Origin: Spirochaetia bacterium
Lineage (GTDB): Bacteria; Spirochaetota; Spirochaetia; UBA9216
Assembly: GCA_965140585.1 (NCBI GenBank)
Contig: OZ223269.1
Location: forward strand, 96,001 to 160,000
Reading direction: 5' to 3'
DNA length: 64,000 nucleotides
The translations under genes were made by a program, and so were the position numbers. Below, piece after piece: positions 1 through 64,000 of the stretch (position 1 is the stretch's first letter; each line of letters starts with the position of its first letter). A model generated the notes under the pieces. It made no database searches. It saw only the letters and a list, made by a program, of their open reading frames with translations, and was not told where the DNA came from.

Positions 1-1285
1 TACGCATGAGAATGCTGTTTTCATTGACAGAATTCGTCACCGGATAGATGAACTATATCCGAATCCCGAGGAGGGCAGTGATGATTTTTATAAAAAAGCT
101 CTTCTTGTTGCTCCGCTCCTGTATCAGGCTGCCACACATGCGAATACCAACGGTGTGTTTAAAGCCTGCCACAAGGGCTTCGGCGGACATGGTAAAGATG
201 CTCTTACAAGAATAATGGCGAATATGGAGCTTCGTGTTCCGCTTCTTGTGCCGGGAGCTGCGAATGCGGCTTTTTCAGTAAGCAGGCAGGACGCTTCCGA
301 CTGTGCAGCTTCGGAGGTTTGGGATATCTGCTACCTTGACCCTCCCTATAACCAGCATCAGTACGGAAGCAACTATTTTATGCTTAATACGATAGCAGCA
401 TGGGATCGGCCTGATGTTTCGATGGAAAGACACCCCGACGGAACACTGATGCACAAGGCAGGTATCCGGCCCGACTGGGTAGAAACACGTTCACCCTTCT
501 GCTATGAGAAAACAGCTCCGCAGGCCCTCCGCCGCCTGCTTGAGAACAGTGAAAGCAGATACTTTGTACTGAGTTATAATACAGAAGGCATCATTCCTTT
601 TGATGTGCTGTGTTCAATTCTTTCAGATTTCGGCAGTCTTCAGATTTTCTGCAGTGATTATGTAATCTACCGCGGCGGAAAGCAGAGCCTTGGGCGTAAT
701 AACCGGAATGTTGAATATCAGCTTGTGGTGAACACTGCAAAAAAATATCACAGCTCTGATCTCGATTCCATAAATGAATTTTTAATAGCAAAAAAGATCA
801 TTTCAGCAATGAATGAATCCTTTAATCCGGAACGGCTGAAAGAGAAGTTTATGGTTGATGATGATTCAGCTGTGCTGCTGTCTGACACAGTTCCGGAGCT
901 AAAATACAGAACGTACAGGCAGTTCAGGTTCAAGGAGGTCCCATCTGCAGTTCAACTGCTTGGATGCGGGCGCGAAGAACTCCTTGAAATATCCGGGGCA
1001 CTTGAGTACAGCAGGTGCAGAGATAAGAAGGAAGAAGCTGATGTGCTGCTTAGCCTTATTGAAAACGCCAGGACAGAAGGCTCTGATTCATCTGAAATTA
1101 AAAAGCTGTGGAAGCTCCTGCTGGCCACTGTACGGAAATTCGCATTCAGAAAGTACCGTGAAGATTTTGAATACTACTTTAACCGGATGTCTGTACTTTC
1201 TGAAAACTTTCCTGAAAAACGGAATATGCTCAATAAAGAATTATCCTCCCTCAGGCATGTCGCCGGGCTTAGATTCTCGAGATAA
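1..1285 (+). CDS. DNA adenine methyltransferase (D12-like N6-adenine class), 5'-truncated by window edge
   Basis: Catalytic YLDPPY motif and LSYN motif. The frame stays open from position 2 (THENAVFIDRIRHRI...) into the 155..1285 ORF, so the true start lies outside the window. Confidence 0.8.
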   Translation, partial: THENAVFIDRIRHRIDELYPNPEEGSDDFYKKALLVAPLLYQAATHANTNGVFKACHKGFGGHGKDALTRIMANMELRVPLLVPGAANAAFSVSRQDASDCAASEVWDICYLDPPYNQHQYGSNYFMLNTIAAWDRPDVSMERHPDGTLMHKAGIRPDWVETRSPFCYEKTAPQALRRLLENSESRYFVLSYNTEGIIPFDVLCSILSDFGSLQIFCSDYVIYRGGKQSLGRNNRNVEYQLVVNTAKKYHSSDLDSINEFLIAKKIISAMNESFNPERLKEKFMVDDDSAVLLSDTVPELKYRTYRQFRFKEVPSAVQLLGCGREELLEISGALEYSRCRDKKEEADVLLSLIENARTEGSDSSEIKKLWKLLLATVRKFAFRKYREDFEYYFNRMSVLSENFPEKRNMLNKELSSLRHVAGLRFSR

Positions 1286-1456
1286 CTGAATCTTCCAAAG
1301 AATATTAATTTTATTGTTTACACTGTTTATCTTCATTCAGTATAGTAAAAAACGCAAATAAAGAACAATAATTAAAGCTTTTAAAGCGCAATATGAAACA
1401 TACGTAACTTTGTAAAATGCTTATTAATGATCATAATCAATTCTCGGAGGGTGTAC

Positions 1457-2494
1457 ATGAAATTTAACAGGAACATTCTGACAGAACTGGAAAGATGCTA
1501 CTCGGTAGCCTGCATGGATATAAATGAAAAGCCGCATGCTTTTTTTGCCTCCGAGGGACGGTTCGGCTGCTATGCTTTCAGCTGTTCTGACTACACCGAT
1601 GGCAAGACTGTGTGGGACCAGCCCGGAGGCACTATGAGTATAGTTAAGATCCCGGGTAAGAAGGGTGAGTTTCTTGCCGGACAGAAATTCTTTAAAATGT
1701 TTGACTGGGAAGAAGCCGAGATGGTATGGGTGAAGACTCTTGCTGATGGAAGTTTTTAAGTAAAAACTATATTCAGAATGCCATATCTTCACAGGTTTGA
1801 TATCCTTCAGCGAAACGGAAAAAATTTCTTTATCGGATGTACCCTTTCTTCCGCTAAAAATGCCAAGGATGACTGGAGCAATCCGGGGTCAGTTTATGTC
1901 GGTGAGCTGCCTGAAGATGAAAACGGCGAACTGGTACTGACAGAGCTTAGAAATGACTTTTTTAAGAATCAGGGCTATGAAAGGGTGACCTGGAATGGAC
2001 TTCAATGTGGAATGGTTTCATGTAAGAGTGGTATATACATATTTACACCTCCGTCCTCTGCCGATGATGCGTGGAGTATTGAACAGATAATGAGTCAGCC
2101 GACCAGCGATATTGCCTGCATCGATATAGACGGTGACGGACAGCCTGAGATTGCAACAATTGAAGAATTTCACGGAAGCTACTTCAGGGTATATAAGATG
2201 ATTGACGGTGAATACAGACAGATATTCGAGCATCCTGAAGTCAGTGAGTTCTACCACGTGGCTGCCAGCGGGAAGATTAACGGTAATCCGGTATTTATGG
2301 GCGGCTGCAGAAGAGGAAAACAGCAGCTGTTCATCCTGAGCTATAATCAGGAAACAGCAAAGATTGAGATTCACACTGTGGATGAGAATGTTGGGCCCAG
2401 TAACGCCATGAATGTAAATCTTGGAGACCGTGATATCATTATTTCTGCAAATAGGGAAATCGGTCAGGCTGCAATATACGATATAGAGCCCTGA
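1457..2494 (+). pseudogene. Beta-propeller/FG-GAP-like hypothetical protein interrupted by an in-frame TAA
   Basis: ATG at 1457 follows GGAGG. ORFs 1427..1759 and 1778..2494 are in the same frame, separated only by TAA at 1757-1759. Contains a DIDGDGQPEI FG-GAP-like motif. Confidence 0.7.
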
Positions 2495-2634
2495 AAACTC
2501 TGTAAAGTCTTTAATAATCAGCAGATACCCCGTTTTTACAGAGATTGACACAGCCCCTTCGTTTGTTTAGTATTAAATAACCCGCGATTGAAAAACTCTT
2601 TTTGTGCATACCGCAGGAAAATAAGGAATAATTA

Positions 2635-4296
2635 TTGAATTTTAACGAACTGAATCTTAACCCTCTTGTGCTTAAGGCGATTGGCGAACTGGGCTTTGTT
2701 AATCCCACTCCGGTACAGGAGAAAACAATACCGATGATTTTAGCCTCAAGCAAGGATATTATCGGTCTCGCTCAGACAGGGACAGGTAAAACCGCTGCTT
2801 TCGGCCTTCCTATGCTTGAGAAAGTAAACTTTAGAACACCTGAAACACAGGCTCTGGTTCTTTGTCCCACCAGGGAACTCTGTATCCAGATTGTAAAGGA
2901 TCTTGAAAGCTTTGGAAAATATCTGCCGGGATGTCATATCACGGCAGTTTACGGCGGAACAGCCTACGGCCAGCAGATAAGAGACCTTAAAAGGGGGGCG
3001 CCTGTTATTGTTGCTACTCCCGGACGTTTAAGAGATCTTATTGATAAAGGCGCTGCGAGACTTGAGAATATCAAGTACCTTGTCCTCGACGAGGCTGATA
3101 TCATGCTTAATATGGGCTTTAAGGAAGAGCTGGATGCAATATTAATGGAGCTGCCTTTCGAGAGGCAGTCACTGCTTTTCTCGGCTACTATGCCTAATGA
3201 GGTAAACCGTATAGCAGTCCAGTATATGCATGAACCGCAGGAAATATCTGTTGGTGAAAAGAATACCGGAAACGCATCTGTTGAGCACAGTTATTTTATA
3301 GTTCACGCCAAAGATAAATTCCAGGCGCTTAAGAGACTGGCAGATTACTACCCGGGTATATACGGAATCGTATTCTGTAAAACCAGAGCCTCAGCCCGTG
3401 ATCTTGCAGAAAGAATGATAAAGGAAGGGTACAACGCCGATGCCCTCCATGGTGATCTGTCACAGGAACAGCGTGAGTATGTAATGGGCAAATTCCGTGA
3501 AAGAGGTCTTCAGCTTCTAATTGCTACCGACGTAGCTGCCCGAGGAGTTGATGTTAAGGATCTTACTCACGTTATCCATTACGATCTTCCGGATGAAATA
3601 GAAGTTTATAACCACCGAAGCGGCCGTACCGGAAGAGCCGGAAGTACGGGGATGTCTCTTGCAATCATAAATATGCGTGAGCGGGGCAGACTCAAAGCTA
3701 TTGAGCGGAACCTGGGCCGCCCAATCAAGGAAGCCGTAATTCCCGGGAAGCAGGAGATTTGCGAACAGCAGCTTATACACCTCATCGACCGTGTACACAA
3801 TGTTAATGTTGATGAAAAGCAGATTCTCGGCTTCATGGATACAATTAACGAGAAGCTGTCCGATCTCGAACGTGAAGATTTGATTAAGCGTTTTGTATCG
3901 CTTGAATTTAACCGCTTTCTTCAGTTCTATAAGGGACTTGAAGATATCAAACCGGTTGAAAAACGCTCGGAGCGCTCGATTGGAGCATCCAGAAAGTATT
4001 CACGCGAACGCAGAGATTCAAGGGGTGAATCAGGAAAGAACCGTCAGAGGGGCGGCCGAAGCGATAATGCTGATTTTACCTGGCTGAAAGTAAACCTGGG
4101 ACACCGGGACAACCTGCAGATCGGCGAACTTTTCGGACTTATCAATCAGTCAACAAGGGGCAAGCAGGTGGAAATCGGCCGGATTGATATTCAGCCTACA
4201 AGTACCCGTTTCCAGGTAGAGAAGGGTGCTGCGGAGTTTCTGAAATCGGTTCTGAAGCGCAAGACTTATAACGGCAGACGGCTTCGAGTTGAATGA
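2635..4296 (+). CDS. DEAD-box RNA helicase with C-terminal DbpA-type RNA-binding domain
   Basis: Q motif, AQTGTGKT, PTREL, DEAD, SAT, ARGVD and HRSGRTGRAG motifs. Confidence 0.95.
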   Translation: MNFNELNLNPLVLKAIGELGFVNPTPVQEKTIPMILASSKDIIGLAQTGTGKTAAFGLPMLEKVNFRTPETQALVLCPTRELCIQIVKDLESFGKYLPGCHITAVYGGTAYGQQIRDLKRGAPVIVATPGRLRDLIDKGAARLENIKYLVLDEADIMLNMGFKEELDAILMELPFERQSLLFSATMPNEVNRIAVQYMHEPQEISVGEKNTGNASVEHSYFIVHAKDKFQALKRLADYYPGIYGIVFCKTRASARDLAERMIKEGYNADALHGDLSQEQREYVMGKFRERGLQLLIATDVAARGVDVKDLTHVIHYDLPDEIEVYNHRSGRTGRAGSTGMSLAIINMRERGRLKAIERNLGRPIKEAVIPGKQEICEQQLIHLIDRVHNVNVDEKQILGFMDTINEKLSDLEREDLIKRFVSLEFNRFLQFYKGLEDIKPVEKRSERSIGASRKYSRERRDSRGESGKNRQRGGRSDNADFTWLKVNLGHRDNLQIGELFGLINQSTRGKQVEIGRIDIQPTSTRFQVEKGAAEFLKSVLKRKTYNGRRLRVE

Positions 4297-4330
4297 CGAT
4301 TCAGTTCATTAAAGACTTAATATAATATTC

Positions 4331-4362
4331 AAAGGCTGTTCTTTTTCGAACAGCCTTTTTTT
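4331..4362 (+). terminator. Intrinsic terminator after the helicase
   Basis: AAAGGCTGTTC-loop-GAACAGCCTTT followed by a T-tract. Confidence 0.85.
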
Positions 4363-4419
4363 ATAGCATATACATCACAAAAAATTTGCTTAAATAAAAA
4401 TATTGCAATAAAATTATAT

Positions 4420-5196
4420 ATGACAGATTCCGATTTGATATACGGCTTATTTGCAACATTTGATTACCCGTGCTTTTCAATAAGTCAGCTGAAATGTTTA
4501 ACTGCACCCTTTGAAGTTTCTGAAACCAGCTTGCGTTCAATACTCTCAAGGATGAAAAAACAGAACGTACTGGAAATAAGCCGTAAGGGGCGTACAGCCT
4601 TTTACACACCGACGGCAGGCTGCAGGCGGTTTGGCGCCAATACAGCAAGGGCCTTTCATGAGCCGGAACATGTAGAATGGGACGGCAAAATTGTTTCCGC
4701 AGCTTTTTCATTATCAGATTCATCATCAAGGTATCAGCTTCAGAAAAAACTGAAGGAATACAGATTCGCACCGCTGTTTCCTGGCTTTTGGGTAAGGCCG
4801 TTCTCAGACGAGTATGATTATAATTTTGTTTTTAATGACTTTATTAAATCTGGGAACTGCTGCCTGACTATCGGTCTGATGACACCGGAAATGACCCCGG
4901 GTACTGCAGCCGAATTATGGAACCTGAAGGAACTGTGGGCAATAATGGAAAAACAGGTTGCCAGTTTGGAGATAACTTACAGCAGCCTGGAAAGCTTATC
5001 TGCAGAGGAGGTGTTTAGAAAAAAGATGGAAGAAGGAGATGCGGCAGTACGCATTCTCGCAGAAGACCCGCTGCTTCCGCCTGTGCTGCAGGGAAATACC
5101 CGGCCCGGAGCAGAGTTAAGACAGGTATTTATGAAGTTTGATAAAAAGGCAACGGAACTTTCCCGTCCTTTCTGGAGTGCCTGTTTAAAGTCCTGA
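4420..5196 (+). CDS. PaaX-family transcriptional regulator
   Basis: N-terminal wHTH (SETSLRSILSRM...GRTAFY), central WDGK..., C-terminal DPLLP motif typical of PaaX. Confidence 0.8.
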   Translation: MTDSDLIYGLFATFDYPCFSISQLKCLTAPFEVSETSLRSILSRMKKQNVLEISRKGRTAFYTPTAGCRRFGANTARAFHEPEHVEWDGKIVSAAFSLSDSSSRYQLQKKLKEYRFAPLFPGFWVRPFSDEYDYNFVFNDFIKSGNCCLTIGLMTPEMTPGTAAELWNLKELWAIMEKQVASLEITYSSLESLSAEEVFRKKMEEGDAAVRILAEDPLLPPVLQGNTRPGAELRQVFMKFDKKATELSRPFWSACLKS

Positions 5197-5207
5197 GGAG
5201 GATAAAA

Positions 5208-5672
5208 ATGGAGTATTCAGTTATAGTCTGGAAGGCTGTGGTATGGGGTGCCGTTATTCTTGTAATCGACATGATTATAGGAAACCTGCTTTATATGAAC
5301 CCTGTAACAGCAGGCATCTATAAGGCCTATGAAGGAAACCCTGTAATGAAGACTGTGGATGATTTCGGCGGTATCGGATGGTATGTAGGGCTGAACATGG
5401 GAGCAGGAGTCTTTATTGTGATTGTGTATCTGCTTCTATATCTGGCCGTTTACAGTGTCCTGCCGGAAAATAAGATTGCGGCCGGATTGATTTTTGGTGC
5501 GGCTATAGTTCTTGTTAAAGTACTTCCGAAAGCATTTAACCAGTTCATGCTTTTTCATTATCCTGTTAAGCTTATAGTGACGCAGGCTGTCAATTCTTCA
5601 ATTTCTTCAATGCTGTTCGGTCTGTACACTTCGGGCATTTATCAGATCACTGGAACAGTAGTCCAGAGGTAG
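5208..5672 (+). CDS. Hypothetical membrane protein (about 4 TM)
   Basis: Hydrophobic segments, GAGG RBS, 11 nt downstream of the PaaX-like gene. Confidence 0.7.
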   Translation: MEYSVIVWKAVVWGAVILVIDMIIGNLLYMNPVTAGIYKAYEGNPVMKTVDDFGGIGWYVGLNMGAGVFIVIVYLLLYLAVYSVLPENKIAAGLIFGAAIVLVKVLPKAFNQFMLFHYPVKLIVTQAVNSSISSMLFGLYTSGIYQITGTVVQR

Positions 5673-5692
5673 GTTTACTCTCCGGTCTGTAA

Positions 5693-6259
5693 TCACAGGA
5701 TTTTCTGCATTATATATACGTCATCGAACTCTCTGACTATTGAAAATCCGTTTCTTTCATACATATTAACAGTTCCATGATATTTTGAAGCTACAGTCCG
5801 GGTTTCTTTCCGGGGATAGACTTCAATGAGTTCATATCCCTGCTGTTCAAAGTCTTCACAGGCTGTTTTAAGCAGGGCAGATGCTATCCCCTTGCCCCGG
5901 TGAGAGGGATCAATTACAAAACAAACTATAGCAGCTTTCTTTTGTCCGGCGCCTGTTTGTATGTCCTCATCTTCAGTGAGACGAATATAATTGCGGATAT
6001 TTCCTGCATTGACCCATCCCGCAGGTTCACTGTCAATATAGGCTATAAAACCGTTTAGACTGCCGGCCGCAATACGTTCTGCAGCGAGCTCTCTGTTTTC
6101 ACTGCCCGCTCTGTTTTTCCATCCCTGTCCGGCGGGAAAGTGATAGAAGCAGCAGTAGCATGCCGACCAGTCGGGATTATCGCAGAACGCGATGTCATCG
6201 AAGAAATGCAGGTAGTCAGCTGCCATATCCGCAGTCAGTTTTTTTATTTCAATTTCCAT
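5693..6259 (-). CDS. GNAT-family N-acetyltransferase
   Basis: Acetyl-CoA motif HRGKGIASALL and WSACYC N-terminal motif. Likely start ATG 6259 after GGAGG. Confidence 0.85.
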   Translation of the reverse strand: MEIEIKKLTADMAADYLHFFDDIAFCDNPDWSACYCCFYHFPAGQGWKNRAGSENRELAAERIAAGSLNGFIAYIDSEPAGWVNAGNIRNYIRLTEDEDIQTGAGQKKAAIVCFVIDPSHRGKGIASALLKTACEDFEQQGYELIEVYPRKETRTVASKYHGTVNMYERNGFSIVREFDDVYIMQKIL

Positions 6260-7073
6260 TATTTGCCTCCAGCACACTGATTGTATGTGATATAAGTTGT
6301 ATGCCGCCAGGCGCTCCATGGCCGGGAATAACAAGTCTGGTTTCTGGGAATTTAATCAGAAGCTTTTTCAGTGAAAGAACCCATTCGGATAAGTCTCCAT
6401 CATCAGTATAACCCGGTTTTTTTGTGTCTGCTGAAAGTATCATGCAACCGCCGAAAAGAATATTTCTGTCGGGAAGATAAACGATGATGTTGTCAAAGGT
6501 ATGTGTTGGCCCTGGATAGCAGATGTTAACAGATTCCGATCCGATTTGAAGATGTTGCTCTTCATTTATATCAAAGGTGATTGCAGGAGGCTGGAAATTG
6601 AAATCATCATAGACTCTCCGGTATTTTTCATACCTTCGGCCCTGAAGCCACCCGGTCATTTTTGACATGGTTGTACTGTTGTGTGTTTGAAGCAGTTCAC
6701 AGGTAAGTGTCGAACCGTAAACAGGTATGCCGCGGCTTAACAGTGTTTCGTTCCCGCCCAGGTTGTCGATGTGGAAACCGGTATTTATTTCTGTAATCAT
6801 GCAGTCAGTTCCGTATCGGGAATAAAGCCATTCAAGGACCTCGGCTGTTGCTTCGGGGGTGTAGGGAGTATCCATCCAGAGAATGTTCGATTCATCCATG
6901 ATTACAAGAAGCGAGTTTGCAGGCCAGGGAAAACTGTGGGTCACCAGAAAAACGTCTGTTTCAATTTCAGTAATTTCAAGTTCATCGGAAAGCTGAAGGG
7001 CCGGAAGAGCTGCGGTAAAAAGAAAAATAAACAGGAACACGATGACCGTGAAAGTTCGACAGGTTTTCATCAC
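6249..7073 (-). CDS. Subclass B1-like metallo-beta-lactamase, SPS-1-type (Gly at His116)
   Basis: Signal peptide, then TGFHIDNLGG (G116-x-H118-x-D120), GPTHTFDN (H196), FGGCM (C221) and IPGHG (H263). Confidence 0.8.
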   Translation of the reverse strand: MMKTCRTFTVIVFLFIFLFTAALPALQLSDELEITEIETDVFLVTHSFPWPANSLLVIMDESNILWMDTPYTPEATAEVLEWLYSRYGTDCMITEINTGFHIDNLGGNETLLSRGIPVYGSTLTCELLQTHNSTTMSKMTGWLQGRRYEKYRRVYDDFNFQPPAITFDINEEQHLQIGSESVNICYPGPTHTFDNIIVYLPDRNILFGGCMILSADTKKPGYTDDGDLSEWVLSLKKLLIKFPETRLVIPGHGAPGGIQLISHTISVLEANNGN

Positions 7074-8587
7074 TCGCTGGCTATTATCTCCATGACCTCC
7101 CGAAAGCTTTCAAGTCCTGATTCAAGGTTTTCAATAATTTCACCGGCAAGCACATCCGGATCGGGAAGGTTATCAAGGTCTGTCAGACTCTTGTCTTTAA
7201 GCCAGAAGATATCGAGGTTAGTTTTATCTCTTTCAAGGATTTCGCTGTATCTGTATTTTCGCCATCGGCCATCGGGATTTTCTTCACTCCAGGTTTCGGA
7301 CCTCTTGTTTCTGTTTCCAGGGTTATACAGTTCCACGAAGTCTTTAAGGTCCTCGGTGGTCATGGGTTTCTTTTTCTGGGTGTGGTGGATATTTGTCCGG
7401 TAATCATAGAACCATACTTCGCTTGTCTGTGCATCCTTGCTTGCAGGCCTGTTGTCAAAGAACAGGACATTTGCCTTTACGCCGTTTGCATAGAAGATAC
7501 CTGTCGGCAGTCTAAGGATGGTATGAAGATCGGTTGTCAGCATCAGCTGCTTTCTGATTTCTTCTCCGGCTCCGCCTTCAAAAAGGACGTTATCAGGCAG
7601 AACAACCGCCGCCTGACCGCTTACCTTGAGCATCGATTTTATGTGCTGTAGGAAGTTAAGCTGTTTATTCGAAGTAGTCTCCCAGAAGTCCTGACGGTTG
7701 TAGGTGAGCTCTTCCCGTTCTGTTTCTCCCTCTTCATTGGTGATTGTCATGCTGCTTTTCTTTCCAAACGGAGGATTAGCAAGCACGTAGTCGTAGCGGT
7801 TGCCGTCGTCTGATATTAGAGAATCATTGGGTGATATGTAGGTGTCGCCGTCTATCTCGCCGATGTTATGCAGGTACATGTTCATAAGGCAGAGGCGGCG
7901 GGTATTGGCTACAATCTCATTGCCGTGGAAGGTTCCGGTTTTTAGAAACTCCTTCTGGTCACGGTCAAGCTGACTGTTTTCGGTTATCCAGTCGTAGGCA
8001 GCCAGGAAGAAACCGCCGGTACCGCAGGCAGGGTCGGCAATGGTTTTACCGGGTTTGGGCTGTACGCAGGCTACCATGGTTTTAATCAACGCGCGCGGGG
8101 TAAAATACTGACCGGCACCCGATTTTGTGTCCTCGGCATTCTTTTCAAGAAGGCCCTCGTATATACGGCCCTTGATATCAGCCCCCATGATTGACCACTT
8201 TTCCTGATCAATCATGCTTATAACCTTTGAAAGCTTTGCCGGGTCCTGAATCTTGTTCTGGCTCTTTGTGAAAATCTGCCCGAGCATCCCCCTCTCGGTG
8301 CTGAGGCTGCGAAGCAGCTGTGAATAGAAGGATTCAAGCTCGGCGCCCCGCCTGGAACAGAGGTTCTCCCAGCTGCAGATATCTGCATCGGCTATCTCGT
8401 TACCATCAACATCTTTAAGATGAGGAAATACAAGCCCCTTGCTGTACGGCGGTTTATTAAGCTCATCAGCCATTTTAAGAAATAGCAGGTAGGTAATCTG
8501 CTCAAGGTAGTCTCCGTAGCTTACCCCGTCGTCACGAAGAACGCTCGCTAGGTTCCATATTTTTGATATTATTGTTGAATCTGTCAT
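7070..8587 (-). CDS. hsdM: Type I R-M methyltransferase subunit
   Basis: GQYFTPR, DPACGTGGF and NPPF motifs. Confidence 0.95.
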   Translation of the reverse strand: MTDSTIISKIWNLASVLRDDGVSYGDYLEQITYLLFLKMADELNKPPYSKGLVFPHLKDVDGNEIADADICSWENLCSRRGAELESFYSQLLRSLSTERGMLGQIFTKSQNKIQDPAKLSKVISMIDQEKWSIMGADIKGRIYEGLLEKNAEDTKSGAGQYFTPRALIKTMVACVQPKPGKTIADPACGTGGFFLAAYDWITENSQLDRDQKEFLKTGTFHGNEIVANTRRLCLMNMYLHNIGEIDGDTYISPNDSLISDDGNRYDYVLANPPFGKKSSMTITNEEGETEREELTYNRQDFWETTSNKQLNFLQHIKSMLKVSGQAAVVLPDNVLFEGGAGEEIRKQLMLTTDLHTILRLPTGIFYANGVKANVLFFDNRPASKDAQTSEVWFYDYRTNIHHTQKKKPMTTEDLKDFVELYNPGNRNKRSETWSEENPDGRWRKYRYSEILERDKTNLDIFWLKDKSLTDLDNLPDPDVLAGEIIENLESGLESFREVMEIIASE

Positions 8588-9558
8588 GTTCTGTTCCTGT
8601 TGAGTATGCTTATAATCAGCCTTTTTACAACTTCACTCTCATCGGGTTTGCTTACAGCGATGTAGAGAGTCAGGGCTGCAAGGGTGTTGTTGTCGATTAT
8701 CTGGGTGCCGTCGGTTTTATGCAGGGCCCCGTTTATGTCAAGAAAGCAGAGAAAGCAGGCTGCAGCAATACGTTTGTTGCCGTCCACAAATGAGTGGTTT
8801 TTGGTAATGAAGTACAGCAGGTTTGCAGCCTTTTCTTCTATGGAAGGGTATAGTTCCTTTCCTCCGAAGCTCTGCTTAATCTGATTTACCGAACTTTCAA
8901 AGCTTTCATCCTTGGGCTGCGCGAAAACACCGGAGGCAAAATCGGAGTACATGCCTTCAATAAGTGTAAGGTAGTCCTTTACTTCCGGGTATACGGTGCT
9001 GCGGCTGGTTTTGCCTGTTTTATCAAGTTCTTCATGGTCGTAGTCATCAAGCAGGGCAAGACCTTTGGCAAATATCCTGAAGACCTGACGATCGTTATCA
9101 TCGGTAATTGTTTCAATTGCCCTGCCTACAATGCGGATGCCGGTTTTAAGGTATTCAACCTGCTGCTGTTTCTGCTGCAGCCGCTTTTCGTTGATTGAGT
9201 AACCCTGTACAAGGTAGTCTTTCAGCCGCCGGGTTGCCCACTGACGGAACTGGGTAGCTGTTAGAGATTTTATTCTGTAACCTGCTGCTATTATAATATC
9301 AAGGTTATAGTATTTCTGCGTCCTTCTGACTTTTCTTGTGCCCTCCGTTTGAACTTGTAAGAAATCCTTACAAGTTGCCCCCTCTTCCAGTTCCTTTTCA
9401 TTATAGATGTTTTTCAGATGCAGCGTTATGTTCTGTGGAGTAGTGTCAAAAAGTTCGGCCATAGATTTCTGGGTCAACCATACAGTTTCACCATCAAACT
9501 GAACCTGCACTTCAACATCATTGCCAGAACTTTTAAAAATCTCTATCTTATTTTCCAT
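8584..9558 (-). CDS. RhuM-like domain fused to a Fic/Doc domain
   Basis: N-terminal TVWLTQKSMAELF...YYNLDIIIAAGYRI (RhuM) and C-terminal HSFVDGNKR Fic/Doc motif. Confidence 0.85.
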   Translation of the reverse strand: MENKIEIFKSSGNDVEVQVQFDGETVWLTQKSMAELFDTTPQNITLHLKNIYNEKELEEGATCKDFLQVQTEGTRKVRRTQKYYNLDIIIAAGYRIKSLTATQFRQWATRRLKDYLVQGYSINEKRLQQKQQQVEYLKTGIRIVGRAIETITDDNDRQVFRIFAKGLALLDDYDHEELDKTGKTSRSTVYPEVKDYLTLIEGMYSDFASGVFAQPKDESFESSVNQIKQSFGGKELYPSIEEKAANLLYFITKNHSFVDGNKRIAAACFLCFLDINGALHKTDGTQIIDNNTLAALTLYIAVSKPDESEVVKRLIISILNRNRT

Positions 9559-9609
9559 ACAGAGCCCCCCTGTATGAATAATCGCAGGATCCGCAGACTG
9601 ATTTTAAAC

Positions 9610-11136
9610 TCATGCTTCAGCCTTCTCCCGCTTAATCCGCTGCAGTAGTACCGAAGCCGGTTCGTAATCGGCTTCTTTTTTACACTGTTCAATCTCGGCA
9701 TCGGTAAGCAGCCTGCCCTCAAAAGCCTTCTTCAGAATGCTCTGACGCAGCGCCTCTGACTTTTCAAGCGCCTCGGCAATGCTCTGCTCAACCTTGTCGC
9801 AGACCGAAAGCCTTGATTCAATTTCACGGACTATCTGGCGTTGTTCGAGGAGGGAGGGGAGGGGGATGGGAGTCAAGGAAACATCGGTTTGATTAATGCT
9901 AGCCTGATTAACTGCATGTTTTGCAAAGCGTTTGATTTCACGAAGTCCTAATACACTTGTTAAGTAATTGGTAATATATTTAGGTAAGATTGATCGGTTT
10001 AATGATATTTTCATGATATTACTTTCAAATACGATAGAATCTTTTATTGTGTTAAAGCTACCGCATTTCCCAAGATATTCTATGCTATTCACACGATTGA
10101 TTAGTATATCCCCTTCGTTAATTTTGAACTTTTTTATTTCAGAATCACTTATTTTCACTCTCTTCAATGACGTCAAATTAGTTAAACATCCATCATAAAT
10201 ATTATCTATTCTAATGATTTCTGTTCCTTCCCCATATTCTGTACTTGGTTTATAAACTCCATTTATGGGAGAATTATTAAATAACTGACCAAAAGCCACA
10301 TAAACAGAATTTGAATGAATAATTGGTAATTCTATTTTGACAAATTCGGAGATTTCAATGTCTTTAAACCTTCTCGGCTTCCCCGGCTTCTTCCCCACTT
10401 TTCCATTATCTTCCCAATCCTTAACAGCCTTCTCCCATTCCTCGACCTGCTTTTGGTAATGGTTCTCTCTCTCCACCTTAATCTGCTCAAGCAGCTCATC
10501 CGCAGTCGGTAAATCGGTCTGCTTCTCGCGCCACTCCTTCGTCAGCTCTCCCTCAAACGCCTTCTTCAGCACCGCCTGGCGGTAAATCTTCAGCTGCTCC
10601 TTCGCAAGCTTCAGGTCTTCAATCCCCTTGTCCAAAGAGGCAAAGAGGTTCTCAATCTTTGTTACAATAGCCCTTTGGATTGGGAGGGGGGGGAGGATTA
10701 TTTTCAGATTCTCTATTTTTTTTGATGATATGTTTGGCTGTGCACCGCCATATGCATCCTTTTCAATGTCTTTTTTTAGCGAATAAAGCAGATAAAATAT
10801 AAAGCTCTTATTTAGATAATCTGAATTGAGTGGCAATATATTTCCGACTCGTTGATTTTGATATGCTTTTCCATCAGATTTGAAGATACCAAACTTACCT
10901 GTGGTAGCACCGGACATTGCAATGAGAATATCGCCTTTATTTATGATGTATGAATTATACTCAGGATTTTCTTTTATATACTTTGCATCATTTATAGATG
11001 CTTCCCAGTTATTAATATCACCTATTCTTATCACAGGTATTCCAGAATCAATATATTCCTTACTTTTAAAAGCAAAACCATTTTTAATTCTTAATACCTC
11101 CCCCAGCTCACACTCAACCCAGTCCTCCATGCTCAC
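9610..11136 (-). CDS. hsdS: Type I R-M specificity subunit
   Basis: Two TRDs, each followed by a PxP(P/S)LxxQxxIV conserved repeat. Lies between hsdR and hsdM. Confidence 0.93.
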   Translation of the reverse strand: MSMEDWVECELGEVLRIKNGFAFKSKEYIDSGIPVIRIGDINNWEASINDAKYIKENPEYNSYIINKGDILIAMSGATTGKFGIFKSDGKAYQNQRVGNILPLNSDYLNKSFIFYLLYSLKKDIEKDAYGGAQPNISSKKIENLKIILPPLPIQRAIVTKIENLFASLDKGIEDLKLAKEQLKIYRQAVLKKAFEGELTKEWREKQTDLPTADELLEQIKVERENHYQKQVEEWEKAVKDWEDNGKVGKKPGKPRRFKDIEISEFVKIELPIIHSNSVYVAFGQLFNNSPINGVYKPSTEYGEGTEIIRIDNIYDGCLTNLTSLKRVKISDSEIKKFKINEGDILINRVNSIEYLGKCGSFNTIKDSIVFESNIMKISLNRSILPKYITNYLTSVLGLREIKRFAKHAVNQASINQTDVSLTPIPLPSLLEQRQIVREIESRLSVCDKVEQSIAEALEKSEALRQSILKKAFEGRLLTDAEIEQCKKEADYEPASVLLQRIKREKAEA

Positions 11137-13937
11137 GATGCCAGTACCTCATTCAGTTCATTCATTATATCTTCCATTCCGGCGCCGAAAAGCTGGTACA
11201 TCCGGCCCCTGCCGCCGTGGGCGTCGAAAGGGTTGTAGTCCAGGTCGTCCGCTTCTATGTGATAGGAGCTTACAATATGATCTTTTATCATTCTAAGCCA
11301 GTCCATCTGCTCGGGCGTAAAGCGGTTGTGCTGCCCGGCGTTCTGGCGGAATATCCAGTTCTGAAAGTTCTCGTTGATTGTTTTATCATAGGGCTTGAGC
11401 TCTGTGTCGATGCCGCAGGTACGACGGATAAGCGATATAAGCGCTGTGAGTTCGTTTTTGGGCTGTTCGCCTTTTACCTCTTCGAGGGCGGCATATGCGT
11501 TCCAGACATAGTCGGGGGCAAGCATGGGCCGTCCGAGCTTCAGCTTTTCCATCACCTCTTTTATCATTTTGAAGGTCAGCTCCCGCCTCCTGTATGGCTG
11601 GCTGTAGAAGATGCTCAATGCCTGAATCTCGTCCTTGTTCTCTTCCAGGTATGCCTTGAAATCGGCTAGGGTCTGCTCGGCCTTTTCTATGGTGAAGCTG
11701 TCCCATTCGGATTTGGTCACGCTGTCGATGTTTATGTGGTCGATTATCTGCTCATGCTGCTTCCGAACGTTATCGATGTAGCCGTTGAGTTCTCCGTTGA
11801 AGGTTGATGCCGCCTGCCGTATCAGCTCCCGCTGTGCTTGTGCTTTTAACTCTTCAGCTTTTTTTGGTGTCCGTTCGGCCTCCGGCAGAGCATTGAGTTT
11901 TTCATCCGCAGACTTTTCTATTGCATCGGGATCAAAGGCTGCTATCAGCTCTCGTGTTATCTGCCGCAGATCCTTTCCGCCGCTGTATGTTTCAAGCTGA
12001 GCCTTTTCCTTATCGGTAATCTGTTTATCCAGGCGGATAAGCCTGTTTGCAAGCGATAAAAACAGATCTTCATCCTCATTTCCCATTGCTACAGCACCAA
12101 GCAGGTCTTTAAGGGGGATGGACGGCTTGCGCTCAAGCGGGCGGCTGTCTGTTTTTTTTGATTTGGTTGCGCCCACGGCATCCACTATAACAAAGTGGGT
12201 CTTGTGAACCGCAGTGCGTGATACAGCCTGCAGCGAATCGCTTGCTATGGTTCGGGTGCCGCGTCCCTTCATCTGTTCAAAGTAGTTGATGCTTTTGACA
12301 TCACGCATGAAAAGAAGCACCTCAAGCGGCTTTACGTCGGTTCCGGTGGCAATCATATCCACCGTTACGGCAATGCGCGGGTAGTATGAGTTGCGGAAGC
12401 GGTTTAGTACCGACTTGGGGTCTTCTTCTATCTTGTAGGTGATCTTCCTGCAGAAGTCGTTGCCCTCGTTAAACTCTTCGCGGACTATCTTTATGATGTC
12501 GTCTGCGTGGCTGTCGGTTTTGGCGAATATAAGCGTTTTGGGCACCTCATACTCACCCTTTTCATCAAGACGGCCGGGAAAGATATGTTCCTTAAGGGCC
12601 GACTTGAACTCGCGGATAATGTGGCGAATCTGGCTGGGGTTTACCACCTTTTTATCCAGATCGTTTTTTCCGTAATCGGTATCCTCGTCCTCCTGCTGCC
12701 AGCGCTTTTTGCGGGTCAGCTTGTCGCGGCGGTCGACGTACCAGCCCGCCTTTATTGTTTCTCCGCTTTTGGATATCTCGGTTTCTATTGTATAGACATC
12801 GTAGGGTACGTTGACACCGTCGGTTACCGATTCCTCGTATGTGTACTGGCTTACCACGTTCTCGTTGAAAAAGCCGAAGGTCCGCTTATCCGGCGTCGCG
12901 GTGAGGCCGATGAGAAAGGCGTCGAAGTAATCGAGCACCTGTTTCCAGAGGTTGTAGATTGAACGGTGGCACTCATCTATCACGATAAAATCAAACTGCT
13001 CTATGGGAATTCGGCTGGTATACTCAACCGGGACGGGCTCTTTTTTAGCTATTCTGTCCTGCATCCAGGTGTTTTCATTCGGGTTATCGAGCTCGGCGCT
13101 TTCATCAAGTTCCTCGCCCTTTAATATTGAATAGAGCCGCTGGATGGTTGATATGCACACCTGGGCATCCGGGGCCACATAGCTTGATGAGAGTCGCTGC
13201 ACATTGTAGAGCTCGGTGAACTTTCGGTTGTCGTCGGTGGGCTTGAATGTCATGAACTCCTGTTCCGCCTGTTCGCCGAGGTTCTTTGTATCAACAAGAA
13301 AAAGTACCCGGTTTGCCTTTGAAAACTTTAAAAGCCGATAGATGAAGGTTGCCGCGGTAAAGGTCTTGCCGGCACCGGTTGCCATCTGAATAAGAGCCCG
13401 GGGACGGTCATCCTTGAAAGATTTTTCCAGGTTTTCAATTGCCATAATCTGGGCAGAACGCAGTCCTGTATGATCTAATTCCGGCAGGTCATGAAGCCTC
13501 CCGCGAATGCTTGCTCCCTGCCTTATCCACTTCTCAATGGTTGATGGCTTATGAAAAGAGAAAACAGTTCTGCTTCTGGGTTTCGGGTCCCTGCGGTCGG
13601 TAAAGCGGGTAAGGGAGCCGGTGCTTTCATAGATGAAGGGAAGGGGCTCATTGCTTAAGTATTTAAGCTTTGCCGATGCATAGCCCTCGGCCTGGTCTTC
13701 TGCGGCAAGCAGGTGATAGCCCTCATCCTCGCGCTTAGCTTCAATTACGCCCACAGGCTTCCGCTCAACAAAAAGTACATAATCAGCAGGTCCGGCATCG
13801 GTCATATATTCCCGGACAGCTACACCCTTGCTCGCATGCAGATCGACATTGTCCTTTGACTGAACCACCCATTCGGCATTCAAAAGCATTCGATCTATCT
13901 GGTCTCTGGCTATCTGTTCCGGATTCTGATTATACAC
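11133..13937 (-). CDS. hsdR: Type I R-M restriction subunit
   Basis: ADY..VIEAK nuclease motif, MATGAGKT Walker A, DECH, TATP and QMKGRGTR. Confidence 0.95.
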   Translation of the reverse strand: MYNQNPEQIARDQIDRMLLNAEWVVQSKDNVDLHASKGVAVREYMTDAGPADYVLFVERKPVGVIEAKREDEGYHLLAAEDQAEGYASAKLKYLSNEPLPFIYESTGSLTRFTDRRDPKPRSRTVFSFHKPSTIEKWIRQGASIRGRLHDLPELDHTGLRSAQIMAIENLEKSFKDDRPRALIQMATGAGKTFTAATFIYRLLKFSKANRVLFLVDTKNLGEQAEQEFMTFKPTDDNRKFTELYNVQRLSSSYVAPDAQVCISTIQRLYSILKGEELDESAELDNPNENTWMQDRIAKKEPVPVEYTSRIPIEQFDFIVIDECHRSIYNLWKQVLDYFDAFLIGLTATPDKRTFGFFNENVVSQYTYEESVTDGVNVPYDVYTIETEISKSGETIKAGWYVDRRDKLTRKKRWQQEDEDTDYGKNDLDKKVVNPSQIRHIIREFKSALKEHIFPGRLDEKGEYEVPKTLIFAKTDSHADDIIKIVREEFNEGNDFCRKITYKIEEDPKSVLNRFRNSYYPRIAVTVDMIATGTDVKPLEVLLFMRDVKSINYFEQMKGRGTRTIASDSLQAVSRTAVHKTHFVIVDAVGATKSKKTDSRPLERKPSIPLKDLLGAVAMGNEDEDLFLSLANRLIRLDKQITDKEKAQLETYSGGKDLRQITRELIAAFDPDAIEKSADEKLNALPEAERTPKKAEELKAQAQRELIRQAASTFNGELNGYIDNVRKQHEQIIDHINIDSVTKSEWDSFTIEKAEQTLADFKAYLEENKDEIQALSIFYSQPYRRRELTFKMIKEVMEKLKLGRPMLAPDYVWNAYAALEEVKGEQPKNELTALISLIRRTCGIDTELKPYDKTINENFQNWIFRQNAGQHNRFTPEQMDWLRMIKDHIVSSYHIEADDLDYNPFDAHGGRGRMYQLFGAGMEDIMNELNEVLAS

Positions 13938-14002
13938 TTTTATCCCTTTCTCTTTGTTTTAAGAATCTTACCATAAATGGGATTACTGATGTGTAAAATT
14001 AT

Positions 14003-14386
14003 TCACCGTCCCCGTTTCTTCTCTTTCTTCTTTTTCTGCTCCAGTCTGTATTTCTCATCAGCCAGCACAAGGGCTTCATCTTTGGCATTCTTCTTACTCT
14101 CCTGCAGGTATTTCTTTTGCTCATCTTTGAATCTTGAGTATGATTTTGATATACCCCGTTCAAGCTGCTTATGTGAATAGCTTTTCTTTATATGGATTTT
14201 TTCTTCAGAGCTGTGAAACCTGAGCCTGCTGTATCTGTTCAGATAAAAATCGAGCAGATCGTTATTTGTAGGTTGAGGTCCGAATATATACCTGGCAACC
14301 TGTACCGTGCCGTTATCGGAACAGCGTTCAATAAGAGCCATCCAGAACTGGCCATCGAATAGAATTGTGGAAATAGTCTGTGTCAT
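14003..14386 (-). CDS. yjdF: YjdF (DUF2992) family protein
   Basis: TILFDGQFWMALIER...FGPQP and a basic KKKEKKRGR tail typical of YjdF. Cognate riboswitch lies upstream. Confidence 0.85.
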   Translation of the reverse strand: MTQTISTILFDGQFWMALIERCSDNGTVQVARYIFGPQPTNNDLLDFYLNRYSRLRFHSSEEKIHIKKSYSHKQLERGISKSYSRFKDEQKKYLQESKKNAKDEALVLADEKYRLEQKKKKEKKRGR

Positions 14387-14412
14387 CGTTTACCTCCGGA
14401 TATAATTCATCC

Positions 14413-14506
14413 AGAGGCAAAGACGGACATCAATTAAGATGGATACTGAATCCTGTAATAAGGACCGCCCGGACTACCTGCGGGGCCGTGTTTTTTCTTT
14501 GCCTTT
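14413..14506 (-). ncRNA. yjdF (azaaromatic-sensing) riboswitch
   Basis: Minus strand reads GGCAAAGA-AAAAACACG...GGTAGTCCGG...TCAGTA...GATGTCCG-TCTTTGCC. P1 pairs (GGCAAAGA/TCTTTGCC), the conserved yjdF segments are recognisable, and it sits just before the yjdF RBS. Confidence 0.85.
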
Positions 14507-14558
14507 TATTTGAGAATCTTGTAAAGATATATAACAAAGATGGAGATTTTTGGCAACA

Positions 14559-14909
14559 TTAAACGGTTTCTAATTGGGTAATAAACGAGCCAAGCTCCTT
14601 CTGTTCAATATCGTCCGCGGTTACAAGTTTTAAATGTCTTCTGTACTTTCCGCTTCCCTCAAGAAAGCTTTTCGGGTCCTGGAATATGAAACCCTGTGAA
14701 AACTCAACTGATATATGATACCTGCGGATGAAAATACCGCCGATATCTTTACCCTTAAACGAAAACATGATTCCGCCGTACATTATCCGTTCTGAAATAT
14801 CAGGATAAATTGAAAAGTACAATTCCCTGATTCTTTCTGCTATGACATATTTATCCGGATCTGCATCACGCAGGTTAGTTAAGAACTTTTCAACTTTTTT
14901 ATCTGTCAT
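14559..14909 (-). CDS. DUF1801 (YdhG-like) protein
   Basis: ERIMYGGIMF and LEGSGKYRRHLK motifs. Confidence 0.75.
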   Translation of the reverse strand: MTDKKVEKFLTNLRDADPDKYVIAERIRELYFSIYPDISERIMYGGIMFSFKGKDIGGIFIRRYHISVEFSQGFIFQDPKSFLEGSGKYRRHLKLVTADDIEQKELGSFITQLETV

Positions 14910-14915
14910 AAAAGC

Positions 14916-15302
14916 CTATTTAAAATACTGCTTAAACTCATCAGTGGGCTCGATATCTGTATACAGGTAAACTGAGTTGCCGATTGGATCGTTAACAGAG
15001 AACCCCCGGTCCCCCCATGGATGATCTGCAAGCGGCTCAACAGCCCTCAGCCCAAGCGATTCAAGTCTTTCATGCTGTGCATCCACATTATCTACACTGA
15101 TATTGATTGTAATCCCCTTACCGTTAAATAGCGCTTCGCCGCCCTGAGGCTGCATGAAATTAAGAATGTATTCGGATTCAAAAAGTGCAACGCTTACATA
15201 CCATCCGCAGTCAAAGGTGATTTTACCGTCAAAGTACTTCTTATAGAAATCCCTGCACTTATCAACCTTGTTAGTTTTAAAGCAGACAGACATGTTTTTC
15301 AT
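14916..15302 (-). CDS. VOC/glyoxalase family protein
   Basis: RDFYKKYF...FDCGWYV and DHPWGDRGFSVNDPIGN motifs. Confidence 0.85.
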   Translation of the reverse strand: MKNMSVCFKTNKVDKCRDFYKKYFDGKITFDCGWYVSVALFESEYILNFMQPQGGEALFNGKGITINISVDNVDAQHERLESLGLRAVEPLADHPWGDRGFSVNDPIGNSVYLYTDIEPTDEFKQYFK

Positions 15303-15370
15303 TTATTCCTTCCTTTTTTTTATGAGTAAATGTACCCCGCTTCAGGGGTGCTGTATTGTAAAAATGCGTA

Positions 15371-16057
15371 CTATGAAAAAAAGTGAGACGGCGTCATTCC
15401 AGTAAGTAGTTTAAACTCCTTTATCATATGTGACTGGTCATGATAATCAGCCGTAAGCAGCATTTTCCTGTCATTTATCAGGCTGTTGAAACGTTCTATC
15501 TGTGCAAAGCGTTTGGGAGTTTTCCCGAGAAATTGTTTGAATCTTCTTTCAAGCATCCTTCGGCTGGTCCCGGTAAGCTGTGATACTTCCTCTATACGGA
15601 TATTTCCACATGTAGAGCCTATAATCGATATCGCTTTGGCTATCTCAGGTTTAAGCCTGTATTCTTCGAAAGACGGATACAGTAATTCTGTTATATGTTC
15701 ATATGCAAAACTGCCGTCTTCCAGAAATTTTTCTCTGACATCATCAAACCCATGACTGCGGATACTGCTCAGCTCGACTACCTGATCCGAGACCAGATGC
15801 ATGTCATCCTTGATATATGCAGCAGCAAAACCTGGTTTGAAGCGTATCCCCAGAAGTTTCTGACCGGGAGGTGGGTTGTGGCTCAGATACTTGGTCATAT
15901 AGCCTGCAAACTTGACTGGCGAGCAGTCGTTTAGAGGAATTATAATGTCAGTGTTGTTGTCAGGGAATATTCTGCTGCCGGGTTTTGCGTCCTCTGAGTA
16001 CCAGATATTTTCTAAAAAATATGAGCATTCTTTAGGCGGTCGATATTCTACGTACAC
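15371..16057 (-). CDS. AraC-family regulator (DUF6597-like N-terminus)
   Basis: GIRFKPG in the N-domain and a C-terminal HTH pair (SRRMLERRFKQFLG...YHDQSHMIKEFK). Confidence 0.85.
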   Translation of the reverse strand: MYVEYRPPKECSYFLENIWYSEDAKPGSRIFPDNNTDIIIPLNDCSPVKFAGYMTKYLSHNPPPGQKLLGIRFKPGFAAAYIKDDMHLVSDQVVELSSIRSHGFDDVREKFLEDGSFAYEHITELLYPSFEEYRLKPEIAKAISIIGSTCGNIRIEEVSQLTGTSRRMLERRFKQFLGKTPKRFAQIERFNSLINDRKMLLTADYHDQSHMIKEFKLLTGMTPSHFFS

Positions 16058-16075
16058 TTTTTCCTCATGTAATTA

Positions 16076-17365
16076 TTATATACGCTTTTCTGATCTCTTG
16101 TAAAATATCTCAGCAGTCATGCATACCGCTATTATTGAGACTGCAAATACTGCTCCAAATAAATTGGCGGTGAACTGCTGTACTAAAAGGGCAGCCAGGG
16201 ATATAAGCCCGAGTATAAATCCTGATAAAGAGACAAATCGGTTTGATTTTATCTCAGCTGCTTTTCTAAAAGATGTAAGATTAACAAGGGCAAACACAAG
16301 GATGAAACCGGCGCTGCCGGCTGTTGAAATGCTTTCAAGTTTTACCGTATTTACAACTATCAGTGTAAGTCCTGATGTAATTATCAGTCCTACAGGATGG
16401 TTCCACAGTTTTCCGGTAAACTCGTGGGGCAGCTCGTCATCTTCGGCAATCTCATAGCTGACTCTGCTTCCTCCGTAGAGTGAAGCGTTTATCGCAGAAA
16501 AGGTTGATATCATTGCAGCTATTCCTATTAATGTAAACCCTAACTGCCCGAGCAAAGGACGTGCAGCTTCCGCTAATGCATAATCTTTGGCGTCTGCAAT
16601 TGACTGAAAGGGCAGTGAGCCTATGGTAACAACCGCAATAACAAGATAAAGCAGGATTACAAAAATAACTGAAATATAGTATGCCTTTGGAATATTTTGT
16701 TTTGGATTATTTACATCAGGAGATGCATTGGCTATAAGCTCAAAACCCTCATAAGCTACGAAGATAACCATTCCGCCGGTAAGAAGGCTTATTGGTTTTT
16801 TCCAGTTTGAAAGATAAAGCTGTTCAATGTTTGAACTATTCTTCAGGCCGTAAAGCCCTACTACAACGAAGGCAAGCAGAATTATCAGTTTCACAACCAC
16901 AGCATAATCTTCAATCAGTCCTACAATCTTTACACTGAAATAGTTGATTACTGTTGCTATAACAATAATTCCGGTTGCATATAAATGAAAACTGAGCTGT
17001 ACTCCCGCAGGGATCGGGATAAGGTTGGAAGCATAGGATCCGAAGGCAGATGCATACAGAGACAGCATTATGATATAGCTTACCCAAAGTAAGTTGTTAA
17101 TACCTCCGCTGAAGGCTGATTTCCCGAACCCCCGATTTATAAAGTTTACTGTTCCTCCCCGATCCGGAAATGCAATGGACATCTTTACATAACTGTGGGA
17201 AGTAAGTAATGCCAGTATCCCTGCAAACAAGAATGCAAGCGGTGTTCCTCCCTGCGCCAAGGATACAGCAAGTCCAAGAACAGCAAAAATACCGCCTCCC
17301 ACCATACCACCGACTCCTATAGCTATCAGTTCAATCAGCCCAATATCCTTATTGCTTCGTTTCAT
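16076..17365 (-). CDS. APC-family amino acid permease
   Basis: GVGGMVGGGIF TM1 motif, AYEGFE, about 12 TM. Likely start ATG 17365 after GGAG. Confidence 0.9.
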   Translation of the reverse strand: MKRSNKDIGLIELIAIGVGGMVGGGIFAVLGLAVSLAQGGTPLAFLFAGILALLTSHSYVKMSIAFPDRGGTVNFINRGFGKSAFSGGINNLLWVSYIIMLSLYASAFGSYASNLIPIPAGVQLSFHLYATGIIVIATVINYFSVKIVGLIEDYAVVVKLIILLAFVVVGLYGLKNSSNIEQLYLSNWKKPISLLTGGMVIFVAYEGFELIANASPDVNNPKQNIPKAYYISVIFVILLYLVIAVVTIGSLPFQSIADAKDYALAEAARPLLGQLGFTLIGIAAMISTFSAINASLYGGSRVSYEIAEDDELPHEFTGKLWNHPVGLIITSGLTLIVVNTVKLESISTAGSAGFILVFALVNLTSFRKAAEIKSNRFVSLSGFILGLISLAALLVQQFTANLFGAVFAVSIIAVCMTAEIFYKRSEKRI

Positions 17366-17466
17366 ATACTCTCCGAATAATCTCTCATCAGTATTATAAT
17401 AAAAAAACATTTTTTTCCCAACCTTTTCATATATTTCCCGTCGTATAATATGTGAGGTAAAAGATA

Positions 17467-18606
17467 TTGTACAATTCGGAACATATGGACAGACAGGATA
17501 CTCTTCTCAAATTCAGAGAGCTTGCCGCAAGACACCAACGCCTGCTGTACTCTATTGCGCTTTCCTATGCAGACCGGAATGATGTTGATGATATTGTACA
17601 GCAGACCTGGGAAATTGCAGTACGAAAATACCATCAGCTTGAGAATCCTGAACGGTTTGCATCATGGATAAGCCGAATCTGCAGGAACGTCATCATTGAA
17701 AATTATCGTAAAACTTCTGCGGACTCAGAGGTCTTTGAGGACGAGATTTTATACGGCTGGGATCGGCATGAAAAGCAGTACACTGAATATGAGAGTCTTC
17801 TTCGTCTTGCTATTCAGCTACTTTCTGCAGAACACCGTGACGTCGTTCAGCTTCGGTATTTTTCAGGACTCAGCTACACCGAAATTGCTGCAGTGAAAAA
17901 CCTGGAAGTAAAGACAGTAAAAAGCAGGCTTCATGAAGCCCGTCAGAAGCTGAAGGCTCATCTGAATGAACTATACATTGGTCTTGAAATCTCACAGAAA
18001 AAACTCGATAGCATGGAGGAATATGCTGTGAATGAATTGAAAAAATCACTGCTTGGGGCAGATGTCTTCTGCCGACTCTCGCTTTACAGTCAGGTGGAGC
18101 TTGTAAAGTCGGTGAAAAGTAATGCGGAACTGTCAGAAGATTTGCTGAAAGAAATCGGGAAAGTAAAGACCGGTATGGACTTTATTAAAGAGTATCATAA
18201 AATAATCACCCTGCCTGAACTTGTCGGTATACTGGCCGGCTGTGATCGTTTTACAGAAACAAGACTTGTTAATGAGCTTGAGCAGATTGATCCGGCTGCG
18301 GCTGAATTTGTAAAGCAGAACAGCTTCGTATTTGAAGATCTTGTAATTTTATCTGAAGGCACACGCCGAAGGTTATATGAAATGATTGAGCATAAAGTTC
18401 TTCTGAAGGCCATGTCAATTGTCGACAGGAAGGTAAAAAAAATCCTGCTCTCCGATTTTTCAACTGAAGAGCAGCATCTGATGATTCAGAAAATAGGTGA
18501 GGGAAGCTCTGATATTGAAGAAGTACGTAAAGCACAATTTGAAATTCTCCAGATTCTGCGCGATATGAATGAACGCAATGAGGTAGAGATTGCCGGACTG
18601 CCCTGA
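17467..18606 (+). CDS. ECF sigma-70 factor with C-terminal FliG_C-like domain
   Basis: Sigma2 (DDIVQQTW...FASWISRICRN) and sigma4 (LRYFSGLSYTEIA...TVKSRLHEARQKL), followed by FVFEDLV...EVRKAQFEILQILRDM resembling the FliG C-terminus. Confidence 0.8.
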   Translation: MYNSEHMDRQDTLLKFRELAARHQRLLYSIALSYADRNDVDDIVQQTWEIAVRKYHQLENPERFASWISRICRNVIIENYRKTSADSEVFEDEILYGWDRHEKQYTEYESLLRLAIQLLSAEHRDVVQLRYFSGLSYTEIAAVKNLEVKTVKSRLHEARQKLKAHLNELYIGLEISQKKLDSMEEYAVNELKKSLLGADVFCRLSLYSQVELVKSVKSNAELSEDLLKEIGKVKTGMDFIKEYHKIITLPELVGILAGCDRFTETRLVNELEQIDPAAAEFVKQNSFVFEDLVILSEGTRRRLYEMIEHKVLLKAMSIVDRKVKKILLSDFSTEEQHLMIQKIGEGSSDIEEVRKAQFEILQILRDMNERNEVEIAGLP

Positions 18607-18622
18607 TTAAATTGAGTGGCTT

Positions 18623-19276
18623 TTACAGCCACTCGACCTTTCCGGTAACCGGTTTTCCCTTAACTTTATCAAGTTCCTGTTTTGAATAACCAATCATACA
18701 GCCGTGAAAACCGTAGCGTCCCGTCGGAAGATCAAAGAGGCTGCAGAACTGATCGTTATTCATCATACTTTCAATCGGTGATACAAGACAGAAACCAAGC
18801 TCAAGTGCAGTTGCTTTAAGCCACATATTCTGCATAACATGGGCAAGACTCTGTCTTTCAGCCCTTCTTGCACCGGCCCATTCGGCGGCAACAACCAGAT
18901 AGGGTACCTCAGTGAATCCGGGAATCCCTTTTTCTGCAACCATCGACCACAGGCCTTTAAGAATTTTGCTGTGATCCCGGATAAACTGGTCTGATTCAAT
19001 TTCTTTATTCAGGCCTTTCAGATCTTCAAGAGACTGTTCCCTAATCAGTCTGTCAATCTCAGGAAGCTTTCCGCTTTCCCTGGGTACAACGAAGAAATGT
19101 CTGAAAACATCAATATCATCTGCAGAAACAGAGGCAAATGGAGCTTTCATACCGGCTTCTACAACGGCCTCAATCTTTTCTTTCGGCGGTATGTCTTCTT
19201 TGAATGCTCTGATTGAATGTCGAGTGGAAATTATATTATCGAGTGAATTATTATCTTCCTGTGTAAATATGCTCAT
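18623..19276 (-). CDS. Nitroreductase family protein
   Basis: TRHSIRAF FMN-binding motif and QNMWLKATALELG. Confidence 0.85.
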   Translation of the reverse strand: MSIFTQEDNNSLDNIISTRHSIRAFKEDIPPKEKIEAVVEAGMKAPFASVSADDIDVFRHFFVVPRESGKLPEIDRLIREQSLEDLKGLNKEIESDQFIRDHSKILKGLWSMVAEKGIPGFTEVPYLVVAAEWAGARRAERQSLAHVMQNMWLKATALELGFCLVSPIESMMNNDQFCSLFDLPTGRYGFHGCMIGYSKQELDKVKGKPVTGKVEWL

Positions 19277-19416
19277 ATTTAACCTTCCTTTTTAGTGTTC
19301 CATTAAATTATTCCTATATTACTTAAATAATCAACATTTAATGATGTCCGGATTTTATTTTTAGCAAAAAGATCCCAAGTATTTAATAAAATCATTTTAA
19401 AGCATATATTTAAGCT

Positions 19417-19815
19417 ATGACTGAACAAATAAATTATTCGCTTTCAAAATTTAATCGTTTTATTCCGATTCCGTATCTGCTTTTCTGTCTATATTTTGTC
19501 TTCCGTTTTTTTAATTCATTTGAAGTTTTAGATATCATTATTGCAGTTATATTTCTTCTGCTCACAATAATGTTCTACATCAGGACGAAGCTGATGCAGA
19601 ATAATCCATTTCTAATTCTGGAACCCGGGATTTTAAAAATCTTTTCACTGTTGAGCCGAGAGTACAGTATACTGGAGACAGCTGATATTAAGGCGTTTAC
19701 AACTCCTGATGAGAGTATAAGAATTGACTGCAAGGGTAAAAGATACAGGGTTCGGGAGATTCAGATTGGTCCGGAAGGTTATGAGAAACTTGAAAAGCAT
19801 ATAATTAATAACTGA
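19417..19815 (+). CDS. Hypothetical membrane protein (2 TM)
   Basis: AT-rich ORF with two hydrophobic helices followed by a soluble domain. Confidence 0.55.
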   Translation: MTEQINYSLSKFNRFIPIPYLLFCLYFVFRFFNSFEVLDIIIAVIFLLLTIMFYIRTKLMQNNPFLILEPGILKIFSLLSREYSILETADIKAFTTPDESIRIDCKGKRYRVREIQIGPEGYEKLEKHIINN

Positions 19816-19849
19816 TATTTGCAGCCTGAGTAAAAAAGAGGAGAAAAAT

Positions 19850-20440
19850 ATGAGGAAGGTTGGTATCTAGTACGCATTCTGGGCTGATGCCTGGGAAGCC
19901 GATTTTCTGCCCTATATAGCCAGAGTTAAAAAGCTGGGGTTTGATCAACTTGAGATTCAGGCTGCTGCGGTTTCCTCAATGGATGGAAAAATGATCAGCG
20001 GTACCGTTCACAGTTACTGGCCGGCCGTATTTCCTGAAGGCCTGGATGATAAGCGGCCTGTCCTCGAGCAAAGCCTGAAAAGTATGCGTGAGCTTGTTAA
20101 ACCGGCGGAGGATCACGGTATCATCCTTAATGTCGAAGTAATCAACAGGTTTGAGCAGTTTGTGCTGAACACTAGCGCTGAAGCTGTTTCTTACGTTGAA
20201 GAGATAAATAGTCCCAGCTGCAGGATCCTCCTTGATACCTTTTACATGAATATAGAGGAAGATTCCCTTGAGGATGCAATTAAACTTGCCGGACCTCTTG
20301 TGATGGAACCATTTGTAAGGCCGGGCGGAAAAGTCGGCCGTGATATTGCCGTATGGCGTGATCTGATGCCTGGAGCCGATCTTGATAGCGAGGCGGCAAA
20401 AGCAGTAGAATTTGTTAAAAAACAGCTGGTAAACGGCTAA
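19850..20440 (+). pseudogene. D-psicose/D-tagatose 3-epimerase-family pseudogene
   Basis: ATG 19850 after GAGGAG reads MRKVGI*YAFW... with TAG at 19868-19870, in frame with the 19979 ORF (EVINRFE, LDTFYMNIEE, MEPF). Much shorter than typical ~290 aa family members, implying internal deletions. Confidence 0.8.
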
Positions 20441-20466
20441 TATATTTATAACTTTATTCTTAGGAG

Positions 20467-20883
20467 ATGTTTATGGGTATTGCAGAAAACCTTACCGGGT
20501 TTCAGCATCTTGGATTGCCGGTGTCTGATATTGAGAAATCAATTGAATTTTATTCGAGCATCGGTTTTAAGATTCTCAGCAGATTTGAGCTTCAGGAAGA
20601 CGGAGGAACGACATATGTGGCTTTTATTGATATCAGCGGGTTCTGTATTGAACTTTATCAGCCTGCTGCCGGGGTTGACAGTGGCAGGGGAATAACCGGT
20701 CCGATAGATCATCTGGCTCTTAATGTAAAGGATATTAACGCTGCCTTTTCTGATGTCAAGGCTATGGGTTATATCCCGTTGAGCGATGCTCCAATCACCC
20801 TTCCGCTTCAGGCTGATGGAGTAAGCTACTTTGTAATCGCAGGACCTGATGGTGAAAAAGTAGAGTTTAACCAGATTCTATAA
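20467..20883 (+). CDS. VOC/lactoylglutathione lyase-like protein
   Basis: QHLGL, IELY, DHLAL and GPDGEKVEF metal-ligand motifs. Confidence 0.85.
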   Translation: MFMGIAENLTGFQHLGLPVSDIEKSIEFYSSIGFKILSRFELQEDGGTTYVAFIDISGFCIELYQPAAGVDSGRGITGPIDHLALNVKDINAAFSDVKAMGYIPLSDAPITLPLQADGVSYFVIAGPDGEKVEFNQIL

Positions 20884-20893
20884 AACAGTTATA

Positions 20894-20930
20894 TAAAAAA
20901 ACACCGTTTAAAACTATGTTCCAAACGGTG
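20894..20930 (-). terminator. Intrinsic terminator for the hflKC transcript
   Basis: Minus strand: CACCGTTT-GGAAC-ATA-GTTTT-AAACGGTG followed by T7. Confidence 0.7.
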
Positions 20931-20933
20931 CCA

Positions 20934-20959
20934 GAACCCGGTTTGTGGCCGGGTTTTTT
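20934..20959 (+). terminator. Intrinsic terminator for the VOC gene
   Basis: AACCCGG-loop-CCGGGTT followed by a T-tract. Confidence 0.7.
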
Positions 20960-21116
20960 ATATATAATATCCGGAGGGGTACTCCGGACAACGGCAACTA
21001 AATTACCGTGAACATGTAACTAAAGTCACATAAAGGAAGCCGGAAATAATCGAATATTCATTTATGAAGATTCGATTATTTCAAAAGGTCGTTAAAAAAC
21101 GGCCGCCGGTCGTTTA

Positions 21117-22085
21117 TTAACGACCTTCCTGATCATAAAGATAATTAAAATATTCCATATCGGTTGTCAGTGTTTTGTTAAATTTCGGTAAAACCTGACG
21201 ATATGATTCAACAGATTTCCAGAACTTATAGAACTCCGGATCTACTTTGTATGCCTCATTGTAAATTGCCGCAGCCTGAGCATCAGCCTGACCCTTTATT
21301 TCTTCGGACAGGGCATATGCTTCCGACAGAAGGCTTCGTTTTTCATTGTCGAGTTTACCAAGCCATTCAGCCTTCTGGCCTTCACCGTCAGAGCGGTATC
21401 TCTGAGCTACCTGATTTCTTTCCTTAATCATTCGGTTGTAAACACTTGTAGTAAGGTCATCAGAGTAGCGGATCTGCCTGATTATAATGTCTTTAAGCTC
21501 AATACCGTACTGGGGAACAATTCCCTTGGCTGCAGAGTACATTGCATCAGAAAGCTCTTCACGGCCTTTTTCGATTTCAGAAAATTTATCCTCATCATAT
21601 TCAGCTGTGATATCAGTATCTTCGGTGTCTGTTTCTGTATCGGCAAATACTCTTTCATTTATGCTGTTTGTATTTCTAACTGCTTCACGAAGGAAGTTTT
21701 CGGCAATAACTGTTCTTACAGAGGAGTCGATAACATCATCCATACGGGCGTAAGCCTGCTCAAGTGTTGTTACTGATTCATAGAACTTGGCCGGATCAAC
21801 AATATTCCATCTTGCTGTAGCATCTACCCAGATAAACTGGTTTTCTGCGGTTGGAATTCTCTGTGCATCGCCGTCCCATGAAAGAAGTTTCTTCGGATAT
21901 TTTGTTACAGTATCAACAAAGGGCATTTTGAACTTGAGTCCAGCCTCTGTGTCTGAACTGATGATTCGCCCGAATCTTGTGACCACAGACTGCTGTCCCT
22001 CATAAAGAACATAAAATGGTCCTGCTGCAAACACAATGATCAGAATTACTGCAATAATTATAAGGTTACGAATAAGTTTATTCAT
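21117..22085 (-). CDS. hflC: FtsH modulator HflC
   Basis: N-terminal TM, SPFH domain, RMIKER...RSDGEG, DPEFYKFWKS. Directly downstream of hflK. Confidence 0.95.
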   Translation of the reverse strand: MNKLIRNLIIIAVILIIVFAAGPFYVLYEGQQSVVTRFGRIISSDTEAGLKFKMPFVDTVTKYPKKLLSWDGDAQRIPTAENQFIWVDATARWNIVDPAKFYESVTTLEQAYARMDDVIDSSVRTVIAENFLREAVRNTNSINERVFADTETDTEDTDITAEYDEDKFSEIEKGREELSDAMYSAAKGIVPQYGIELKDIIIRQIRYSDDLTTSVYNRMIKERNQVAQRYRSDGEGQKAEWLGKLDNEKRSLLSEAYALSEEIKGQADAQAAAIYNEAYKVDPEFYKFWKSVESYRQVLPKFNKTLTTDMEYFNYLYDQEGR

Positions 22086-23059
22086 TATTGTGCACCTCCG
22101 TTAAGAGATTTGAGCGGGAGAAAGTTTTCAAGATTCTTGTCAACAATATCCGTTCCGGTATCTGCACCGAATACATCTTCAATCATTTCTATATAAAGTC
22201 TTGAACGCGTAACTTCCTTGTTTTTCCGGTATTCCTCAAGAACCGAGTTAAATCTGGCAACGTCACCGCGGGCTTCATTAACCCTTTCTTTGGCGTAACC
22301 TTCAGCCACCTGAATCATCTGGGCAGCTTCACCCTTGGTTTTGGGGATTTCCTTGTTGTAAGCTTCTTTACCTTCGTTAATGAGCTTTTCCATATCCTGG
22401 ATGGCCATGTTAACATCTTCAAAAGCATCCTGAACTTCACCTACCGGCGGTACAATATTCTTAAGCTGTACAGTTGTTACCGATATTCCAAGTTTGTAAG
22501 TGTCGAATATCTCATTCATTCTTTCCTGAGCCTGAAGTGAAATTGCAGTACGTTCAGAACCCATTACGTCAAGTATGGCTCTGTCTCCCACAAGCATGTT
22601 GATGACAGACTGTGAAATATCACGGATGGTTTTCTCACGGTTCTCAACCTGAAAAAGCCATTCCCGCGGATCCACAATCCTGTACTGGATTACCCATTCC
22701 ACATCAACAATATTAAGATCTCCAGTAAGCATTACCGATTCTTCCGGGTAGTCACCCTTTGCATAAACAGTTTCAATGCCGGCTCTCTCGGTCCGGAAGC
22801 CAAACGACATGTTCTGTATAACCTGTGTCTGTATATTGAAGTTCTGTTCTATTCCAAACGGGGCTTTGAAATGCAATCCCGGACCTGTTATCCGGTTGAA
22901 TTTTCCAAAAAGCAGAATGACAGACTGCTCTGTCTGGTCCACCATATAAAAGCTGGTCAGTAAACCTGCAAGGACTATTACGGCAACAATTATTACCGCA
23001 ACAATCTTCGGCCTGAACGAAAAATTTTTCGCACCAGGGCTGACGTTCTTTTCAGACAT
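22085..23059 (-). CDS. hflK: FtsH modulator HflK
   Basis: SPFH domain, MLTGDLNIV, VQDAFEDV, ARGDVARF, VTRSRLYIE. Confidence 0.95.
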   Translation of the reverse strand: MSEKNVSPGAKNFSFRPKIVAVIIVAVIVLAGLLTSFYMVDQTEQSVILLFGKFNRITGPGLHFKAPFGIEQNFNIQTQVIQNMSFGFRTERAGIETVYAKGDYPEESVMLTGDLNIVDVEWVIQYRIVDPREWLFQVENREKTIRDISQSVINMLVGDRAILDVMGSERTAISLQAQERMNEIFDTYKLGISVTTVQLKNIVPPVGEVQDAFEDVNMAIQDMEKLINEGKEAYNKEIPKTKGEAAQMIQVAEGYAKERVNEARGDVARFNSVLEEYRKNKEVTRSRLYIEMIEDVFGADTGTDIVDKNLENFLPLKSLNGGAQ

Positions 23060-23266
23060 GATTCCTCCTGAATTTTTCCATTACTTAGAGGTTACTTATG
23101 ATTAGAGACCTAGTCAAGGAAATAAACTCCGCGACAGAAGTCTAAACATGCAACCATACTGAATATTACAGACTGGAGAGGTAAATATTCAGGCAAGAAT
23201 TTCAAAATATCTGAATCCGGTTGAAATTTGATAAAGAAATCCGGGAACTAGTTCTTCACTGATTCG

Positions 23267-23295
23267 TTGACCAATCTACTATATAAGGCTAAAAT
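23267..23295 (+). promoter_or_regulatory. Sigma70 promoter of metG (leaderless arrangement)
   Basis: TTGACC-17 bp-TAAAAT ending 6 nt before ATG 23302, with no SD. Confidence 0.65.
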
Positions 23296-23301
23296 GCGTC
23301 C

Positions 23302-25521
23302 ATGAAGAAGAGACTAATTACCTCAGCATTACCCTACGTAAATAATATCCCTCATCTGGGAAATCTTATACAGGTGCTATCCGCCGACGTTTTTGCACGT
23401 TTCTGCCGTCTGCGCGGCTATGAAACCATGTATGTCTGCGGAACCGACGAATATGGTACAGCAACCGAAACCAAGGCACTTGAAGAAGGTGTTTCACCAA
23501 AGGAACTCTGCGATCGCTATCATGCTATTCATACTGAAATTTATGAATGGTTCAACATAGACTTCAACAAGTGGGGCAGGACATCCACTCCGGAGCAGAC
23601 CGAGATTGTTCAGCACATATTTCTGAAGCTTGATGAGGCCGGATATATTCTCGAAAAGACCGATACACAGCTTTTCTGCGACAGCTGCGACCGCTACCTT
23701 GCCGACCGCTATGTACGCGGCACCTGCCCGCACTGCGGTTATGAGGATGCCCGTGGCGACCAGTGTGAAAACTGCGGTAAGCTGCTTGACCCGGCCGAAC
23801 TTATAGAACCCCGCTGCGGAACCTGCGGAGCACATCCGCATGAGCAGGATACTAACCATCTCTACATAGATCTTCCAAAGATTCTGCCCCTGCTCGAATC
23901 ATGGATGGAGGAAACTTCAGTAAAAGGCCGGTGGGCGCATAATGCCGTCCAGATGACCAAAAGCTGGATCCGCGACGGACTGCATGAGCGCTGCATTACC
24001 CGTGACCTTAAGTGGGGAATTCCAGTTCCCAAGGCAGGCTACGAAGACAAGGTTTTCTATGTATGGTTTGACGCGCCGATTGGCTACGTTTCAATCACAG
24101 CAACCCTTACAGACGACTGGAAAAGCTGGTGGATGAATCCCGAAGAAGTAGAGCTTTTTCAGTTCATCGGAAAAGACAATATTCCCTTTCATACAGTAAT
24201 TTTTCCATCCTCACTTCTGGGATCAGGTGAAAAATGGACAATGCTTCATCACATGTCATCTTCCGAGTACCTTAATTACGAAAATGGAAAGTTTTCAAAG
24301 AGCAAGGGTACAGGTGTATTCGGTACCGATGCAAAGGAAACAGGAATTGCAGCCGATGTATGGCGTTTTTATGTTTACTACAACCGTCCCGAGAAATCGG
24401 ACGTTCAGTTTACATGGAAGGACTTTCAGGAGAAGGTTAATTCCGAGCTTATCGGAAACCTCGGTAACCTAATCAACAGGACCCTGACCTTCCTCAATAA
24501 ATCATTTGACGGTGTTGTTCCGGCAGCTTCTGCCGATAGCGTATTTACAGCTGAGGCAAAGAAGCGGATCGCTGAAATAACCGAGCTGCTTGAATGGGCG
24601 GAACTCAGAGATGCATTTAGAAAGATTTTTGAACTTGCAGATATGGGTAACAAAGCTTTTCAGGCAGGCGAACCCTGGAAGGTTATCAAGGAAGACGAGG
24701 CCGCAGCTGCCGCACTTCTTGCTGAGCTTACTTACCTTGTGCGCGACCTGGCCATCCTTGTTGCACCCTACATTCCATCAACCTCTGAAAGTATCGCCGG
24801 ATTCCTTGGAAATCCGGATATGAGCTGGGACAGCCTTGGACGGCGTGATGATCTTAAACAGATCAGCAAGCCGAAGCTGCTGTTTAGAAAGCTTGAAGAT
24901 GATGAAATTGAAGCCTTCAGAACCCGGTTTGCCGGAAGCCAGAAGGAAAGAGCTGAACAGGAAGAGAAGGGAAAGGCGGTTGCAAAAGAGAGTGCTAAAC
25001 CTGCAGCTGATCTTCCTGCTGACCAGAGGTTTAGAGCCTCAGTAGATCTTAGAGTCGCAAAGATTACGGCAATCGACAGGCACCCTGAAGCAGATAAACT
25101 GTATATTGAAACAATTGATACCGGTGAAACCGAACCGAGACAGATAGTGTCAGGACTTGTTCCTCATTATAAGGAAGAAGAACTGCTTAATCGCAATATT
25201 ATCCTCGTATCGAATCTGAAGCCTGCAAAGCTGCGGGGGGTTAAGAGTGAGGGGATGCTTCTTGCCGCATCTGCAGCCGACGCTGACGGAAAAGAAACGG
25301 TAGAAGTTATATTTGCCGATGATGCTGAACCCGGAACCAGAATTGTCCTTGAAGGAGATGACGCCGGCAGTCTTCCTGAATGCGCCAGACTCAAGGTTGA
25401 TCAGTTCTTTGATATTCCGATCAGGACTGAGAATGGTGAGATTATGGTCGGTGATAAGAAACTGTCGACCGGAAGCAGGATTCTAACCACAGATGCAGTG
25501 AAAAACGGCGAGGTAGGCTGA
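23302..25521 (+). CDS. metG: Methionine--tRNA ligase with C-terminal tRNA-binding domain
   Basis: HLGN (HIGH) and KFSKS (KMSKS) motifs, zinc knuckle, OB-fold tail. Confidence 0.97.
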   Translation: MKKRLITSALPYVNNIPHLGNLIQVLSADVFARFCRLRGYETMYVCGTDEYGTATETKALEEGVSPKELCDRYHAIHTEIYEWFNIDFNKWGRTSTPEQTEIVQHIFLKLDEAGYILEKTDTQLFCDSCDRYLADRYVRGTCPHCGYEDARGDQCENCGKLLDPAELIEPRCGTCGAHPHEQDTNHLYIDLPKILPLLESWMEETSVKGRWAHNAVQMTKSWIRDGLHERCITRDLKWGIPVPKAGYEDKVFYVWFDAPIGYVSITATLTDDWKSWWMNPEEVELFQFIGKDNIPFHTVIFPSSLLGSGEKWTMLHHMSSSEYLNYENGKFSKSKGTGVFGTDAKETGIAADVWRFYVYYNRPEKSDVQFTWKDFQEKVNSELIGNLGNLINRTLTFLNKSFDGVVPAASADSVFTAEAKKRIAEITELLEWAELRDAFRKIFELADMGNKAFQAGEPWKVIKEDEAAAAALLAELTYLVRDLAILVAPYIPSTSESIAGFLGNPDMSWDSLGRRDDLKQISKPKLLFRKLEDDEIEAFRTRFAGSQKERAEQEEKGKAVAKESAKPAADLPADQRFRASVDLRVAKITAIDRHPEADKLYIETIDTGETEPRQIVSGLVPHYKEEELLNRNIILVSNLKPAKLRGVKSEGMLLAASAADADGKETVEVIFADDAEPGTRIVLEGDDAGSLPECARLKVDQFFDIPIRTENGEIMVGDKKLSTGSRILTTDAVKNGEVG

Positions 25522-25530
25522 TTTTATCAG

Positions 25531-26616
25531 ATGCCTGATATTAAACTGGAAAAAGTAAATTCAGATGATATAAACCGGCACGGAAATCTTCTGCAGACTG
25601 GTTTCTGGGGAGAGCTTAAATCCAGATTCGGATGGTCTTCCCTGTATTTTATAGCTGACGGCCGTCCGCTCCTGGTTCTCTGCAGAACCCTGGGTGCTGG
25701 CAGAAGTCTTGCTTATGTACCCGGCGGTCCGGATTTTCAGGTTTCGGCCGGTGCATCCCTTGATGAGTACTGGAATTACACAGCGGAGCTGGCGCGGACA
25801 CTGAAACCGTTGCTTCCTGCCGGCTGTATCTTTCTACGCTTTGATCCGCCGTGGGGGATAAGGCTTCCTTCTCTTGGTGATGGGGCAGGTGAATACCCGG
25901 GTGAGCAGCTTAAAGCTTCAGGAGTTTTCACTCATGCAAGTATGGATATTCAGCCTGTAAGTACTGTTATCCTGGATCTTAATGACGGTGCAGAGGCTGT
26001 GATGAAGGGGATGAAATCAAAAACCCGGTATAACATCAGGCTGGCTGCAAAGAAGGGCGTTGAAATCCGTACTTCCGGTATCGAAGCTCTTCCAAAATGG
26101 TATGAGATCTACAAGGTTACATCCGAGCGTGATAAGATCGCGCTGCACAACTACGAATACTACGAAACATTTTTTAATATGTCCGCAGAAGGCGCTGCTT
26201 CAGGACAGGCCCCGGAACTTCGGCTGCTTGAGGCAGTGATTGACGGCAGGGTCGAAGCCGGCATTGTTATCAGTTTTCAGGGTCCGCCTGAAGACCGGCG
26301 TGCAGTTTATTTGTACGGAGCATCTTCGAATGAAAAGCGGAACTACATGCCGGCATACGCCCTTCAGTGGGAGGCAATACAGCAGGCTGTAGCGGCAGGA
26401 TGCAGAAGCTATGATCTTTTCGGAATTCCTCCTGTAAATGATCCGAATCATCCAATGTACGGTCTGTACCGGTTTAAGACCGGCTTCGGCGGTGAAATCC
26501 TTCACAGGCCGGGAAGCTGGGATTATCCTTTCAGCAGAAGCCTGTATACAGCCTACCGTACCGCGGAAAAACTTCGAAACTTTTATTACAGACGTCTTAA
26601 AAAAATAGGCAGATAA
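25531..26616 (+). CDS. FemAB/FemX-family peptidoglycan peptidyltransferase
   Basis: LLQTGFWGELK, KTRYNIRLA, YLYGASS and LYRFKTGFGG. Confidence 0.9.
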   Translation: MPDIKLEKVNSDDINRHGNLLQTGFWGELKSRFGWSSLYFIADGRPLLVLCRTLGAGRSLAYVPGGPDFQVSAGASLDEYWNYTAELARTLKPLLPAGCIFLRFDPPWGIRLPSLGDGAGEYPGEQLKASGVFTHASMDIQPVSTVILDLNDGAEAVMKGMKSKTRYNIRLAAKKGVEIRTSGIEALPKWYEIYKVTSERDKIALHNYEYYETFFNMSAEGAASGQAPELRLLEAVIDGRVEAGIVISFQGPPEDRRAVYLYGASSNEKRNYMPAYALQWEAIQQAVAAGCRSYDLFGIPPVNDPNHPMYGLYRFKTGFGGEILHRPGSWDYPFSRSLYTAYRTAEKLRNFYYRRLKKIGR

Positions 26617-26617
26617 A

Positions 26618-27841
26618 ATGAAACTCAAAAAGACTGCAGTTCTGTTTCCAGCGGCATTTCTGATGAACGTGAATCTTTCCCTGATTAATTTCTCACTGAT
26701 TTTTCTGCTCAAAGATTCGCTTGGACTCAATGCATCGGTGATCGGCTGGTATTTCGCGGTCGGTTCTGCAGGTTATACTGCCGGCTGCATGCTGTTAACC
26801 CGCGTTCAGGATAAAATCAATCCTGCGCTTTCAATGCTCGGTTCTGTATTTCTGATGCTCGGTTCAATAGCAATGTTGATCCGCGTAGAGTCAGCCGCTG
26901 CGGCTTTGGTCCTGTATCTGGCTTTCGCAACAGCTCCGGCTTTTTTCTGGCCGCAGCTGATGGGCTGGTTTTCTACCGGACTTGATAACAGGAACCTTGG
27001 AAAGGCGGTCGCAAGGTTCAATATAAGCTGGTCAACAGGAGCCTTAACCGGACCGCTTGTAGGCGGTTTTGCAGTTGAGCATCAGCTTTCACTTGCTTTT
27101 TATATGGACCTTGTATTTCTGGGCTTAATTGCAGCCTCGGTTATTGCCGGGCTTGCTTTTATAGAGGATATGAAAGCCCCGGGCAAAAAGCGTATAGCTG
27201 CCGCGCCGGCTCCTGAGACTCATGAACCGCAGGCGGTTGAGCAGACAGAACCGGAAATAGAAAGAATTAATGACGGCAGGGGGACCATTCTGCGTTATGC
27301 CGGCTGGATAGGCGTTTTCTGTTCATATGCTGTACTCGGCCTATTCAATAATATCTTTCCCCTTTTTATTCGCGACAGTCTGGGGTATGGAGAGAGTGTT
27401 GCCGGAAATCTCCTTTTTATCAGGGGAGCCGTCACTGCCGCAGGTTTTATTCTGCTGGGAAAAACAGATAAATGGCATTTCAACAGTAAATTAATCATGC
27501 TGACACAGGTAGCAGTAGCTGCCGTAATGATTCTTCTTTTCGTAAACAGATTTATGGCGGGTTTTTATATACTTTTGTCGGTATTCGGTTTTCTTTTCTC
27601 ACTTGCATATTCAAACAGCATATTTCACGGTTCAGCAGGAGCCGACAATCGCGGTAAAAGAATGGCTCTTCATGAGAGTTTTCTTACCCTCGGAGTAATT
27701 GCAGGCTCTGTCGGGGGAGGCTACCTTTACCAGTATCATTCTATATATACCGCATTTATAAGCTTCATGGCTCTTGCCATAGTCGGGTTTGCCGTACAGG
27801 CTGTTATAGCCAGATATGCTGCTGTAAAAAATATCGGTTAA
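26618..27841 (+). CDS. MFS transporter
   Basis: About 12 hydrophobic helices in two halves with a central hydrophilic loop. Confidence 0.8.
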   Translation: MKLKKTAVLFPAAFLMNVNLSLINFSLIFLLKDSLGLNASVIGWYFAVGSAGYTAGCMLLTRVQDKINPALSMLGSVFLMLGSIAMLIRVESAAAALVLYLAFATAPAFFWPQLMGWFSTGLDNRNLGKAVARFNISWSTGALTGPLVGGFAVEHQLSLAFYMDLVFLGLIAASVIAGLAFIEDMKAPGKKRIAAAPAPETHEPQAVEQTEPEIERINDGRGTILRYAGWIGVFCSYAVLGLFNNIFPLFIRDSLGYGESVAGNLLFIRGAVTAAGFILLGKTDKWHFNSKLIMLTQVAVAAVMILLFVNRFMAGFYILLSVFGFLFSLAYSNSIFHGSAGADNRGKRMALHESFLTLGVIAGSVGGGYLYQYHSIYTAFISFMALAIVGFAVQAVIARYAAVKNIG

Positions 27842-27920
27842 AGCCCGATTGTTCTGAACTTTTTGACTATTCCGATTATTTTTACTGCCTGAACGCTGAT
27901 TAATATGATAAAGTTCCTGC

Positions 27921-29432
27921 ATGGGTAAATATGTAATTGGACTGGACAACGGCGGCACAGTAATAAAGGCTGCGTTATTTGATCTTTCCGGCAGCCAGAT
28001 TGCGGTTGCATCAAGACAGACTCCTGTTATCACACCTAAACCCGGATACACTGAACGCGACATGGAAGCTCTCTGGCTGAAAAACTGTGAGTGTGTGAAG
28101 GAAGTAATAGAAAAATCATACGTGTCACCTGATTCCGTAAGCGGGATAGCTGTCTGCGGGCATGGAAAGGGACTGTATCTCTGGGGTAATGACGGAAAGC
28201 CGGCCTTCAACGGGATTGTCTCCACGGACAACCGTGCCTGGGAATATCCGCAAAAGTGGAAGGCTGACGGGACCTTTGACAAACTTTACCCCAAGCTCTG
28301 TCAGCAGCTTGTAGCCTGCCATCAGGTATCTCTTCTTGCCTGGCTGAAGGAGCATGAACCTGATATTTACAGCAACATAAAGTGGGTTTTCTCGGTGAAA
28401 GATTATATTAGATTTCGTCTCACAGGCGAAGCTTTTTCCGAGGCTACCGACATTTCCAGTTCAGGTCTGATGAACCTGCAGAGTGCCAGTTTTGATGCTG
28501 AAATGCTTGAGATGCTCGGTATTCCGGAGGTTTACAGCAGGCTTGCACCTCTAAAGTATTCATCTGATAACTGCGGAAGCATAACCGCGGAAGCTTCCAG
28601 GCTTACAGGACTTAAGGCAGGTACCCCGGTTGCCGGTGGAATGTTTGATATTGACGGCTGTGCTATTGCAATGGATATTACAAGACCCGAACAGCTCTGC
28701 ACAATTACAGGAACCTGGAGCGTAAATGAGTTCATAAATCCTGAACCCATAATCGGTACAAGTATAGCAATGAATTCACTGTTTGCCATTCCGGGCTATT
28801 ACCTTCTTGAAGAGTGCAGCCCCACAAGTGCGGGAAATCTTGAATGGATAATAGACAATATTCTGGATAAATCGGAAATACCCGAAGGTGTATCGAAATA
28901 CAGTTTTATCAATGAACTTGTTTCTTCAACCGAGGCTGCTGATACAGAGGTGTACTATCTACCGTTTCTGTACGGTTCTAATGCCCATCCTATGGCTAAG
29001 GGAAGTTTTATCGGGCTTACCACCTACCACAGCAGGGCACACATTTTACGAGCTGTTTTTGAGGGCGTTGCTTTTTCACATAAAATGCATATTGATAAAC
29101 TTCTTTCAGTCCGAGAGGCTCCCGAAGCTGTAAGGCTTGCAGGCGGTGCGGCTAATTCGCCCCTTTGGGTTCAGATATTTGCTGATGTTCTTGGACTTCC
29201 TGTTGAGACTGTCTCCGGTGTTTCAGAACTGGGTGCCATGGGTGCTGCAATGGCCGCAGCTGTTGCCGGAGGCGCTTTCAGTGATTACCGTCAGGCTGCA
29301 GCCGCTATGGTCAAGGTAAATGCGCCGGTACTTCCTGATGCTGAAAAAACTGAAATATACAGATTGAAATATGAAAAATACAGGGCTGTTGTTGAAGCCC
29401 TTGATACTGTCTGGGACAGGTTTCAGATATAG
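27921..29432 (+). CDS. FGGY carbohydrate kinase (L-xylulokinase-like)
   Basis: GLDNGGT, GHGKG and GGMFDI motifs typical of LyxK-like kinases. Confidence 0.9.
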   Translation: MGKYVIGLDNGGTVIKAALFDLSGSQIAVASRQTPVITPKPGYTERDMEALWLKNCECVKEVIEKSYVSPDSVSGIAVCGHGKGLYLWGNDGKPAFNGIVSTDNRAWEYPQKWKADGTFDKLYPKLCQQLVACHQVSLLAWLKEHEPDIYSNIKWVFSVKDYIRFRLTGEAFSEATDISSSGLMNLQSASFDAEMLEMLGIPEVYSRLAPLKYSSDNCGSITAEASRLTGLKAGTPVAGGMFDIDGCAIAMDITRPEQLCTITGTWSVNEFINPEPIIGTSIAMNSLFAIPGYYLLEECSPTSAGNLEWIIDNILDKSEIPEGVSKYSFINELVSSTEAADTEVYYLPFLYGSNAHPMAKGSFIGLTTYHSRAHILRAVFEGVAFSHKMHIDKLLSVREAPEAVRLAGGAANSPLWVQIFADVLGLPVETVSGVSELGAMGAAMAAAVAGGAFSDYRQAAAAMVKVNAPVLPDAEKTEIYRLKYEKYRAVVEALDTVWDRFQI

Positions 29433-29468
29433 ATTTAACTTACATGATAAATAGGAGTACTGCGTAAA

Positions 29469-30332
29469 ATGAGTGAGTATATACTTGGGCTGTATGAAAA
29501 AAGCATGCCCGGTTTTCTGACGCTTGAAGAAAAACTATCAACAGCCGGTGAATGCGGTTTTGATTATATGGAACTGTCGATAGATGAAACTGATGAGAAG
29601 CTGGGGAGGCTGAAGTGGACAACTGAGCAGCGGAATGCACTTCGTAATTCTATTGAAAAAACCGGGGTTCCGGTCTATTCCATCTGCTTAAGCGGTCACC
29701 GCAAATATCCCCTTGGCCATCCTGATCCCGGTGTTCAGAAGCGAAGTCTTGAGATTATGGCTGATGCCGTTAATCTGGCGGCCGATATCGGAATTAGAAT
29801 AATTCAGATTGCCGGATATGATGTTTATTACGAAGATTCAACAGAGGAGAGTCGGGAAATCTTCGGGAAGAATCTCTCTGCCTCAGTAGAGATTGCCGCA
29901 CGTAAGGGTGTTACTCTAGCCTTTGAAACGATGGAAACAGAGCTTATAAATACTGTTGAAAAGGCTGCTGCGTGGGTGAAGCAGATTGACTCACCTTATC
30001 TTCAGATATATCCTGATATTGGAAATATAACCAATGCAGCTGTGTCTTATGGAACTGATTTTGCTGAGGATCTTAAAACGGGAAGGGGCCACATCAGTGC
30101 GGTACATCTTAAAGAGACTGTACCCGGAGTTTTTCGTGAGATGCCCTTCGGAACAGGCCATGTAGATTTTGATAGGGCATGTGAGGTCTCGCTGGCTCTT
30201 GGCTCGCGTATGTTTGTCGGCGAGTTCTGGTATACCGGCGAAGAAAACTGGAAAGAGATAATCTGCAGCAATAACGTGTTTTTAAGGACAGCCATTGAGA
30301 ACGGCTGGAAACGGTACAGGAAGAATAAATAA
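29469..30332 (+). CDS. L-ribulose-5-phosphate 3-epimerase (UlaE/SgbU family)
   Basis: GLYEKSMP, ELSIDETDEK, ICLSGHRKYPLG, IQIAGYDVYYE, FETME. Confidence 0.92.
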   Translation: MSEYILGLYEKSMPGFLTLEEKLSTAGECGFDYMELSIDETDEKLGRLKWTTEQRNALRNSIEKTGVPVYSICLSGHRKYPLGHPDPGVQKRSLEIMADAVNLAADIGIRIIQIAGYDVYYEDSTEESREIFGKNLSASVEIAARKGVTLAFETMETELINTVEKAAAWVKQIDSPYLQIYPDIGNITNAAVSYGTDFAEDLKTGRGHISAVHLKETVPGVFREMPFGTGHVDFDRACEVSLALGSRMFVGEFWYTGEENWKEIICSNNVFLRTAIENGWKRYRKNK

Positions 30333-30796
30333 TGATTTACGATACAGTTGATAACATCAGCAGCTACATGGGCCTGAGCCCCCTGATTGACAGGGCTCTG
30401 CAGATCATTTCATCAGGTAATGTTTTTAAATATGAACCCGGTGTTCACAGGATTGAAGGTGATGATCTACGGGTTCAGGTTTCAGATTACAGCACAAAGA
30501 ATCCTTCAGACATAAAATACGAAGCTCACGTAAAATATATCGACATACAGCTGCTTGGTTTCGGAAACGAGCTCTGCGGCTACAAACCGCTGAAGGGGCG
30601 TATTCCTGCAGGCAAGTTTAATACAGAATCAGATATCGGCTTCTTTGAAGAGGATGAGCTTCAGCAGATTATGCTTCCGCTGTCAAATACACGCTTTGCA
30701 ATCCTGTTCCCTCAGGATGCCCACAAGCCCTGCTGCCATCCTGATACAGGGGCTGAGGATATTCGAAAAATAGTAATTAAGGTTGCTGTAGTTTAA
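30332..30796 (+). CDS. YhcH/YjgK/YiaL family protein
   Basis: EAHVKYIDIQ and FPQDAHKP motifs. Confidence 0.9.
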   Translation: MIYDTVDNISSYMGLSPLIDRALQIISSGNVFKYEPGVHRIEGDDLRVQVSDYSTKNPSDIKYEAHVKYIDIQLLGFGNELCGYKPLKGRIPAGKFNTESDIGFFEEDELQQIMLPLSNTRFAILFPQDAHKPCCHPDTGAEDIRKIVIKVAVV

Positions 30797-30798
30797 AA

Positions 30799-32223
30799 TT
30801 ACAGGCTGTTTATCAAATCTCTGAACCGGTCGCCCCGATCGAATTCATTTTTAAACATACCGAATGACGCACAGCCCGGTGAGAGCACGGCAATCTGCCG
30901 ATGCCTTCCGGCTGCCTGTTTTCTTACATACTCCACCGCTTCTTCAAGACTTTTAAACGGGCCGCCATAGCTTATTCCTCTTGAGTTTAACAGACTGGTT
31001 ATCTTTTCATCGGCTGTGCCGGAAAGCAGACTGACAGCTTCAGCGCCTGCGGCTGCCTCTGCAAGCGGTGTGAAATCAAGGTTCTTATCGGCACCGCCTG
31101 CAATCAGGAAAACTCTCTTGTTGAAGCTTCCGGCTGCCGCGAGGGCTGCCTCCGGAATTGTTGCAGCTGAATCGTTATACCATCTGATATTGTCAAAGTT
31201 ACGGACAAACTCAAGCCGGTGCCTTATTCCGGGAAACTCCGAAAGCCCTATCCTTATAGTTTCAGGTTCTAATCCGAAAAGAAGGCAGACTTCACCGGCA
31301 GCCAGCAGATTGAGCCGGTTATGCTTGCCCGGCAGTGTATTCTCATTATTCAGTATCTTTACAGACTCACCATCCTCGTTGATAAAGTATCCGCCGTCAT
31401 TTTCAAGAAAGGCCCCGGAATAGTTTTCAGGAAGGTTTTCAGAATAATCAGCTGTAAAAAATGAAGGTGCTGCATTGCAGCCGTTAAAAAATCTTTCTGT
31501 ATACGGACAGTCAAGGTTGAAAACTGTATACTCTTTGACAGTCTGTGCTTCAAATATAACAGCCTTGTCATCGGCATATTCATCCATTGAGGAATATCTG
31601 TCCTGATGGTCATGCATGATATTGGTGATTAATGATACCTTTGGTTTCAAAAGCTCCATTCCCCGCAGATCGGACAGCTGCCATGAGGATAGTTCAAGAA
31701 TGACCGGAGCATCAGATTCTGATGTGCATTCGTCAATAAAGGTGAGGGGAGACACTGTGATATTTCCACCCAGAACTGTATCGGGATAAACCATCTTCAT
31801 TACATGGTTAATTGCCGAAACCGTGGTTGATTTTCCCTTGCTGCCTGTTACCGCAATGACCGGCCTTTTATTGAACCTCAGGAATACCGATATATCGGTT
31901 TCAAGCTGCTTTGCGGCCTTCAAATAAGGTGAATCAGGCCTGACTGCCGGGTTTTTGATGACAATATCAGCATTTTCAAAATCTTCGATATCATGTCTGC
32001 CAAGAACGTACCTGATGTCAAACCCGGATAAATCTTCGATGGATTTTTTCAGCGTATCAGCATCCCTAAGATCTGTGACTGTGACTGAAGCTCCGTGTGA
32101 GGCAAAAAATCGTGCCGAAGAACTTCCGCCGCCGTGCAGTCCAAGCCCCATGACGGTTACTTTGAGATCTTTAAGATTTTTACCGTTGATGCTGTAGTTA
32201 AATTCCCGGTTTTCCGACTTCAA
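30799..32223 (-). CDS. murD: UDP-N-acetylmuramoyl-L-alanine--D-glutamate ligase
   Basis: GLGLHGGG, TGSKGKSTT, ELSSWQL, HRLE, NDSAAT, LSPGCASF. Confidence 0.93.
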   Translation of the reverse strand: MKSENREFNYSINGKNLKDLKVTVMGLGLHGGGSSSARFFASHGASVTVTDLRDADTLKKSIEDLSGFDIRYVLGRHDIEDFENADIVIKNPAVRPDSPYLKAAKQLETDISVFLRFNKRPVIAVTGSKGKSTTVSAINHVMKMVYPDTVLGGNITVSPLTFIDECTSESDAPVILELSSWQLSDLRGMELLKPKVSLITNIMHDHQDRYSSMDEYADDKAVIFEAQTVKEYTVFNLDCPYTERFFNGCNAAPSFFTADYSENLPENYSGAFLENDGGYFINEDGESVKILNNENTLPGKHNRLNLLAAGEVCLLFGLEPETIRIGLSEFPGIRHRLEFVRNFDNIRWYNDSAATIPEAALAAAGSFNKRVFLIAGGADKNLDFTPLAEAAAGAEAVSLLSGTADEKITSLLNSRGISYGGPFKSLEEAVEYVRKQAAGRHRQIAVLSPGCASFGMFKNEFDRGDRFRDLINSL

Positions 32224-33154
32224 AAAGGTACTCCTTCATATCCGATTCATTCAGATACGGACTGATTGTATGCGAAGTCCAAATCTTTGTCCATTCTTCG
32301 GGTACCTTGCTTCTGATTGATTTATAGATGTCCGAGTTCTTTTCAAAATTATTAATTTTAAAATACTGTTCAATCTGAAGGCTGTCTGGTTCGATCAGGT
32401 CCGAGAATCGGATGAAAAGCGGAAGAAGCTTCTTACGGCCTTCAGGAGACAGTTCAGGCGGGGACAGGCAGACAGTATTAAAGTCGCAGCGGATAGGATA
32501 GTATGGATAAATTCTTTTGCCCTCAGGCATAAGCACGGAACTAAGCAGCTTTGTTACCTCGTGGTCAATCCATTGTCCGCTTTTATCATAGCCTTTTTTT
32601 GATTCACCGGCCCATGTGGAGCGGAACATCCGTTTGATATTTATCATATTGAAGCCGGGCTCTGTTTCGGGTTTTTCTACAGGTATAATGAGGCTTTCGA
32701 AAAATAGCTTCCGGGTTGAGTATGCCTCTGTTTTATCGTTGGTTCCCGGAACTGTTATTTTAGCATCAGAATAATGGATATTAAGATCCGGTCTAAAAAG
32801 ATAAAGATAATATTTCTGCTCTAATTCGATAAGCTGTATAAAGCAGGGTCTCAGGATCTCCGCCGGATCGAAATAGTATGAAGTTCCCTTAAAAACCTGT
32901 GGAAAGATTCCCGACAGATTGTTCACCAGACTCCTGAGGGCTTCTATATATTCTTTACCCGGATCAGGTTCTCCCGGATCATGATGAATTTTAAATGCCG
33001 GAACAGTAAATTCTTCTTCTGTTTTGAGAAAAGCTTCTTCATTCTGATTGAAATGCTTTGTGTAAACGCCTTTCTGCCCATTGAGGCTAATGAGTATTTC
33101 GGTAATACCGGGATCGGTAATATTAAAGCTTAAGCTGCTTACTAACTTTTCCAT
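32198..33154 (-). CDS. Hypothetical protein
   Basis: 318-aa ORF overlapping the murD start, preceded by TTGAAA-17-TATAGT. No recognisable motif. Confidence 0.7.
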   Translation of the reverse strand: MEKLVSSLSFNITDPGITEILISLNGQKGVYTKHFNQNEEAFLKTEEEFTVPAFKIHHDPGEPDPGKEYIEALRSLVNNLSGIFPQVFKGTSYYFDPAEILRPCFIQLIELEQKYYLYLFRPDLNIHYSDAKITVPGTNDKTEAYSTRKLFFESLIIPVEKPETEPGFNMINIKRMFRSTWAGESKKGYDKSGQWIDHEVTKLLSSVLMPEGKRIYPYYPIRCDFNTVCLSPPELSPEGRKKLLPLFIRFSDLIEPDSLQIEQYFKINNFEKNSDIYKSIRSKVPEEWTKIWTSHTISPYLNESDMKEYLFEVGKPGI

Positions 33155-33333
33155 TTGTCATTAAAAACTATACAACCTTAACCCTGTGTTTTCAAGGAAA
33201 AAGCCCTATACTGAGGCTGACCTGCATATAATATTTGGATTAGATTAAACCCTGCTTAATAAGGACTTGAAAACTTTATCGAGTTCTGGCATAATCAGGT
33301 ACTAATTTGTAAATCATTATTAAGGAGCTTACA

Positions 33334-33423
33334 GTGCCCTGCGGACGTAAAAGAAAAAGGCATAAGATAGCCACACATAAAAGAAAGAAAAAGCTGAGAA
33401 AGAACAGACACAAGAAAAAATAA
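33334..33423 (+). CDS. Small basic ribosomal protein bS22 (AURKAIP1/COX24 family)
   Basis: Not in the ORF track. GTG after AAGGAG encodes MPCGRKRKRHKIATHKRKKKLRKNRHKKK. Confidence 0.9.
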   Translation: MPCGRKRKRHKIATHKRKKKLRKNRHKKK

Positions 33424-33516
33424 TTAGGATGATGTTCAATTCTTTTTATGTACTTGGTTGACATCTAAAGTTTTGGATATTATTATTCTGGCATAATCAT
33501 TATTGGAGGGACTTAA

Positions 33517-33687
33517 ATGGCCTACAAGATTACTGAAGAATGCACAAATTGCGGCGCCTGCGAAGCAGAATGCCCGATGGAAGCAATCAGCGAAAAAGAT
33601 GGTTTAAGATGGATTGATCCGGAAACATGTACCAGCTGTGGCGCATGTGCCGATGTTTGTCCTGTTGACGCTATTCTTGCTGACTAA
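33517..33687 (+). CDS. 2[4Fe-4S] ferredoxin
   Basis: Not in the ORF track. 56 aa, [20 protein letters not shown]...[12 protein letters not shown], with two CxxCxxCxxxCP motifs and a GGAGG RBS. Confidence 0.95.
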
Positions 33688-33722
33688 TTTTTATCATGCC
33701 GTTTTTACGGCTTTTTAAACAG

Positions 33723-33750
33723 AAGGACTGTTAGATACAGTCCTTTTTTT
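33723..33750 (+). terminator. Intrinsic terminator after ferredoxin
   Basis: AAGGACTGT-loop-ACAGTCCTT followed by a T-tract. Confidence 0.8.
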
Positions 33751-33756
33751 ATATTC

Positions 33757-34650
33757 CTATCTTCCTGCAGCCTTCCTGCCTGAAAATATTCTTTCAAAAA
33801 TCAGTGAACATCCCCCTGTCAGAATAAGGTAAATCACTGTGATTACTATCCATATTTCAAAGGTTGCATATGTGGATGCCATTACCTGAAGCCCCTGAAA
33901 TGTAAGTTCAGGTATGGAAATGACTGATACTATTGCTGAATCTTTAATCGTTGAAATAAACTGTCCTGAGAGAGGAGGCAGCATTTGAGTTACGGCCTGG
34001 GGCAGTATGATGTGTCTGAGCCTGGACAGAGGAGACATTCCCAGAGCTTTTGCAGCCTCAATCTGTCCCTTGGGAACCGATTCAATACCGGCTCTGATAA
34101 TCTCGGTGATGTAGGCTCCTTCATAGATGGCAAGACTGAGCGCTGCAGAGAAGAATTCGTTTAAAAGCGAAGGTTTTATAAAAATTATCGTTATTAGTTT
34201 TATCACCCCGGGATCTGCTGCTTTTAGTACTTTCTCAATACCAAGATTGTCAAGAATCTGACTGCTGAAGAAAAAATAGAATATGAATACAAGCACAATA
34301 GGGGGGATGTTGCGGACGAAGCCTACATAGATATGTCTGATTATTCTTCCGAAAAGATTTTTTCCTGAGCCGGCTATCCCGAATACGGTTCCTATTAGAA
34401 GGCCGGAGATGATTCCCCATATACTGAGTTTAACAGTTAGAATAAGGCCCTGGAGAATTACAGCCGGAATAAGCCTTCCCGTTTCCGGATTGATTTTTAG
34501 AATATATTTTGGAATGATATCCCATGCCCATTCGTATCTGAGATTAAGCCTGATCCTTAAAAATATAAAAACAAGGCCTGAAATAATCAGGCCCGTCAGA
34601 ATAAAATCAAGCGGTTTTATTTTGTACTTTTTAACCGGATGATGTCTCAA
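33757..34650 (-). CDS. Polar amino acid ABC transporter permease
   Basis: RNIPP, AYITEIIRAGI, GQIEAAKALG (EAA motif), IKDSA. Confidence 0.92.
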   Translation of the reverse strand: MRHHPVKKYKIKPLDFILTGLIISGLVFIFLRIRLNLRYEWAWDIIPKYILKINPETGRLIPAVILQGLILTVKLSIWGIISGLLIGTVFGIAGSGKNLFGRIIRHIYVGFVRNIPPIVLVFIFYFFFSSQILDNLGIEKVLKAADPGVIKLITIIFIKPSLLNEFFSAALSLAIYEGAYITEIIRAGIESVPKGQIEAAKALGMSPLSRLRHIILPQAVTQMLPPLSGQFISTIKDSAIVSVISIPELTFQGLQVMASTYATFEIWIVITVIYLILTGGCSLIFERIFSGRKAAGR

Positions 34651-34655
34651 TAGAT

Positions 34656-35516
34656 TTATTCCGCTGAAACATCAACCTGGTCGGCCCATTCGTCCGACAT
34701 GAACCAGTATCTGTAGCGTTCATCAAGAAAACCATCCGCCCATTTAAGTGCAATCCAGTTATTCAGGAAGTTCATGAAATCATGCTCTCCCTTGCGAACG
34801 GCAAAGGCTATGGGTTCGTTTCTGAAGATTTCAGGGTCAATAGGGATATACAGTTTATCCGGATACTTCTCTGCCTGAAGCTGAGGAAAAGGAAAGGCTG
34901 ATACCCAGGCGTCAACTCTGCCGTTAATTAGCTCCTGAATGCCCTGGGGTTCATCATCAAACATCCTTAACTGAGCTTTAGGCATGAACTGTTTTGCAGC
35001 TGTGGCTCCGGTGCTTCCTGTTCTGACAGCTATGACAATATCACCGTTATTGAAATCATCGAGCGAAGTTAGTCCACCGGCGGTTTCAAGGTTAGCCACA
35101 ATGGATTGTCCGCTGTATTCGTATGCATCGGTAAAGTTTACTGATATATTTCTTTCCGGTGTAACCGACATGCCGCCAATTATTATGTCAAATTTACCTG
35201 TGAGCAGAGCGGGGATTATTCCCGACCACTTTGTCTGTATGAACTCAATCTCTACACCAATATCTTCAGCCAGTTTATTGGCTACATCCACCTCAAAACC
35301 TACAAGCTCACCGCTTTTGTTCAGCATTGCCCAGGGCACAAAGGTTGAAAGTCCCACTTTAAGAGTTCCGTCCCTGAGGATTTGTTCAAGCTGGTCGGTT
35401 TGTTCTGCTGAAGCTGTGCCTGGGCCGTCCCCTGAATTCTTTGAGCAGCCTGAAAAAATAATCACTACAGCGAAAAGAAGCAGTAACGGAAGTGTTTTAA
35501 ATTTCTGAATTTTCAT
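34656..35516 (-). CDS. Polar amino acid ABC transporter substrate-binding lipoprotein
   Basis: Lipobox FSGC, GFEVDVA and MSVTPER (SBP family 3). Confidence 0.92.
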   Translation of the reverse strand: MKIQKFKTLPLLLLFAVVIIFSGCSKNSGDGPGTASAEQTDQLEQILRDGTLKVGLSTFVPWAMLNKSGELVGFEVDVANKLAEDIGVEIEFIQTKWSGIIPALLTGKFDIIIGGMSVTPERNISVNFTDAYEYSGQSIVANLETAGGLTSLDDFNNGDIVIAVRTGSTGATAAKQFMPKAQLRMFDDEPQGIQELINGRVDAWVSAFPFPQLQAEKYPDKLYIPIDPEIFRNEPIAFAVRKGEHDFMNFLNNWIALKWADGFLDERYRYWFMSDEWADQVDVSAE

Positions 35517-36325
35517 TTAAATCCTCCAATTTGTTTTTCGAACTTTTTCAATAAGAGCGTAAGCCCTGTATTCAATATAAGATATCCGGCGGCTACAGTA
35601 AACCAAATCTCAAAAGTGAGGAATGTTTCTGCTATTATCACCTGTCCCTGCATTGTAAGTTCGTATATTGCTATCGTTGAAACCAGTGCCGAATCTTTAA
35701 TAAGCGAAATGAGCTGCCCGGCAATTACAGGCATGATTTTAGGAATAGTCTGGGGCAGAATTATATATCGATAGACCGATGTCTTTGTCATTGCCAGGCT
35801 GTACCCGGCTTCCCACTGCCCTTTTTCAACAGCCAGTATTCCGGAGCGGATGATTTCGGATGTGTAGGCGCCTTCAAACAGGCTGAGTGTCAAAACTGCA
35901 GTGAAGATACGATCCATTCCGAGAACCGGGGCTACAACAAAATACATCATAAAAAGCTGAATCAGAAGCGGAGTGTTCCTGACAGCCTCGATGTAGATTC
36001 TTGAACTTATTCGAGCTGTAAAGGAATCGGAAAGCCGGAAAAGTGCTGAAATAAAACCGAATATCACAGCAAGAACAAGCGATGATGCAGATATCAATAT
36101 GGTGATGGCCAGTCCCTGCAGCAGAGGCCCGGCATGTATACCTGAACTGTCAGTTTTAATTAGGTAATCATCGATCCTGTACCACTGCCATCTGTAATTA
36201 AGATTATTTATTCCCGGCAGCAGGATGAAAATGAGCAGTGCGCTTAAAATAATAAAGACTGACGCTGAATAGAGATCGGGATGTTCTGACTTGAATTTCT
36301 GTACAAGGCTTAGAATTCTTCTCAA
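35513..36325 (-). CDS. Polar amino acid ABC transporter permease
   Basis: RNTPLLIQL, AYTSEIIRSGI, GQWEAG, IKDSAL. Confidence 0.92.
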   Translation of the reverse strand: MRRILSLVQKFKSEHPDLYSASVFIILSALLIFILLPGINNLNYRWQWYRIDDYLIKTDSSGIHAGPLLQGLAITILISASSLVLAVIFGFISALFRLSDSFTARISSRIYIEAVRNTPLLIQLFMMYFVVAPVLGMDRIFTAVLTLSLFEGAYTSEIIRSGILAVEKGQWEAGYSLAMTKTSVYRYIILPQTIPKIMPVIAGQLISLIKDSALVSTIAIYELTMQGQVIIAETFLTFEIWFTVAAGYLILNTGLTLLLKKFEKQIGGFK

Positions 36326-37179
36326 ATTTTCAGTTCTCCGGGCTTAAGACTGTCAAGCGGACCCCGGTAAGGATGCTCTTTACCCGTCCCGCCGGGCACA
36401 AAACCCTGTCCCCTGTACATGATAGCATGATCGGGACAGAAATTGTAGCATCGAAGGCAGAGAATGCATCTGCCGCTGAATTCAGGAAATTTATCATGGC
36501 CGTCCATTGAAATGTTATCTGCGGGGCACAGCCGGACGCACTTGCCACATTTTCTGCAGCTTACGGTATCTATGCTTAAATCATCTCTAAGGCCTTCATA
36601 CATCTTTCTGAAGGGCTTTCTCTGCATATTCCCCATCATCCTCCAGAACTTTCCCTTCCCTTGAATAAAGGCTGTCCCTGAAGAAATCAGTCCGGATATA
36701 ATGCGGATGCGTTTTCCGGTTTTTCTCAGCCTGTTTGAGATCTTTTCAGGGATGTTTGTATATGGAAGAGGAATCCCTGTTACTGAAATATTGTTCGGCA
36801 TTCGCAGATGAAAAGCCCATTTGAAATTGTAGCCCTTCCCGGTGATCCGCTCATTTTCAAGCCATGCTCCATCTCCGGAAAATATAAGCTGTGTACAGAA
36901 TATACCGAAGGCTTGTTTGTTCCCATCTGTCGCAACCCCTGCTTTCGGGAGTTGCTCAATAAAGTCTTTAATGATTTGCGGTCTGTCTGAGCCGTAGACC
37001 GGGTATCCGAGCAGGATAATATCACTTACTGATAGAGCGGTATCTATCAGTTCTGCCTTGTTCTCAACAGAAAGAATCAGGCATTTATGTCCTTTTAATT
37101 CCAGCTCTTTACCTATCTGTTTTGCCGCCCACCATGTGTTTCCTGTACCTGAGAAGTAAATAATCGTTATTTCAGCCAA
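36322..37179 (-). CDS. Flavodoxin-like plus 4Fe-4S ferredoxin fusion (EFR1 family)
   Basis: YFSGTGNT, MPNN and two CxxCxxCxxxCP motifs. Confidence 0.88.
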   Translation of the reverse strand: MAEITIIYFSGTGNTWWAAKQIGKELELKGHKCLILSVENKAELIDTALSVSDIILLGYPVYGSDRPQIIKDFIEQLPKAGVATDGNKQAFGIFCTQLIFSGDGAWLENERITGKGYNFKWAFHLRMPNNISVTGIPLPYTNIPEKISNRLRKTGKRIRIISGLISSGTAFIQGKGKFWRMMGNMQRKPFRKMYEGLRDDLSIDTVSCRKCGKCVRLCPADNISMDGHDKFPEFSGRCILCLRCYNFCPDHAIMYRGQGFVPGGTGKEHPYRGPLDSLKPGELKI

Positions 37180-37274
37180 AAGAACTCCTTCTAATCAAAA
37201 ATGAACATATGTCTAAGTTTACCATGAGAGCCAGATCTATTATAATTACTGTTGAAGAATAATTGGGAGATTTT

Positions 37275-38711
37275 ATGAAAAAACAGACAAAGATAGTGGC
37301 TACTGTTTCAGACAGACACTGTGATGTGGATTTTATCAAAGAGCTTGTAGATCGTGGAGTTGATGTATTCAGGCTTAATACCGCACACCAGAGCCCTGAA
37401 GACTCAATGAAAGTAATTAAGAATATCCGTGCCGTTTCGGAGTTTGCGGGAATTCTAATCGATACAAAAGGCCCCGAAGTAAGGACTGCCGGAATAGGGG
37501 ATGACGGAATTAATGTTGAAACAGGTGATACCGTTTTGTTTGCTCCTGAAAACTGGGTTTCCACGTCCGGAAATGCGTATCCTGTTATTTCAGTATCCTA
37601 CAGCCATGTATCCGAGGATATTCCGGCAGGAGCAACAATACTAATCGATGACGGAGATATTCTATTTACGGTGAAAGCTGTCGGCGACGGATTCATTACT
37701 GCAGTGGCAGGCAACAGAGGCACAGTAAAAAACCGCAAGAGTGTTAATATTCCAGGTGTACATCTTAATCTGCCGTCGCTTACAGATAAGGATCGGGCAT
37801 TTGTGCGTTTTGCAGCAGAAAACGGGATTGATTTCATTGCTCACTCTTTTGTAAGAAACGCGGGTGATATTGATGAAATAGCTAAAATCCTTCGGGAGAC
37901 TGATTCCAATGTTAAAATCATTGCAAAAATCGAAAACCGGGAAGGTGTCGATAATGCTGTTGAAATTATTGAAGCATGTCACGGGCTGATGGTAGCCAGG
38001 GGCGATTTAGGTATTGAAATTCCAGCTGAGGAAGTACCCCCGATTCAGAAGCGGCTGATAAAGATCTGCGTAAAAAGAGCCAAGCCTGTTATTACAGCGA
38101 CACAGATGCTTCAGTCCATGATTGAAAATCCGCGTCCGACCAGAGCGGAAGTCAGCGATATAGCCAATGCTGTTCTTGACGGAACATCAGCACTTATGCT
38201 CAGCGGTGAGACTGCTTACGGTAAGTACCCGCTTGAGAGTGTAGCTACAATGGCAAGGGTTGCAAAAGCTGCCGAAGAATACCGCAAGGACATCTGGAAG
38301 CATGATCTTGTGGGACAAGGCGGTGAAGTTCGGAAATTCCTGGCCAAAAGTGCAATTCAGGCTTCAGATAGACTTCCGATCAAGGCCATAATAGTTCACA
38401 CCTATTCAGGGCTCACTGCACGTCTTCTATCCTCCTTTCGGGGTAAGATTCCAATCTTTGTCAGATGCCATGAAATGCGTGTTGCAAGGGAACTTTCTCT
38501 TTCATACGGACTGTATCCCAAGCTGATGGAACTTCCTGCAAATACCGATCAGCTTATATCAAAAGCGGTTCGAAGCCTTGTACTGAATGACCTGGTTAAG
38601 CCTGATGATCTTGTGCTTGTACTAGCAGGTTCGCCGCCGAAAATAAGCAATGAGTCAAATCTGATTGAGATAAATACTGTTTCCAAGTTTATGATTGAAG
38701 CGGAAAAGTAA
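37275..38711 (+). CDS. pyk: Pyruvate kinase
   Basis: TKIVAT, DTKGPEVR, AKIEN, MVARGDLGIE, TATQML, PTRAEVSD, MLSGETA. Confidence 0.97.
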   Translation: MKKQTKIVATVSDRHCDVDFIKELVDRGVDVFRLNTAHQSPEDSMKVIKNIRAVSEFAGILIDTKGPEVRTAGIGDDGINVETGDTVLFAPENWVSTSGNAYPVISVSYSHVSEDIPAGATILIDDGDILFTVKAVGDGFITAVAGNRGTVKNRKSVNIPGVHLNLPSLTDKDRAFVRFAAENGIDFIAHSFVRNAGDIDEIAKILRETDSNVKIIAKIENREGVDNAVEIIEACHGLMVARGDLGIEIPAEEVPPIQKRLIKICVKRAKPVITATQMLQSMIENPRPTRAEVSDIANAVLDGTSALMLSGETAYGKYPLESVATMARVAKAAEEYRKDIWKHDLVGQGGEVRKFLAKSAIQASDRLPIKAIIVHTYSGLTARLLSSFRGKIPIFVRCHEMRVARELSLSYGLYPKLMELPANTDQLISKAVRSLVLNDLVKPDDLVLVLAGSPPKISNESNLIEINTVSKFMIEAEK

Positions 38712-38812
38712 AATATCAACTTACCATTAATATGCGGGATACCCGGAAATTATTTACAGTTTAAGTTTTTCCGGTTATCCTGAACTCAACCCTAATCTTA
38801 CAGGATACAAAT

Positions 38813-40672
38813 TTGTCCCGGACCAGGATTATCGATTCTATCAGACATAATTTTACGTTGAGACTCCTGTTTATTATTTTCTGTATTATCCTTATAGGCT
38901 TTGCCGCAATCGAGATTTCACTGAAGATGATAATTACACGCGATCTGCTTGATGAGAAAGAAAGACTGCTGTTCGGTCTGACCCATCAGCTTGATCATGC
39001 CCTTGAAGGTACATACTCGGATATACTTCAGGAGGCAGGAGCTCAGGATTCTGCGCGTGGTGAAAAAATAAAAATTCTCAATGAGCGGCTTGCTCCGATC
39101 ACCGATTTTGTAGCCTCGGGTATTGAAGGAGTAGGTGTCGGATACTACAGCAGGGAGCTTGATGCGATCATCACCTACGGACCGAGTTCCGATTTTCAGC
39201 ATACGGTAGGACAGCCGATTTTTGAGGGGCATCAGGGCTATGAAGTGATGGAACTTGGAGAACCCATAGTCCAGGAAGGAGAACTGGTAAGGGGTAAGAT
39301 TCTCAACTGTATGATTCCCATCATCAGAAGCGGGGCTGTTATCGGCTACATCTGGGCAAATGAGACCATGTCTGATATATCGATGCAGATGAACAGAATT
39401 CTTAATCAGGTCTTTCTGCTCATAATTCTTATTTTTTTTATTATCTATCTTGCCGTAGTTGCCATTACCAGAGGCTTTATAGGTCAGATTGATATAATCC
39501 GTGACGGTATCCAGCAGGTTATTACGCAGCCGATGTACCGGCTTCCTGAGATTCACGGTGAACTTAATATAATCGTTCAGAAAGTAAATGAGCTTTCCAA
39601 CAGTGTTGCATACTTCAAATCATATAACCGCTATGTTCTGGACAGTGTTGTGAACGGTGTTCTGGCTCTTACCGAATCCGGCACCATCGCTCTGGTTAAT
39701 CCTTCATTCAGGATGCTTTTTGATGTCGGTAGTAATGAAATTGTCGGCGAAGATATGAATAAAATTTTCATGGATCCTCTTCTGTCTCTTTTAAGAGAGG
39801 GGCTGAACTCCGGTTCAGGTTTGTCCAACAGGATTCTGGCTGATAAAGAACGCATTATGGAGGTTTCCAGCAATGCGATAAGAAGTGATCTCGCCGAGCG
39901 CCTTGGAGTAGTTTTTGTTTTCAGGGATGTTACGATAGTCAGGCAGTATGAACGTCAACTGAAAGAGAATGAAAGAATGGCGGCTCTGGGAGAGATGGGG
40001 CTTAATGTCGCCCATGAGATTAAAAATCCGCTCACGGCTGTTAAAGGATTTATCCAGCTGATTCAGAAGCGCGAGCTTCCTGAAGAGCGGCGCGAGTACT
40101 TCTTTTCACTGATAAACGAGGAACTGCAGAGGGTAAACGGTCTTCTGAATGAAATGCTCATTTACGGCGGGCGTTTTAGACTTCAGCCTGAAACTGTCAG
40201 CATTACCGGACTTCTTCAGGAGCTGCTGATAATTTACCGGAGTGTTTATCAGGATATAGATTTCACCTCGGATACCGGCCCTTCCTCTGAATGTTTTATC
40301 CGCATTGATAAGAATAAAATCACGCAGCTGCTGGATAACCTGGTGAAAAACAGTGTTGATGCCATAAGAGGAAACGGCAGTGAAAAGACAGAGAACCCCG
40401 GCCTGATTGAAATTGCTCTAGTCAGCGGTGATGAGGATGTCTGTATAAGAATAAGGGACAATGGTCCGGGTATTGCAGCTGATAAGCTTGCAAAAATATT
40501 CACTCCTTTTTTTACAACAAAACCTGAGGGATCCGGTTTCGGGCTTTCTCTCTGTGCCGAGATAATGGAAAAACATCGCGGTAGCATAACCGCAGACTCT
40601 GTTCCCGGTGAATATACTGAATTTACGGTTACATTCAACCGGAAAATACTGGAGACAATAGATGAAACATAA
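38813..40672 (+). CDS. atoS: Sensor histidine kinase (AtoS-like)
   Basis: Two TM, PAS-like region, AHEIKNPL H-box, DNGPGI and GSGFGL boxes. Adjacent to the ato genes. Confidence 0.8.
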   Translation: MSRTRIIDSIRHNFTLRLLFIIFCIILIGFAAIEISLKMIITRDLLDEKERLLFGLTHQLDHALEGTYSDILQEAGAQDSARGEKIKILNERLAPITDFVASGIEGVGVGYYSRELDAIITYGPSSDFQHTVGQPIFEGHQGYEVMELGEPIVQEGELVRGKILNCMIPIIRSGAVIGYIWANETMSDISMQMNRILNQVFLLIILIFFIIYLAVVAITRGFIGQIDIIRDGIQQVITQPMYRLPEIHGELNIIVQKVNELSNSVAYFKSYNRYVLDSVVNGVLALTESGTIALVNPSFRMLFDVGSNEIVGEDMNKIFMDPLLSLLREGLNSGSGLSNRILADKERIMEVSSNAIRSDLAERLGVVFVFRDVTIVRQYERQLKENERMAALGEMGLNVAHEIKNPLTAVKGFIQLIQKRELPEERREYFFSLINEELQRVNGLLNEMLIYGGRFRLQPETVSITGLLQELLIIYRSVYQDIDFTSDTGPSSECFIRIDKNKITQLLDNLVKNSVDAIRGNGSEKTENPGLIEIALVSGDEDVCIRIRDNGPGIAADKLAKIFTPFFTTKPEGSGFGLSLCAEIMEKHRGSITADSVPGEYTEFTVTFNRKILETIDET

Positions 40673-42002
40673 GCTGCTTATCGTTGATGATGAGAAGAAT
40701 GTAAGGGTTTTTCTTTCAGAACTTTTCAGAACCGACAGATTCGAAGTTGAAACAGCAGCAAACGGAGCCGAGGCTGTTGATGCTGCCAGAGATTTTCAGC
40801 CGGATGTAATCATTCTTGATCTTAAGCTTCCAGATGCAAACGGGGCTGATCTTATTGTTCCTCTTAAAAAGCTGTCTGAAGGTGTTGAGATAATCATAAT
40901 AACAGCACTCGGCACAATCGATAATGCTGTATCAACAATTAAATCAGGCGCTTATGATTTTATAACTAAACCGTTCGATGTGGACAGCATAACCATTGCA
41001 GTGGATCGCTGCCTGGAGTTCCGGGAAGTCAACAGGGAAAATATGATTCTTAAAAGGATGCAGCAGGAGTGCAACTACTTTCAGGAATTCATAGGTGAAA
41101 GCCCTGAAATAAAGACTATAAAAGCGCGGATTTTCAAGCTTGCAGATACCGATGTACCGGTTCTGATAACCGGAGAAACCGGCACCGGCAAAAATATCCT
41201 TGCCCATCAGATCCATCATACTTTAAATGCATCGACCTCTCCGCTTGTTTATGTAAACTGTGCAACGCTTTCAGAAACTCTTTTTGAATCTGAATTATTC
41301 GGGCACGAGAAAGGAGCTTTTACCGGGGCTGTTGAAAGTAAATCAGGACGGGTGGAAGATGCTGACGGCGGCACATTGATACTGGATGAAATATCCGAGA
41401 TTCCAATTAATATTCAGGCCAAGCTTTTAAGTTTTCTGCAGGATAAGAGTTTTTACCGTGTCGGGGGCAGGCATCAGAAAAGTGTTCAGGTTAGGATCAT
41501 TGCCCTGACAAACCGGAAATTGGAAGATGAAATTGAGAAAGGAACTTTTCGAAAGGACCTTTTTTACAGACTGAATGTAATCAAATTCGACATCCCTCCG
41601 TTAAGAGAGCGGGCCGTAGATATTCCGCTTCTTGCTTCTCATTTCATGAAGATGTTTAATGCAAGATACGGCGAGCGCTCAGCCTGGCTGAATAAAGAGC
41701 AGATGCTGCAGCTTCAGCGCTGCAGCTGGCCGGGAAACACCAGAGAACTTAAGAATATTCTGGAGCAGGCATACATCTACAGTGAAAACGGTGAGATGAA
41801 GCTCGAGAATATTGAAGAAGGCAATTCTGATAAAATAAATTGCTCAGGCGACCTGAAGTTTCAGATGGATGCTTATGAGAAAAAACTGATACTGCAGGCG
41901 CTGTCTGAAAACGGCGGAAACAGGGCTATGACTGCTGAGGCGCTTGGGATAAGCATCCGGACACTGCATTACCGGCTCAATTACTATGATATTCAGGATT
42001 AG
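40662..42002 (+). CDS. atoC: Sigma54-dependent response regulator (AtoC-like)
   Basis: REC domain, GETGTGK, GAFTGA, DEI, WPGNTREL, Fis-type HTH. Confidence 0.8.
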   Translation: MKHKLLIVDDEKNVRVFLSELFRTDRFEVETAANGAEAVDAARDFQPDVIILDLKLPDANGADLIVPLKKLSEGVEIIIITALGTIDNAVSTIKSGAYDFITKPFDVDSITIAVDRCLEFREVNRENMILKRMQQECNYFQEFIGESPEIKTIKARIFKLADTDVPVLITGETGTGKNILAHQIHHTLNASTSPLVYVNCATLSETLFESELFGHEKGAFTGAVESKSGRVEDADGGTLILDEISEIPINIQAKLLSFLQDKSFYRVGGRHQKSVQVRIIALTNRKLEDEIEKGTFRKDLFYRLNVIKFDIPPLRERAVDIPLLASHFMKMFNARYGERSAWLNKEQMLQLQRCSWPGNTRELKNILEQAYIYSENGEMKLENIEEGNSDKINCSGDLKFQMDAYEKKLILQALSENGGNRAMTAEALGISIRTLHYRLNYYDIQD

Positions 42003-42004
42003 CA

Positions 42005-42076
42005 TCTGCAGGAATTTGCAGACATGATGAAAGAGTTTGCAGATTAAGCTGCAGATTATGCAGCGCCTCCTGCAAA
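42005..42076 (+). promoter_or_regulatory. Candidate upstream activator sites for the AtoC-like regulator
   Basis: Repeated TGCAG...TGCA dyads (TCTGCAGGAATTTGCAGA, TTGCAGATTAAGCTGCAG, TGCAGCGCCTCCTGCAA) about 85-150 bp upstream of the sigma54 promoter. Confidence 0.6.
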
Positions 42077-42158
42077 GCTGGAATACGCCGTCGCTGTAAC
42101 TAACTGTCCTACAATGAAATAATAAAAATAAATAAAAAATTATCAAAAACTCTAAATC

Positions 42159-42174
42159 TGGCATCAAAAATGCA
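42159..42174 (+). promoter_or_regulatory. Sigma54 -24/-12 promoter
   Basis: TGGCATCAAAAATGCA has GG-N10-GC spacing, lies upstream of atoE and follows an AT-rich tract. Confidence 0.8.
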
Positions 42175-42208
42175 TATATAGGGCACAAATCATTATTGGA
42201 GGTATCAA

Positions 42209-43543
42209 ATGATACGTGTCTTAGGGAATTTTTTCGCAAAAGTAGCCCGAAGGTGGCTTCCTGATGCATTCCTGTTTGCTTTGATTCTTTCTTTTATTGT
42301 ATTCATACTGGGTATGGTAGTTGAAGGTCAGAGTTTTATAGCAATGACAGGTTACTTTGGCGGAGGAATGTGGGCATTTCTTGCTTTCTCAATGCAGATG
42401 GCCCTTATTATTGTAACCGGAAGCGCAATGGCACAGTCAAAGCCGGTTCATAAGTTCTTGAAAAGTATAGCAAAGCTTGCCAAGACTCCTACACAGGCTA
42501 TCGTTCTTGTTTCTTTTGTAGCTGCTATCTGCTGCTGGTTGAACTGGGGTTTCGGTCTCATTATCGGTGCTCTTCTTGCAAAGGAACTTGCAAAGAATGT
42601 ACGCGGTCTTCATTACCCGCTTCTCGTTGCTGCTGCATACAGCGGATTCGTAGTCTGGCACGCAGGTCTTTCAGGGTCTATTCCCCTGAAAATTGCAGGA
42701 GCTGATTCCATTATGCAGAAATTTGCAGATGGCGCCATTGTACCCGCTTCCGAAACAATTTTCTCAGTTCAGAACCTGATACTTGTTGCTATTCTGGTTA
42801 TTACAATGCCGCTTATTAACCGCTTTATGCACCCCAAGAAAAAGGATGAGATTTTTGAGGTTGCCCCGAATCTGTTTGAAGATGAAGAAGAGGTAGAGGT
42901 TATTAAGGATAAAAAGGACATGACTCCTGCTGAAAAGCTTGAGAATAACATGATTCTTTCAATTATCATCGGTGCTATTGGTCTTGTTTACATTGTTTAC
43001 TATTTTGCAAAGGGTGGTGGAATCTCTCTTGATATCGTTAACTTTATCTTCCTCATCGTAGGTATCCTGCTTCACAAGACTCCGATTAGATATGTACGTG
43101 CTGTAGTTGAGGCTACAAAGGGTGTGGGCGGAGTTGTTCTGCAGTTCCCCTTCTATGCAGGTATCATGGGTATGATGATTAACAGCGGTCTTGCAAGCAC
43201 CTTCTCACAGGGCTTTGTAAATATCTCAAACGATACAACATTTCCGTTTTTTACCTTCCTTTCTGCCGGAGTTGTTAACTTTTTTGTTCCTTCAGGCGGC
43301 GGTCAGTGGGGTGTTCAGGGTCCTATTATGATTCCTGCGGCAAAACAGCTTGGTGTTTCATTTGCATCAACTTCAATGGCGGTAGCCTGGGGTGATGCCT
43401 GGACCAACATGATTCAGCCTTTCTGGGCTCTCCCTCTGCTCGGTGTAGCCAAGCTTAATATCAGGGATATCATGGGCTATACAACCGTGATACTTCTCTA
43501 TACGGGAATTGTAATTTCACTTTTCATGTTGTTTGCATTTTAG
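42209..43543 (+). CDS. atoE: Short-chain fatty acid transporter
   Basis: LPDAF, FSMQM, VWHAGLSGS, FVPSGGGQW, WGDAWTNMIQPFWALP. Confidence 0.93.
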   Translation: MIRVLGNFFAKVARRWLPDAFLFALILSFIVFILGMVVEGQSFIAMTGYFGGGMWAFLAFSMQMALIIVTGSAMAQSKPVHKFLKSIAKLAKTPTQAIVLVSFVAAICCWLNWGFGLIIGALLAKELAKNVRGLHYPLLVAAAYSGFVVWHAGLSGSIPLKIAGADSIMQKFADGAIVPASETIFSVQNLILVAILVITMPLINRFMHPKKKDEIFEVAPNLFEDEEEVEVIKDKKDMTPAEKLENNMILSIIIGAIGLVYIVYYFAKGGGISLDIVNFIFLIVGILLHKTPIRYVRAVVEATKGVGGVVLQFPFYAGIMGMMINSGLASTFSQGFVNISNDTTFPFFTFLSAGVVNFFVPSGGGQWGVQGPIMIPAAKQLGVSFASTSMAVAWGDAWTNMIQPFWALPLLGVAKLNIRDIMGYTTVILLYTGIVISLFMLFAF

Positions 43544-43552
43544 AGGATTTGA

Positions 43553-44731
43553 ATGAAAGATGTATTTCTAGTTGACGGCGGACGAACCGCCGTCGGTTCT
43601 TTCAGCGGAAGCCTGTCAGCCGTTAACCCGGCTGACACCGCTGCAACTGTAATTAAGGCACTGCTCGATCGTCAGGACCTTAAACCGGAAGACGTTGATG
43701 AGGTAGTACTCGGCTGCGTTCTTCAAACTGCACTTGGCCAGAATATCAGCCGTCAGGCTCTGATAAAGTCCGGAATCCCGGTGGAGAAAACCGCATATAC
43801 AATAAATATGGTCTGCGGTTCCGGCCTCCGGAGTATCATGCTGGCATCACAGAGCGTAATGTGCGGTGATGCTGATATGATAATAGCCGGCGGTACAGAG
43901 AATATGTCCATGGCGCCATATGCACTACCCGGAGCAAGAAATGGTTACCGGATGGGCGACAATAAAATTGTTGATACTATGGTACATGACGGATTATGGG
44001 ATATTTTCAATAATTACCATATGGGAATAACTGCAGAGAATCTTGCTGAAAAATACAGCATAAGCCGTGATGAGCAGGATGCATTTGCTGCTGCTTCCCA
44101 GAATAAGGCAGAGGCTGCAAGAAACGCTGGAAAATTTAAGGATGAAATAATTCCTGTTGTGATTCCCCAGCGAAAGGGTGAACCGGTAATTTTTGAAAAC
44201 GATGAGTTTATCCGTGACGGAGTAACTGCCGAATCTCTAGGCAAACTTAAACCTGCCTTTAAAAAGGACGGTACCGTAACAGCAGGAAATGCTTCAGGAA
44301 TAAACGACGGAGCAGCCGGGTTTATTGTGGCGTCAGGTGATTTTGTTAAAGAAAGAAAACTGCAGCCGCTTGCAAGGGTCGTATCATACGGTTATGCAGG
44401 AGTAGATCCTTCAATAATGGGTTTCGGTCCGGTTGATGCGGTAAAAACCGCACTGAAGAAGGCCGGCTGGAGTGTTTCGGATCTTCAGCTTGTTGAAGCC
44501 AACGAGGCTTTCGCAGCTCAGGCGATATCGGTAAACAAGGCTCTCGGCTGGGATACCTCCATTGTAAACGTGAACGGCGGTGCTATTGCGATAGGCCATC
44601 CAATAGGTGCCAGCGGTACCAGAATCCTTACTACTCTGGTTTATGAAATGAAAAAGCGGAATCTCAGTAAGGGGCTTGCAACACTCTGTATCGGAGGCGG
44701 AATGGGTGCCGCACTCTGCGTAGAGATGTAA
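43553..44731 (+). CDS. atoB: Acetyl-CoA acetyltransferase (thiolase)
   Basis: [24 protein letters not shown]. Confidence 0.93.
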
Positions 44732-44743
44732 GGAGAGACGGTT

Positions 44744-45418
44744 ATGGTAGAAAAGCAGATTTTAACTGCGGCTGAAGCCGTCAAACTGATTCCGGACAAT
44801 GCAGTTATTATGGTCGGCGGCTTCATGGGCTGTGGCTCACCGCCGAAGCTTCTTGAGGAATTGAAAGCCTCTGGAAGAAAAAACTTCACAATGGTGGGAA
44901 ACGATTGCGGCTGGCATAATGAGGCTGCAGGTAAAATAGAAGGCGTTGCTATAAATGTAGCTGAGAAGCAGTTCTCTAAAGTTATAGCAACTCATATTGG
45001 ACTGAATGCCGAAGTCCAGCGGCAGATGATAGCCGGAGAAACCGAGGTTGAGCTTATTCCCCAGGGTACTCTTGCCGAGCAGATAAGAGCTGCAGGCTGC
45101 GGTCTTGGAGGAATCCTTACGCCTACCGGAGTAGGTACCGAGGTTGAGGAAGGAAAGACTGTCCATGAAATCAACGGTGTAAAGTACCTGATTGAGAAGG
45201 CTCTTAAAGGTGATGTGGCTTTAATCCGTGCTGCAAAGGCTGATAAAGCCGGTAACCTGGTTTACTCAAAATCAGCCCGCAATTTCAATCCGCTAATGGC
45301 TATGGCATGCGACCTTGTTATTGTAGAAGCTGATGAAATAGTTGAGATTGGCGAACTGGATCCTGAAGTTGTTGTTACTCCTTCTGTATTCGTAAAAGTA
45401 CTGGTGAAAGGAGCATAA
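44744..45418 (+). CDS. atoD: Acetate/3-oxoacid CoA-transferase alpha subunit
   Basis: GGFMGCGSP, PQGTLAE, TPTGVGT, ARNFNP. Confidence 0.9.
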   Translation: MVEKQILTAAEAVKLIPDNAVIMVGGFMGCGSPPKLLEELKASGRKNFTMVGNDCGWHNEAAGKIEGVAINVAEKQFSKVIATHIGLNAEVQRQMIAGETEVELIPQGTLAEQIRAAGCGLGGILTPTGVGTEVEEGKTVHEINGVKYLIEKALKGDVALIRAAKADKAGNLVYSKSARNFNPLMAMACDLVIVEADEIVEIGELDPEVVVTPSVFVKVLVKGA

Positions 45419-45420
45419 CG

Positions 45421-46086
45421 ATGGAATATAAGCCGAATAAGAATATTATTGCAAAAAGAATTGCACGGTTTTTCAGCTCCGGAGATGTAGTTAACCTTGG
45501 AATCGGTCTGCCGACACTTGTTGGAAATTATGTTCCGGATGATGTTGATGTTACACTTCAGTCAGAGAACGGTTTTCTCGGACTTGGACCAGCACCGGAA
45601 GCGGGGCAGGAAATCCCCTTTCTTGAGAATGCCGGCGGAATGCCTGTTACAATGCTGAGTGGAGGCTGCTACTTTGATTCAGCCACTTCTTTCGGAATTA
45701 TCCGCGGCGGACATGTTGATTATACGGTTCTGGGTGTGCTTCAGGTCGATCAGAACGGAAACCTTGCTAACTACAAGATTCCGGGAAAGATGGTTCCCGG
45801 CATGGGTGGTGCAATGGATCTTACAGTAGGCGCCAAGGTGGTTATATGCGCCGGTGTTCATTTTGAAAAAAACGGAGGGTCAAAGCTCCTTCGTCAATGT
45901 ACGCTTCCTCTTACTGCGGTCGGGCAGGTTGACTATCTTGTGACCGATGTCGGAGTTTTTAAGATAAAAGACGAAAAATTTATTATGCAGGAAGTTTTTG
46001 CGCCGTATACGGCAGAATTTGTATTGGAAAATACAGAAGCAGATGTAGTAAAGGCGCCTGATTTTAAGATTGTCGAGATTGAATAA
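45421..46086 (+). CDS. atoA: Acetate/3-oxoacid CoA-transferase beta subunit
   Basis: NLGIGLPT, SENG catalytic motif, PGMGGAMDL. Confidence 0.9.
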   Translation: MEYKPNKNIIAKRIARFFSSGDVVNLGIGLPTLVGNYVPDDVDVTLQSENGFLGLGPAPEAGQEIPFLENAGGMPVTMLSGGCYFDSATSFGIIRGGHVDYTVLGVLQVDQNGNLANYKIPGKMVPGMGGAMDLTVGAKVVICAGVHFEKNGGSKLLRQCTLPLTAVGQVDYLVTDVGVFKIKDEKFIMQEVFAPYTAEFVLENTEADVVKAPDFKIVEIE

Positions 46087-46129
46087 ATCTCTCCTTTTAT
46101 ACTCCTCAAATTTGCTGCTTCCCCTGACA

Positions 46130-47645
46130 TTATAGGTCACAGGGGAGCAGCATTCTTTTTATCAGCTCTACAATATCTTTGAGTGCTGTATCGGTGTTTC
46201 CGGTCTGCATTTTGCTTGAACCCTGAATTACATTTGAAGAAACAGTTTCAAGTTCAGAGATCGCATCGTTAAGTTTTTCAGAAAACTCTACAACTGTTTT
46301 GGTGAAGCTGCTCATGTTCTCAACAGCCTTCTGTACATCTGTAACATGAAGATCGATCTGCTGAAATGAAGACTGAACGGTCTTTGACTCTTCACCTACA
46401 TTTTCTATGTTACCGAGAACCTGATTCAGATTATGTCCAATGCTTTTTGACTGTTCTGATGCAGTCTCTGCAAGTTTTCTGATTTCATCCGCTACAACGG
46501 CAAAGCCCTTTCCTGCCTCTCCGGCATGTGCTGCTTCAATTGCGGCATTCATGGCAAGCAGATTCGTCTGGCTTGCAACTGAGGCTATCATGGTGTTGGC
46601 TTCTACAAGATGGCTTGAATCCTCATTTATGGTATTCACAAGATTCTGCATGGTCTGGATTCTTCTGTTTCAATCCTGAGAGACACTTACGAGTGATTCA
46701 GATTTCTCAAGGCCCTGTTTTGATAAATCAGTCAGCTGTGAGTTGAATATCAGAAGCTCCCTCAGAGCATCGGACGATAACTGCAGTATGCTGCGCTGCT
46801 GACCGATGCTGTCGTTCAGGGAGTCGATATTTCTGGCCAGCTCTTCCACTGATGCGGTTGTTTCTGCAACACTTGATGCATGAGCGGACATTTCCTCGTT
46901 AGTTTCACTGAGGTTCTCTCTAATCTGAACGACTGCAGAGGCAATACCTGAAACTATTCCGCCAAGTTCCTGTTTATTGTCTGAAAGTACGTTTATGGTA
47001 TTGAGGATGTTTCTGAATCCGCTGTTAAGTTTTGCGAACAGAGAGTTTGCCATCAGTGCTACAAGACTTATTTCGTCAGTTGAATGAGCCGGAACCGATA
47101 CTGTAAAATCACCCGAAACACCCACTTCAAAGGTTGTCACCATGGTTCTAAGTGGGCTTACTATGTTGTTCATAACCAGACCGAGCATAATGAATATGAA
47201 CACAATCGCGGTTCCCCCTGCACTGATAAAAAGTACGGGAATACTGACCGGCAGTGTTTTCCCAAGTTCAAAAAGTGCTATTGATGAAATCGTTGCTATC
47301 ATAATAAACATCAGGATTGTTCCAATAAAAGATGCCAGGATAACAAGGTAAAGTTTGATTTTGATAGTTAAAATACTTGATTTCATCCCACGAGGGATCC
47401 CGGTCTCTGTACTTCCGGGCAAACAATTGTACGGGTACAATTGCCATTACGACTCCGATAAGTATTGTAGAAAGTGTTAAAAGAGTTGAGAGCGGGGCTG
47501 TTAAAAGAAGCTTTAGTTCATTCATAGTCATGTAGCCGCTTAATACAGTAAAAGATGCCAGCAAAAGCGGTGACAAAACTGGGCATGAGAGGAATACCAG
47601 GAGTCCTCGAGTTGTTAATTTTTTAACATAATTCCGGTTCAGCAC
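46130..47645 (-). pseudogene. Methyl-accepting chemotaxis protein pseudogene
   Basis: Three pieces: 47268..47645, then a frameshift near 47400 into 46670..47440 (TM plus HAMP), then an in-frame TGA at 46670-46672 before the [27 protein letters not shown] signalling tip. C-terminus looks truncated. Confidence 0.85.
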
Positions 47646-47727
47646 AGAATTCTCCTTTATAATTAATACTTTGGTTTATTATCGGTAAAAACTTGATTTT
47701 GAGGTATTTGAACTTATGATTAATCTT

Positions 47728-49342
47728 ATGAGAAAGATAAGCTTAAAATAATGTTTTTACTGATCTGCTGATCTGCTGATCTGCTGATCTGCTGTCTGCA
47801 GGTCTTATTCTGGGTGCGGTTGCCGTTATGCAGATAAATGCTATGGGAAGAGCTAATCTGGAAGCTCTTGAGCAGAAGCTTCGTGATGATTATGACCTTA
47901 TGCTTAAAAATCAGATAGAGTCGGCAGTTTCGATAGTTGAAGCCATATATGAAAAGCTCAATGAATTAGGTGAAGAAAGAGCCTATACTGAAGCTGCGGA
48001 CGTGATCCGTTCAATAAGTTATGGTGAAAGCGGATATGTCTTTGTTTATGATTCTGCAGGAACAACTGTTGTTCTTCTCGGGAATGATCTTGAAGGGACG
48101 AACAGATGGGATCTGAAGGACGCATTCGGTAACTATATAATTCGTGATATTGTAAATGCGGCATAAAACGGTGACGGCTTCAGTACCTACTATTATCCAA
48201 AGCCCGGAGAGACCGAAGCTCTTCCAAAACGGGCTTATAATCAGTACTTTGCACCTTATGACTGGACTCTGGGCACCGGAAACTATATTGACGACATAGA
48301 TAAGGTTATTAAGGAAGAGGAAGAAAATATAGCGACTGTCATTTTTAATATTATACGGATCATTCTTATTATCGATGCAGGTATCATCCTTGTATCAATA
48401 TTTATTGCCTGGCTGATTGGAAAGCGTATTTCGCGACCGCTTGAAATTCTTGTCGAAAAGGTAAGTCTCATTGCCGACGGCAATCTTGATGTTGTATTTG
48501 ATATTAAGAGCAAGGACGAAACCCGGACCCTCTCTGATGCCCTTGGCAGAATGGAAATCCAGCTGAACAGGATAATCACAAATATTATTGAAATCACTCT
48601 GAAGATAAACAGTAGTGCTCAGCAGGTCGCAGAATCTGCCGCGCAGGTAGCCTCGGGTTCTTCAGAACAGGCGGCTAATGCTGAGGAAATCTCTGCGTCA
48701 ATGGAACAGCTTGTTTCAAACATCCATCAGAATACAGATAATTCACGTGAATCAAACAAAATAGTAGGCAAGGCTGCTGAGGAAGCTGATGCAGGCGGAC
48801 ATGCCGTAGAGGCTTCTGTTGAGATGATGACCCTGATAGCCGGAAAGATTAAGGTAATTGAAGAAATTGCAAGGAACACTAACCTTCTTGCTTTAAATGC
48901 TTCAATAGAAGCAGCCAGAGCAGGAGAGGCTGGAAAAGGCTTTTCGGTTGTCGCAACAGAGGTTAGCAAGCTTGCATCAAGCAGTCAGAGTGCCGCAGGA
49001 GAGATAACCTCATTATCCGGAGAAAGCGTAGGCAAGGCCAACGAGACTATGAGAATCATTCAGGAGATGATTCCCGCGATACGCAAGTCTGCGGATATTG
49101 CTGCTGAGATTATGGCCGGTTCAGAAGAACAGGCAAAGGGTGCAGAACAGGTAAATACCGCCCTCATGCAGATGGATGATGTCATACAGGCAAATGCCGC
49201 TGCGAGTGAGGAAATAGCATCAATGGCTGAAGAGCTGCGACGCAATTCCGATGATCTTAATGAAGCCGTAGGGTTCTTTAAAACTTCTGATTCATACGTT
49301 GAAACAGAAACAAATCATAAGAGTATGAAATACCTGGAATAG
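47728..49342 (+). pseudogene. Cache-domain methyl-accepting chemotaxis protein pseudogene
   Basis: Disrupted 5' end (frameshift plus 8-bp repeat). An in-frame TAA at 48164-48166 lies inside the sCache domain (GYVFVYD...YYYPKPG...[11 protein letters not shown]). Reading through it joins ORF 48551 ([16 protein letters not shown]). Confidence 0.85.
47760..47791 (+). repeat. Tandem repeat (CTGATCTG)x4
   Basis: Four exact 8-bp units in the 5' end of the MCP pseudogene. Confidence 0.95.
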
Positions 49343-49460
49343 CTCCGGGTATTTAAACTTCAGTCCCTCTGGCTTTATATTGACTACATAATAAAACTGT
49401 AGTACTTTATGTATACTTAATAAGCTTAAATATAATTAAATTCAATAACAGAGGTTTTTT

Positions 49461-50543
49461 ATGGCAAACAATTACAAGATTGCGGTGCTTCCCGGCGACG
49501 GTACAGGCCCGGAAGTAGTTGAACAGGGTGTAAAGGTTCTTAAGGCTGCTTCATCTAAATTCGGCTTTTCACTTGATTTGAAGGAATTCGACTGGGGCGG
49601 GGACAGGTACCTCAAAACCGGAAATGTTCTTCCTGATGATGCTGCCGAGCAGCTTAAGGGATTTGATTCAATTTACCTCGGTGCTATCGGGCATCCTGAT
49701 GTAAAGCCGGGTATTCTTGAGAAGGGTATTCTTCTTAAACTCAGATTCGACCTCGATCAGTATATCAATCTCAGACCTGTAAAGCTTTATCCCGGTGTTG
49801 AAACACCGCTTAAAGATAAGGGTCCCAAGGAAATCGACTACGTAGTTGTCCGTGAAAACACCGGAGGTATCTACACCGGAACAGGCGGATTCTCAATGAA
49901 AGGGACTGCCCATGAAGTTGCAACACAGAGCATGGTTTACAGCAGACACCAGGTTGAAAGATGTCTCAGGTATGCCTTTGAATATGCAAGAAACCACGGA
50001 AAGAAAGCCCGGGGCGTAGGTGAAAACAATACACTCGGTCTTGTCGGAAAAACCAATGTTTTGACATATGTATTCGACCTCTGGGAAAGAGCTTTCCATG
50101 AAATCGGTGAGGCAGAATTTCCGGATGTCAAGAGAGAGTACTACCACGTAGATGCTACATGTATGTGGATGGTTAAGAGCCCGGAATGGTTTGATGTTCT
50201 TGTAACCAGCAATATGTTCGGCGATATCATTACTGACCTTGGCGCAATAACACAGGGCGGGATGGGCGTTGCAGCCGGCGGTAACATCAATCCTGAAGGC
50301 GTTTCAATGTTCGAACCAATCGGCGGTTCAGCACCCAAGTACACCGGACAGGGAATCATCAACCCGCTTGCTTCCATAGTTGCAGGTTCTATGATGCTTC
50401 AGACTCTCGGTGAGCAGGAAGCTGCTGACAAGATTGAGAAGGCTGTTATGACAGCAACAGGTTCAAAACTTAAGAGCCTTTCAGCCGGTAAAATGGGTTA
50501 CTCAACCAGTGAGGTTGGTGATCTCATCGTTGACCTTCTTTAA
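49461..50543 (+). CDS. leuB: 3-isopropylmalate dehydrogenase
   Basis: PGDGTGPEV, NLRPV, VRENTGG, NMFGDIITD, FEPIGGSAP. Confidence 0.88.
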   Translation: MANNYKIAVLPGDGTGPEVVEQGVKVLKAASSKFGFSLDLKEFDWGGDRYLKTGNVLPDDAAEQLKGFDSIYLGAIGHPDVKPGILEKGILLKLRFDLDQYINLRPVKLYPGVETPLKDKGPKEIDYVVVRENTGGIYTGTGGFSMKGTAHEVATQSMVYSRHQVERCLRYAFEYARNHGKKARGVGENNTLGLVGKTNVLTYVFDLWERAFHEIGEAEFPDVKREYYHVDATCMWMVKSPEWFDVLVTSNMFGDIITDLGAITQGGMGVAAGGNINPEGVSMFEPIGGSAPKYTGQGIINPLASIVAGSMMLQTLGEQEAADKIEKAVMTATGSKLKSLSAGKMGYSTSEVGDLIVDLL

Positions 50544-50563
50544 TTTTAACAAAAGAGATTCAG

Positions 50564-50601
50564 GAGGCTGGCCGGGTATACCCAGTCAGCCTCTTTTTTT
50601 T
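50564..50601 (+). terminator. Intrinsic terminator after leuB
   Basis: GAGGCTGGCCGGG-TATA-CCCAGTCAGCCTC followed by a T-tract. Confidence 0.85.
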
Positions 50602-50711
50602 ACATAAATTAATTTCCGGTTTCCCTGGTTTCAGGACTCTGTCATCATTCTGATATCAGAGATGACTATATTGCCTGCTGAAATTAAAAAGTGTAATATT
50701 CAAATACAAAA

Positions 50712-50835
50712 CTTTGAGGTATTCCTGAATGGAATGCTCTCACAAATCGGCCATACGGGATTTTCCGGGGGTTTAATTCATCAGGAGGATACAGTTAAAA
50801 CATACTAGTTAATTCGAACTATGTTTTCTGTATTT
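50712..50835 (+). ncRNA. Structured cis-regulatory leader, ldcC-motif-like, with downstream hairpin
   Basis: Stem GAG-GTATTCC/GGAATGC-(T)CTC with loop TGAAT complementary to downstream ATTCA (possible pseudoknot), then an ATACAG..AAAACATA/TATGTTTT..CTGTAT hairpin. Lies upstream of a polyamine-pathway-like gene. Confidence 0.55.
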
Positions 50836-50945
50836 ACCGGTTAAACTTTAGAGTCCCAGTAATTTCAATACTTCAAATCAAAATAAAATACAGATTTTCA
50901 GAATACATAGTTCATCACTGACAACAAATTACTAAGGAGTCAAAG

Positions 50946-52166
50946 ATGAAAAAACTATTAATACTCGGAACAGGTGCTCAGGGAAGTACCGTAGCAAAGA
51001 GGATGGATGAAGAGCCTGCAGTAGGTGAAATAATATGTGCCGATTACGATCTGCATGCTGTCAATGATCTGGTTGCAGGCCTGAAGAAGGGAAAGCCGCT
51101 TCAGATTGATGCTTCGAAAAAAGAAAATATTATAGAAGCTGCAAGGGGAGTGGATCTTCTTGTCAATGCACTGCCGATGGCGTTCGGCCGTATTGTCCTT
51201 GAGGCGGCTCTGGAAGCAGAGGTAAACTACCAGGATTTTGCAGCTGCCGATACCCCTGACATCGACTGGGTTGAAGGCATCAGGCAGATGCTCAGTGAAA
51301 CCTCTGATAAGTTCAGGTCTGTAGGTAAAACCGCACTTATAAGCACAGGCTCGGCGCCCGGAATCATCTGTGTCGCCGCCAGAGATGCAGTAAGGGAGCT
51401 GGACAGCTGTGAGACAATCAATATGTATGTGTGGGAAGGCGTCAAATCAAAAAGATTTCTGCCTTTCTGGTGGTCTCCGGTTGTTGCCTATGCTGACATG
51501 TCAGATGATGCTTTTCCCTGCATAGACGGTGAAATAACTGCCGCAGCACCCTTCAGCATGTATGAATACAAGAAATTCCGGGGAATGGACCGCGAAATCA
51601 TGCATGTTGAACATGCCCATGATGAGACAGTCCTTATGGGAATTAACTCGGGAAAATACTTCAAAGGGGTTAAAAACGTATACTTTAAATACGGTGGCTA
51701 CGGTATCGATTTTGCCGAACCCCTGTACAAGATGGGACTGCTTTCCGAAAAACCAGTCGAGGTTGACGGTCAGATGGTAATTCCCCGGAATCTGCTGTTG
51801 AAAATGACCCCTCCTGCACCCAAGTATCATGATGAAATCAAGGCTATTTTGGATGAAGGGCTGATCGATGATTCCGGAGCTATGCTCATTGAAGCAATCG
51901 GAATGAAAGACGGTAAAAAAGTCATGGTTGAAAGTTATGTTAATTCACTGGGCTGTGCAGACGCTTTTGAAAAATCCGGACTGACCGGAGAAACCTATTT
52001 TACCGGTCAGGGCGGTGCACTTTTTACGAAGCTTTTTGTAAATGATAAAATTTATCAGAAGGGCCTGATTTCATCAGATATGATGGAATATGACCAAGTT
52101 GATTATTATCTTTCTGAAGCCGCTAAACTTGATATAACAATCGATAAACAGGTAATAGAGCTTTAA
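50946..52166 (+). CDS. Saccharopine dehydrogenase-family oxidoreductase (carboxy(nor)spermidine dehydrogenase-like)
   Basis: GTGAQG Rossmann motif, GSAPG, HDE and YFTG motifs. Confidence 0.8.
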   Translation: MKKLLILGTGAQGSTVAKRMDEEPAVGEIICADYDLHAVNDLVAGLKKGKPLQIDASKKENIIEAARGVDLLVNALPMAFGRIVLEAALEAEVNYQDFAAADTPDIDWVEGIRQMLSETSDKFRSVGKTALISTGSAPGIICVAARDAVRELDSCETINMYVWEGVKSKRFLPFWWSPVVAYADMSDDAFPCIDGEITAAAPFSMYEYKKFRGMDREIMHVEHAHDETVLMGINSGKYFKGVKNVYFKYGGYGIDFAEPLYKMGLLSEKPVEVDGQMVIPRNLLLKMTPPAPKYHDEIKAILDEGLIDDSGAMLIEAIGMKDGKKVMVESYVNSLGCADAFEKSGLTGETYFTGQGGALFTKLFVNDKIYQKGLISSDMMEYDQVDYYLSEAAKLDITIDKQVIEL

Positions 52167-52185
52167 CCGGAATATTGGCATTGAA

Positions 52186-52214
52186 TTGACACTAAGTATT
52201 TATGTTCATATAAT
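52186..52214 (+). promoter_or_regulatory. Consensus sigma70 promoter (leaderless arrangement)
   Basis: TTGACA-17 bp-TATAAT ending 7 nt before ATG 52222. Confidence 0.75.
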
Positions 52215-52221
52215 TCAGTGA

Positions 52222-53979
52222 ATGCCTGCAAGAAAAACTATCAGCATGGAGCGAAACTCCATGCTTTTGTTCAGATTTACCCTGGTTCTTCTCGTTATCA
52301 ATGTACTTGCTTTCTCTGCAATCGGTTTCTCTTTTTTCAGGAACCTGCGTGTTGAGAAAGCCTCAGCTCAGCTTTATAAGGATATTAACAGCCTTGTTGT
52401 GCAAGTGATGTCTGATAAGGCTGATCGTTCAGCCGGCGCAGAATATAAGTACAGGCAGATTTTGGAAGATCTTAAAAAAAACCGCTGGATTTTAAGGCTG
52501 AAAACTCTTTTCCCCGCACCGGAATATCAAAACACTGATGAAAACGAAGAATACAGGGCTGTTATCAGAGAATATGCAACTGCGGCCCGAACTCTTATAA
52601 ATAAAATCACCAGGCGCTCCTACTATATAATAAGTCTTATGATTTTTATATCATGTATCGCCTCTGCCGGTATTCTTGCAAACATGATCAGATGGCGCCG
52701 GCATCAGCTTGTTTTTACACGTGAACTTCATTCCGGATTCAACCGGCTTGAGATGATTCTTAAATACCAGAATCCGCCTTGCATGGATAAGGTTGAATAC
52801 AGGATTAATGAAATTGATGAGCTGAATGCGGTTATAGAACGTATAAGTTCCGATGAATACTATAACAGGGAAGTTCGTGAGGCTACGGTCTCCGGTAACC
52901 TGAATAACTTTCTCGATGATGTATTTGAAAAGCTTGGAAAGCGGATGAGCTGTGACAGGGTTGCTATTGCATTTCTTGATTCTTCAGAGAATCTGATAGC
53001 TGAAACTGCAGTTGCGTCTTATACTAGGATGTCACTGGAACCGGGATTCCGGGAAAATATCAATGACTCATCTCTTCCTGATTTATTAAAAACCGGAAAA
53101 CCTCGGATTATAAATGACCTTCCGACATACGCCAGGGATAGAAAAATTTCAGAAGCAACTGCGAAAATTCTTCATGAGGGCATAAAATCAAGTATGACGA
53201 TTCCAATGTTTTTCGGCAAAAAGTGCCTGGGATTTTTCTTTGTTTCAAGTTTGAATTTAAATGCTTATAATGATGAAACTCTTAATTATACGGTCAGGCT
53301 TGTGAACCTCATAAAGCAGAATCTGTATATTGAATTCCTGCTTCAGGAAATCATTTCCGAAATTACCAATGCCTTTGTTACTCTGATGCATGAAAAAGAT
53401 AATGAAACATCAAATCACATAATCAGAATGTCAGAGTATTCCTATATGATAGCCAGATCTTATCATGAACATATAAAACCCCTGTCTCCCCGGTTTATGC
53501 GTGAGATTCGCTGGTTTTCACCGCTGCATGATATAGGAAAAGTCGGAATTCCCGATGCAATCCTTTTAAAGGAAGGGCCGCTGGATGATTCAGAGATGAC
53601 TGTGATGAAAAGCCATGTCAATATTGGCATGCGTGTAATGGATAAGATGAACAGCAATCTGCTTAATGTGGCCAGTTTTCCGCTTATGCAGACTGCTATC
53701 GAAATTATTTCCGGTCATCATGAAAAATTTGACGGTTCCGGCTATCCTTTCGGCCTTGAAGGCCGGGATATTCCGCTTGCCGGAAGAATTGTTGCAATTG
53801 CCGATGTATTCGATGCCCTGACTTCAAAAAGACCATATAAGGCCGCCTTCAGCATCGAAAAGTCAGTCAGCATTATTGAAGAAGAAATGGGAGCTAACTT
53901 TGATCCTAACTTGATAGAAGCTTTCAAGCTCTGTATGCATGACATCAGACAGATCTATGAGAAGTTCAAGGAAGTCTGA
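52222..53979 (+). CDS. Membrane-bound GAF plus HD-GYP cyclic dinucleotide phosphodiesterase
   Basis: Two TM, GAF domain, LHDIGK, HHEKFDGSGYP, ADVFDALTSKRPYK. Confidence 0.9.
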   Translation: MPARKTISMERNSMLLFRFTLVLLVINVLAFSAIGFSFFRNLRVEKASAQLYKDINSLVVQVMSDKADRSAGAEYKYRQILEDLKKNRWILRLKTLFPAPEYQNTDENEEYRAVIREYATAARTLINKITRRSYYIISLMIFISCIASAGILANMIRWRRHQLVFTRELHSGFNRLEMILKYQNPPCMDKVEYRINEIDELNAVIERISSDEYYNREVREATVSGNLNNFLDDVFEKLGKRMSCDRVAIAFLDSSENLIAETAVASYTRMSLEPGFRENINDSSLPDLLKTGKPRIINDLPTYARDRKISEATAKILHEGIKSSMTIPMFFGKKCLGFFFVSSLNLNAYNDETLNYTVRLVNLIKQNLYIEFLLQEIISEITNAFVTLMHEKDNETSNHIIRMSEYSYMIARSYHEHIKPLSPRFMREIRWFSPLHDIGKVGIPDAILLKEGPLDDSEMTVMKSHVNIGMRVMDKMNSNLLNVASFPLMQTAIEIISGHHEKFDGSGYPFGLEGRDIPLAGRIVAIADVFDALTSKRPYKAAFSIEKSVSIIEEEMGANFDPNLIEAFKLCMHDIRQIYEKFKEV

Positions 53980-54665
53980 TGGATGATCGTGCGGGACGAA
54001 TTCTTGTACAGTCAGGACTGTTTTCCGGAATTACGCTTGATGTGCTCGATGATCTTTTTAAGAATATTCCGTTTAAAATCTGCCGCTATGATAACAACTC
54101 AATAATCCAGCTGCGCGGTGATCTTGTTGAAGATCTTCGAATAATTATGTCAGGGGAGCTTTCCGCGGAAATCCACGGTGCCGGCGGTAAAAATTTACTT
54201 GTTGAGACCCTTGGTCCCTCATCTGCAATAGCTTCCGGAATTCTATTTTCAGAAGATAATCGTCTGCCTGTAACCCTTGTTGCAAAAAGTGATGTTGAAA
54301 TTTTCTGCATCGGTAAAAAAGAGGTCATTGGACTCTGTCAGAGTTCGGCTGTTTTTATGCAGAATTTTCTTGCTGATATGGGAAGCCGAATCAGTTTTCT
54401 TGCAGAGAAGATCCGGCTGCTGCAGTTCAGTACTATAAGACAGAAAATATGCGGGTATATACTTGGACTGTCAGTAGAACGCGGGAAGGAGCTGGTTAAG
54501 CTGGGCTACAACCGTGAAAAACTCGCTGAACTGATGAGTGTCGCCAGGCCCAGTCTGTCACGCGAATTTTCAAATCTGGTTTCAAGGGGTATCATATCCG
54601 TAGAAGGCTCTGAGGTTAGAATACTGGACAGAGCTGCTATCGAAGAAATAATGGTCGAAGATTAG
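53979..54665 (+). CDS. Crp/Fnr-family regulator, probable HcpR
   Basis: cNMP-like domain plus HTH (LAELMSVARPSLSREF). Located near hcp. Confidence 0.82.
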   Translation: MDDRAGRILVQSGLFSGITLDVLDDLFKNIPFKICRYDNNSIIQLRGDLVEDLRIIMSGELSAEIHGAGGKNLLVETLGPSSAIASGILFSEDNRLPVTLVAKSDVEIFCIGKKEVIGLCQSSAVFMQNFLADMGSRISFLAEKIRLLQFSTIRQKICGYILGLSVERGKELVKLGYNREKLAELMSVARPSLSREFSNLVSRGIISVEGSEVRILDRAAIEEIMVED

Positions 54666-55129
54666 TGGAAGAGTTAAAAGTCGTTTATACCGATGTAGTA
54701 AATCCGGATTTTATAAATTTATGCCGTCTGCTTGATTCAGATCTTGATGAACTGGTCGGAGGACATGTTCAGCGTGAGCAGTATGTACAATACAATCAGC
54801 TTGATGATATCCATGATGTTATAGTTATTTACGCTGATGATACTCCTTCAGCCTGCGGTGCATTCAAGCAATATGATGAGGTTTCTGCAGAGATTAAAAG
54901 AGTGTATGTTAAACCCGGGCAAAGGGGTCGAGGATTAGCGGTTCGTCTGATGTCGGAGCTTGAGCAGAAAGCGGCTTTAAAGGGTTATACCCGCCTGATT
55001 CTTGAGACAGGAGCACCGCTTAAAGCTGCGATGAAGCTGTATCTGAGGCTTGGGTATTCTGTAATTGAAAACTACGGTCAGTACCGGGATATGCCGGAAT
55101 CTATCTGTATGGCTAAAAACATCCAATGA
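54665..55129 (+). CDS. GNAT N-acetyltransferase
   Basis: AEIKRVYV, QRGRGLA, ILETG. Confidence 0.88.
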   Translation: MEELKVVYTDVVNPDFINLCRLLDSDLDELVGGHVQREQYVQYNQLDDIHDVIVIYADDTPSACGAFKQYDEVSAEIKRVYVKPGQRGRGLAVRLMSELEQKAALKGYTRLILETGAPLKAAMKLYLRLGYSVIENYGQYRDMPESICMAKNIQ

Positions 55130-55201
55130 ATTAAATGCTGCTGATAAAAAAACCCCAAGGCCTGAACCCCGGGGGATAATATCTGCTGTAAGTATGACTG
55201 C

Positions 55202-56830
55202 TTATGCTCCCATAAACATCTTTATATCATCCTCAACTTCACCTATTCCGGCAATACCGAAATTCTCAATAAGAACATTAGCCACATTCGGGCTGAGGAA
55301 GGCGGGGAGAGTCGGGCCGAGATGAATGTTTTTAACACCAAGGTAGAGAAGAGCCAGAAGCACTATTACAGCCTTCTGCTCATACCAGGCAATGTTGTAG
55401 GAGATAGGCAGGTCATTGATGTCGTTAAGTTCAAACACTTCTTTAAGCTTAAGCGCAATCACCGCCAGTGAGTAGGAATCGTTGCACTGTCCTGCATCCA
55501 GAACCCTTGGTATTCCGCCGATATCTCCGAGTGCGAGTTTATTGTACCGGTACTTTGCGCAGCCGGCTGTAAGTATAACAGTATCCTGCGGAAGCTGCTG
55601 TGCAAAATCGGAGTAGTAGTCGCGGCTCTTCATCCGGCCGTCGCAACCAGCCATTACAAAAAACTGCTTTATTGCCCCGCTTTTTACTGCATCTACAACC
55701 TTGTCTGCAAGCGCCAGTACCTGCGCGTGTGCGAATCCGCCTACAATCTCACCCTCTTCAATCTGAACGGGAGCCTGACATTTTTTCGCATGCTCAATCA
55801 CTGCCGAGAAGTCCTTCTCTCCGGCCTTACCTTTAATATGCTTTACGCCTTCAAAGCCTGCTGCTCCGGTGGTGTATACCCTGTCTTTATAGGAATCTTT
55901 AGGCGGTGTAATACAGTTTGTTGTAAAAATAATCGGGCCGTTGAAAGATTCAAACTCAGTATTCTGCTTCCACCATGCATTACCGTAATTGCCCACAAAG
56001 TGGCTGTATTTCTTGAAGGCCGGGTAGTAGTTTGCCGGAAGCATTTCACTGTGGGTGTATACATCTACTCCGGTCCCTTCGGTCTGAGCCAGAAGCTGTT
56101 CCATATCCTTCAGATCATGTCCTGAAATCAGGATTCCCGGGTTTGAACCGGTACCGATGTTGACCTTTGTGATTTCGGGATTACCGTATAACTCAGTGTT
56201 GGCCTTATCAAGCAGAGCCATCACATCTACACCATTCTTTCCGCATTCGAGAACCAGTGCAGTCAGTTCATCTGCACTCAGATTATCGTTTACAGTTGCA
56301 GCAAGCCCCTTGTAGAGGAAAGAAAATACAGAATCATTAAAATATCCCAGGTTTGCCGCATGCTCGGCATATGCAGCCATACCCTTGAGTCCGTAAACCA
56401 GCAGCTCACGAAGTGAACGTACATCCTCATTTTCTGTAGCCAATACTCCTACAGTTGCTGCTTTTATTTCGTATTCAGCCTCCGTTTTAGGGCTCCATAC
56501 TGCGCAATCGGGAAGGCTTCCATCAACTGTTACCCTTGACTTGAGGCTGTCCCTGATAGCAAGCGCTTCCTTCACGGCTTTTACGAACACAGCCTTGTCA
56601 AAATTGGCATTGGTTATTGTCTTAAAAAGGCTGTCGTACATGAATTTATCAGTTGCAGCATCGGTTACGCTGTTATCGCCTGCTTTCTCTGCATAGAAGG
56701 CAATTCCCTTAAGTGTAAAAATAAGCAGGTCCTGCATATTGGCAACATCGTCGCTCTTACCGCATACTCCCTTAACTGTACATCCGGTTCCTTTTGCGGC
56801 TTCCTGACACTGAAAACAAAACATCGACAT
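55202..56830 (-). CDS. hcp: Hybrid cluster protein (hydroxylamine/NO reductase)
   Basis: MFCFQCQE...[43 protein letters not shown]. Confidence 0.97.
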
Positions 56831-56896
56831 ATAAAACTCCTTTGTTGTCTCTTAAAAAGTATACAGGTACTCTAATACCGGAATTGAGTTAATGCT

Positions 56897-56910
56897 GTAA
56901 CATATGTTAC
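56897..56910. promoter_or_regulatory. Candidate HcpR-type operator
   Basis: Perfect palindrome GTAACATATGTTAC about 70 bp upstream of hcp, matching the GTAAC-N4-GTTAC type of site associated with HcpR regulators. Confidence 0.7.
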
Positions 56911-56961
56911 GAAATTAAAAAATAATGGTCGAATTTTTCATAAAGTGGCATATTATAACTG

Positions 56962-57609
56962 ATGAAAAAGAAGCCTGTTTTTACTTTATTATCAGTTTGC
57001 TGCCTTCTTATGCAGTCCTGTCTGACTTTCGCAGGAGATGGAACAATGAATGTGCCCTATTATGTTCAGGGAAAGGATGCCTCCTGGGCTGATGAAAAGC
57101 TTGGGAATAAATCGGAGTTCACAATCAGAACTCACGGCTGCGCCCTTACTTCAATTGCGATGATAGCTTCATACCACACAAAGAAGAACTATAATCCGTC
57201 CAAAATGAATGACTGGCTTAAGGCTAATAACGGCTTTGATGATGCCTGGGAAGGCGGTAAATACGTCGGTGAGGTTCAGCTGCGCTGGCCGGCAATGACA
57301 GCTTTCGATGACGGCTGGGTTTATACCCGCTTTGACTGGAGCGCGCTTCCGGCAGATCTTGTCCTGATCGAATACTATCTTGATAAGAGAATCCCGGTTA
57401 TTGCCGAAGTTCTCTACAAGGGGGCGCCTCATTATGTAGTTCTTACAGGATATGGAGAGAACGGGTTTGAAATGAATGATCCTGAATTTCCTGATGAACA
57501 TATATTTAATAATCAGTATAATATCTCAGACAAATGGGGTTCCGGGCCGGCAAGAAACATCTACGGTATACGAATCCTTTACCCGGGAGATTTAAATGGC
57601 AAAGGTTAA
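56962..57609 (+). CDS. Exported C39-like (papain-fold) peptidase, possible lipoprotein
   Basis: Signal peptide with LMQSC, then YYVQ, HGCALTS, PHYVVLTG and NDP (Gln/Cys/His/Asp arrangement). Confidence 0.75.
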   Translation: MKKKPVFTLLSVCCLLMQSCLTFAGDGTMNVPYYVQGKDASWADEKLGNKSEFTIRTHGCALTSIAMIASYHTKKNYNPSKMNDWLKANNGFDDAWEGGKYVGEVQLRWPAMTAFDDGWVYTRFDWSALPADLVLIEYYLDKRIPVIAEVLYKGAPHYVVLTGYGENGFEMNDPEFPDEHIFNNQYNISDKWGSGPARNIYGIRILYPGDLNGKG

Positions 57610-57841
57610 ACTGATTGCGGACCTGAATAATGCTACAGAGGCTGAGCTGGTCGCAAATATACTTAAAACTGAAGAAATACCCTATAATATAAAAAGCAAC
57701 GAAACAACAGCCTATGACGGGCTTTTTACTCTTGAACACGGCTGGGGTAGTATTGAGGCGCCCGAAGAGTATGAGACTCAGATACTTCAGATTCTGGCTG
57801 ATTTCAGGGAAGGGCAGTTCGAAGAGGATGGAAGTGAATAG
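57596..57841 (+). CDS. DUF2007-like small protein
   Basis: EAELVANILKTEEIPY...AYDGLF...WGSIEAPEE. Overlaps the upstream stop. Confidence 0.7.
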   Translation: MAKVKLIADLNNATEAELVANILKTEEIPYNIKSNETTAYDGLFTLEHGWGSIEAPEEYETQILQILADFREGQFEEDGSE

Positions 57842-57972
57842 TAGCCGCGATTCGTCGCATACATCCAGTTCTTCCAGATAATCATCAGCAGACTTCAATT
57901 GTTGCAGCAAAAACCGGATAAACATATAAAAAATTAATGTCTGATCACTTTAAATAGTACATAATTAAGTTA

Positions 57973-58974
57973 ATGAAAACTTTCGGAACGTATTTCCATC
58001 CTGAAACCTGTATGACAATAAAACCGATGAACGAGATTGAATTCATTGGTCAGTCGCTTGATTATTATGAAGAGGTCCGGGCAGGGATAAGAAAAGAACT
58101 GAGGGTCCCAGAACTGCCTCTGAACCGGGTTGAGTTTGATGAGTTTAAGTCGGTTCATGGCAAAGAATATCTTGATGCAATCAAAGCCTTTGCAGGCGGT
58201 GATGAACAGGCCGATCTCACTATAAGCGCTGAATGTTTCAATCTGCCTCTTGCCCTTCCCGGTTTTGAATACGGTCTCGGCGGTCTTTATTCGGCAGTTG
58301 ATCTGATGAAAAGGGGAGTTCTGGACCGCGCATACTGTTTTACCCAGCCAAGTCATCATTCATTTCCATCCAGTGGGCATGGCTACTGTCTGCTGAATTC
58401 CATGGCAGCTGCGGCACTGTATGCGCAGAAATCCGGATTCAGGAAAATCCTTATCATTGACTGGGATTTTCATCATGGAGACGGAACCCAGACAATATTT
58501 GAGAATGACAGTTCGGTTTACATCATAGAGATTCACAGCGCAATAGACCTGTACATGAGTATGGTTAAATCAATAGAGCTCGGAACTACTGTCTATTCAT
58601 CCTCAGTAGGCCACTGCAGTATTCCGGTTCTCGATGAAAACTATACCGATGAGTTTTTTCATGATGAACTCGGGCTGAAGGGTGATGTCTTCAGGGCTGA
58701 GAATGTTATGATGCAGTTCCGTCTTGCACTTGAAAATCTTCCGTTCACACCGGATATGATCTTTGTCTTCGACGGACATGACGGACATACCCTTGACTGC
58801 GGGAAGTATGTGACCAAGTTTGAGTATGAGGATTTTGCCATGATGACAAGGGCTGTCATTGAAATTTCAAATAAATACAATGCTCCGGTTATTTCCCTGC
58901 CCGGAGGCGGATATGAGCTTGATATAACTGTAAACTCAGCGGCTGCTCATATGAGCGAGCTGTTTCTAAGCTGA
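57973..58974 (+). CDS. Histone deacetylase-superfamily (Zn-dependent) amidohydrolase
   Basis: PSHHS, GYCLLN, DWDFHHGDGTQ, GHDGH..D, GGGY. Confidence 0.88.
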   Translation: MKTFGTYFHPETCMTIKPMNEIEFIGQSLDYYEEVRAGIRKELRVPELPLNRVEFDEFKSVHGKEYLDAIKAFAGGDEQADLTISAECFNLPLALPGFEYGLGGLYSAVDLMKRGVLDRAYCFTQPSHHSFPSSGHGYCLLNSMAAAALYAQKSGFRKILIIDWDFHHGDGTQTIFENDSSVYIIEIHSAIDLYMSMVKSIELGTTVYSSSVGHCSIPVLDENYTDEFFHDELGLKGDVFRAENVMMQFRLALENLPFTPDMIFVFDGHDGHTLDCGKYVTKFEYEDFAMMTRAVIEISNKYNAPVISLPGGGYELDITVNSAAAHMSELFLS

Positions 58975-58976
58975 AA

Positions 58977-60044
58977 ATGACTGATAAAGAACTTTATAAA
59001 AAAATCAGAGGATGCATCTTTGGTGCTGTAATCGGTGACGCGATAGGTGAGAATTTCGGAGCAAGGGACAAAGATTATATTGAAACCGAACTCCAAAAGT
59101 CCGCCGTCATACGCTATACCGATGATTCGCTGATGAGTTTCGGCATATGTCAGCAGCTGATTGTGCATGGTGAGATCAGGGTTGAACAGCTTTCGGATAT
59201 CTTCATGTATGATCATCTTGCAAATCTCGATCGGGCATATGGGACAGGAGCCTATTTCCTTTTCAATATCCGAAAGGATACAGCGGGCGTGTCCTCAAAG
59301 AGGCTGAACCGCTTTGTCAGCGAGCTTCTCTACAAAAACAGCCGCGGTTCAATGGGCAACGGCGCCTGCATGCGTACCTCTCCAATCGGGCTGTGGTTCT
59401 GCGATAGACCCCGGCTTATAAAAAAGAATGCCGTAAAATCAGCCCGAACAACCCACATCCATCCGCTGGGCGTTGATTCAGCTGTAATTATGGCAAAGGC
59501 TGCAGCGCTTGCTTTAGATGCTGATAAAATCAGTAACGATGATTTCATAGCTGAACTGCTAAAAGTATCTTCAACTGGAGCGTTCAGGGGAGCGCTTAAA
59601 AAAATAAGAACACTGCTTAACATCGGGGCTGATTCGGACGAATGCATGAACTCCTTTCTTCGTAATGAGACGGCAGTTGAATCGCTTCCTTTTTCAATTC
59701 TAACTTTTTTAAGAAACAAGGATTCTTTTGAAGACTGCCTTTATGAAGCAGTTGGCGCAGGCGGAGATACTGATACAATTTCATCCATGGCATGCGCCCT
59801 GAGCGGTGCTTCTCTGGGAATAGAAGGAATTCCGGAGAGGCTTTTATCCGTGATTGAAAACTATGATTACATTGAAAAATTAATTGATTACTTTATACGG
59901 GCACGAAGCGAAGAGGATGTTAAACAGGATTTTCTTGATATGAAAGATGAAACTTTCCCGGGGGCTCTGCTTGAGGAGAATGATAAAGTGTCTTTCAAAA
60001 ATATTGATAAACTCCCCATTGTCAGGGCTATGAAGGAATTGTGA
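58977..60044 (+). CDS. ADP-ribosylglycohydrolase (DraG/ARH family)
   Basis: GAVIGDAIG, YTDDS, GNGACMR, TH, GGDTDT. Confidence 0.92.
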   Translation: MTDKELYKKIRGCIFGAVIGDAIGENFGARDKDYIETELQKSAVIRYTDDSLMSFGICQQLIVHGEIRVEQLSDIFMYDHLANLDRAYGTGAYFLFNIRKDTAGVSSKRLNRFVSELLYKNSRGSMGNGACMRTSPIGLWFCDRPRLIKKNAVKSARTTHIHPLGVDSAVIMAKAAALALDADKISNDDFIAELLKVSSTGAFRGALKKIRTLLNIGADSDECMNSFLRNETAVESLPFSILTFLRNKDSFEDCLYEAVGAGGDTDTISSMACALSGASLGIEGIPERLLSVIENYDYIEKLIDYFIRARSEEDVKQDFLDMKDETFPGALLEENDKVSFKNIDKLPIVRAMKEL

Positions 60045-60064
60045 TGAAAGGAGAATTATAAGCC

Positions 60065-61156
60065 TTGAATTTTTTAGAACCGAAATTTCTTGAAATACTA
60101 AGAACCCCTGAGATAAAGAATGTGCTGCTTGTCGGTTGCGGTGGAGGCTTTGATTTCATTCACGGGATGTTGCTTTATCCTGCGCTGATGGAGCTGAACA
60201 AGAATGTTGTGATAGGAAGCTATTCATTCGGACTGACTGATAAGATCAATTGTGAAACGGTGAATATTCCCGGTATAAATGACATTGAAATCAAACTTTG
60301 TACAGGCTCAATTATACCGGATCCTCATTATGCTCCCGAGATAAATGTCTGCAGATATCTTGATGCTGTCTACCCGGAAACCTCACACTCTGTCTACGCC
60401 TATTATGCCAGAGACTTTAATGTCGGAAAACTGAAAAGACTGTATGAATATATATGTAAGAAGCATTCCATCGACTGTATTATTGCAATTGATGGAGGTT
60501 CCGATTCTCTGATGACTGGTGATGAAGCCGGTCTTGGAGACGTTATCGAGGATCTTGTATCGGTCACTGCCATATCACTGCTGTCCTGTGATATACCTAA
60601 ACTCCTTTTCACAGTCGGACTGGGAGCTGACAGATTCAACGATGTTTCTGACGCCTCCGCGCTTCGTGCAGTAAGTGAACTGCAGCGGACCGGCGGATAT
60701 CTGGGCTCACTGGGACTTGATAAATCGGCAGCTTCCTTTATTTTTTATAAAAACTGTATTGAGTATATCTATGATAAGCAGACGTTCAGATCCACGGTTG
60801 CAGGCTTTATTCTTGGAAGTATTGAAGGATACTACGGAAATGAAGAGGTTCCTGTATATCTGAACCGTAAATTTAAATCCAAAGATAAGTTTGCCTTCTG
60901 GCCGGTTATGGGATTTCTGTTTGCCTTTGATATTGTGAAAGTAGCAGAACGTTCCCATCTTCCAGAAGTAATCAGAAACTGCTCTTCTGTCCCTCATACC
61001 TGGAAGGCTGTTACCACATTCAGGAAGAGTATCAGCGAAAGAATCCGAATGATAGAAAACCTGCCCCAGTATGAAGATATGCGTGCCGTGGAGCGGTATA
61101 ATTTTACGACCGGTTCACTTGAAGGGGGAGTCTATGACGAACTGCCTGAACTGTGA
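60065..61156 (+). CDS. DUF1152-family protein
   Basis: LVGCGGGFD, PE, IDGGSDSLMTGDEAGLG..ED, GLGAD. Confidence 0.8.
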   Translation: MNFLEPKFLEILRTPEIKNVLLVGCGGGFDFIHGMLLYPALMELNKNVVIGSYSFGLTDKINCETVNIPGINDIEIKLCTGSIIPDPHYAPEINVCRYLDAVYPETSHSVYAYYARDFNVGKLKRLYEYICKKHSIDCIIAIDGGSDSLMTGDEAGLGDVIEDLVSVTAISLLSCDIPKLLFTVGLGADRFNDVSDASALRAVSELQRTGGYLGSLGLDKSAASFIFYKNCIEYIYDKQTFRSTVAGFILGSIEGYYGNEEVPVYLNRKFKSKDKFAFWPVMGFLFAFDIVKVAERSHLPEVIRNCSSVPHTWKAVTTFRKSISERIRMIENLPQYEDMRAVERYNFTTGSLEGGVYDELPEL

Positions 61157-61207
61157 AAAAACTGCATATTTTATTTGAAAAAAATCATATTCAGGTATAA
61201 ACTTATC

Positions 61208-61228
61208 TAAGTGTGAATAACACACTAA
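61208..61228. promoter_or_regulatory. NrtR-type operator overlapping a sigma70 promoter
   Basis: 21-bp near-perfect palindrome TAAGTGTGAATAACACACTAA with a GT-N7-AC core, just 3' of TTGAAA(61175)-17-TAAACT(61198). Confidence 0.75.
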
Positions 61229-61266
61229 GAAGGCCGCTATAACATTATTTAAAAAAGGAGCCTCTA

Positions 61267-62766
61267 TTGAAAACTTTCAGCTATAAAATAATCTGGGAAG
61301 GCGATACGAAATTTCCTGTAAAACAGGTGAGTTTTCAGAAGATCAATTACAGATTTACTCAGGTTCCGGCAGGAGCGGATGTCAGAATCTTCGACGCCCG
61401 CAGATGGGACAAATACTGCGATGCTCAGGATTTCTACCGAAAAATGTCGATCCCGTCACTTGTAATTGTTCCTGATGAGCTTGAGTCTGTATGGCTGCGG
61501 AAACTGCTGCCGGAAGACAGCGTTGTACTTTCCTCATCCTTTGACGAAAACTTTACACTGCATCTAGTAAGATTCTGTATAAACACTCATGCAAGACAGC
61601 GGTCGCTAAAAATGTCGCTTACAGATCCGTTAACAGGACTTCTTCCACGGAGTGAAATTTCAAGACGTCTCAGGTTCGAACTGTTTATGAATGAATCTGA
61701 GAAACCTGTTTCACTTATGATGATGGATATAGATAATTTTAAAATAATCAATGACACCTTCGGTTTTCAAAACGGAGACAGGCTGCTTCGAAGGATTGCT
61801 GGTATTCTCCGGAACTGCATGACCGGTGAAAACGGGATCTGCCGCATGGGCGGTGATGAATTTGCAGTTGTAAGCAGAATGAACAGACAGCAGGCTGCAG
61901 GAGCTGCTGATTTTATCCGTAGAGAGGTTGAGCAGCTTGATATTAAGGATTTAATCTCCGGAGTTGAAATTAAAGGTGATTTTTCTGTTTCAATTAGTAT
62001 TGGAATCTGTGTTGCCGATACACCTATGGACAGTGAGGAGATGTTCAACGAGGCTGACAGCGCCCTGTACATGGCAAAGGGTGCAGGACGCAACAGGGTG
62101 GAAGTTGCCGGCGGAACCGATAATCCTGAATCAGACCCGGCGGATGTTATGATAAAATACTTTGAAAACAGGGTTAAAGTTCTTACAGACAGGCTTACTG
62201 CGGCGCTATCATCCAGCAGCCGGAAGTTCGTTAGCAGTATGGCGCAGCAGGCGGATACCGACGGACTGACAGCTCTCTTTGACCGCGGATATTTCAACCG
62301 CAGGATGAAGCGTGAGTTTGACAGGGCCAGGGAATACAAACATCCTCTATCACTTATCTTTGTTGATATAGATTTCTTCGGTCAGGTCAACAAGACCTAC
62401 GGATGGCCGACCGGTGACCGGGCTCTTCAGCATGTGGCTGAAGTAATTAAGGGCTCTGTCCGTACAGTGGACTGGGTTGCCAGATACGGCGGTGAAGAAA
62501 TGTGTGTTGTACTGCCTGATACAAATGAGGATGAAGCAAATGAGGTCGCCGAGCGTATATGGATAAATGCGGGCGAGGCACAGATTAATGCCTACGACGG
62601 CAGCCGTTTTACAATAACCCTCAGTGTCGGTGTAGCGGAGTTATCGCATAAGGATGATCAGCTTATTGACTTTATTCAGAGAACAAGCGAACGTACTAGA
62701 TGCGCTAAGGAAAACGGCAGAAACCAAATCTGCCAGAAGGACAGGATTACAGATGTACCAGTATAA
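61267..62766 (+). CDS. Diguanylate cyclase with two GGDEF domains
   Basis: Domain 1: DPLTGL...DIDNFK...GGDEF. Domain 2: DGLT...DIDFFG...RTVD-x5-GGEEM. AAGGAG RBS before TTG. Confidence 0.9.
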   Translation: MKTFSYKIIWEGDTKFPVKQVSFQKINYRFTQVPAGADVRIFDARRWDKYCDAQDFYRKMSIPSLVIVPDELESVWLRKLLPEDSVVLSSSFDENFTLHLVRFCINTHARQRSLKMSLTDPLTGLLPRSEISRRLRFELFMNESEKPVSLMMMDIDNFKIINDTFGFQNGDRLLRRIAGILRNCMTGENGICRMGGDEFAVVSRMNRQQAAGAADFIRREVEQLDIKDLISGVEIKGDFSVSISIGICVADTPMDSEEMFNEADSALYMAKGAGRNRVEVAGGTDNPESDPADVMIKYFENRVKVLTDRLTAALSSSSRKFVSSMAQQADTDGLTALFDRGYFNRRMKREFDRAREYKHPLSLIFVDIDFFGQVNKTYGWPTGDRALQHVAEVIKGSVRTVDWVARYGGEEMCVVLPDTNEDEANEVAERIWINAGEAQINAYDGSRFTITLSVGVAELSHKDDQLIDFIQRTSERTRCAKENGRNQICQKDRITDVPV

Positions 62767-63445
62767 ATACCCGCATCCGGCAGTTACAGTAGACTGCGTG
62801 GTTTTCGGACTCGATGATAATGAACTTAAGGTTCTGCTGATAAAAAGGCTTCTTGAACCTTTTAAAGACAGCTGGGTTATTCCCGGAGGATTTGTTGGTA
62901 TTGATGAGGATATCCCTGATGCCGCCAAAAGAGAGCTGCGCGAAGAGACAGGTGTTGAAAACATCTACCTTGAAGAGTTCGGTTCATACGGCAGACCCGG
63001 TAGAGATCCCAGGGAACGGGTGATAACTATTGCTTACTTCGCAATCGTCAATCTTTTCGACCATTCAGTAAAGGCTGATACTGATGCAAGTGAGGCTGCC
63101 TGGTTTCCTGTCTCTCAACTTCCACGAACTGCTTTTGATCACGGACAGATTCTAGCTGATGCTCTTTCAAAGCTTCAGCAGAAGGTAAAGCGTCAGCCTC
63201 TTGTATTTGAGTTTCTTCCGGAAGAGTTTACCCTAAGGCAGGTCCAGCATCTGTATGAACTGATACTCGGGACAGTACTTGACCGCAGGAATTTTCAGAA
63301 GAAGCTTCACAAAACAGGAATGCTTATTCCGCTTGAACGCTTTGAACAGGATGTCTCCCATCGTGCGGCAAGGTTTTACCGTTTTGATTATGAAACCTGG
63401 GAGACCCGTAAAGATGATGGATTTCAGGCGATGACAAATTGTTGA
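62753..63445 (+). CDS. nrtR: NrtR-family Nudix/wHTH transcriptional regulator
   Basis: YPHPAVTVD, Nudix box GGFVGIDEDIPDAAKRELREETG, RDPRERV, FDH, wHTH FTLRQVQHLYE...DRRNFQKK. ATG 62753 overlaps the cyclase 3' end. Confidence 0.88.
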   Translation: MYQYKYPHPAVTVDCVVFGLDDNELKVLLIKRLLEPFKDSWVIPGGFVGIDEDIPDAAKRELREETGVENIYLEEFGSYGRPGRDPRERVITIAYFAIVNLFDHSVKADTDASEAAWFPVSQLPRTAFDHGQILADALSKLQQKVKRQPLVFEFLPEEFTLRQVQHLYELILGTVLDRRNFQKKLHKTGMLIPLERFEQDVSHRAARFYRFDYETWETRKDDGFQAMTNC

Positions 63446-63452
63446 AGTATGT

Positions 63453-63695
63453 ATGACTACTGATGATATAAAAATCCAGATATTCGGGCAGGATGAGCTG
63501 GTTAAGCATCTGTGACAGGGGAAATCTGTGTATTCCCACTGTATATCGATCACCAACCCTGAATGCAGGTCTCCCGGTGACCCGTGCTGCAGGACGCCGC
63601 CGGCTTTCTGATAGGCATCCGGCGTAATGCCATGCCGCTGAAAAGATCCGTTCTTCTGTTTGATGAGGTGCCGGGCTCAAATCCTTCCGAATTAT
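63453..63695 (+). pseudogene. Decayed protein-tyrosine-phosphatase-like gene
   Basis: MTTDDIKIQIFGQDELVKHL*QGKSVYSHCISITNP..., then in another frame IRRNAMPLKRSVLLFDEVPGSN. These resemble the N- and C-termini of small predicted PTPs. The CX5R core is absent. Confidence 0.45.
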
Positions 63696-63756
63696 AAAAA
63701 TACAATGTTTCGGGAAATGATGAAGGCAATGAGAGCAGAAATGTAATCCGGTTCAT

Positions 63757-63791
63757 TAAAAAAGGCTGCTCCGGAAATTCGGAAGCAGCCT
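63757..63791 (-). terminator. Intrinsic terminator for the convergent gene at window end
   Basis: AGGCTGCT..CCG/CGG..AGCAGCCT hairpin with an A-tract on its left (U-tract on the minus strand). Confidence 0.7.
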
Positions 63792-63816
63792 GTAATGTAA
63801 TCTATTGAAATATTAA

Positions 63817-63999
63817 TCAGTCTGCTGCTGTGAAAACAGTCTCATTCCCGTCAGAATCGGTAAAGGTTATGGCGTCATAAATAACAAGATATTTGCCTTT
63901 CTCCACTGTTAATTCTGAAGTATTTCCTTCAGACGGGAAAAGAGCGAGTGACAGCCATGCTGCATTAATCTGAATTTCAGTCAGAGCTGTCTGAACAAG
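63817..63999 (-). CDS. 3' end of a hypothetical protein (truncated by window edge)
   Basis: Open frame LVQTALTEIQINAAWLSL...NETVFTAAD* running off the window end. Confidence 0.55.
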   Translation of the reverse strand, partial: LVQTALTEIQINAAWLSLALFPSEGNTSELTVEKGKYLVIYDAITFTDSDGNETVFTAAD

Positions 64000-64000
64000 A

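Follow-up and report, generated by a model that had tools for sequence, protein, structure and literature searches.

The window analysed here, 64,000 nt of contig OZ223269.1 from a member of the Spirochaetia (UBA9216), carries five intact co-oriented genes on the plus strand at 57973-63445. Open reading frames (ORFs) and Pfam identify them as an HDAC-fold deacylase, an ARH3-like ADP-ribosylglycohydrolase (ARH1), a DUF1152 protein, a tandem-GGDEF diguanylate cyclase, and the regulator NrtR (Table 1). A sixth element is a pseudogene, not an intact gene. The gaps are, in order, 2, 20 and 110 nt, followed by an overlap of the GGDEF gene and nrtR (14 nt with the NrtR start at Met 62753) and a gap of 7 nt, which bears out the six tightly spaced elements listed in an earlier note on this DNA. 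The nrtR ORF opens at 62654, and 228-aa relatives of NrtR start at the position matching Met 62753. A minus-strand terminator-like site (63784-63769) was found by scanning within the hairpin at the cluster's end; on the plus strand, the scan gave no such site between DUF1152 and GGDEF. The flanking genes are hcp and one for a C39-like peptidase, and in the sister genome a lipocalin-like gene and proS. No ART or sirtuin was identified among the ORFs and Pfam matches of the window's own cluster. Sirtuin and macro genes are present elsewhere in the window's genome (G000), whose sole SIR2 match is on the same contig at a distance of ~0.96 Mb.

Table 1. Genes and other features of the cluster, in window coordinates.
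Feature	Position	Strand	Basis
HDAC-fold zinc deacylase, class IIb-like, 333 aa	57973..58974	+	Pfam Hist_deacetyl, E 1.2e-42
ARH1, ADP-ribosylglycohydrolase, ARH3-like, 355 aa	58977..60044	+	Pfam ADP_ribosyl_GH, E 1.1e-43
DUF1152 protein, 363 aa, TTG start, predicted LmbE-like alpha/beta fold	60065..61156	+	Pfam PF06626, E 1.3e-14
Sigma-70-like promoter candidate, TTGAAA-17-TAAACT	61175..61203	+	Consensus scan, 9/12 matches; consensus match only
Predicted NrtR-type operator, perfect palindrome with GT-N7-AC core	61210..61226	.	In the 110-nt gap
Tandem-GGDEF diguanylate cyclase, 499 aa	61267..62766	+	Pfam GGDEF, E 7.3e-75, two matched stretches
NrtR, Nudix + winged-helix, 230 aa from Met 62753	62753..63445	+	Pfam NUDIX, E 7.6e-21; NrtR_WHD, E 7.3e-23
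Junction where the sister species has a second ARH (absent in window)	63441..63448	.	blastn against L004
Pseudogene of CX5R (PTP/DSP-type) phosphatase	63453..63695	+	Comparison with intact L004 orthologue
GC-rich hairpin, terminator-like, between cluster and convergent minus-strand gene	63757..63795	.	Read from sequence

The best solved relative of the HDAC-fold protein is HDAC6 (E 6.4e-37); the two proteins match at the His-His pair, the Asp/His/Asp zinc ligands, and the GGGY tyrosine. For ARH1 it is ARH3 (E 1.8e-23, over residues 8-302), and the metal-binding motifs TDD and GGDTDT align; ARH3 Glu41 is matched by a Gly, with a Glu present three residues before. The catalytic motifs of both enzymes had been described as intact, which holds for the HDAC residues and for TDD and GGDTDT of ARH1, but not for the Glu41 position.

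The Pfam match of the DUF1152 protein passes the Pfam cut-off, and the literature searched nowhere mentions "DUF1152". In an alignment of 35 sequences, 61 columns are invariant, including GCGGGFDF, GSYSFG, and DGGSDS. At the sequence level the protein matched none of the solved chains. Structure prediction and a fold search, both proposed in the earlier note, gave an AF2 model (pLDDT 84.5) whose top seven VIA-align matches all have LmbE/PIG-L-type folds (Z 8.7-10.8, compared with 7.4 for the match ranked next). The three-layer alpha/beta fold is shared with zinc deacetylases such as MshB (1q7t), Dbv21 (3dfi), and diacetylchitobiose deacetylase (3we7), although identity over the 175-196 aligned residues is only 5-12%. 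LmbE enzymes carry a His/Asp zinc motif after strand 1, whereas the corresponding loop of DUF1152 reads GCGGGFDFxH. The many invariant Asp and Glu residues suggest a metal site or a substrate other than that of LmbE/PIG-L.

The diguanylate cyclase consists of ~115 N-terminal residues with no assigned domain, a first GGDEF domain (GGDEF), a conserved linker, and a second one (RxxD and GGEEM). GG(D/E)E-type motifs are kept in both domains, and RxxD lies five residues upstream in the second. The Nudix box of NrtR, GFVGIDEDIPDAAKRELREETGV, fits the pattern GX5EX7REUXEEXGU. Orthologues of this regulator, 50-58% identical, occur in other Spirochaetota (9/401 phylum genomes) and in one Planctomycetia MAG. 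Elsewhere in the phylum they adjoin nadE, a NadR-like gene, and pncB, and the window regulator is therefore a bona fide NrtR; that its effector is ADP-ribose is assumed from the family.

Within the 110-nt gap, 7 nt beyond the end of the promoter-like element (61203), lies the palindrome AGTGTGAATAACACACT, which has the GT-N7-AC core of known NrtR sites (Rodionov et al. 2008, PMC2330246) and a single exact match in the window. Six exact AGTGT-N7-ACACT sites occur in the whole genome; that at 61210-61226 is the only intergenic one, the other five are inside ORFs, and no NAD gene in this genome bears the operator. The exact motif also stands upstream of cluster genes in the sister genome (L004) and at loci L041 (twice), L042, L043, L054, L055, and L057, with one-mismatch versions at L053 and L056. 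Across 12 NrtR-bearing loci (192,779 bases) there are eight exact copies, all intergenic and each followed by a cluster gene within 100 nt, compared with two in 1,058,309 bases at 116 loci without NrtR, counts for which the relaxed motif was set only after the first matches had been seen and the controls are not matched in G+C content. The palindrome is thus a predicted NrtR-type operator common to orthologous NrtRs, as the earlier note had proposed for this gap. Because it precedes GGDEF-nrtR, NrtR control of a c-di-GMP output, another claim of that note, is a reasonable reading. Upstream of the HDAC gene, no operator was found with up to three mismatches, so the operator evidence for NrtR control extends to GGDEF-nrtR only, not to HDAC-ARH-DUF1152.

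The sister genome is 92% identical to the window in nucleotide sequence and has a longer version of the cluster. Its phosphatase is intact (185 aa, with the CX5R motif HCWRGISRS) and weakly resembles DUSP10 (E 6.6e-4), with the active-site region aligned. The window copy had already been noted as decayed, and comparison agrees: codon 21 (63513-63515) is an in-frame TGA, and 251 nt (L004 12456-12706), including the CX5R motif, are missing at the junction 63600/63601. The sister genome also has a second ARH gene (285-318 aa; Pfam ADP_ribosyl_GH E 2.9e-49) between nrtR and the phosphatase, encoded in L004 11378-12301, to which blastn found no counterpart in the window. Both states are borne out by public contigs. 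One, from another sample of the window's organism (X3), spans the 63600/63601 junction with no differences, and one of run X2 has 924 extra letters between 63441 and 63448.

Four further lineages also combine ARH with an orthologous NrtR and the same operator: L041 (PTP(-) / M28-[op]-DUF1152-HDAC-[op]-SIR2-vWA::Macro-NrtR-ARH), L042 ([op]NrtR-KptA-ARH-DUF1152::ARH fusion, with nadE beside the cluster), L043 (PTP...HK(-) <op> ARH-NrtR-DUF1152, with SPFH-tandem GGDEF 3.7 kb downstream), and L053 (PTP(-) <op, 1 mismatch> NrtR-SIR2-ARH::MavL-macro-tandem GGDEF). Among the four, DUF1152 and the CX5R phosphatase are each found three times, tandem GGDEF, SIR2, and Macro twice, and KptA and HDAC once. 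The tandem-GGDEF orthologues of L043 and L053 share the window protein's architecture at 34-35% identity; that of L043 lies outside the NrtR operon, and no operator with at most one mismatch was found for it. Window and L041/L043 subfamilies are only 27-33% (DUF1152) and 22-32% (ARH) identical, and the window HDAC has no tblastn match in L041 at 1e-5; since the subfamilies differ, these are analogous assemblies, not orthologous operons. Such recurrence in independent lineages, also with the Cys-phosphatase, supports a thematic and evolutionary link among the cluster genes, in keeping with the functional link claimed earlier.

The neighbourhood search that had been suggested gave a mixed answer, as partners gather around NrtR and ARH in the four lineages, but the majority of DUF1152 genes (36/40 genome loci and 74/80 metagenome loci) stand without neighbours linked to ADP-ribose. 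DUF1152 occurs in 2/41 relatives and 1/401 phylum genomes and is mostly a lone gene, in contexts that include alpha-galactosidase, MoxR ATPase, and GT2; any one neighbour family occurs in at most 6/80 loci. ARH lies within 6 kb in 4/40 genome and 4/80 metagenome loci (8/120), and the two are fused once (L042). In addition, L095 has the order KptA-DUF1152-ARH, L060 a DUF1152-HDAC pair with a one-mismatch operator upstream, and L076 an exact operator upstream of DUF4291-DUF1152, DUF4291 being a predicted ART-like family (PMC12522546).

On balance, we think that the cluster is probably a chromosomal island for processing ADP-ribose and for signalling, with a local NrtR as its repressor, and that it represents a variant of the NrtR-draG and "ARG-centric" Nudix-regulator systems. 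Judging from its family, ARH1 would cleave ADP-ribosyl conjugates or O-acyl-ADP-ribose to free ADP-ribose. The HDAC-fold enzyme and DUF1152, presumably co-transcribed with ARH1 given the 2-nt and 20-nt gaps, would act on the same substrate class. The fold of DUF1152, its invariant acidic and glycine-rich motifs, and its gene neighbours suggest that it is most likely a metal-dependent hydrolase, acting on ADP-ribose that carries a substituent on the distal ribose. Candidate substrates are O-acyl-ADPr, ADPr-1''-phosphate, and the 1'',2''-cyclic phosphate, products of transferases that consume NAD, for instance sirtuins, KptA/Tpt1, or DUF4291. NrtR would bind the AGTGT-N7-ACACT site, located by comparative genomics just downstream of the putative GGDEF-nrtR promoter; ADP-ribose would release it, the tandem diguanylate cyclase and NrtR would be expressed, and c-di-GMP would rise. 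That transcript would, in the sister species, run on into the second ARH and the Cys-phosphatase for further ADP-ribose processing, two genes that the window genome appears to have lost.

Much of this logic has a precedent. It has been predicted that ARG-centric systems combine an ARG, a Nudix-HTH or WYL regulator, and a phosphatase of the rhodanese-phosphatase superfamily (Iyer, Burroughs, Anantharaman, Aravind 2022, Viruses 14:1977, PMC9503650), and that ADP-ribose freed by the eraser derepresses the operon (section 3.8). The sister genome has this core intact (NrtR-ARH2-PTP, tightly coupled), the phosphatase recurs in L041, L043, and L053, and L041 adds vWA and Macro. On the other hand, the ARH2-phosphatase core is lost or decayed in the window, related loci include a sirtuin or KptA, and spirochaetes are not among the lineages named in the main text of PMC9503650. 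An autoregulated Streptomyces operon, nrtR1-draG-SCO1765, likewise places a Nudix-wHTH regulator beside an ADP-ribosylglycohydrolase behind a palindromic GT-N7-AC operator (Rodionov et al. 2008, NAR 36:2047, PMC2330246); it differs in phylum and operator sequence, and in the window the first regulated gene would be a tandem diguanylate cyclase, with HDAC and DUF1152 as extra partners. The DraT-DraG and sirtuin-Macro operons are writer-eraser pairs (PMC9503650, section 3.8). L041 and L053 also combine SIR2 with Macro and ARH, an eraser family, whereas the window cluster has no writer gene and no evident target protein.

The published template also frames the question of where the ADP-ribose would come from. 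The earlier note, like the 2022 model, saw a defence or repair role. In such a reading, phage or toxin ARTs mark host macromolecules, ARH, together with HDAC and DUF1152, erases the marks, and the ADP-ribose released derepresses the operon, with c-di-GMP adding a switch to a protective lifestyle. The sister core and the vWA and Macro of L041 would suit this, as would a cluster lacking an ART or sirtuin of its own, and its patchy distribution and mosaic make-up, with modules varying between sister species, are hallmarks of conflict systems (PMC9503650). We nevertheless find this role unlikely. PADLOC assigned no defence family beyond weak, generic matches to the Cas10 palm (GGDEF) and PDC-S07 (Nudix), and no nuclease, toxin, mobile-element, or defence genes were seen adjoining the cluster. 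The same NrtR orthogroup elsewhere controls ordinary NAD genes, and the 2022 model is itself a prediction. Related clusters include genes for NAD-consuming enzymes (SIR2 in L041 and L053, KptA in L042 and L095), of the type that the template was defined to exclude, so that endogenous ADP-ribose processing fits at least as well; endogenous turnover and signalling is, by a moderate preference, the favoured source over foreign ADP-ribosyltransferases.

It is just as improbable that two unrelated units merely adjoin each other with no common pathway, a metabolic HDAC-ARH-DUF1152 operon (for example, for small-molecule deacetylation and deglycosylation) and a separately regulated GGDEF-nrtR unit. 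The halves are separated by the 110-nt gap, in which a promoter-like element and the sole operator lie, DUF1152 is mostly solitary, and HDAC-fold enzymes are not ADP-ribose-specific. However, DUF1152-HDAC and SIR2...NrtR-ARH each have an operator in L041, ARH-NrtR-DUF1152 form one operon in L043, L042 joins all but the HDAC and GGDEF genes, and both the sister species and a ~88-90% identical metagenome relative share the window's arrangement. Less likely still is an accessory NAD-homeostasis regulon that recycles by-products of NAD consumption to ADP-ribose with the GGDEF gene as a passenger: it would accord with the NAD genes beside orthologous NrtRs and the L042 cluster and with the sirtuin and macro genes elsewhere in the genome, but not with the absence of operators at the genome's NAD genes, and passenger status is hard to explain when tandem GGDEF directly follows the operator and its orthologues (2/401 sampled phylum genomes) both adjoin NrtR and ARH, with a third in L043.

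The proposal of an undescribed kind of system is rejected: its core matches the ARH, Nudix-HTH, and Cys-phosphatase combination predicted in 2022 and the NrtR-draG operons described in 2008, and what stands of the claim is the exact gene set. The main text of PMC9503650 has no GGDEF, c-di-GMP, HDAC, or PF06626, which its Figure 7 or supplements might show under other names. The new parts are the HDAC, DUF1152, and the putatively NrtR-gated diguanylate cyclase. Enzymes predicted to remove ADP-ribose and acyl groups are here joined, in a spirochaete, to a repressor of the ADP-ribose type, which seems to gate a diguanylate cyclase, and the cluster links the unstudied DUF1152 family to ADP-ribose biology.

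The cluster is best read as an island gated by NrtR that processes ADP-ribose and signals with it. Observed are the order of the genes, their catalytic residues, the shared operator with its position, the recurrent partners and the decayed phosphatase. We infer everything else, including which substrates are used, that ADP-ribose acts as effector, that derepression follows and that c-di-GMP is the output. The genome (G000) comprises 4.85 Mb in 10 contigs, with the window at G000:C6:96001-160000, and the ORF listing together with Pfam shows five intact, co-oriented genes, with the spacing that the earlier note had described (2, 20 and 110 nt, an overlap and 7 nt) and an operator in the 110-nt gap, found as a perfect palindrome. 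The start of NrtR is placed at its likely position on the basis of comparison with 228-aa relatives. In alignment with HDAC6 CD1, the PSHHS, DWDFHHGDG, GHD and GGGY stretches of the HDAC-fold enzyme line up and all catalytic residues are present, matching the His-His pair, the Asp-His-Asp zinc ligands and the catalytic Tyr of the HDAC/arginase-deacetylase fold, as expected from the claim that its motifs are intact. ARH1 lines up with ARH3 over its whole length, with both binuclear metal motifs (TDD and GGDTDT) retained; at the position of the catalytic Glu it has a Gly opposite ARH3 Glu41, with one Glu three residues before.

Features of the cluster in the window and gene order at related loci
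Locus	Feature	Position (nt)	Strand	Basis
Window	HDAC-fold deacylase	57973-58974	+	ORF listing, Pfam
Window	ARH1, ADP-ribosylglycohydrolase	58977-60044	+	Pfam E 1.1e-43
Window	DUF1152	60065-61156	+	ORF listing, Pfam
Window	Operator palindrome	61210-61226		
Window	Protein with two GGDEF domains	61267-62766	+	ORF listing, Pfam
Window	NrtR	ORF from 62654, likely start 62753	+	NUDIX E 7.6e-21, NrtR_WHD E 7.3e-23 (Pfam)
L041 (Treponematales MAG)	M28 peptidase-DUF1152-HDAC-SIR2-vWA::Macro-NrtR-ARH			
L042 (Planctomycetia MAG)	NAD synthase genes, NrtR-KptA/Tpt1-ARH, DUF1152 in one frame into second ARH domain			
L043 (Spirochaetota MAG)	ARH-NrtR-DUF1152; SPFH and tandem GGDEF 3.7 kb on			
L053 (G149, 73% G+C)	Phosphatase homologue (-), operator, NrtR-SIR2-ARH::MavL-type macrodomain-tandem GGDEF			
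L060	1-mismatch operator, then DUF1152-HDAC			
L073	DUF1152-ARH			
L076	Exact AGTGT-N7-ACACT 38 nt 5' of DUF4291, DUF1152 directly after	6289-7936		
L095	KptA-DUF1152-ARH			

The first GGDEF domain carries the motif GGDEF and the second RTVD-x5-GGEEM, including an RxxD site, and the product is predicted to be c-di-GMP. The N-terminal ~120 aa of this protein have no Pfam match at E <= 5; with their AF2 model (pLDDT 72.9), Foldseek reached no match at E <= 0.001, and the few receiver domains that came up had a probability of 0.28 at most. The depth of aligned contigs rises 4-7 fold at 61572-61775 in all four public runs, which reflects cross-matching and not copy number, because many unrelated contigs align over ~40-50 nt at this conserved GGDEF stretch. 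About 4 kb upstream of the cluster, a 585-aa ORF (52222-53979, +) contains HHEKFDGSGYP, which we take to be the HD-GYP signature of c-di-GMP phosphodiesterases. Directly upstream (56962-57841, +) are a C39-like cysteine peptidase, whose N-terminus resembles that of a lipoprotein, and a small DUF2007-like ORF (E 0.0062, under the Pfam cut-off); both are kept in the sister genome, and other loci showed nothing that would tie them to the cluster.

The sister species (locus L004), 92% identical to the window across 56001-63441, shows what once followed nrtR. There, nrtR is followed by a second ARH gene, ARH2 (Pfam E 2.9e-49), and then by a gene for a 185-aa protein with HCWRGISRS, which has a weak active-site likeness to dual-specificity phosphatases (DSPc E 3.9e-4, under the Pfam cut-off; DUSP10 E 6.6e-4). 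The entire ARH2 stretch (11378-12301 of L004) is absent from the window, whose phosphatase remnant is a pseudogene: codon 21 is TGA, and a deletion of 251 nt takes out the CX5R loop. In public sequencing runs, a contig from X2 has 924 additional letters at 63441/63448, and one from X3 (another sample, same organism label) spans 63600/63601 with zero differences. Since the L004 alignment, with its intact homologue, and the public contigs show both states, the earlier note was right to list a decayed phosphatase as sixth element, and the ancestral cluster is reconstructed from these sequences as one of seven genes. A decayed minus-strand transposase after nrtR was also considered and is ruled out, as the L004 alignment identifies the phosphatase remnant. 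A relative in metagenome run X4, ~88-90% identical, also has HDAC through NrtR. Homologues of the L004 phosphatase are present in L043, L041 and L053; CX5R is intact in L004, L041 and L043, and the latter two keep HCWxGxSRS. The L053 copy (9002-9487, -), which adjoins NrtR in genome G149, aligns at both ends with those of L004, L043 and L041, and ~60 residues from its middle, the HCWxGxSRS loop among them, are missing, apparently in frame. The catalytic core may have been lost twice and independently, here and in the window pseudogene.

The window NrtR has the architecture of its family in Pfam, an N-terminal Nudix domain and a C-terminal winged helix. Its Nudix box is fully canonical, and NrtR could therefore also hydrolyse ADP-ribose. 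From its family, ADP-ribose is assumed to be the effector that would release it from DNA. The palindrome, AGTGTGAATAACACACT, is the sole exact match in the window, and a promoter-like TTGAAA-17-TAAACT ends 7 nt 5' of it. NrtR sites have a GT-N7-AC core in the account of Rodionov et al. 2008 (PMC2330246), and the window palindrome has this core. A palindrome scan of L004, L041, L042 and L043 returned one or two sites each, all AGTGT-N7-ACACT and all intergenic, directly 5' of cluster genes; the NrtRs of L041, L042 and L043 are 54-58% identical to that of the window. NrtR orthologues occur in 9 of 401 genomes of the phylum, and among the eight whose surroundings were retrieved, the exact motif lies 33-59 nt 5' of nrtR in L054, L055 and L057, and a version with one mismatch lies upstream of nrtR in L053 and L056. 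Genes next to nrtR include pncB (L050), a NadR-like gene (L054) and nadE (L055). The 12 loci that bear NrtR (192,779 bases) have 8 exact sites and the 116 loci that lack it (1,058,309 bases) have 2, counts made with a motif that was loosened after the first matches had been seen and with control loci of other composition.

G000 contains 6 exact sites, where 5.6 would be expected, and the cluster site alone is intergenic, which leaves no candidate site of this kind for control of NAD genes by NrtR. No site with up to three mismatches precedes the HDAC gene. As the sole intergenic site of G000 is in the cluster and none lies before HDAC, NrtR looks like a local regulator of the GGDEF gene and nrtR, and in the sister species probably also of ARH2 and the phosphatase gene. 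In the window the operator precedes the GGDEF gene and nrtR only, and NrtR control of HDAC, ARH1 and DUF1152 is conjectural. In L043, a minus-strand run (2141-6346) headed by a gene for a histidine-kinase-type ATPase, with the phosphatase homologue last, diverges from ARH-NrtR-DUF1152 across the operator, and NrtR may there act in both directions from a shared site. The SPFH and GGDEF genes of L043 have no site nearby with up to one mismatch.

How far the partners travel together differs by gene, and the co-occurrence proposed by the earlier note is upheld for NrtR-ARH with DUF1152, HDAC and the tandem GGDEF across lineages, but most DUF1152 genes stand alone. The window DUF1152 protein was matched in 2 of 41 relatives, both of the same genus, and the Pfam family is present in one of 401 sampled genomes of the phylum. 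Among 40 DUF1152 loci taken from one-genome-per-species contigs, there are 36 in which none of ARH, NrtR and HDAC lies within 6 kb (35 of them at 40-53% identity, mostly in Planctomycetota, Myxococcota and others; the remaining one is L038, at 41%), and outside one Polyangium group these 40 loci have no conserved DUF1152 neighbour. The four with such neighbours are L004, L041, L042 and L043, and the DUF1152 proteins of the last three are only 27-33% identical to that of the window. At L042 (6477-8423) the ORF of KptA shares ~190-230 nt with that of ARH, and a frameshift near 8400 splits DUF1152, which may be due to assembly errors or to real decay.

In a metagenome survey, a second DUF1152 subfamily had >1,179 homologues. 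Of 543 relatives, 80 loci were kept (44 of them at least 5 kb), with ARH nearby in four, HDAC in one and NrtR in none, and no neighbour family occurs in more than six of the 80. The ARH of L073 shares 44-49% identity with the ARHs that lie beside NrtR in L041, L043 and L053. L076, with its exact operator-like site, is an 8.6-kb metagenome piece that contains no NrtR; DUF4291 has been proposed as an ART-like family whose neighbourhoods include NUDIX, Macro, ARH and KptA (PMC12522546). Overall, ARH is found near DUF1152 in 8 of 120 loci, and a gene picked at random would, by a rough estimate, have an ARH gene within 12 kb in about 1 case in 100 (G000 has 3 ARH genes in 4.85 Mb), so the association is an enrichment, yet a minority one.

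The tandem GGDEF protein is rare. A search of the 401 genomes (E <= 1e-45, the three best candidates scored per genome) found it in two, G000 and G149; with the L043 protein, 35% identical to that of the window, it occurs at NrtR-ARH loci in three lineages. All three proteins are built alike: the N-terminal ~115 aa vary a good deal, GGDEF-1 follows, and a linker that is conserved leads to GGDEF-2 with its RxxD. The stretch R..DWVARYGGEE in the GGDEF-2 region is invariant among them.

DUF1152 is a widespread family, two subfamilies of which have >1,000 homologues apiece, and no paper naming it was found in our literature search. An alignment of 35 sequences has 61 invariant columns, with motifs that include GCGGGFDF, GSYSFG, YAYYAR, DGGSDS, GDE and GxGxDRxN. 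The fold search suggested in the earlier note was carried out on an AF2 model (pLDDT 84.5, pTM 0.86). Foldseek against the PDB gave no match at E <= 0.001, just generic Rossmann-like rows. In an exhaustive VIA-align comparison, the top seven were LmbE/PIG-L-type folds (Z 8.7-10.8, rmsd 3.6-4.0, 175-196 aligned residues); the first row below them had Z 7.4, and CARF domains about 6-7. Six of the seven are known or putative deacetylases (Dbv21, diacetylchitobiose deacetylase, BC1534, LnmX, TT1542 and MshB), and the seventh is the hydratase GalB. Because best Z values of 7-8 are common in VIA-align, this result is a lead at the level of the fold and not functional proof. LmbE/PIG-L enzymes carry a His/Asp zinc-binding motif after strand 1, and at this place in the sequence alignment DUF1152 has GCGGGFDFxH, with D30 nearly invariant and H33 invariant. 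A DUF1152 profile matched no solved chain among PDB sequences (a single chance-level row, E 0.9), and the ESM Atlas returned DUF1152 clusters only. The C-terminal tail of the window protein (60965-61156) has NFTTGSLEGGxFDE in common with its closest relatives (50-56% identity), and other DUF1152 proteins do not have the tail. A Salinispira-labelled relative (L005, 1825-3573) reaches 582 aa through a C-terminal extension of 220 aa, for which Pfam gave no match. Of longer, fused forms only two proteins turned up, neither with a second Pfam domain recorded, which is weak evidence. A complex prediction for ARH1 with DUF1152, run without controls, scored 0.00.

Similar gene sets have been described before. 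Rodionov et al. 2008 (PMC2330246) report nrtR1-draG-SCO1765 in Streptomyces, and Iyer et al. 2022 (PMC9503650) predict widespread "ARG-centric" systems, made up of an ARG, a Nudix-HTH/WYL repressor, a phosphatase of the rhodanese-phosphatase superfamily, vWA or other chaperones and Macro/NADAR add-ons. In that description the Nudix/WYL-HTH repressor is present in >42% of systems and a coupled phosphatase, mostly of that superfamily, in about 55%, no ART or sirtuin is genomically coupled, and virus-inflicted ADP-ribosylation is proposed to be erased, the released ADP-ribose causing derepression, a prediction there too. The likeness extends to the ARG at the centre (ARH1 in the window, ARH2 in L004), to the Nudix-HTH repressor with an operator common to its orthologues, and to the lack of an ART or sirtuin in the window cluster. 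The coupled phosphatase is a pseudogene in the window and has an intact CX5R in L004, its DSP/PTP type being assigned from weak matches. The NrtR-ARH2-phosphatase trio of the sister genome fits this template, so that the "eraser" idea of the earlier note, which presented the composition as not yet described, is essentially a published prediction. Its HDAC, DUF1152 and GGDEF components are new: GGDEF, c-di-GMP, HDAC and PF06626 are absent from the main text of PMC9503650.

Defence against virus-inflicted ADP-ribosylation shares hallmarks with what we see, since mosaic make-up, patchy distribution and module loss between sister species mark conflict systems (PMC9503650). However, nothing here favours it over endogenous signalling. 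A search of PADLOC-DB 2.0 gave no family for HDAC, ARH or DUF1152, and only weak matches of Cas10 palm to GGDEF (E 2e-6) and of PDC-S07 to the Nudix domain (E 4.5e-6). Unlike the ARG-centric template, the related loci L041, L053, L042 and L095 carry SIR2 or KptA, and NAD genes are run by the same NrtR orthogroup elsewhere. The observation in the earlier note was confirmed and its interpretation partly supported, and the reversal of toxin- or phage-inflicted modifications is not the favoured part.

What is new is the tie of an NrtR-gated tandem diguanylate cyclase and of DUF1152 to the NAD/ADP-ribose network, with the HDAC-fold enzyme tied less specifically; no description of an NrtR-controlled diguanylate cyclase was found in titles and abstracts. 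For the signalling island, we regard one mechanism, a relay from ADP-ribose to c-di-GMP, as possible though rather doubtful: ADP-ribose freed by ARH- and DUF1152-type hydrolases would lift NrtR off the tandem diguanylate cyclase gene, with DUF1152 as a new hydrolase family for ADP-ribose derivatives with an LmbE-like fold. The ADP-ribose would come from ADP-ribosylated targets or from by-products of sirtuin and KptA. Because the same regulator-operator-hydrolase core occurs with and without endogenous NAD-consuming "writers", these loci inform the question of defence device versus housekeeping, and the intact and lost ARH2-phosphatase pairs offer a natural comparison between sister species. 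The cluster extends the predicted ARG-centric systems to spirochaetes, gives DUF1152 its first assigned fold and its first lead to a function, and is a concrete, testable case in which an ADP-ribose-sensing repressor would gate a second-messenger enzyme. The relay, if true, would let stress from ADP-ribosylation, or the turnover of NAD, set off a switch of lifestyle through c-di-GMP.
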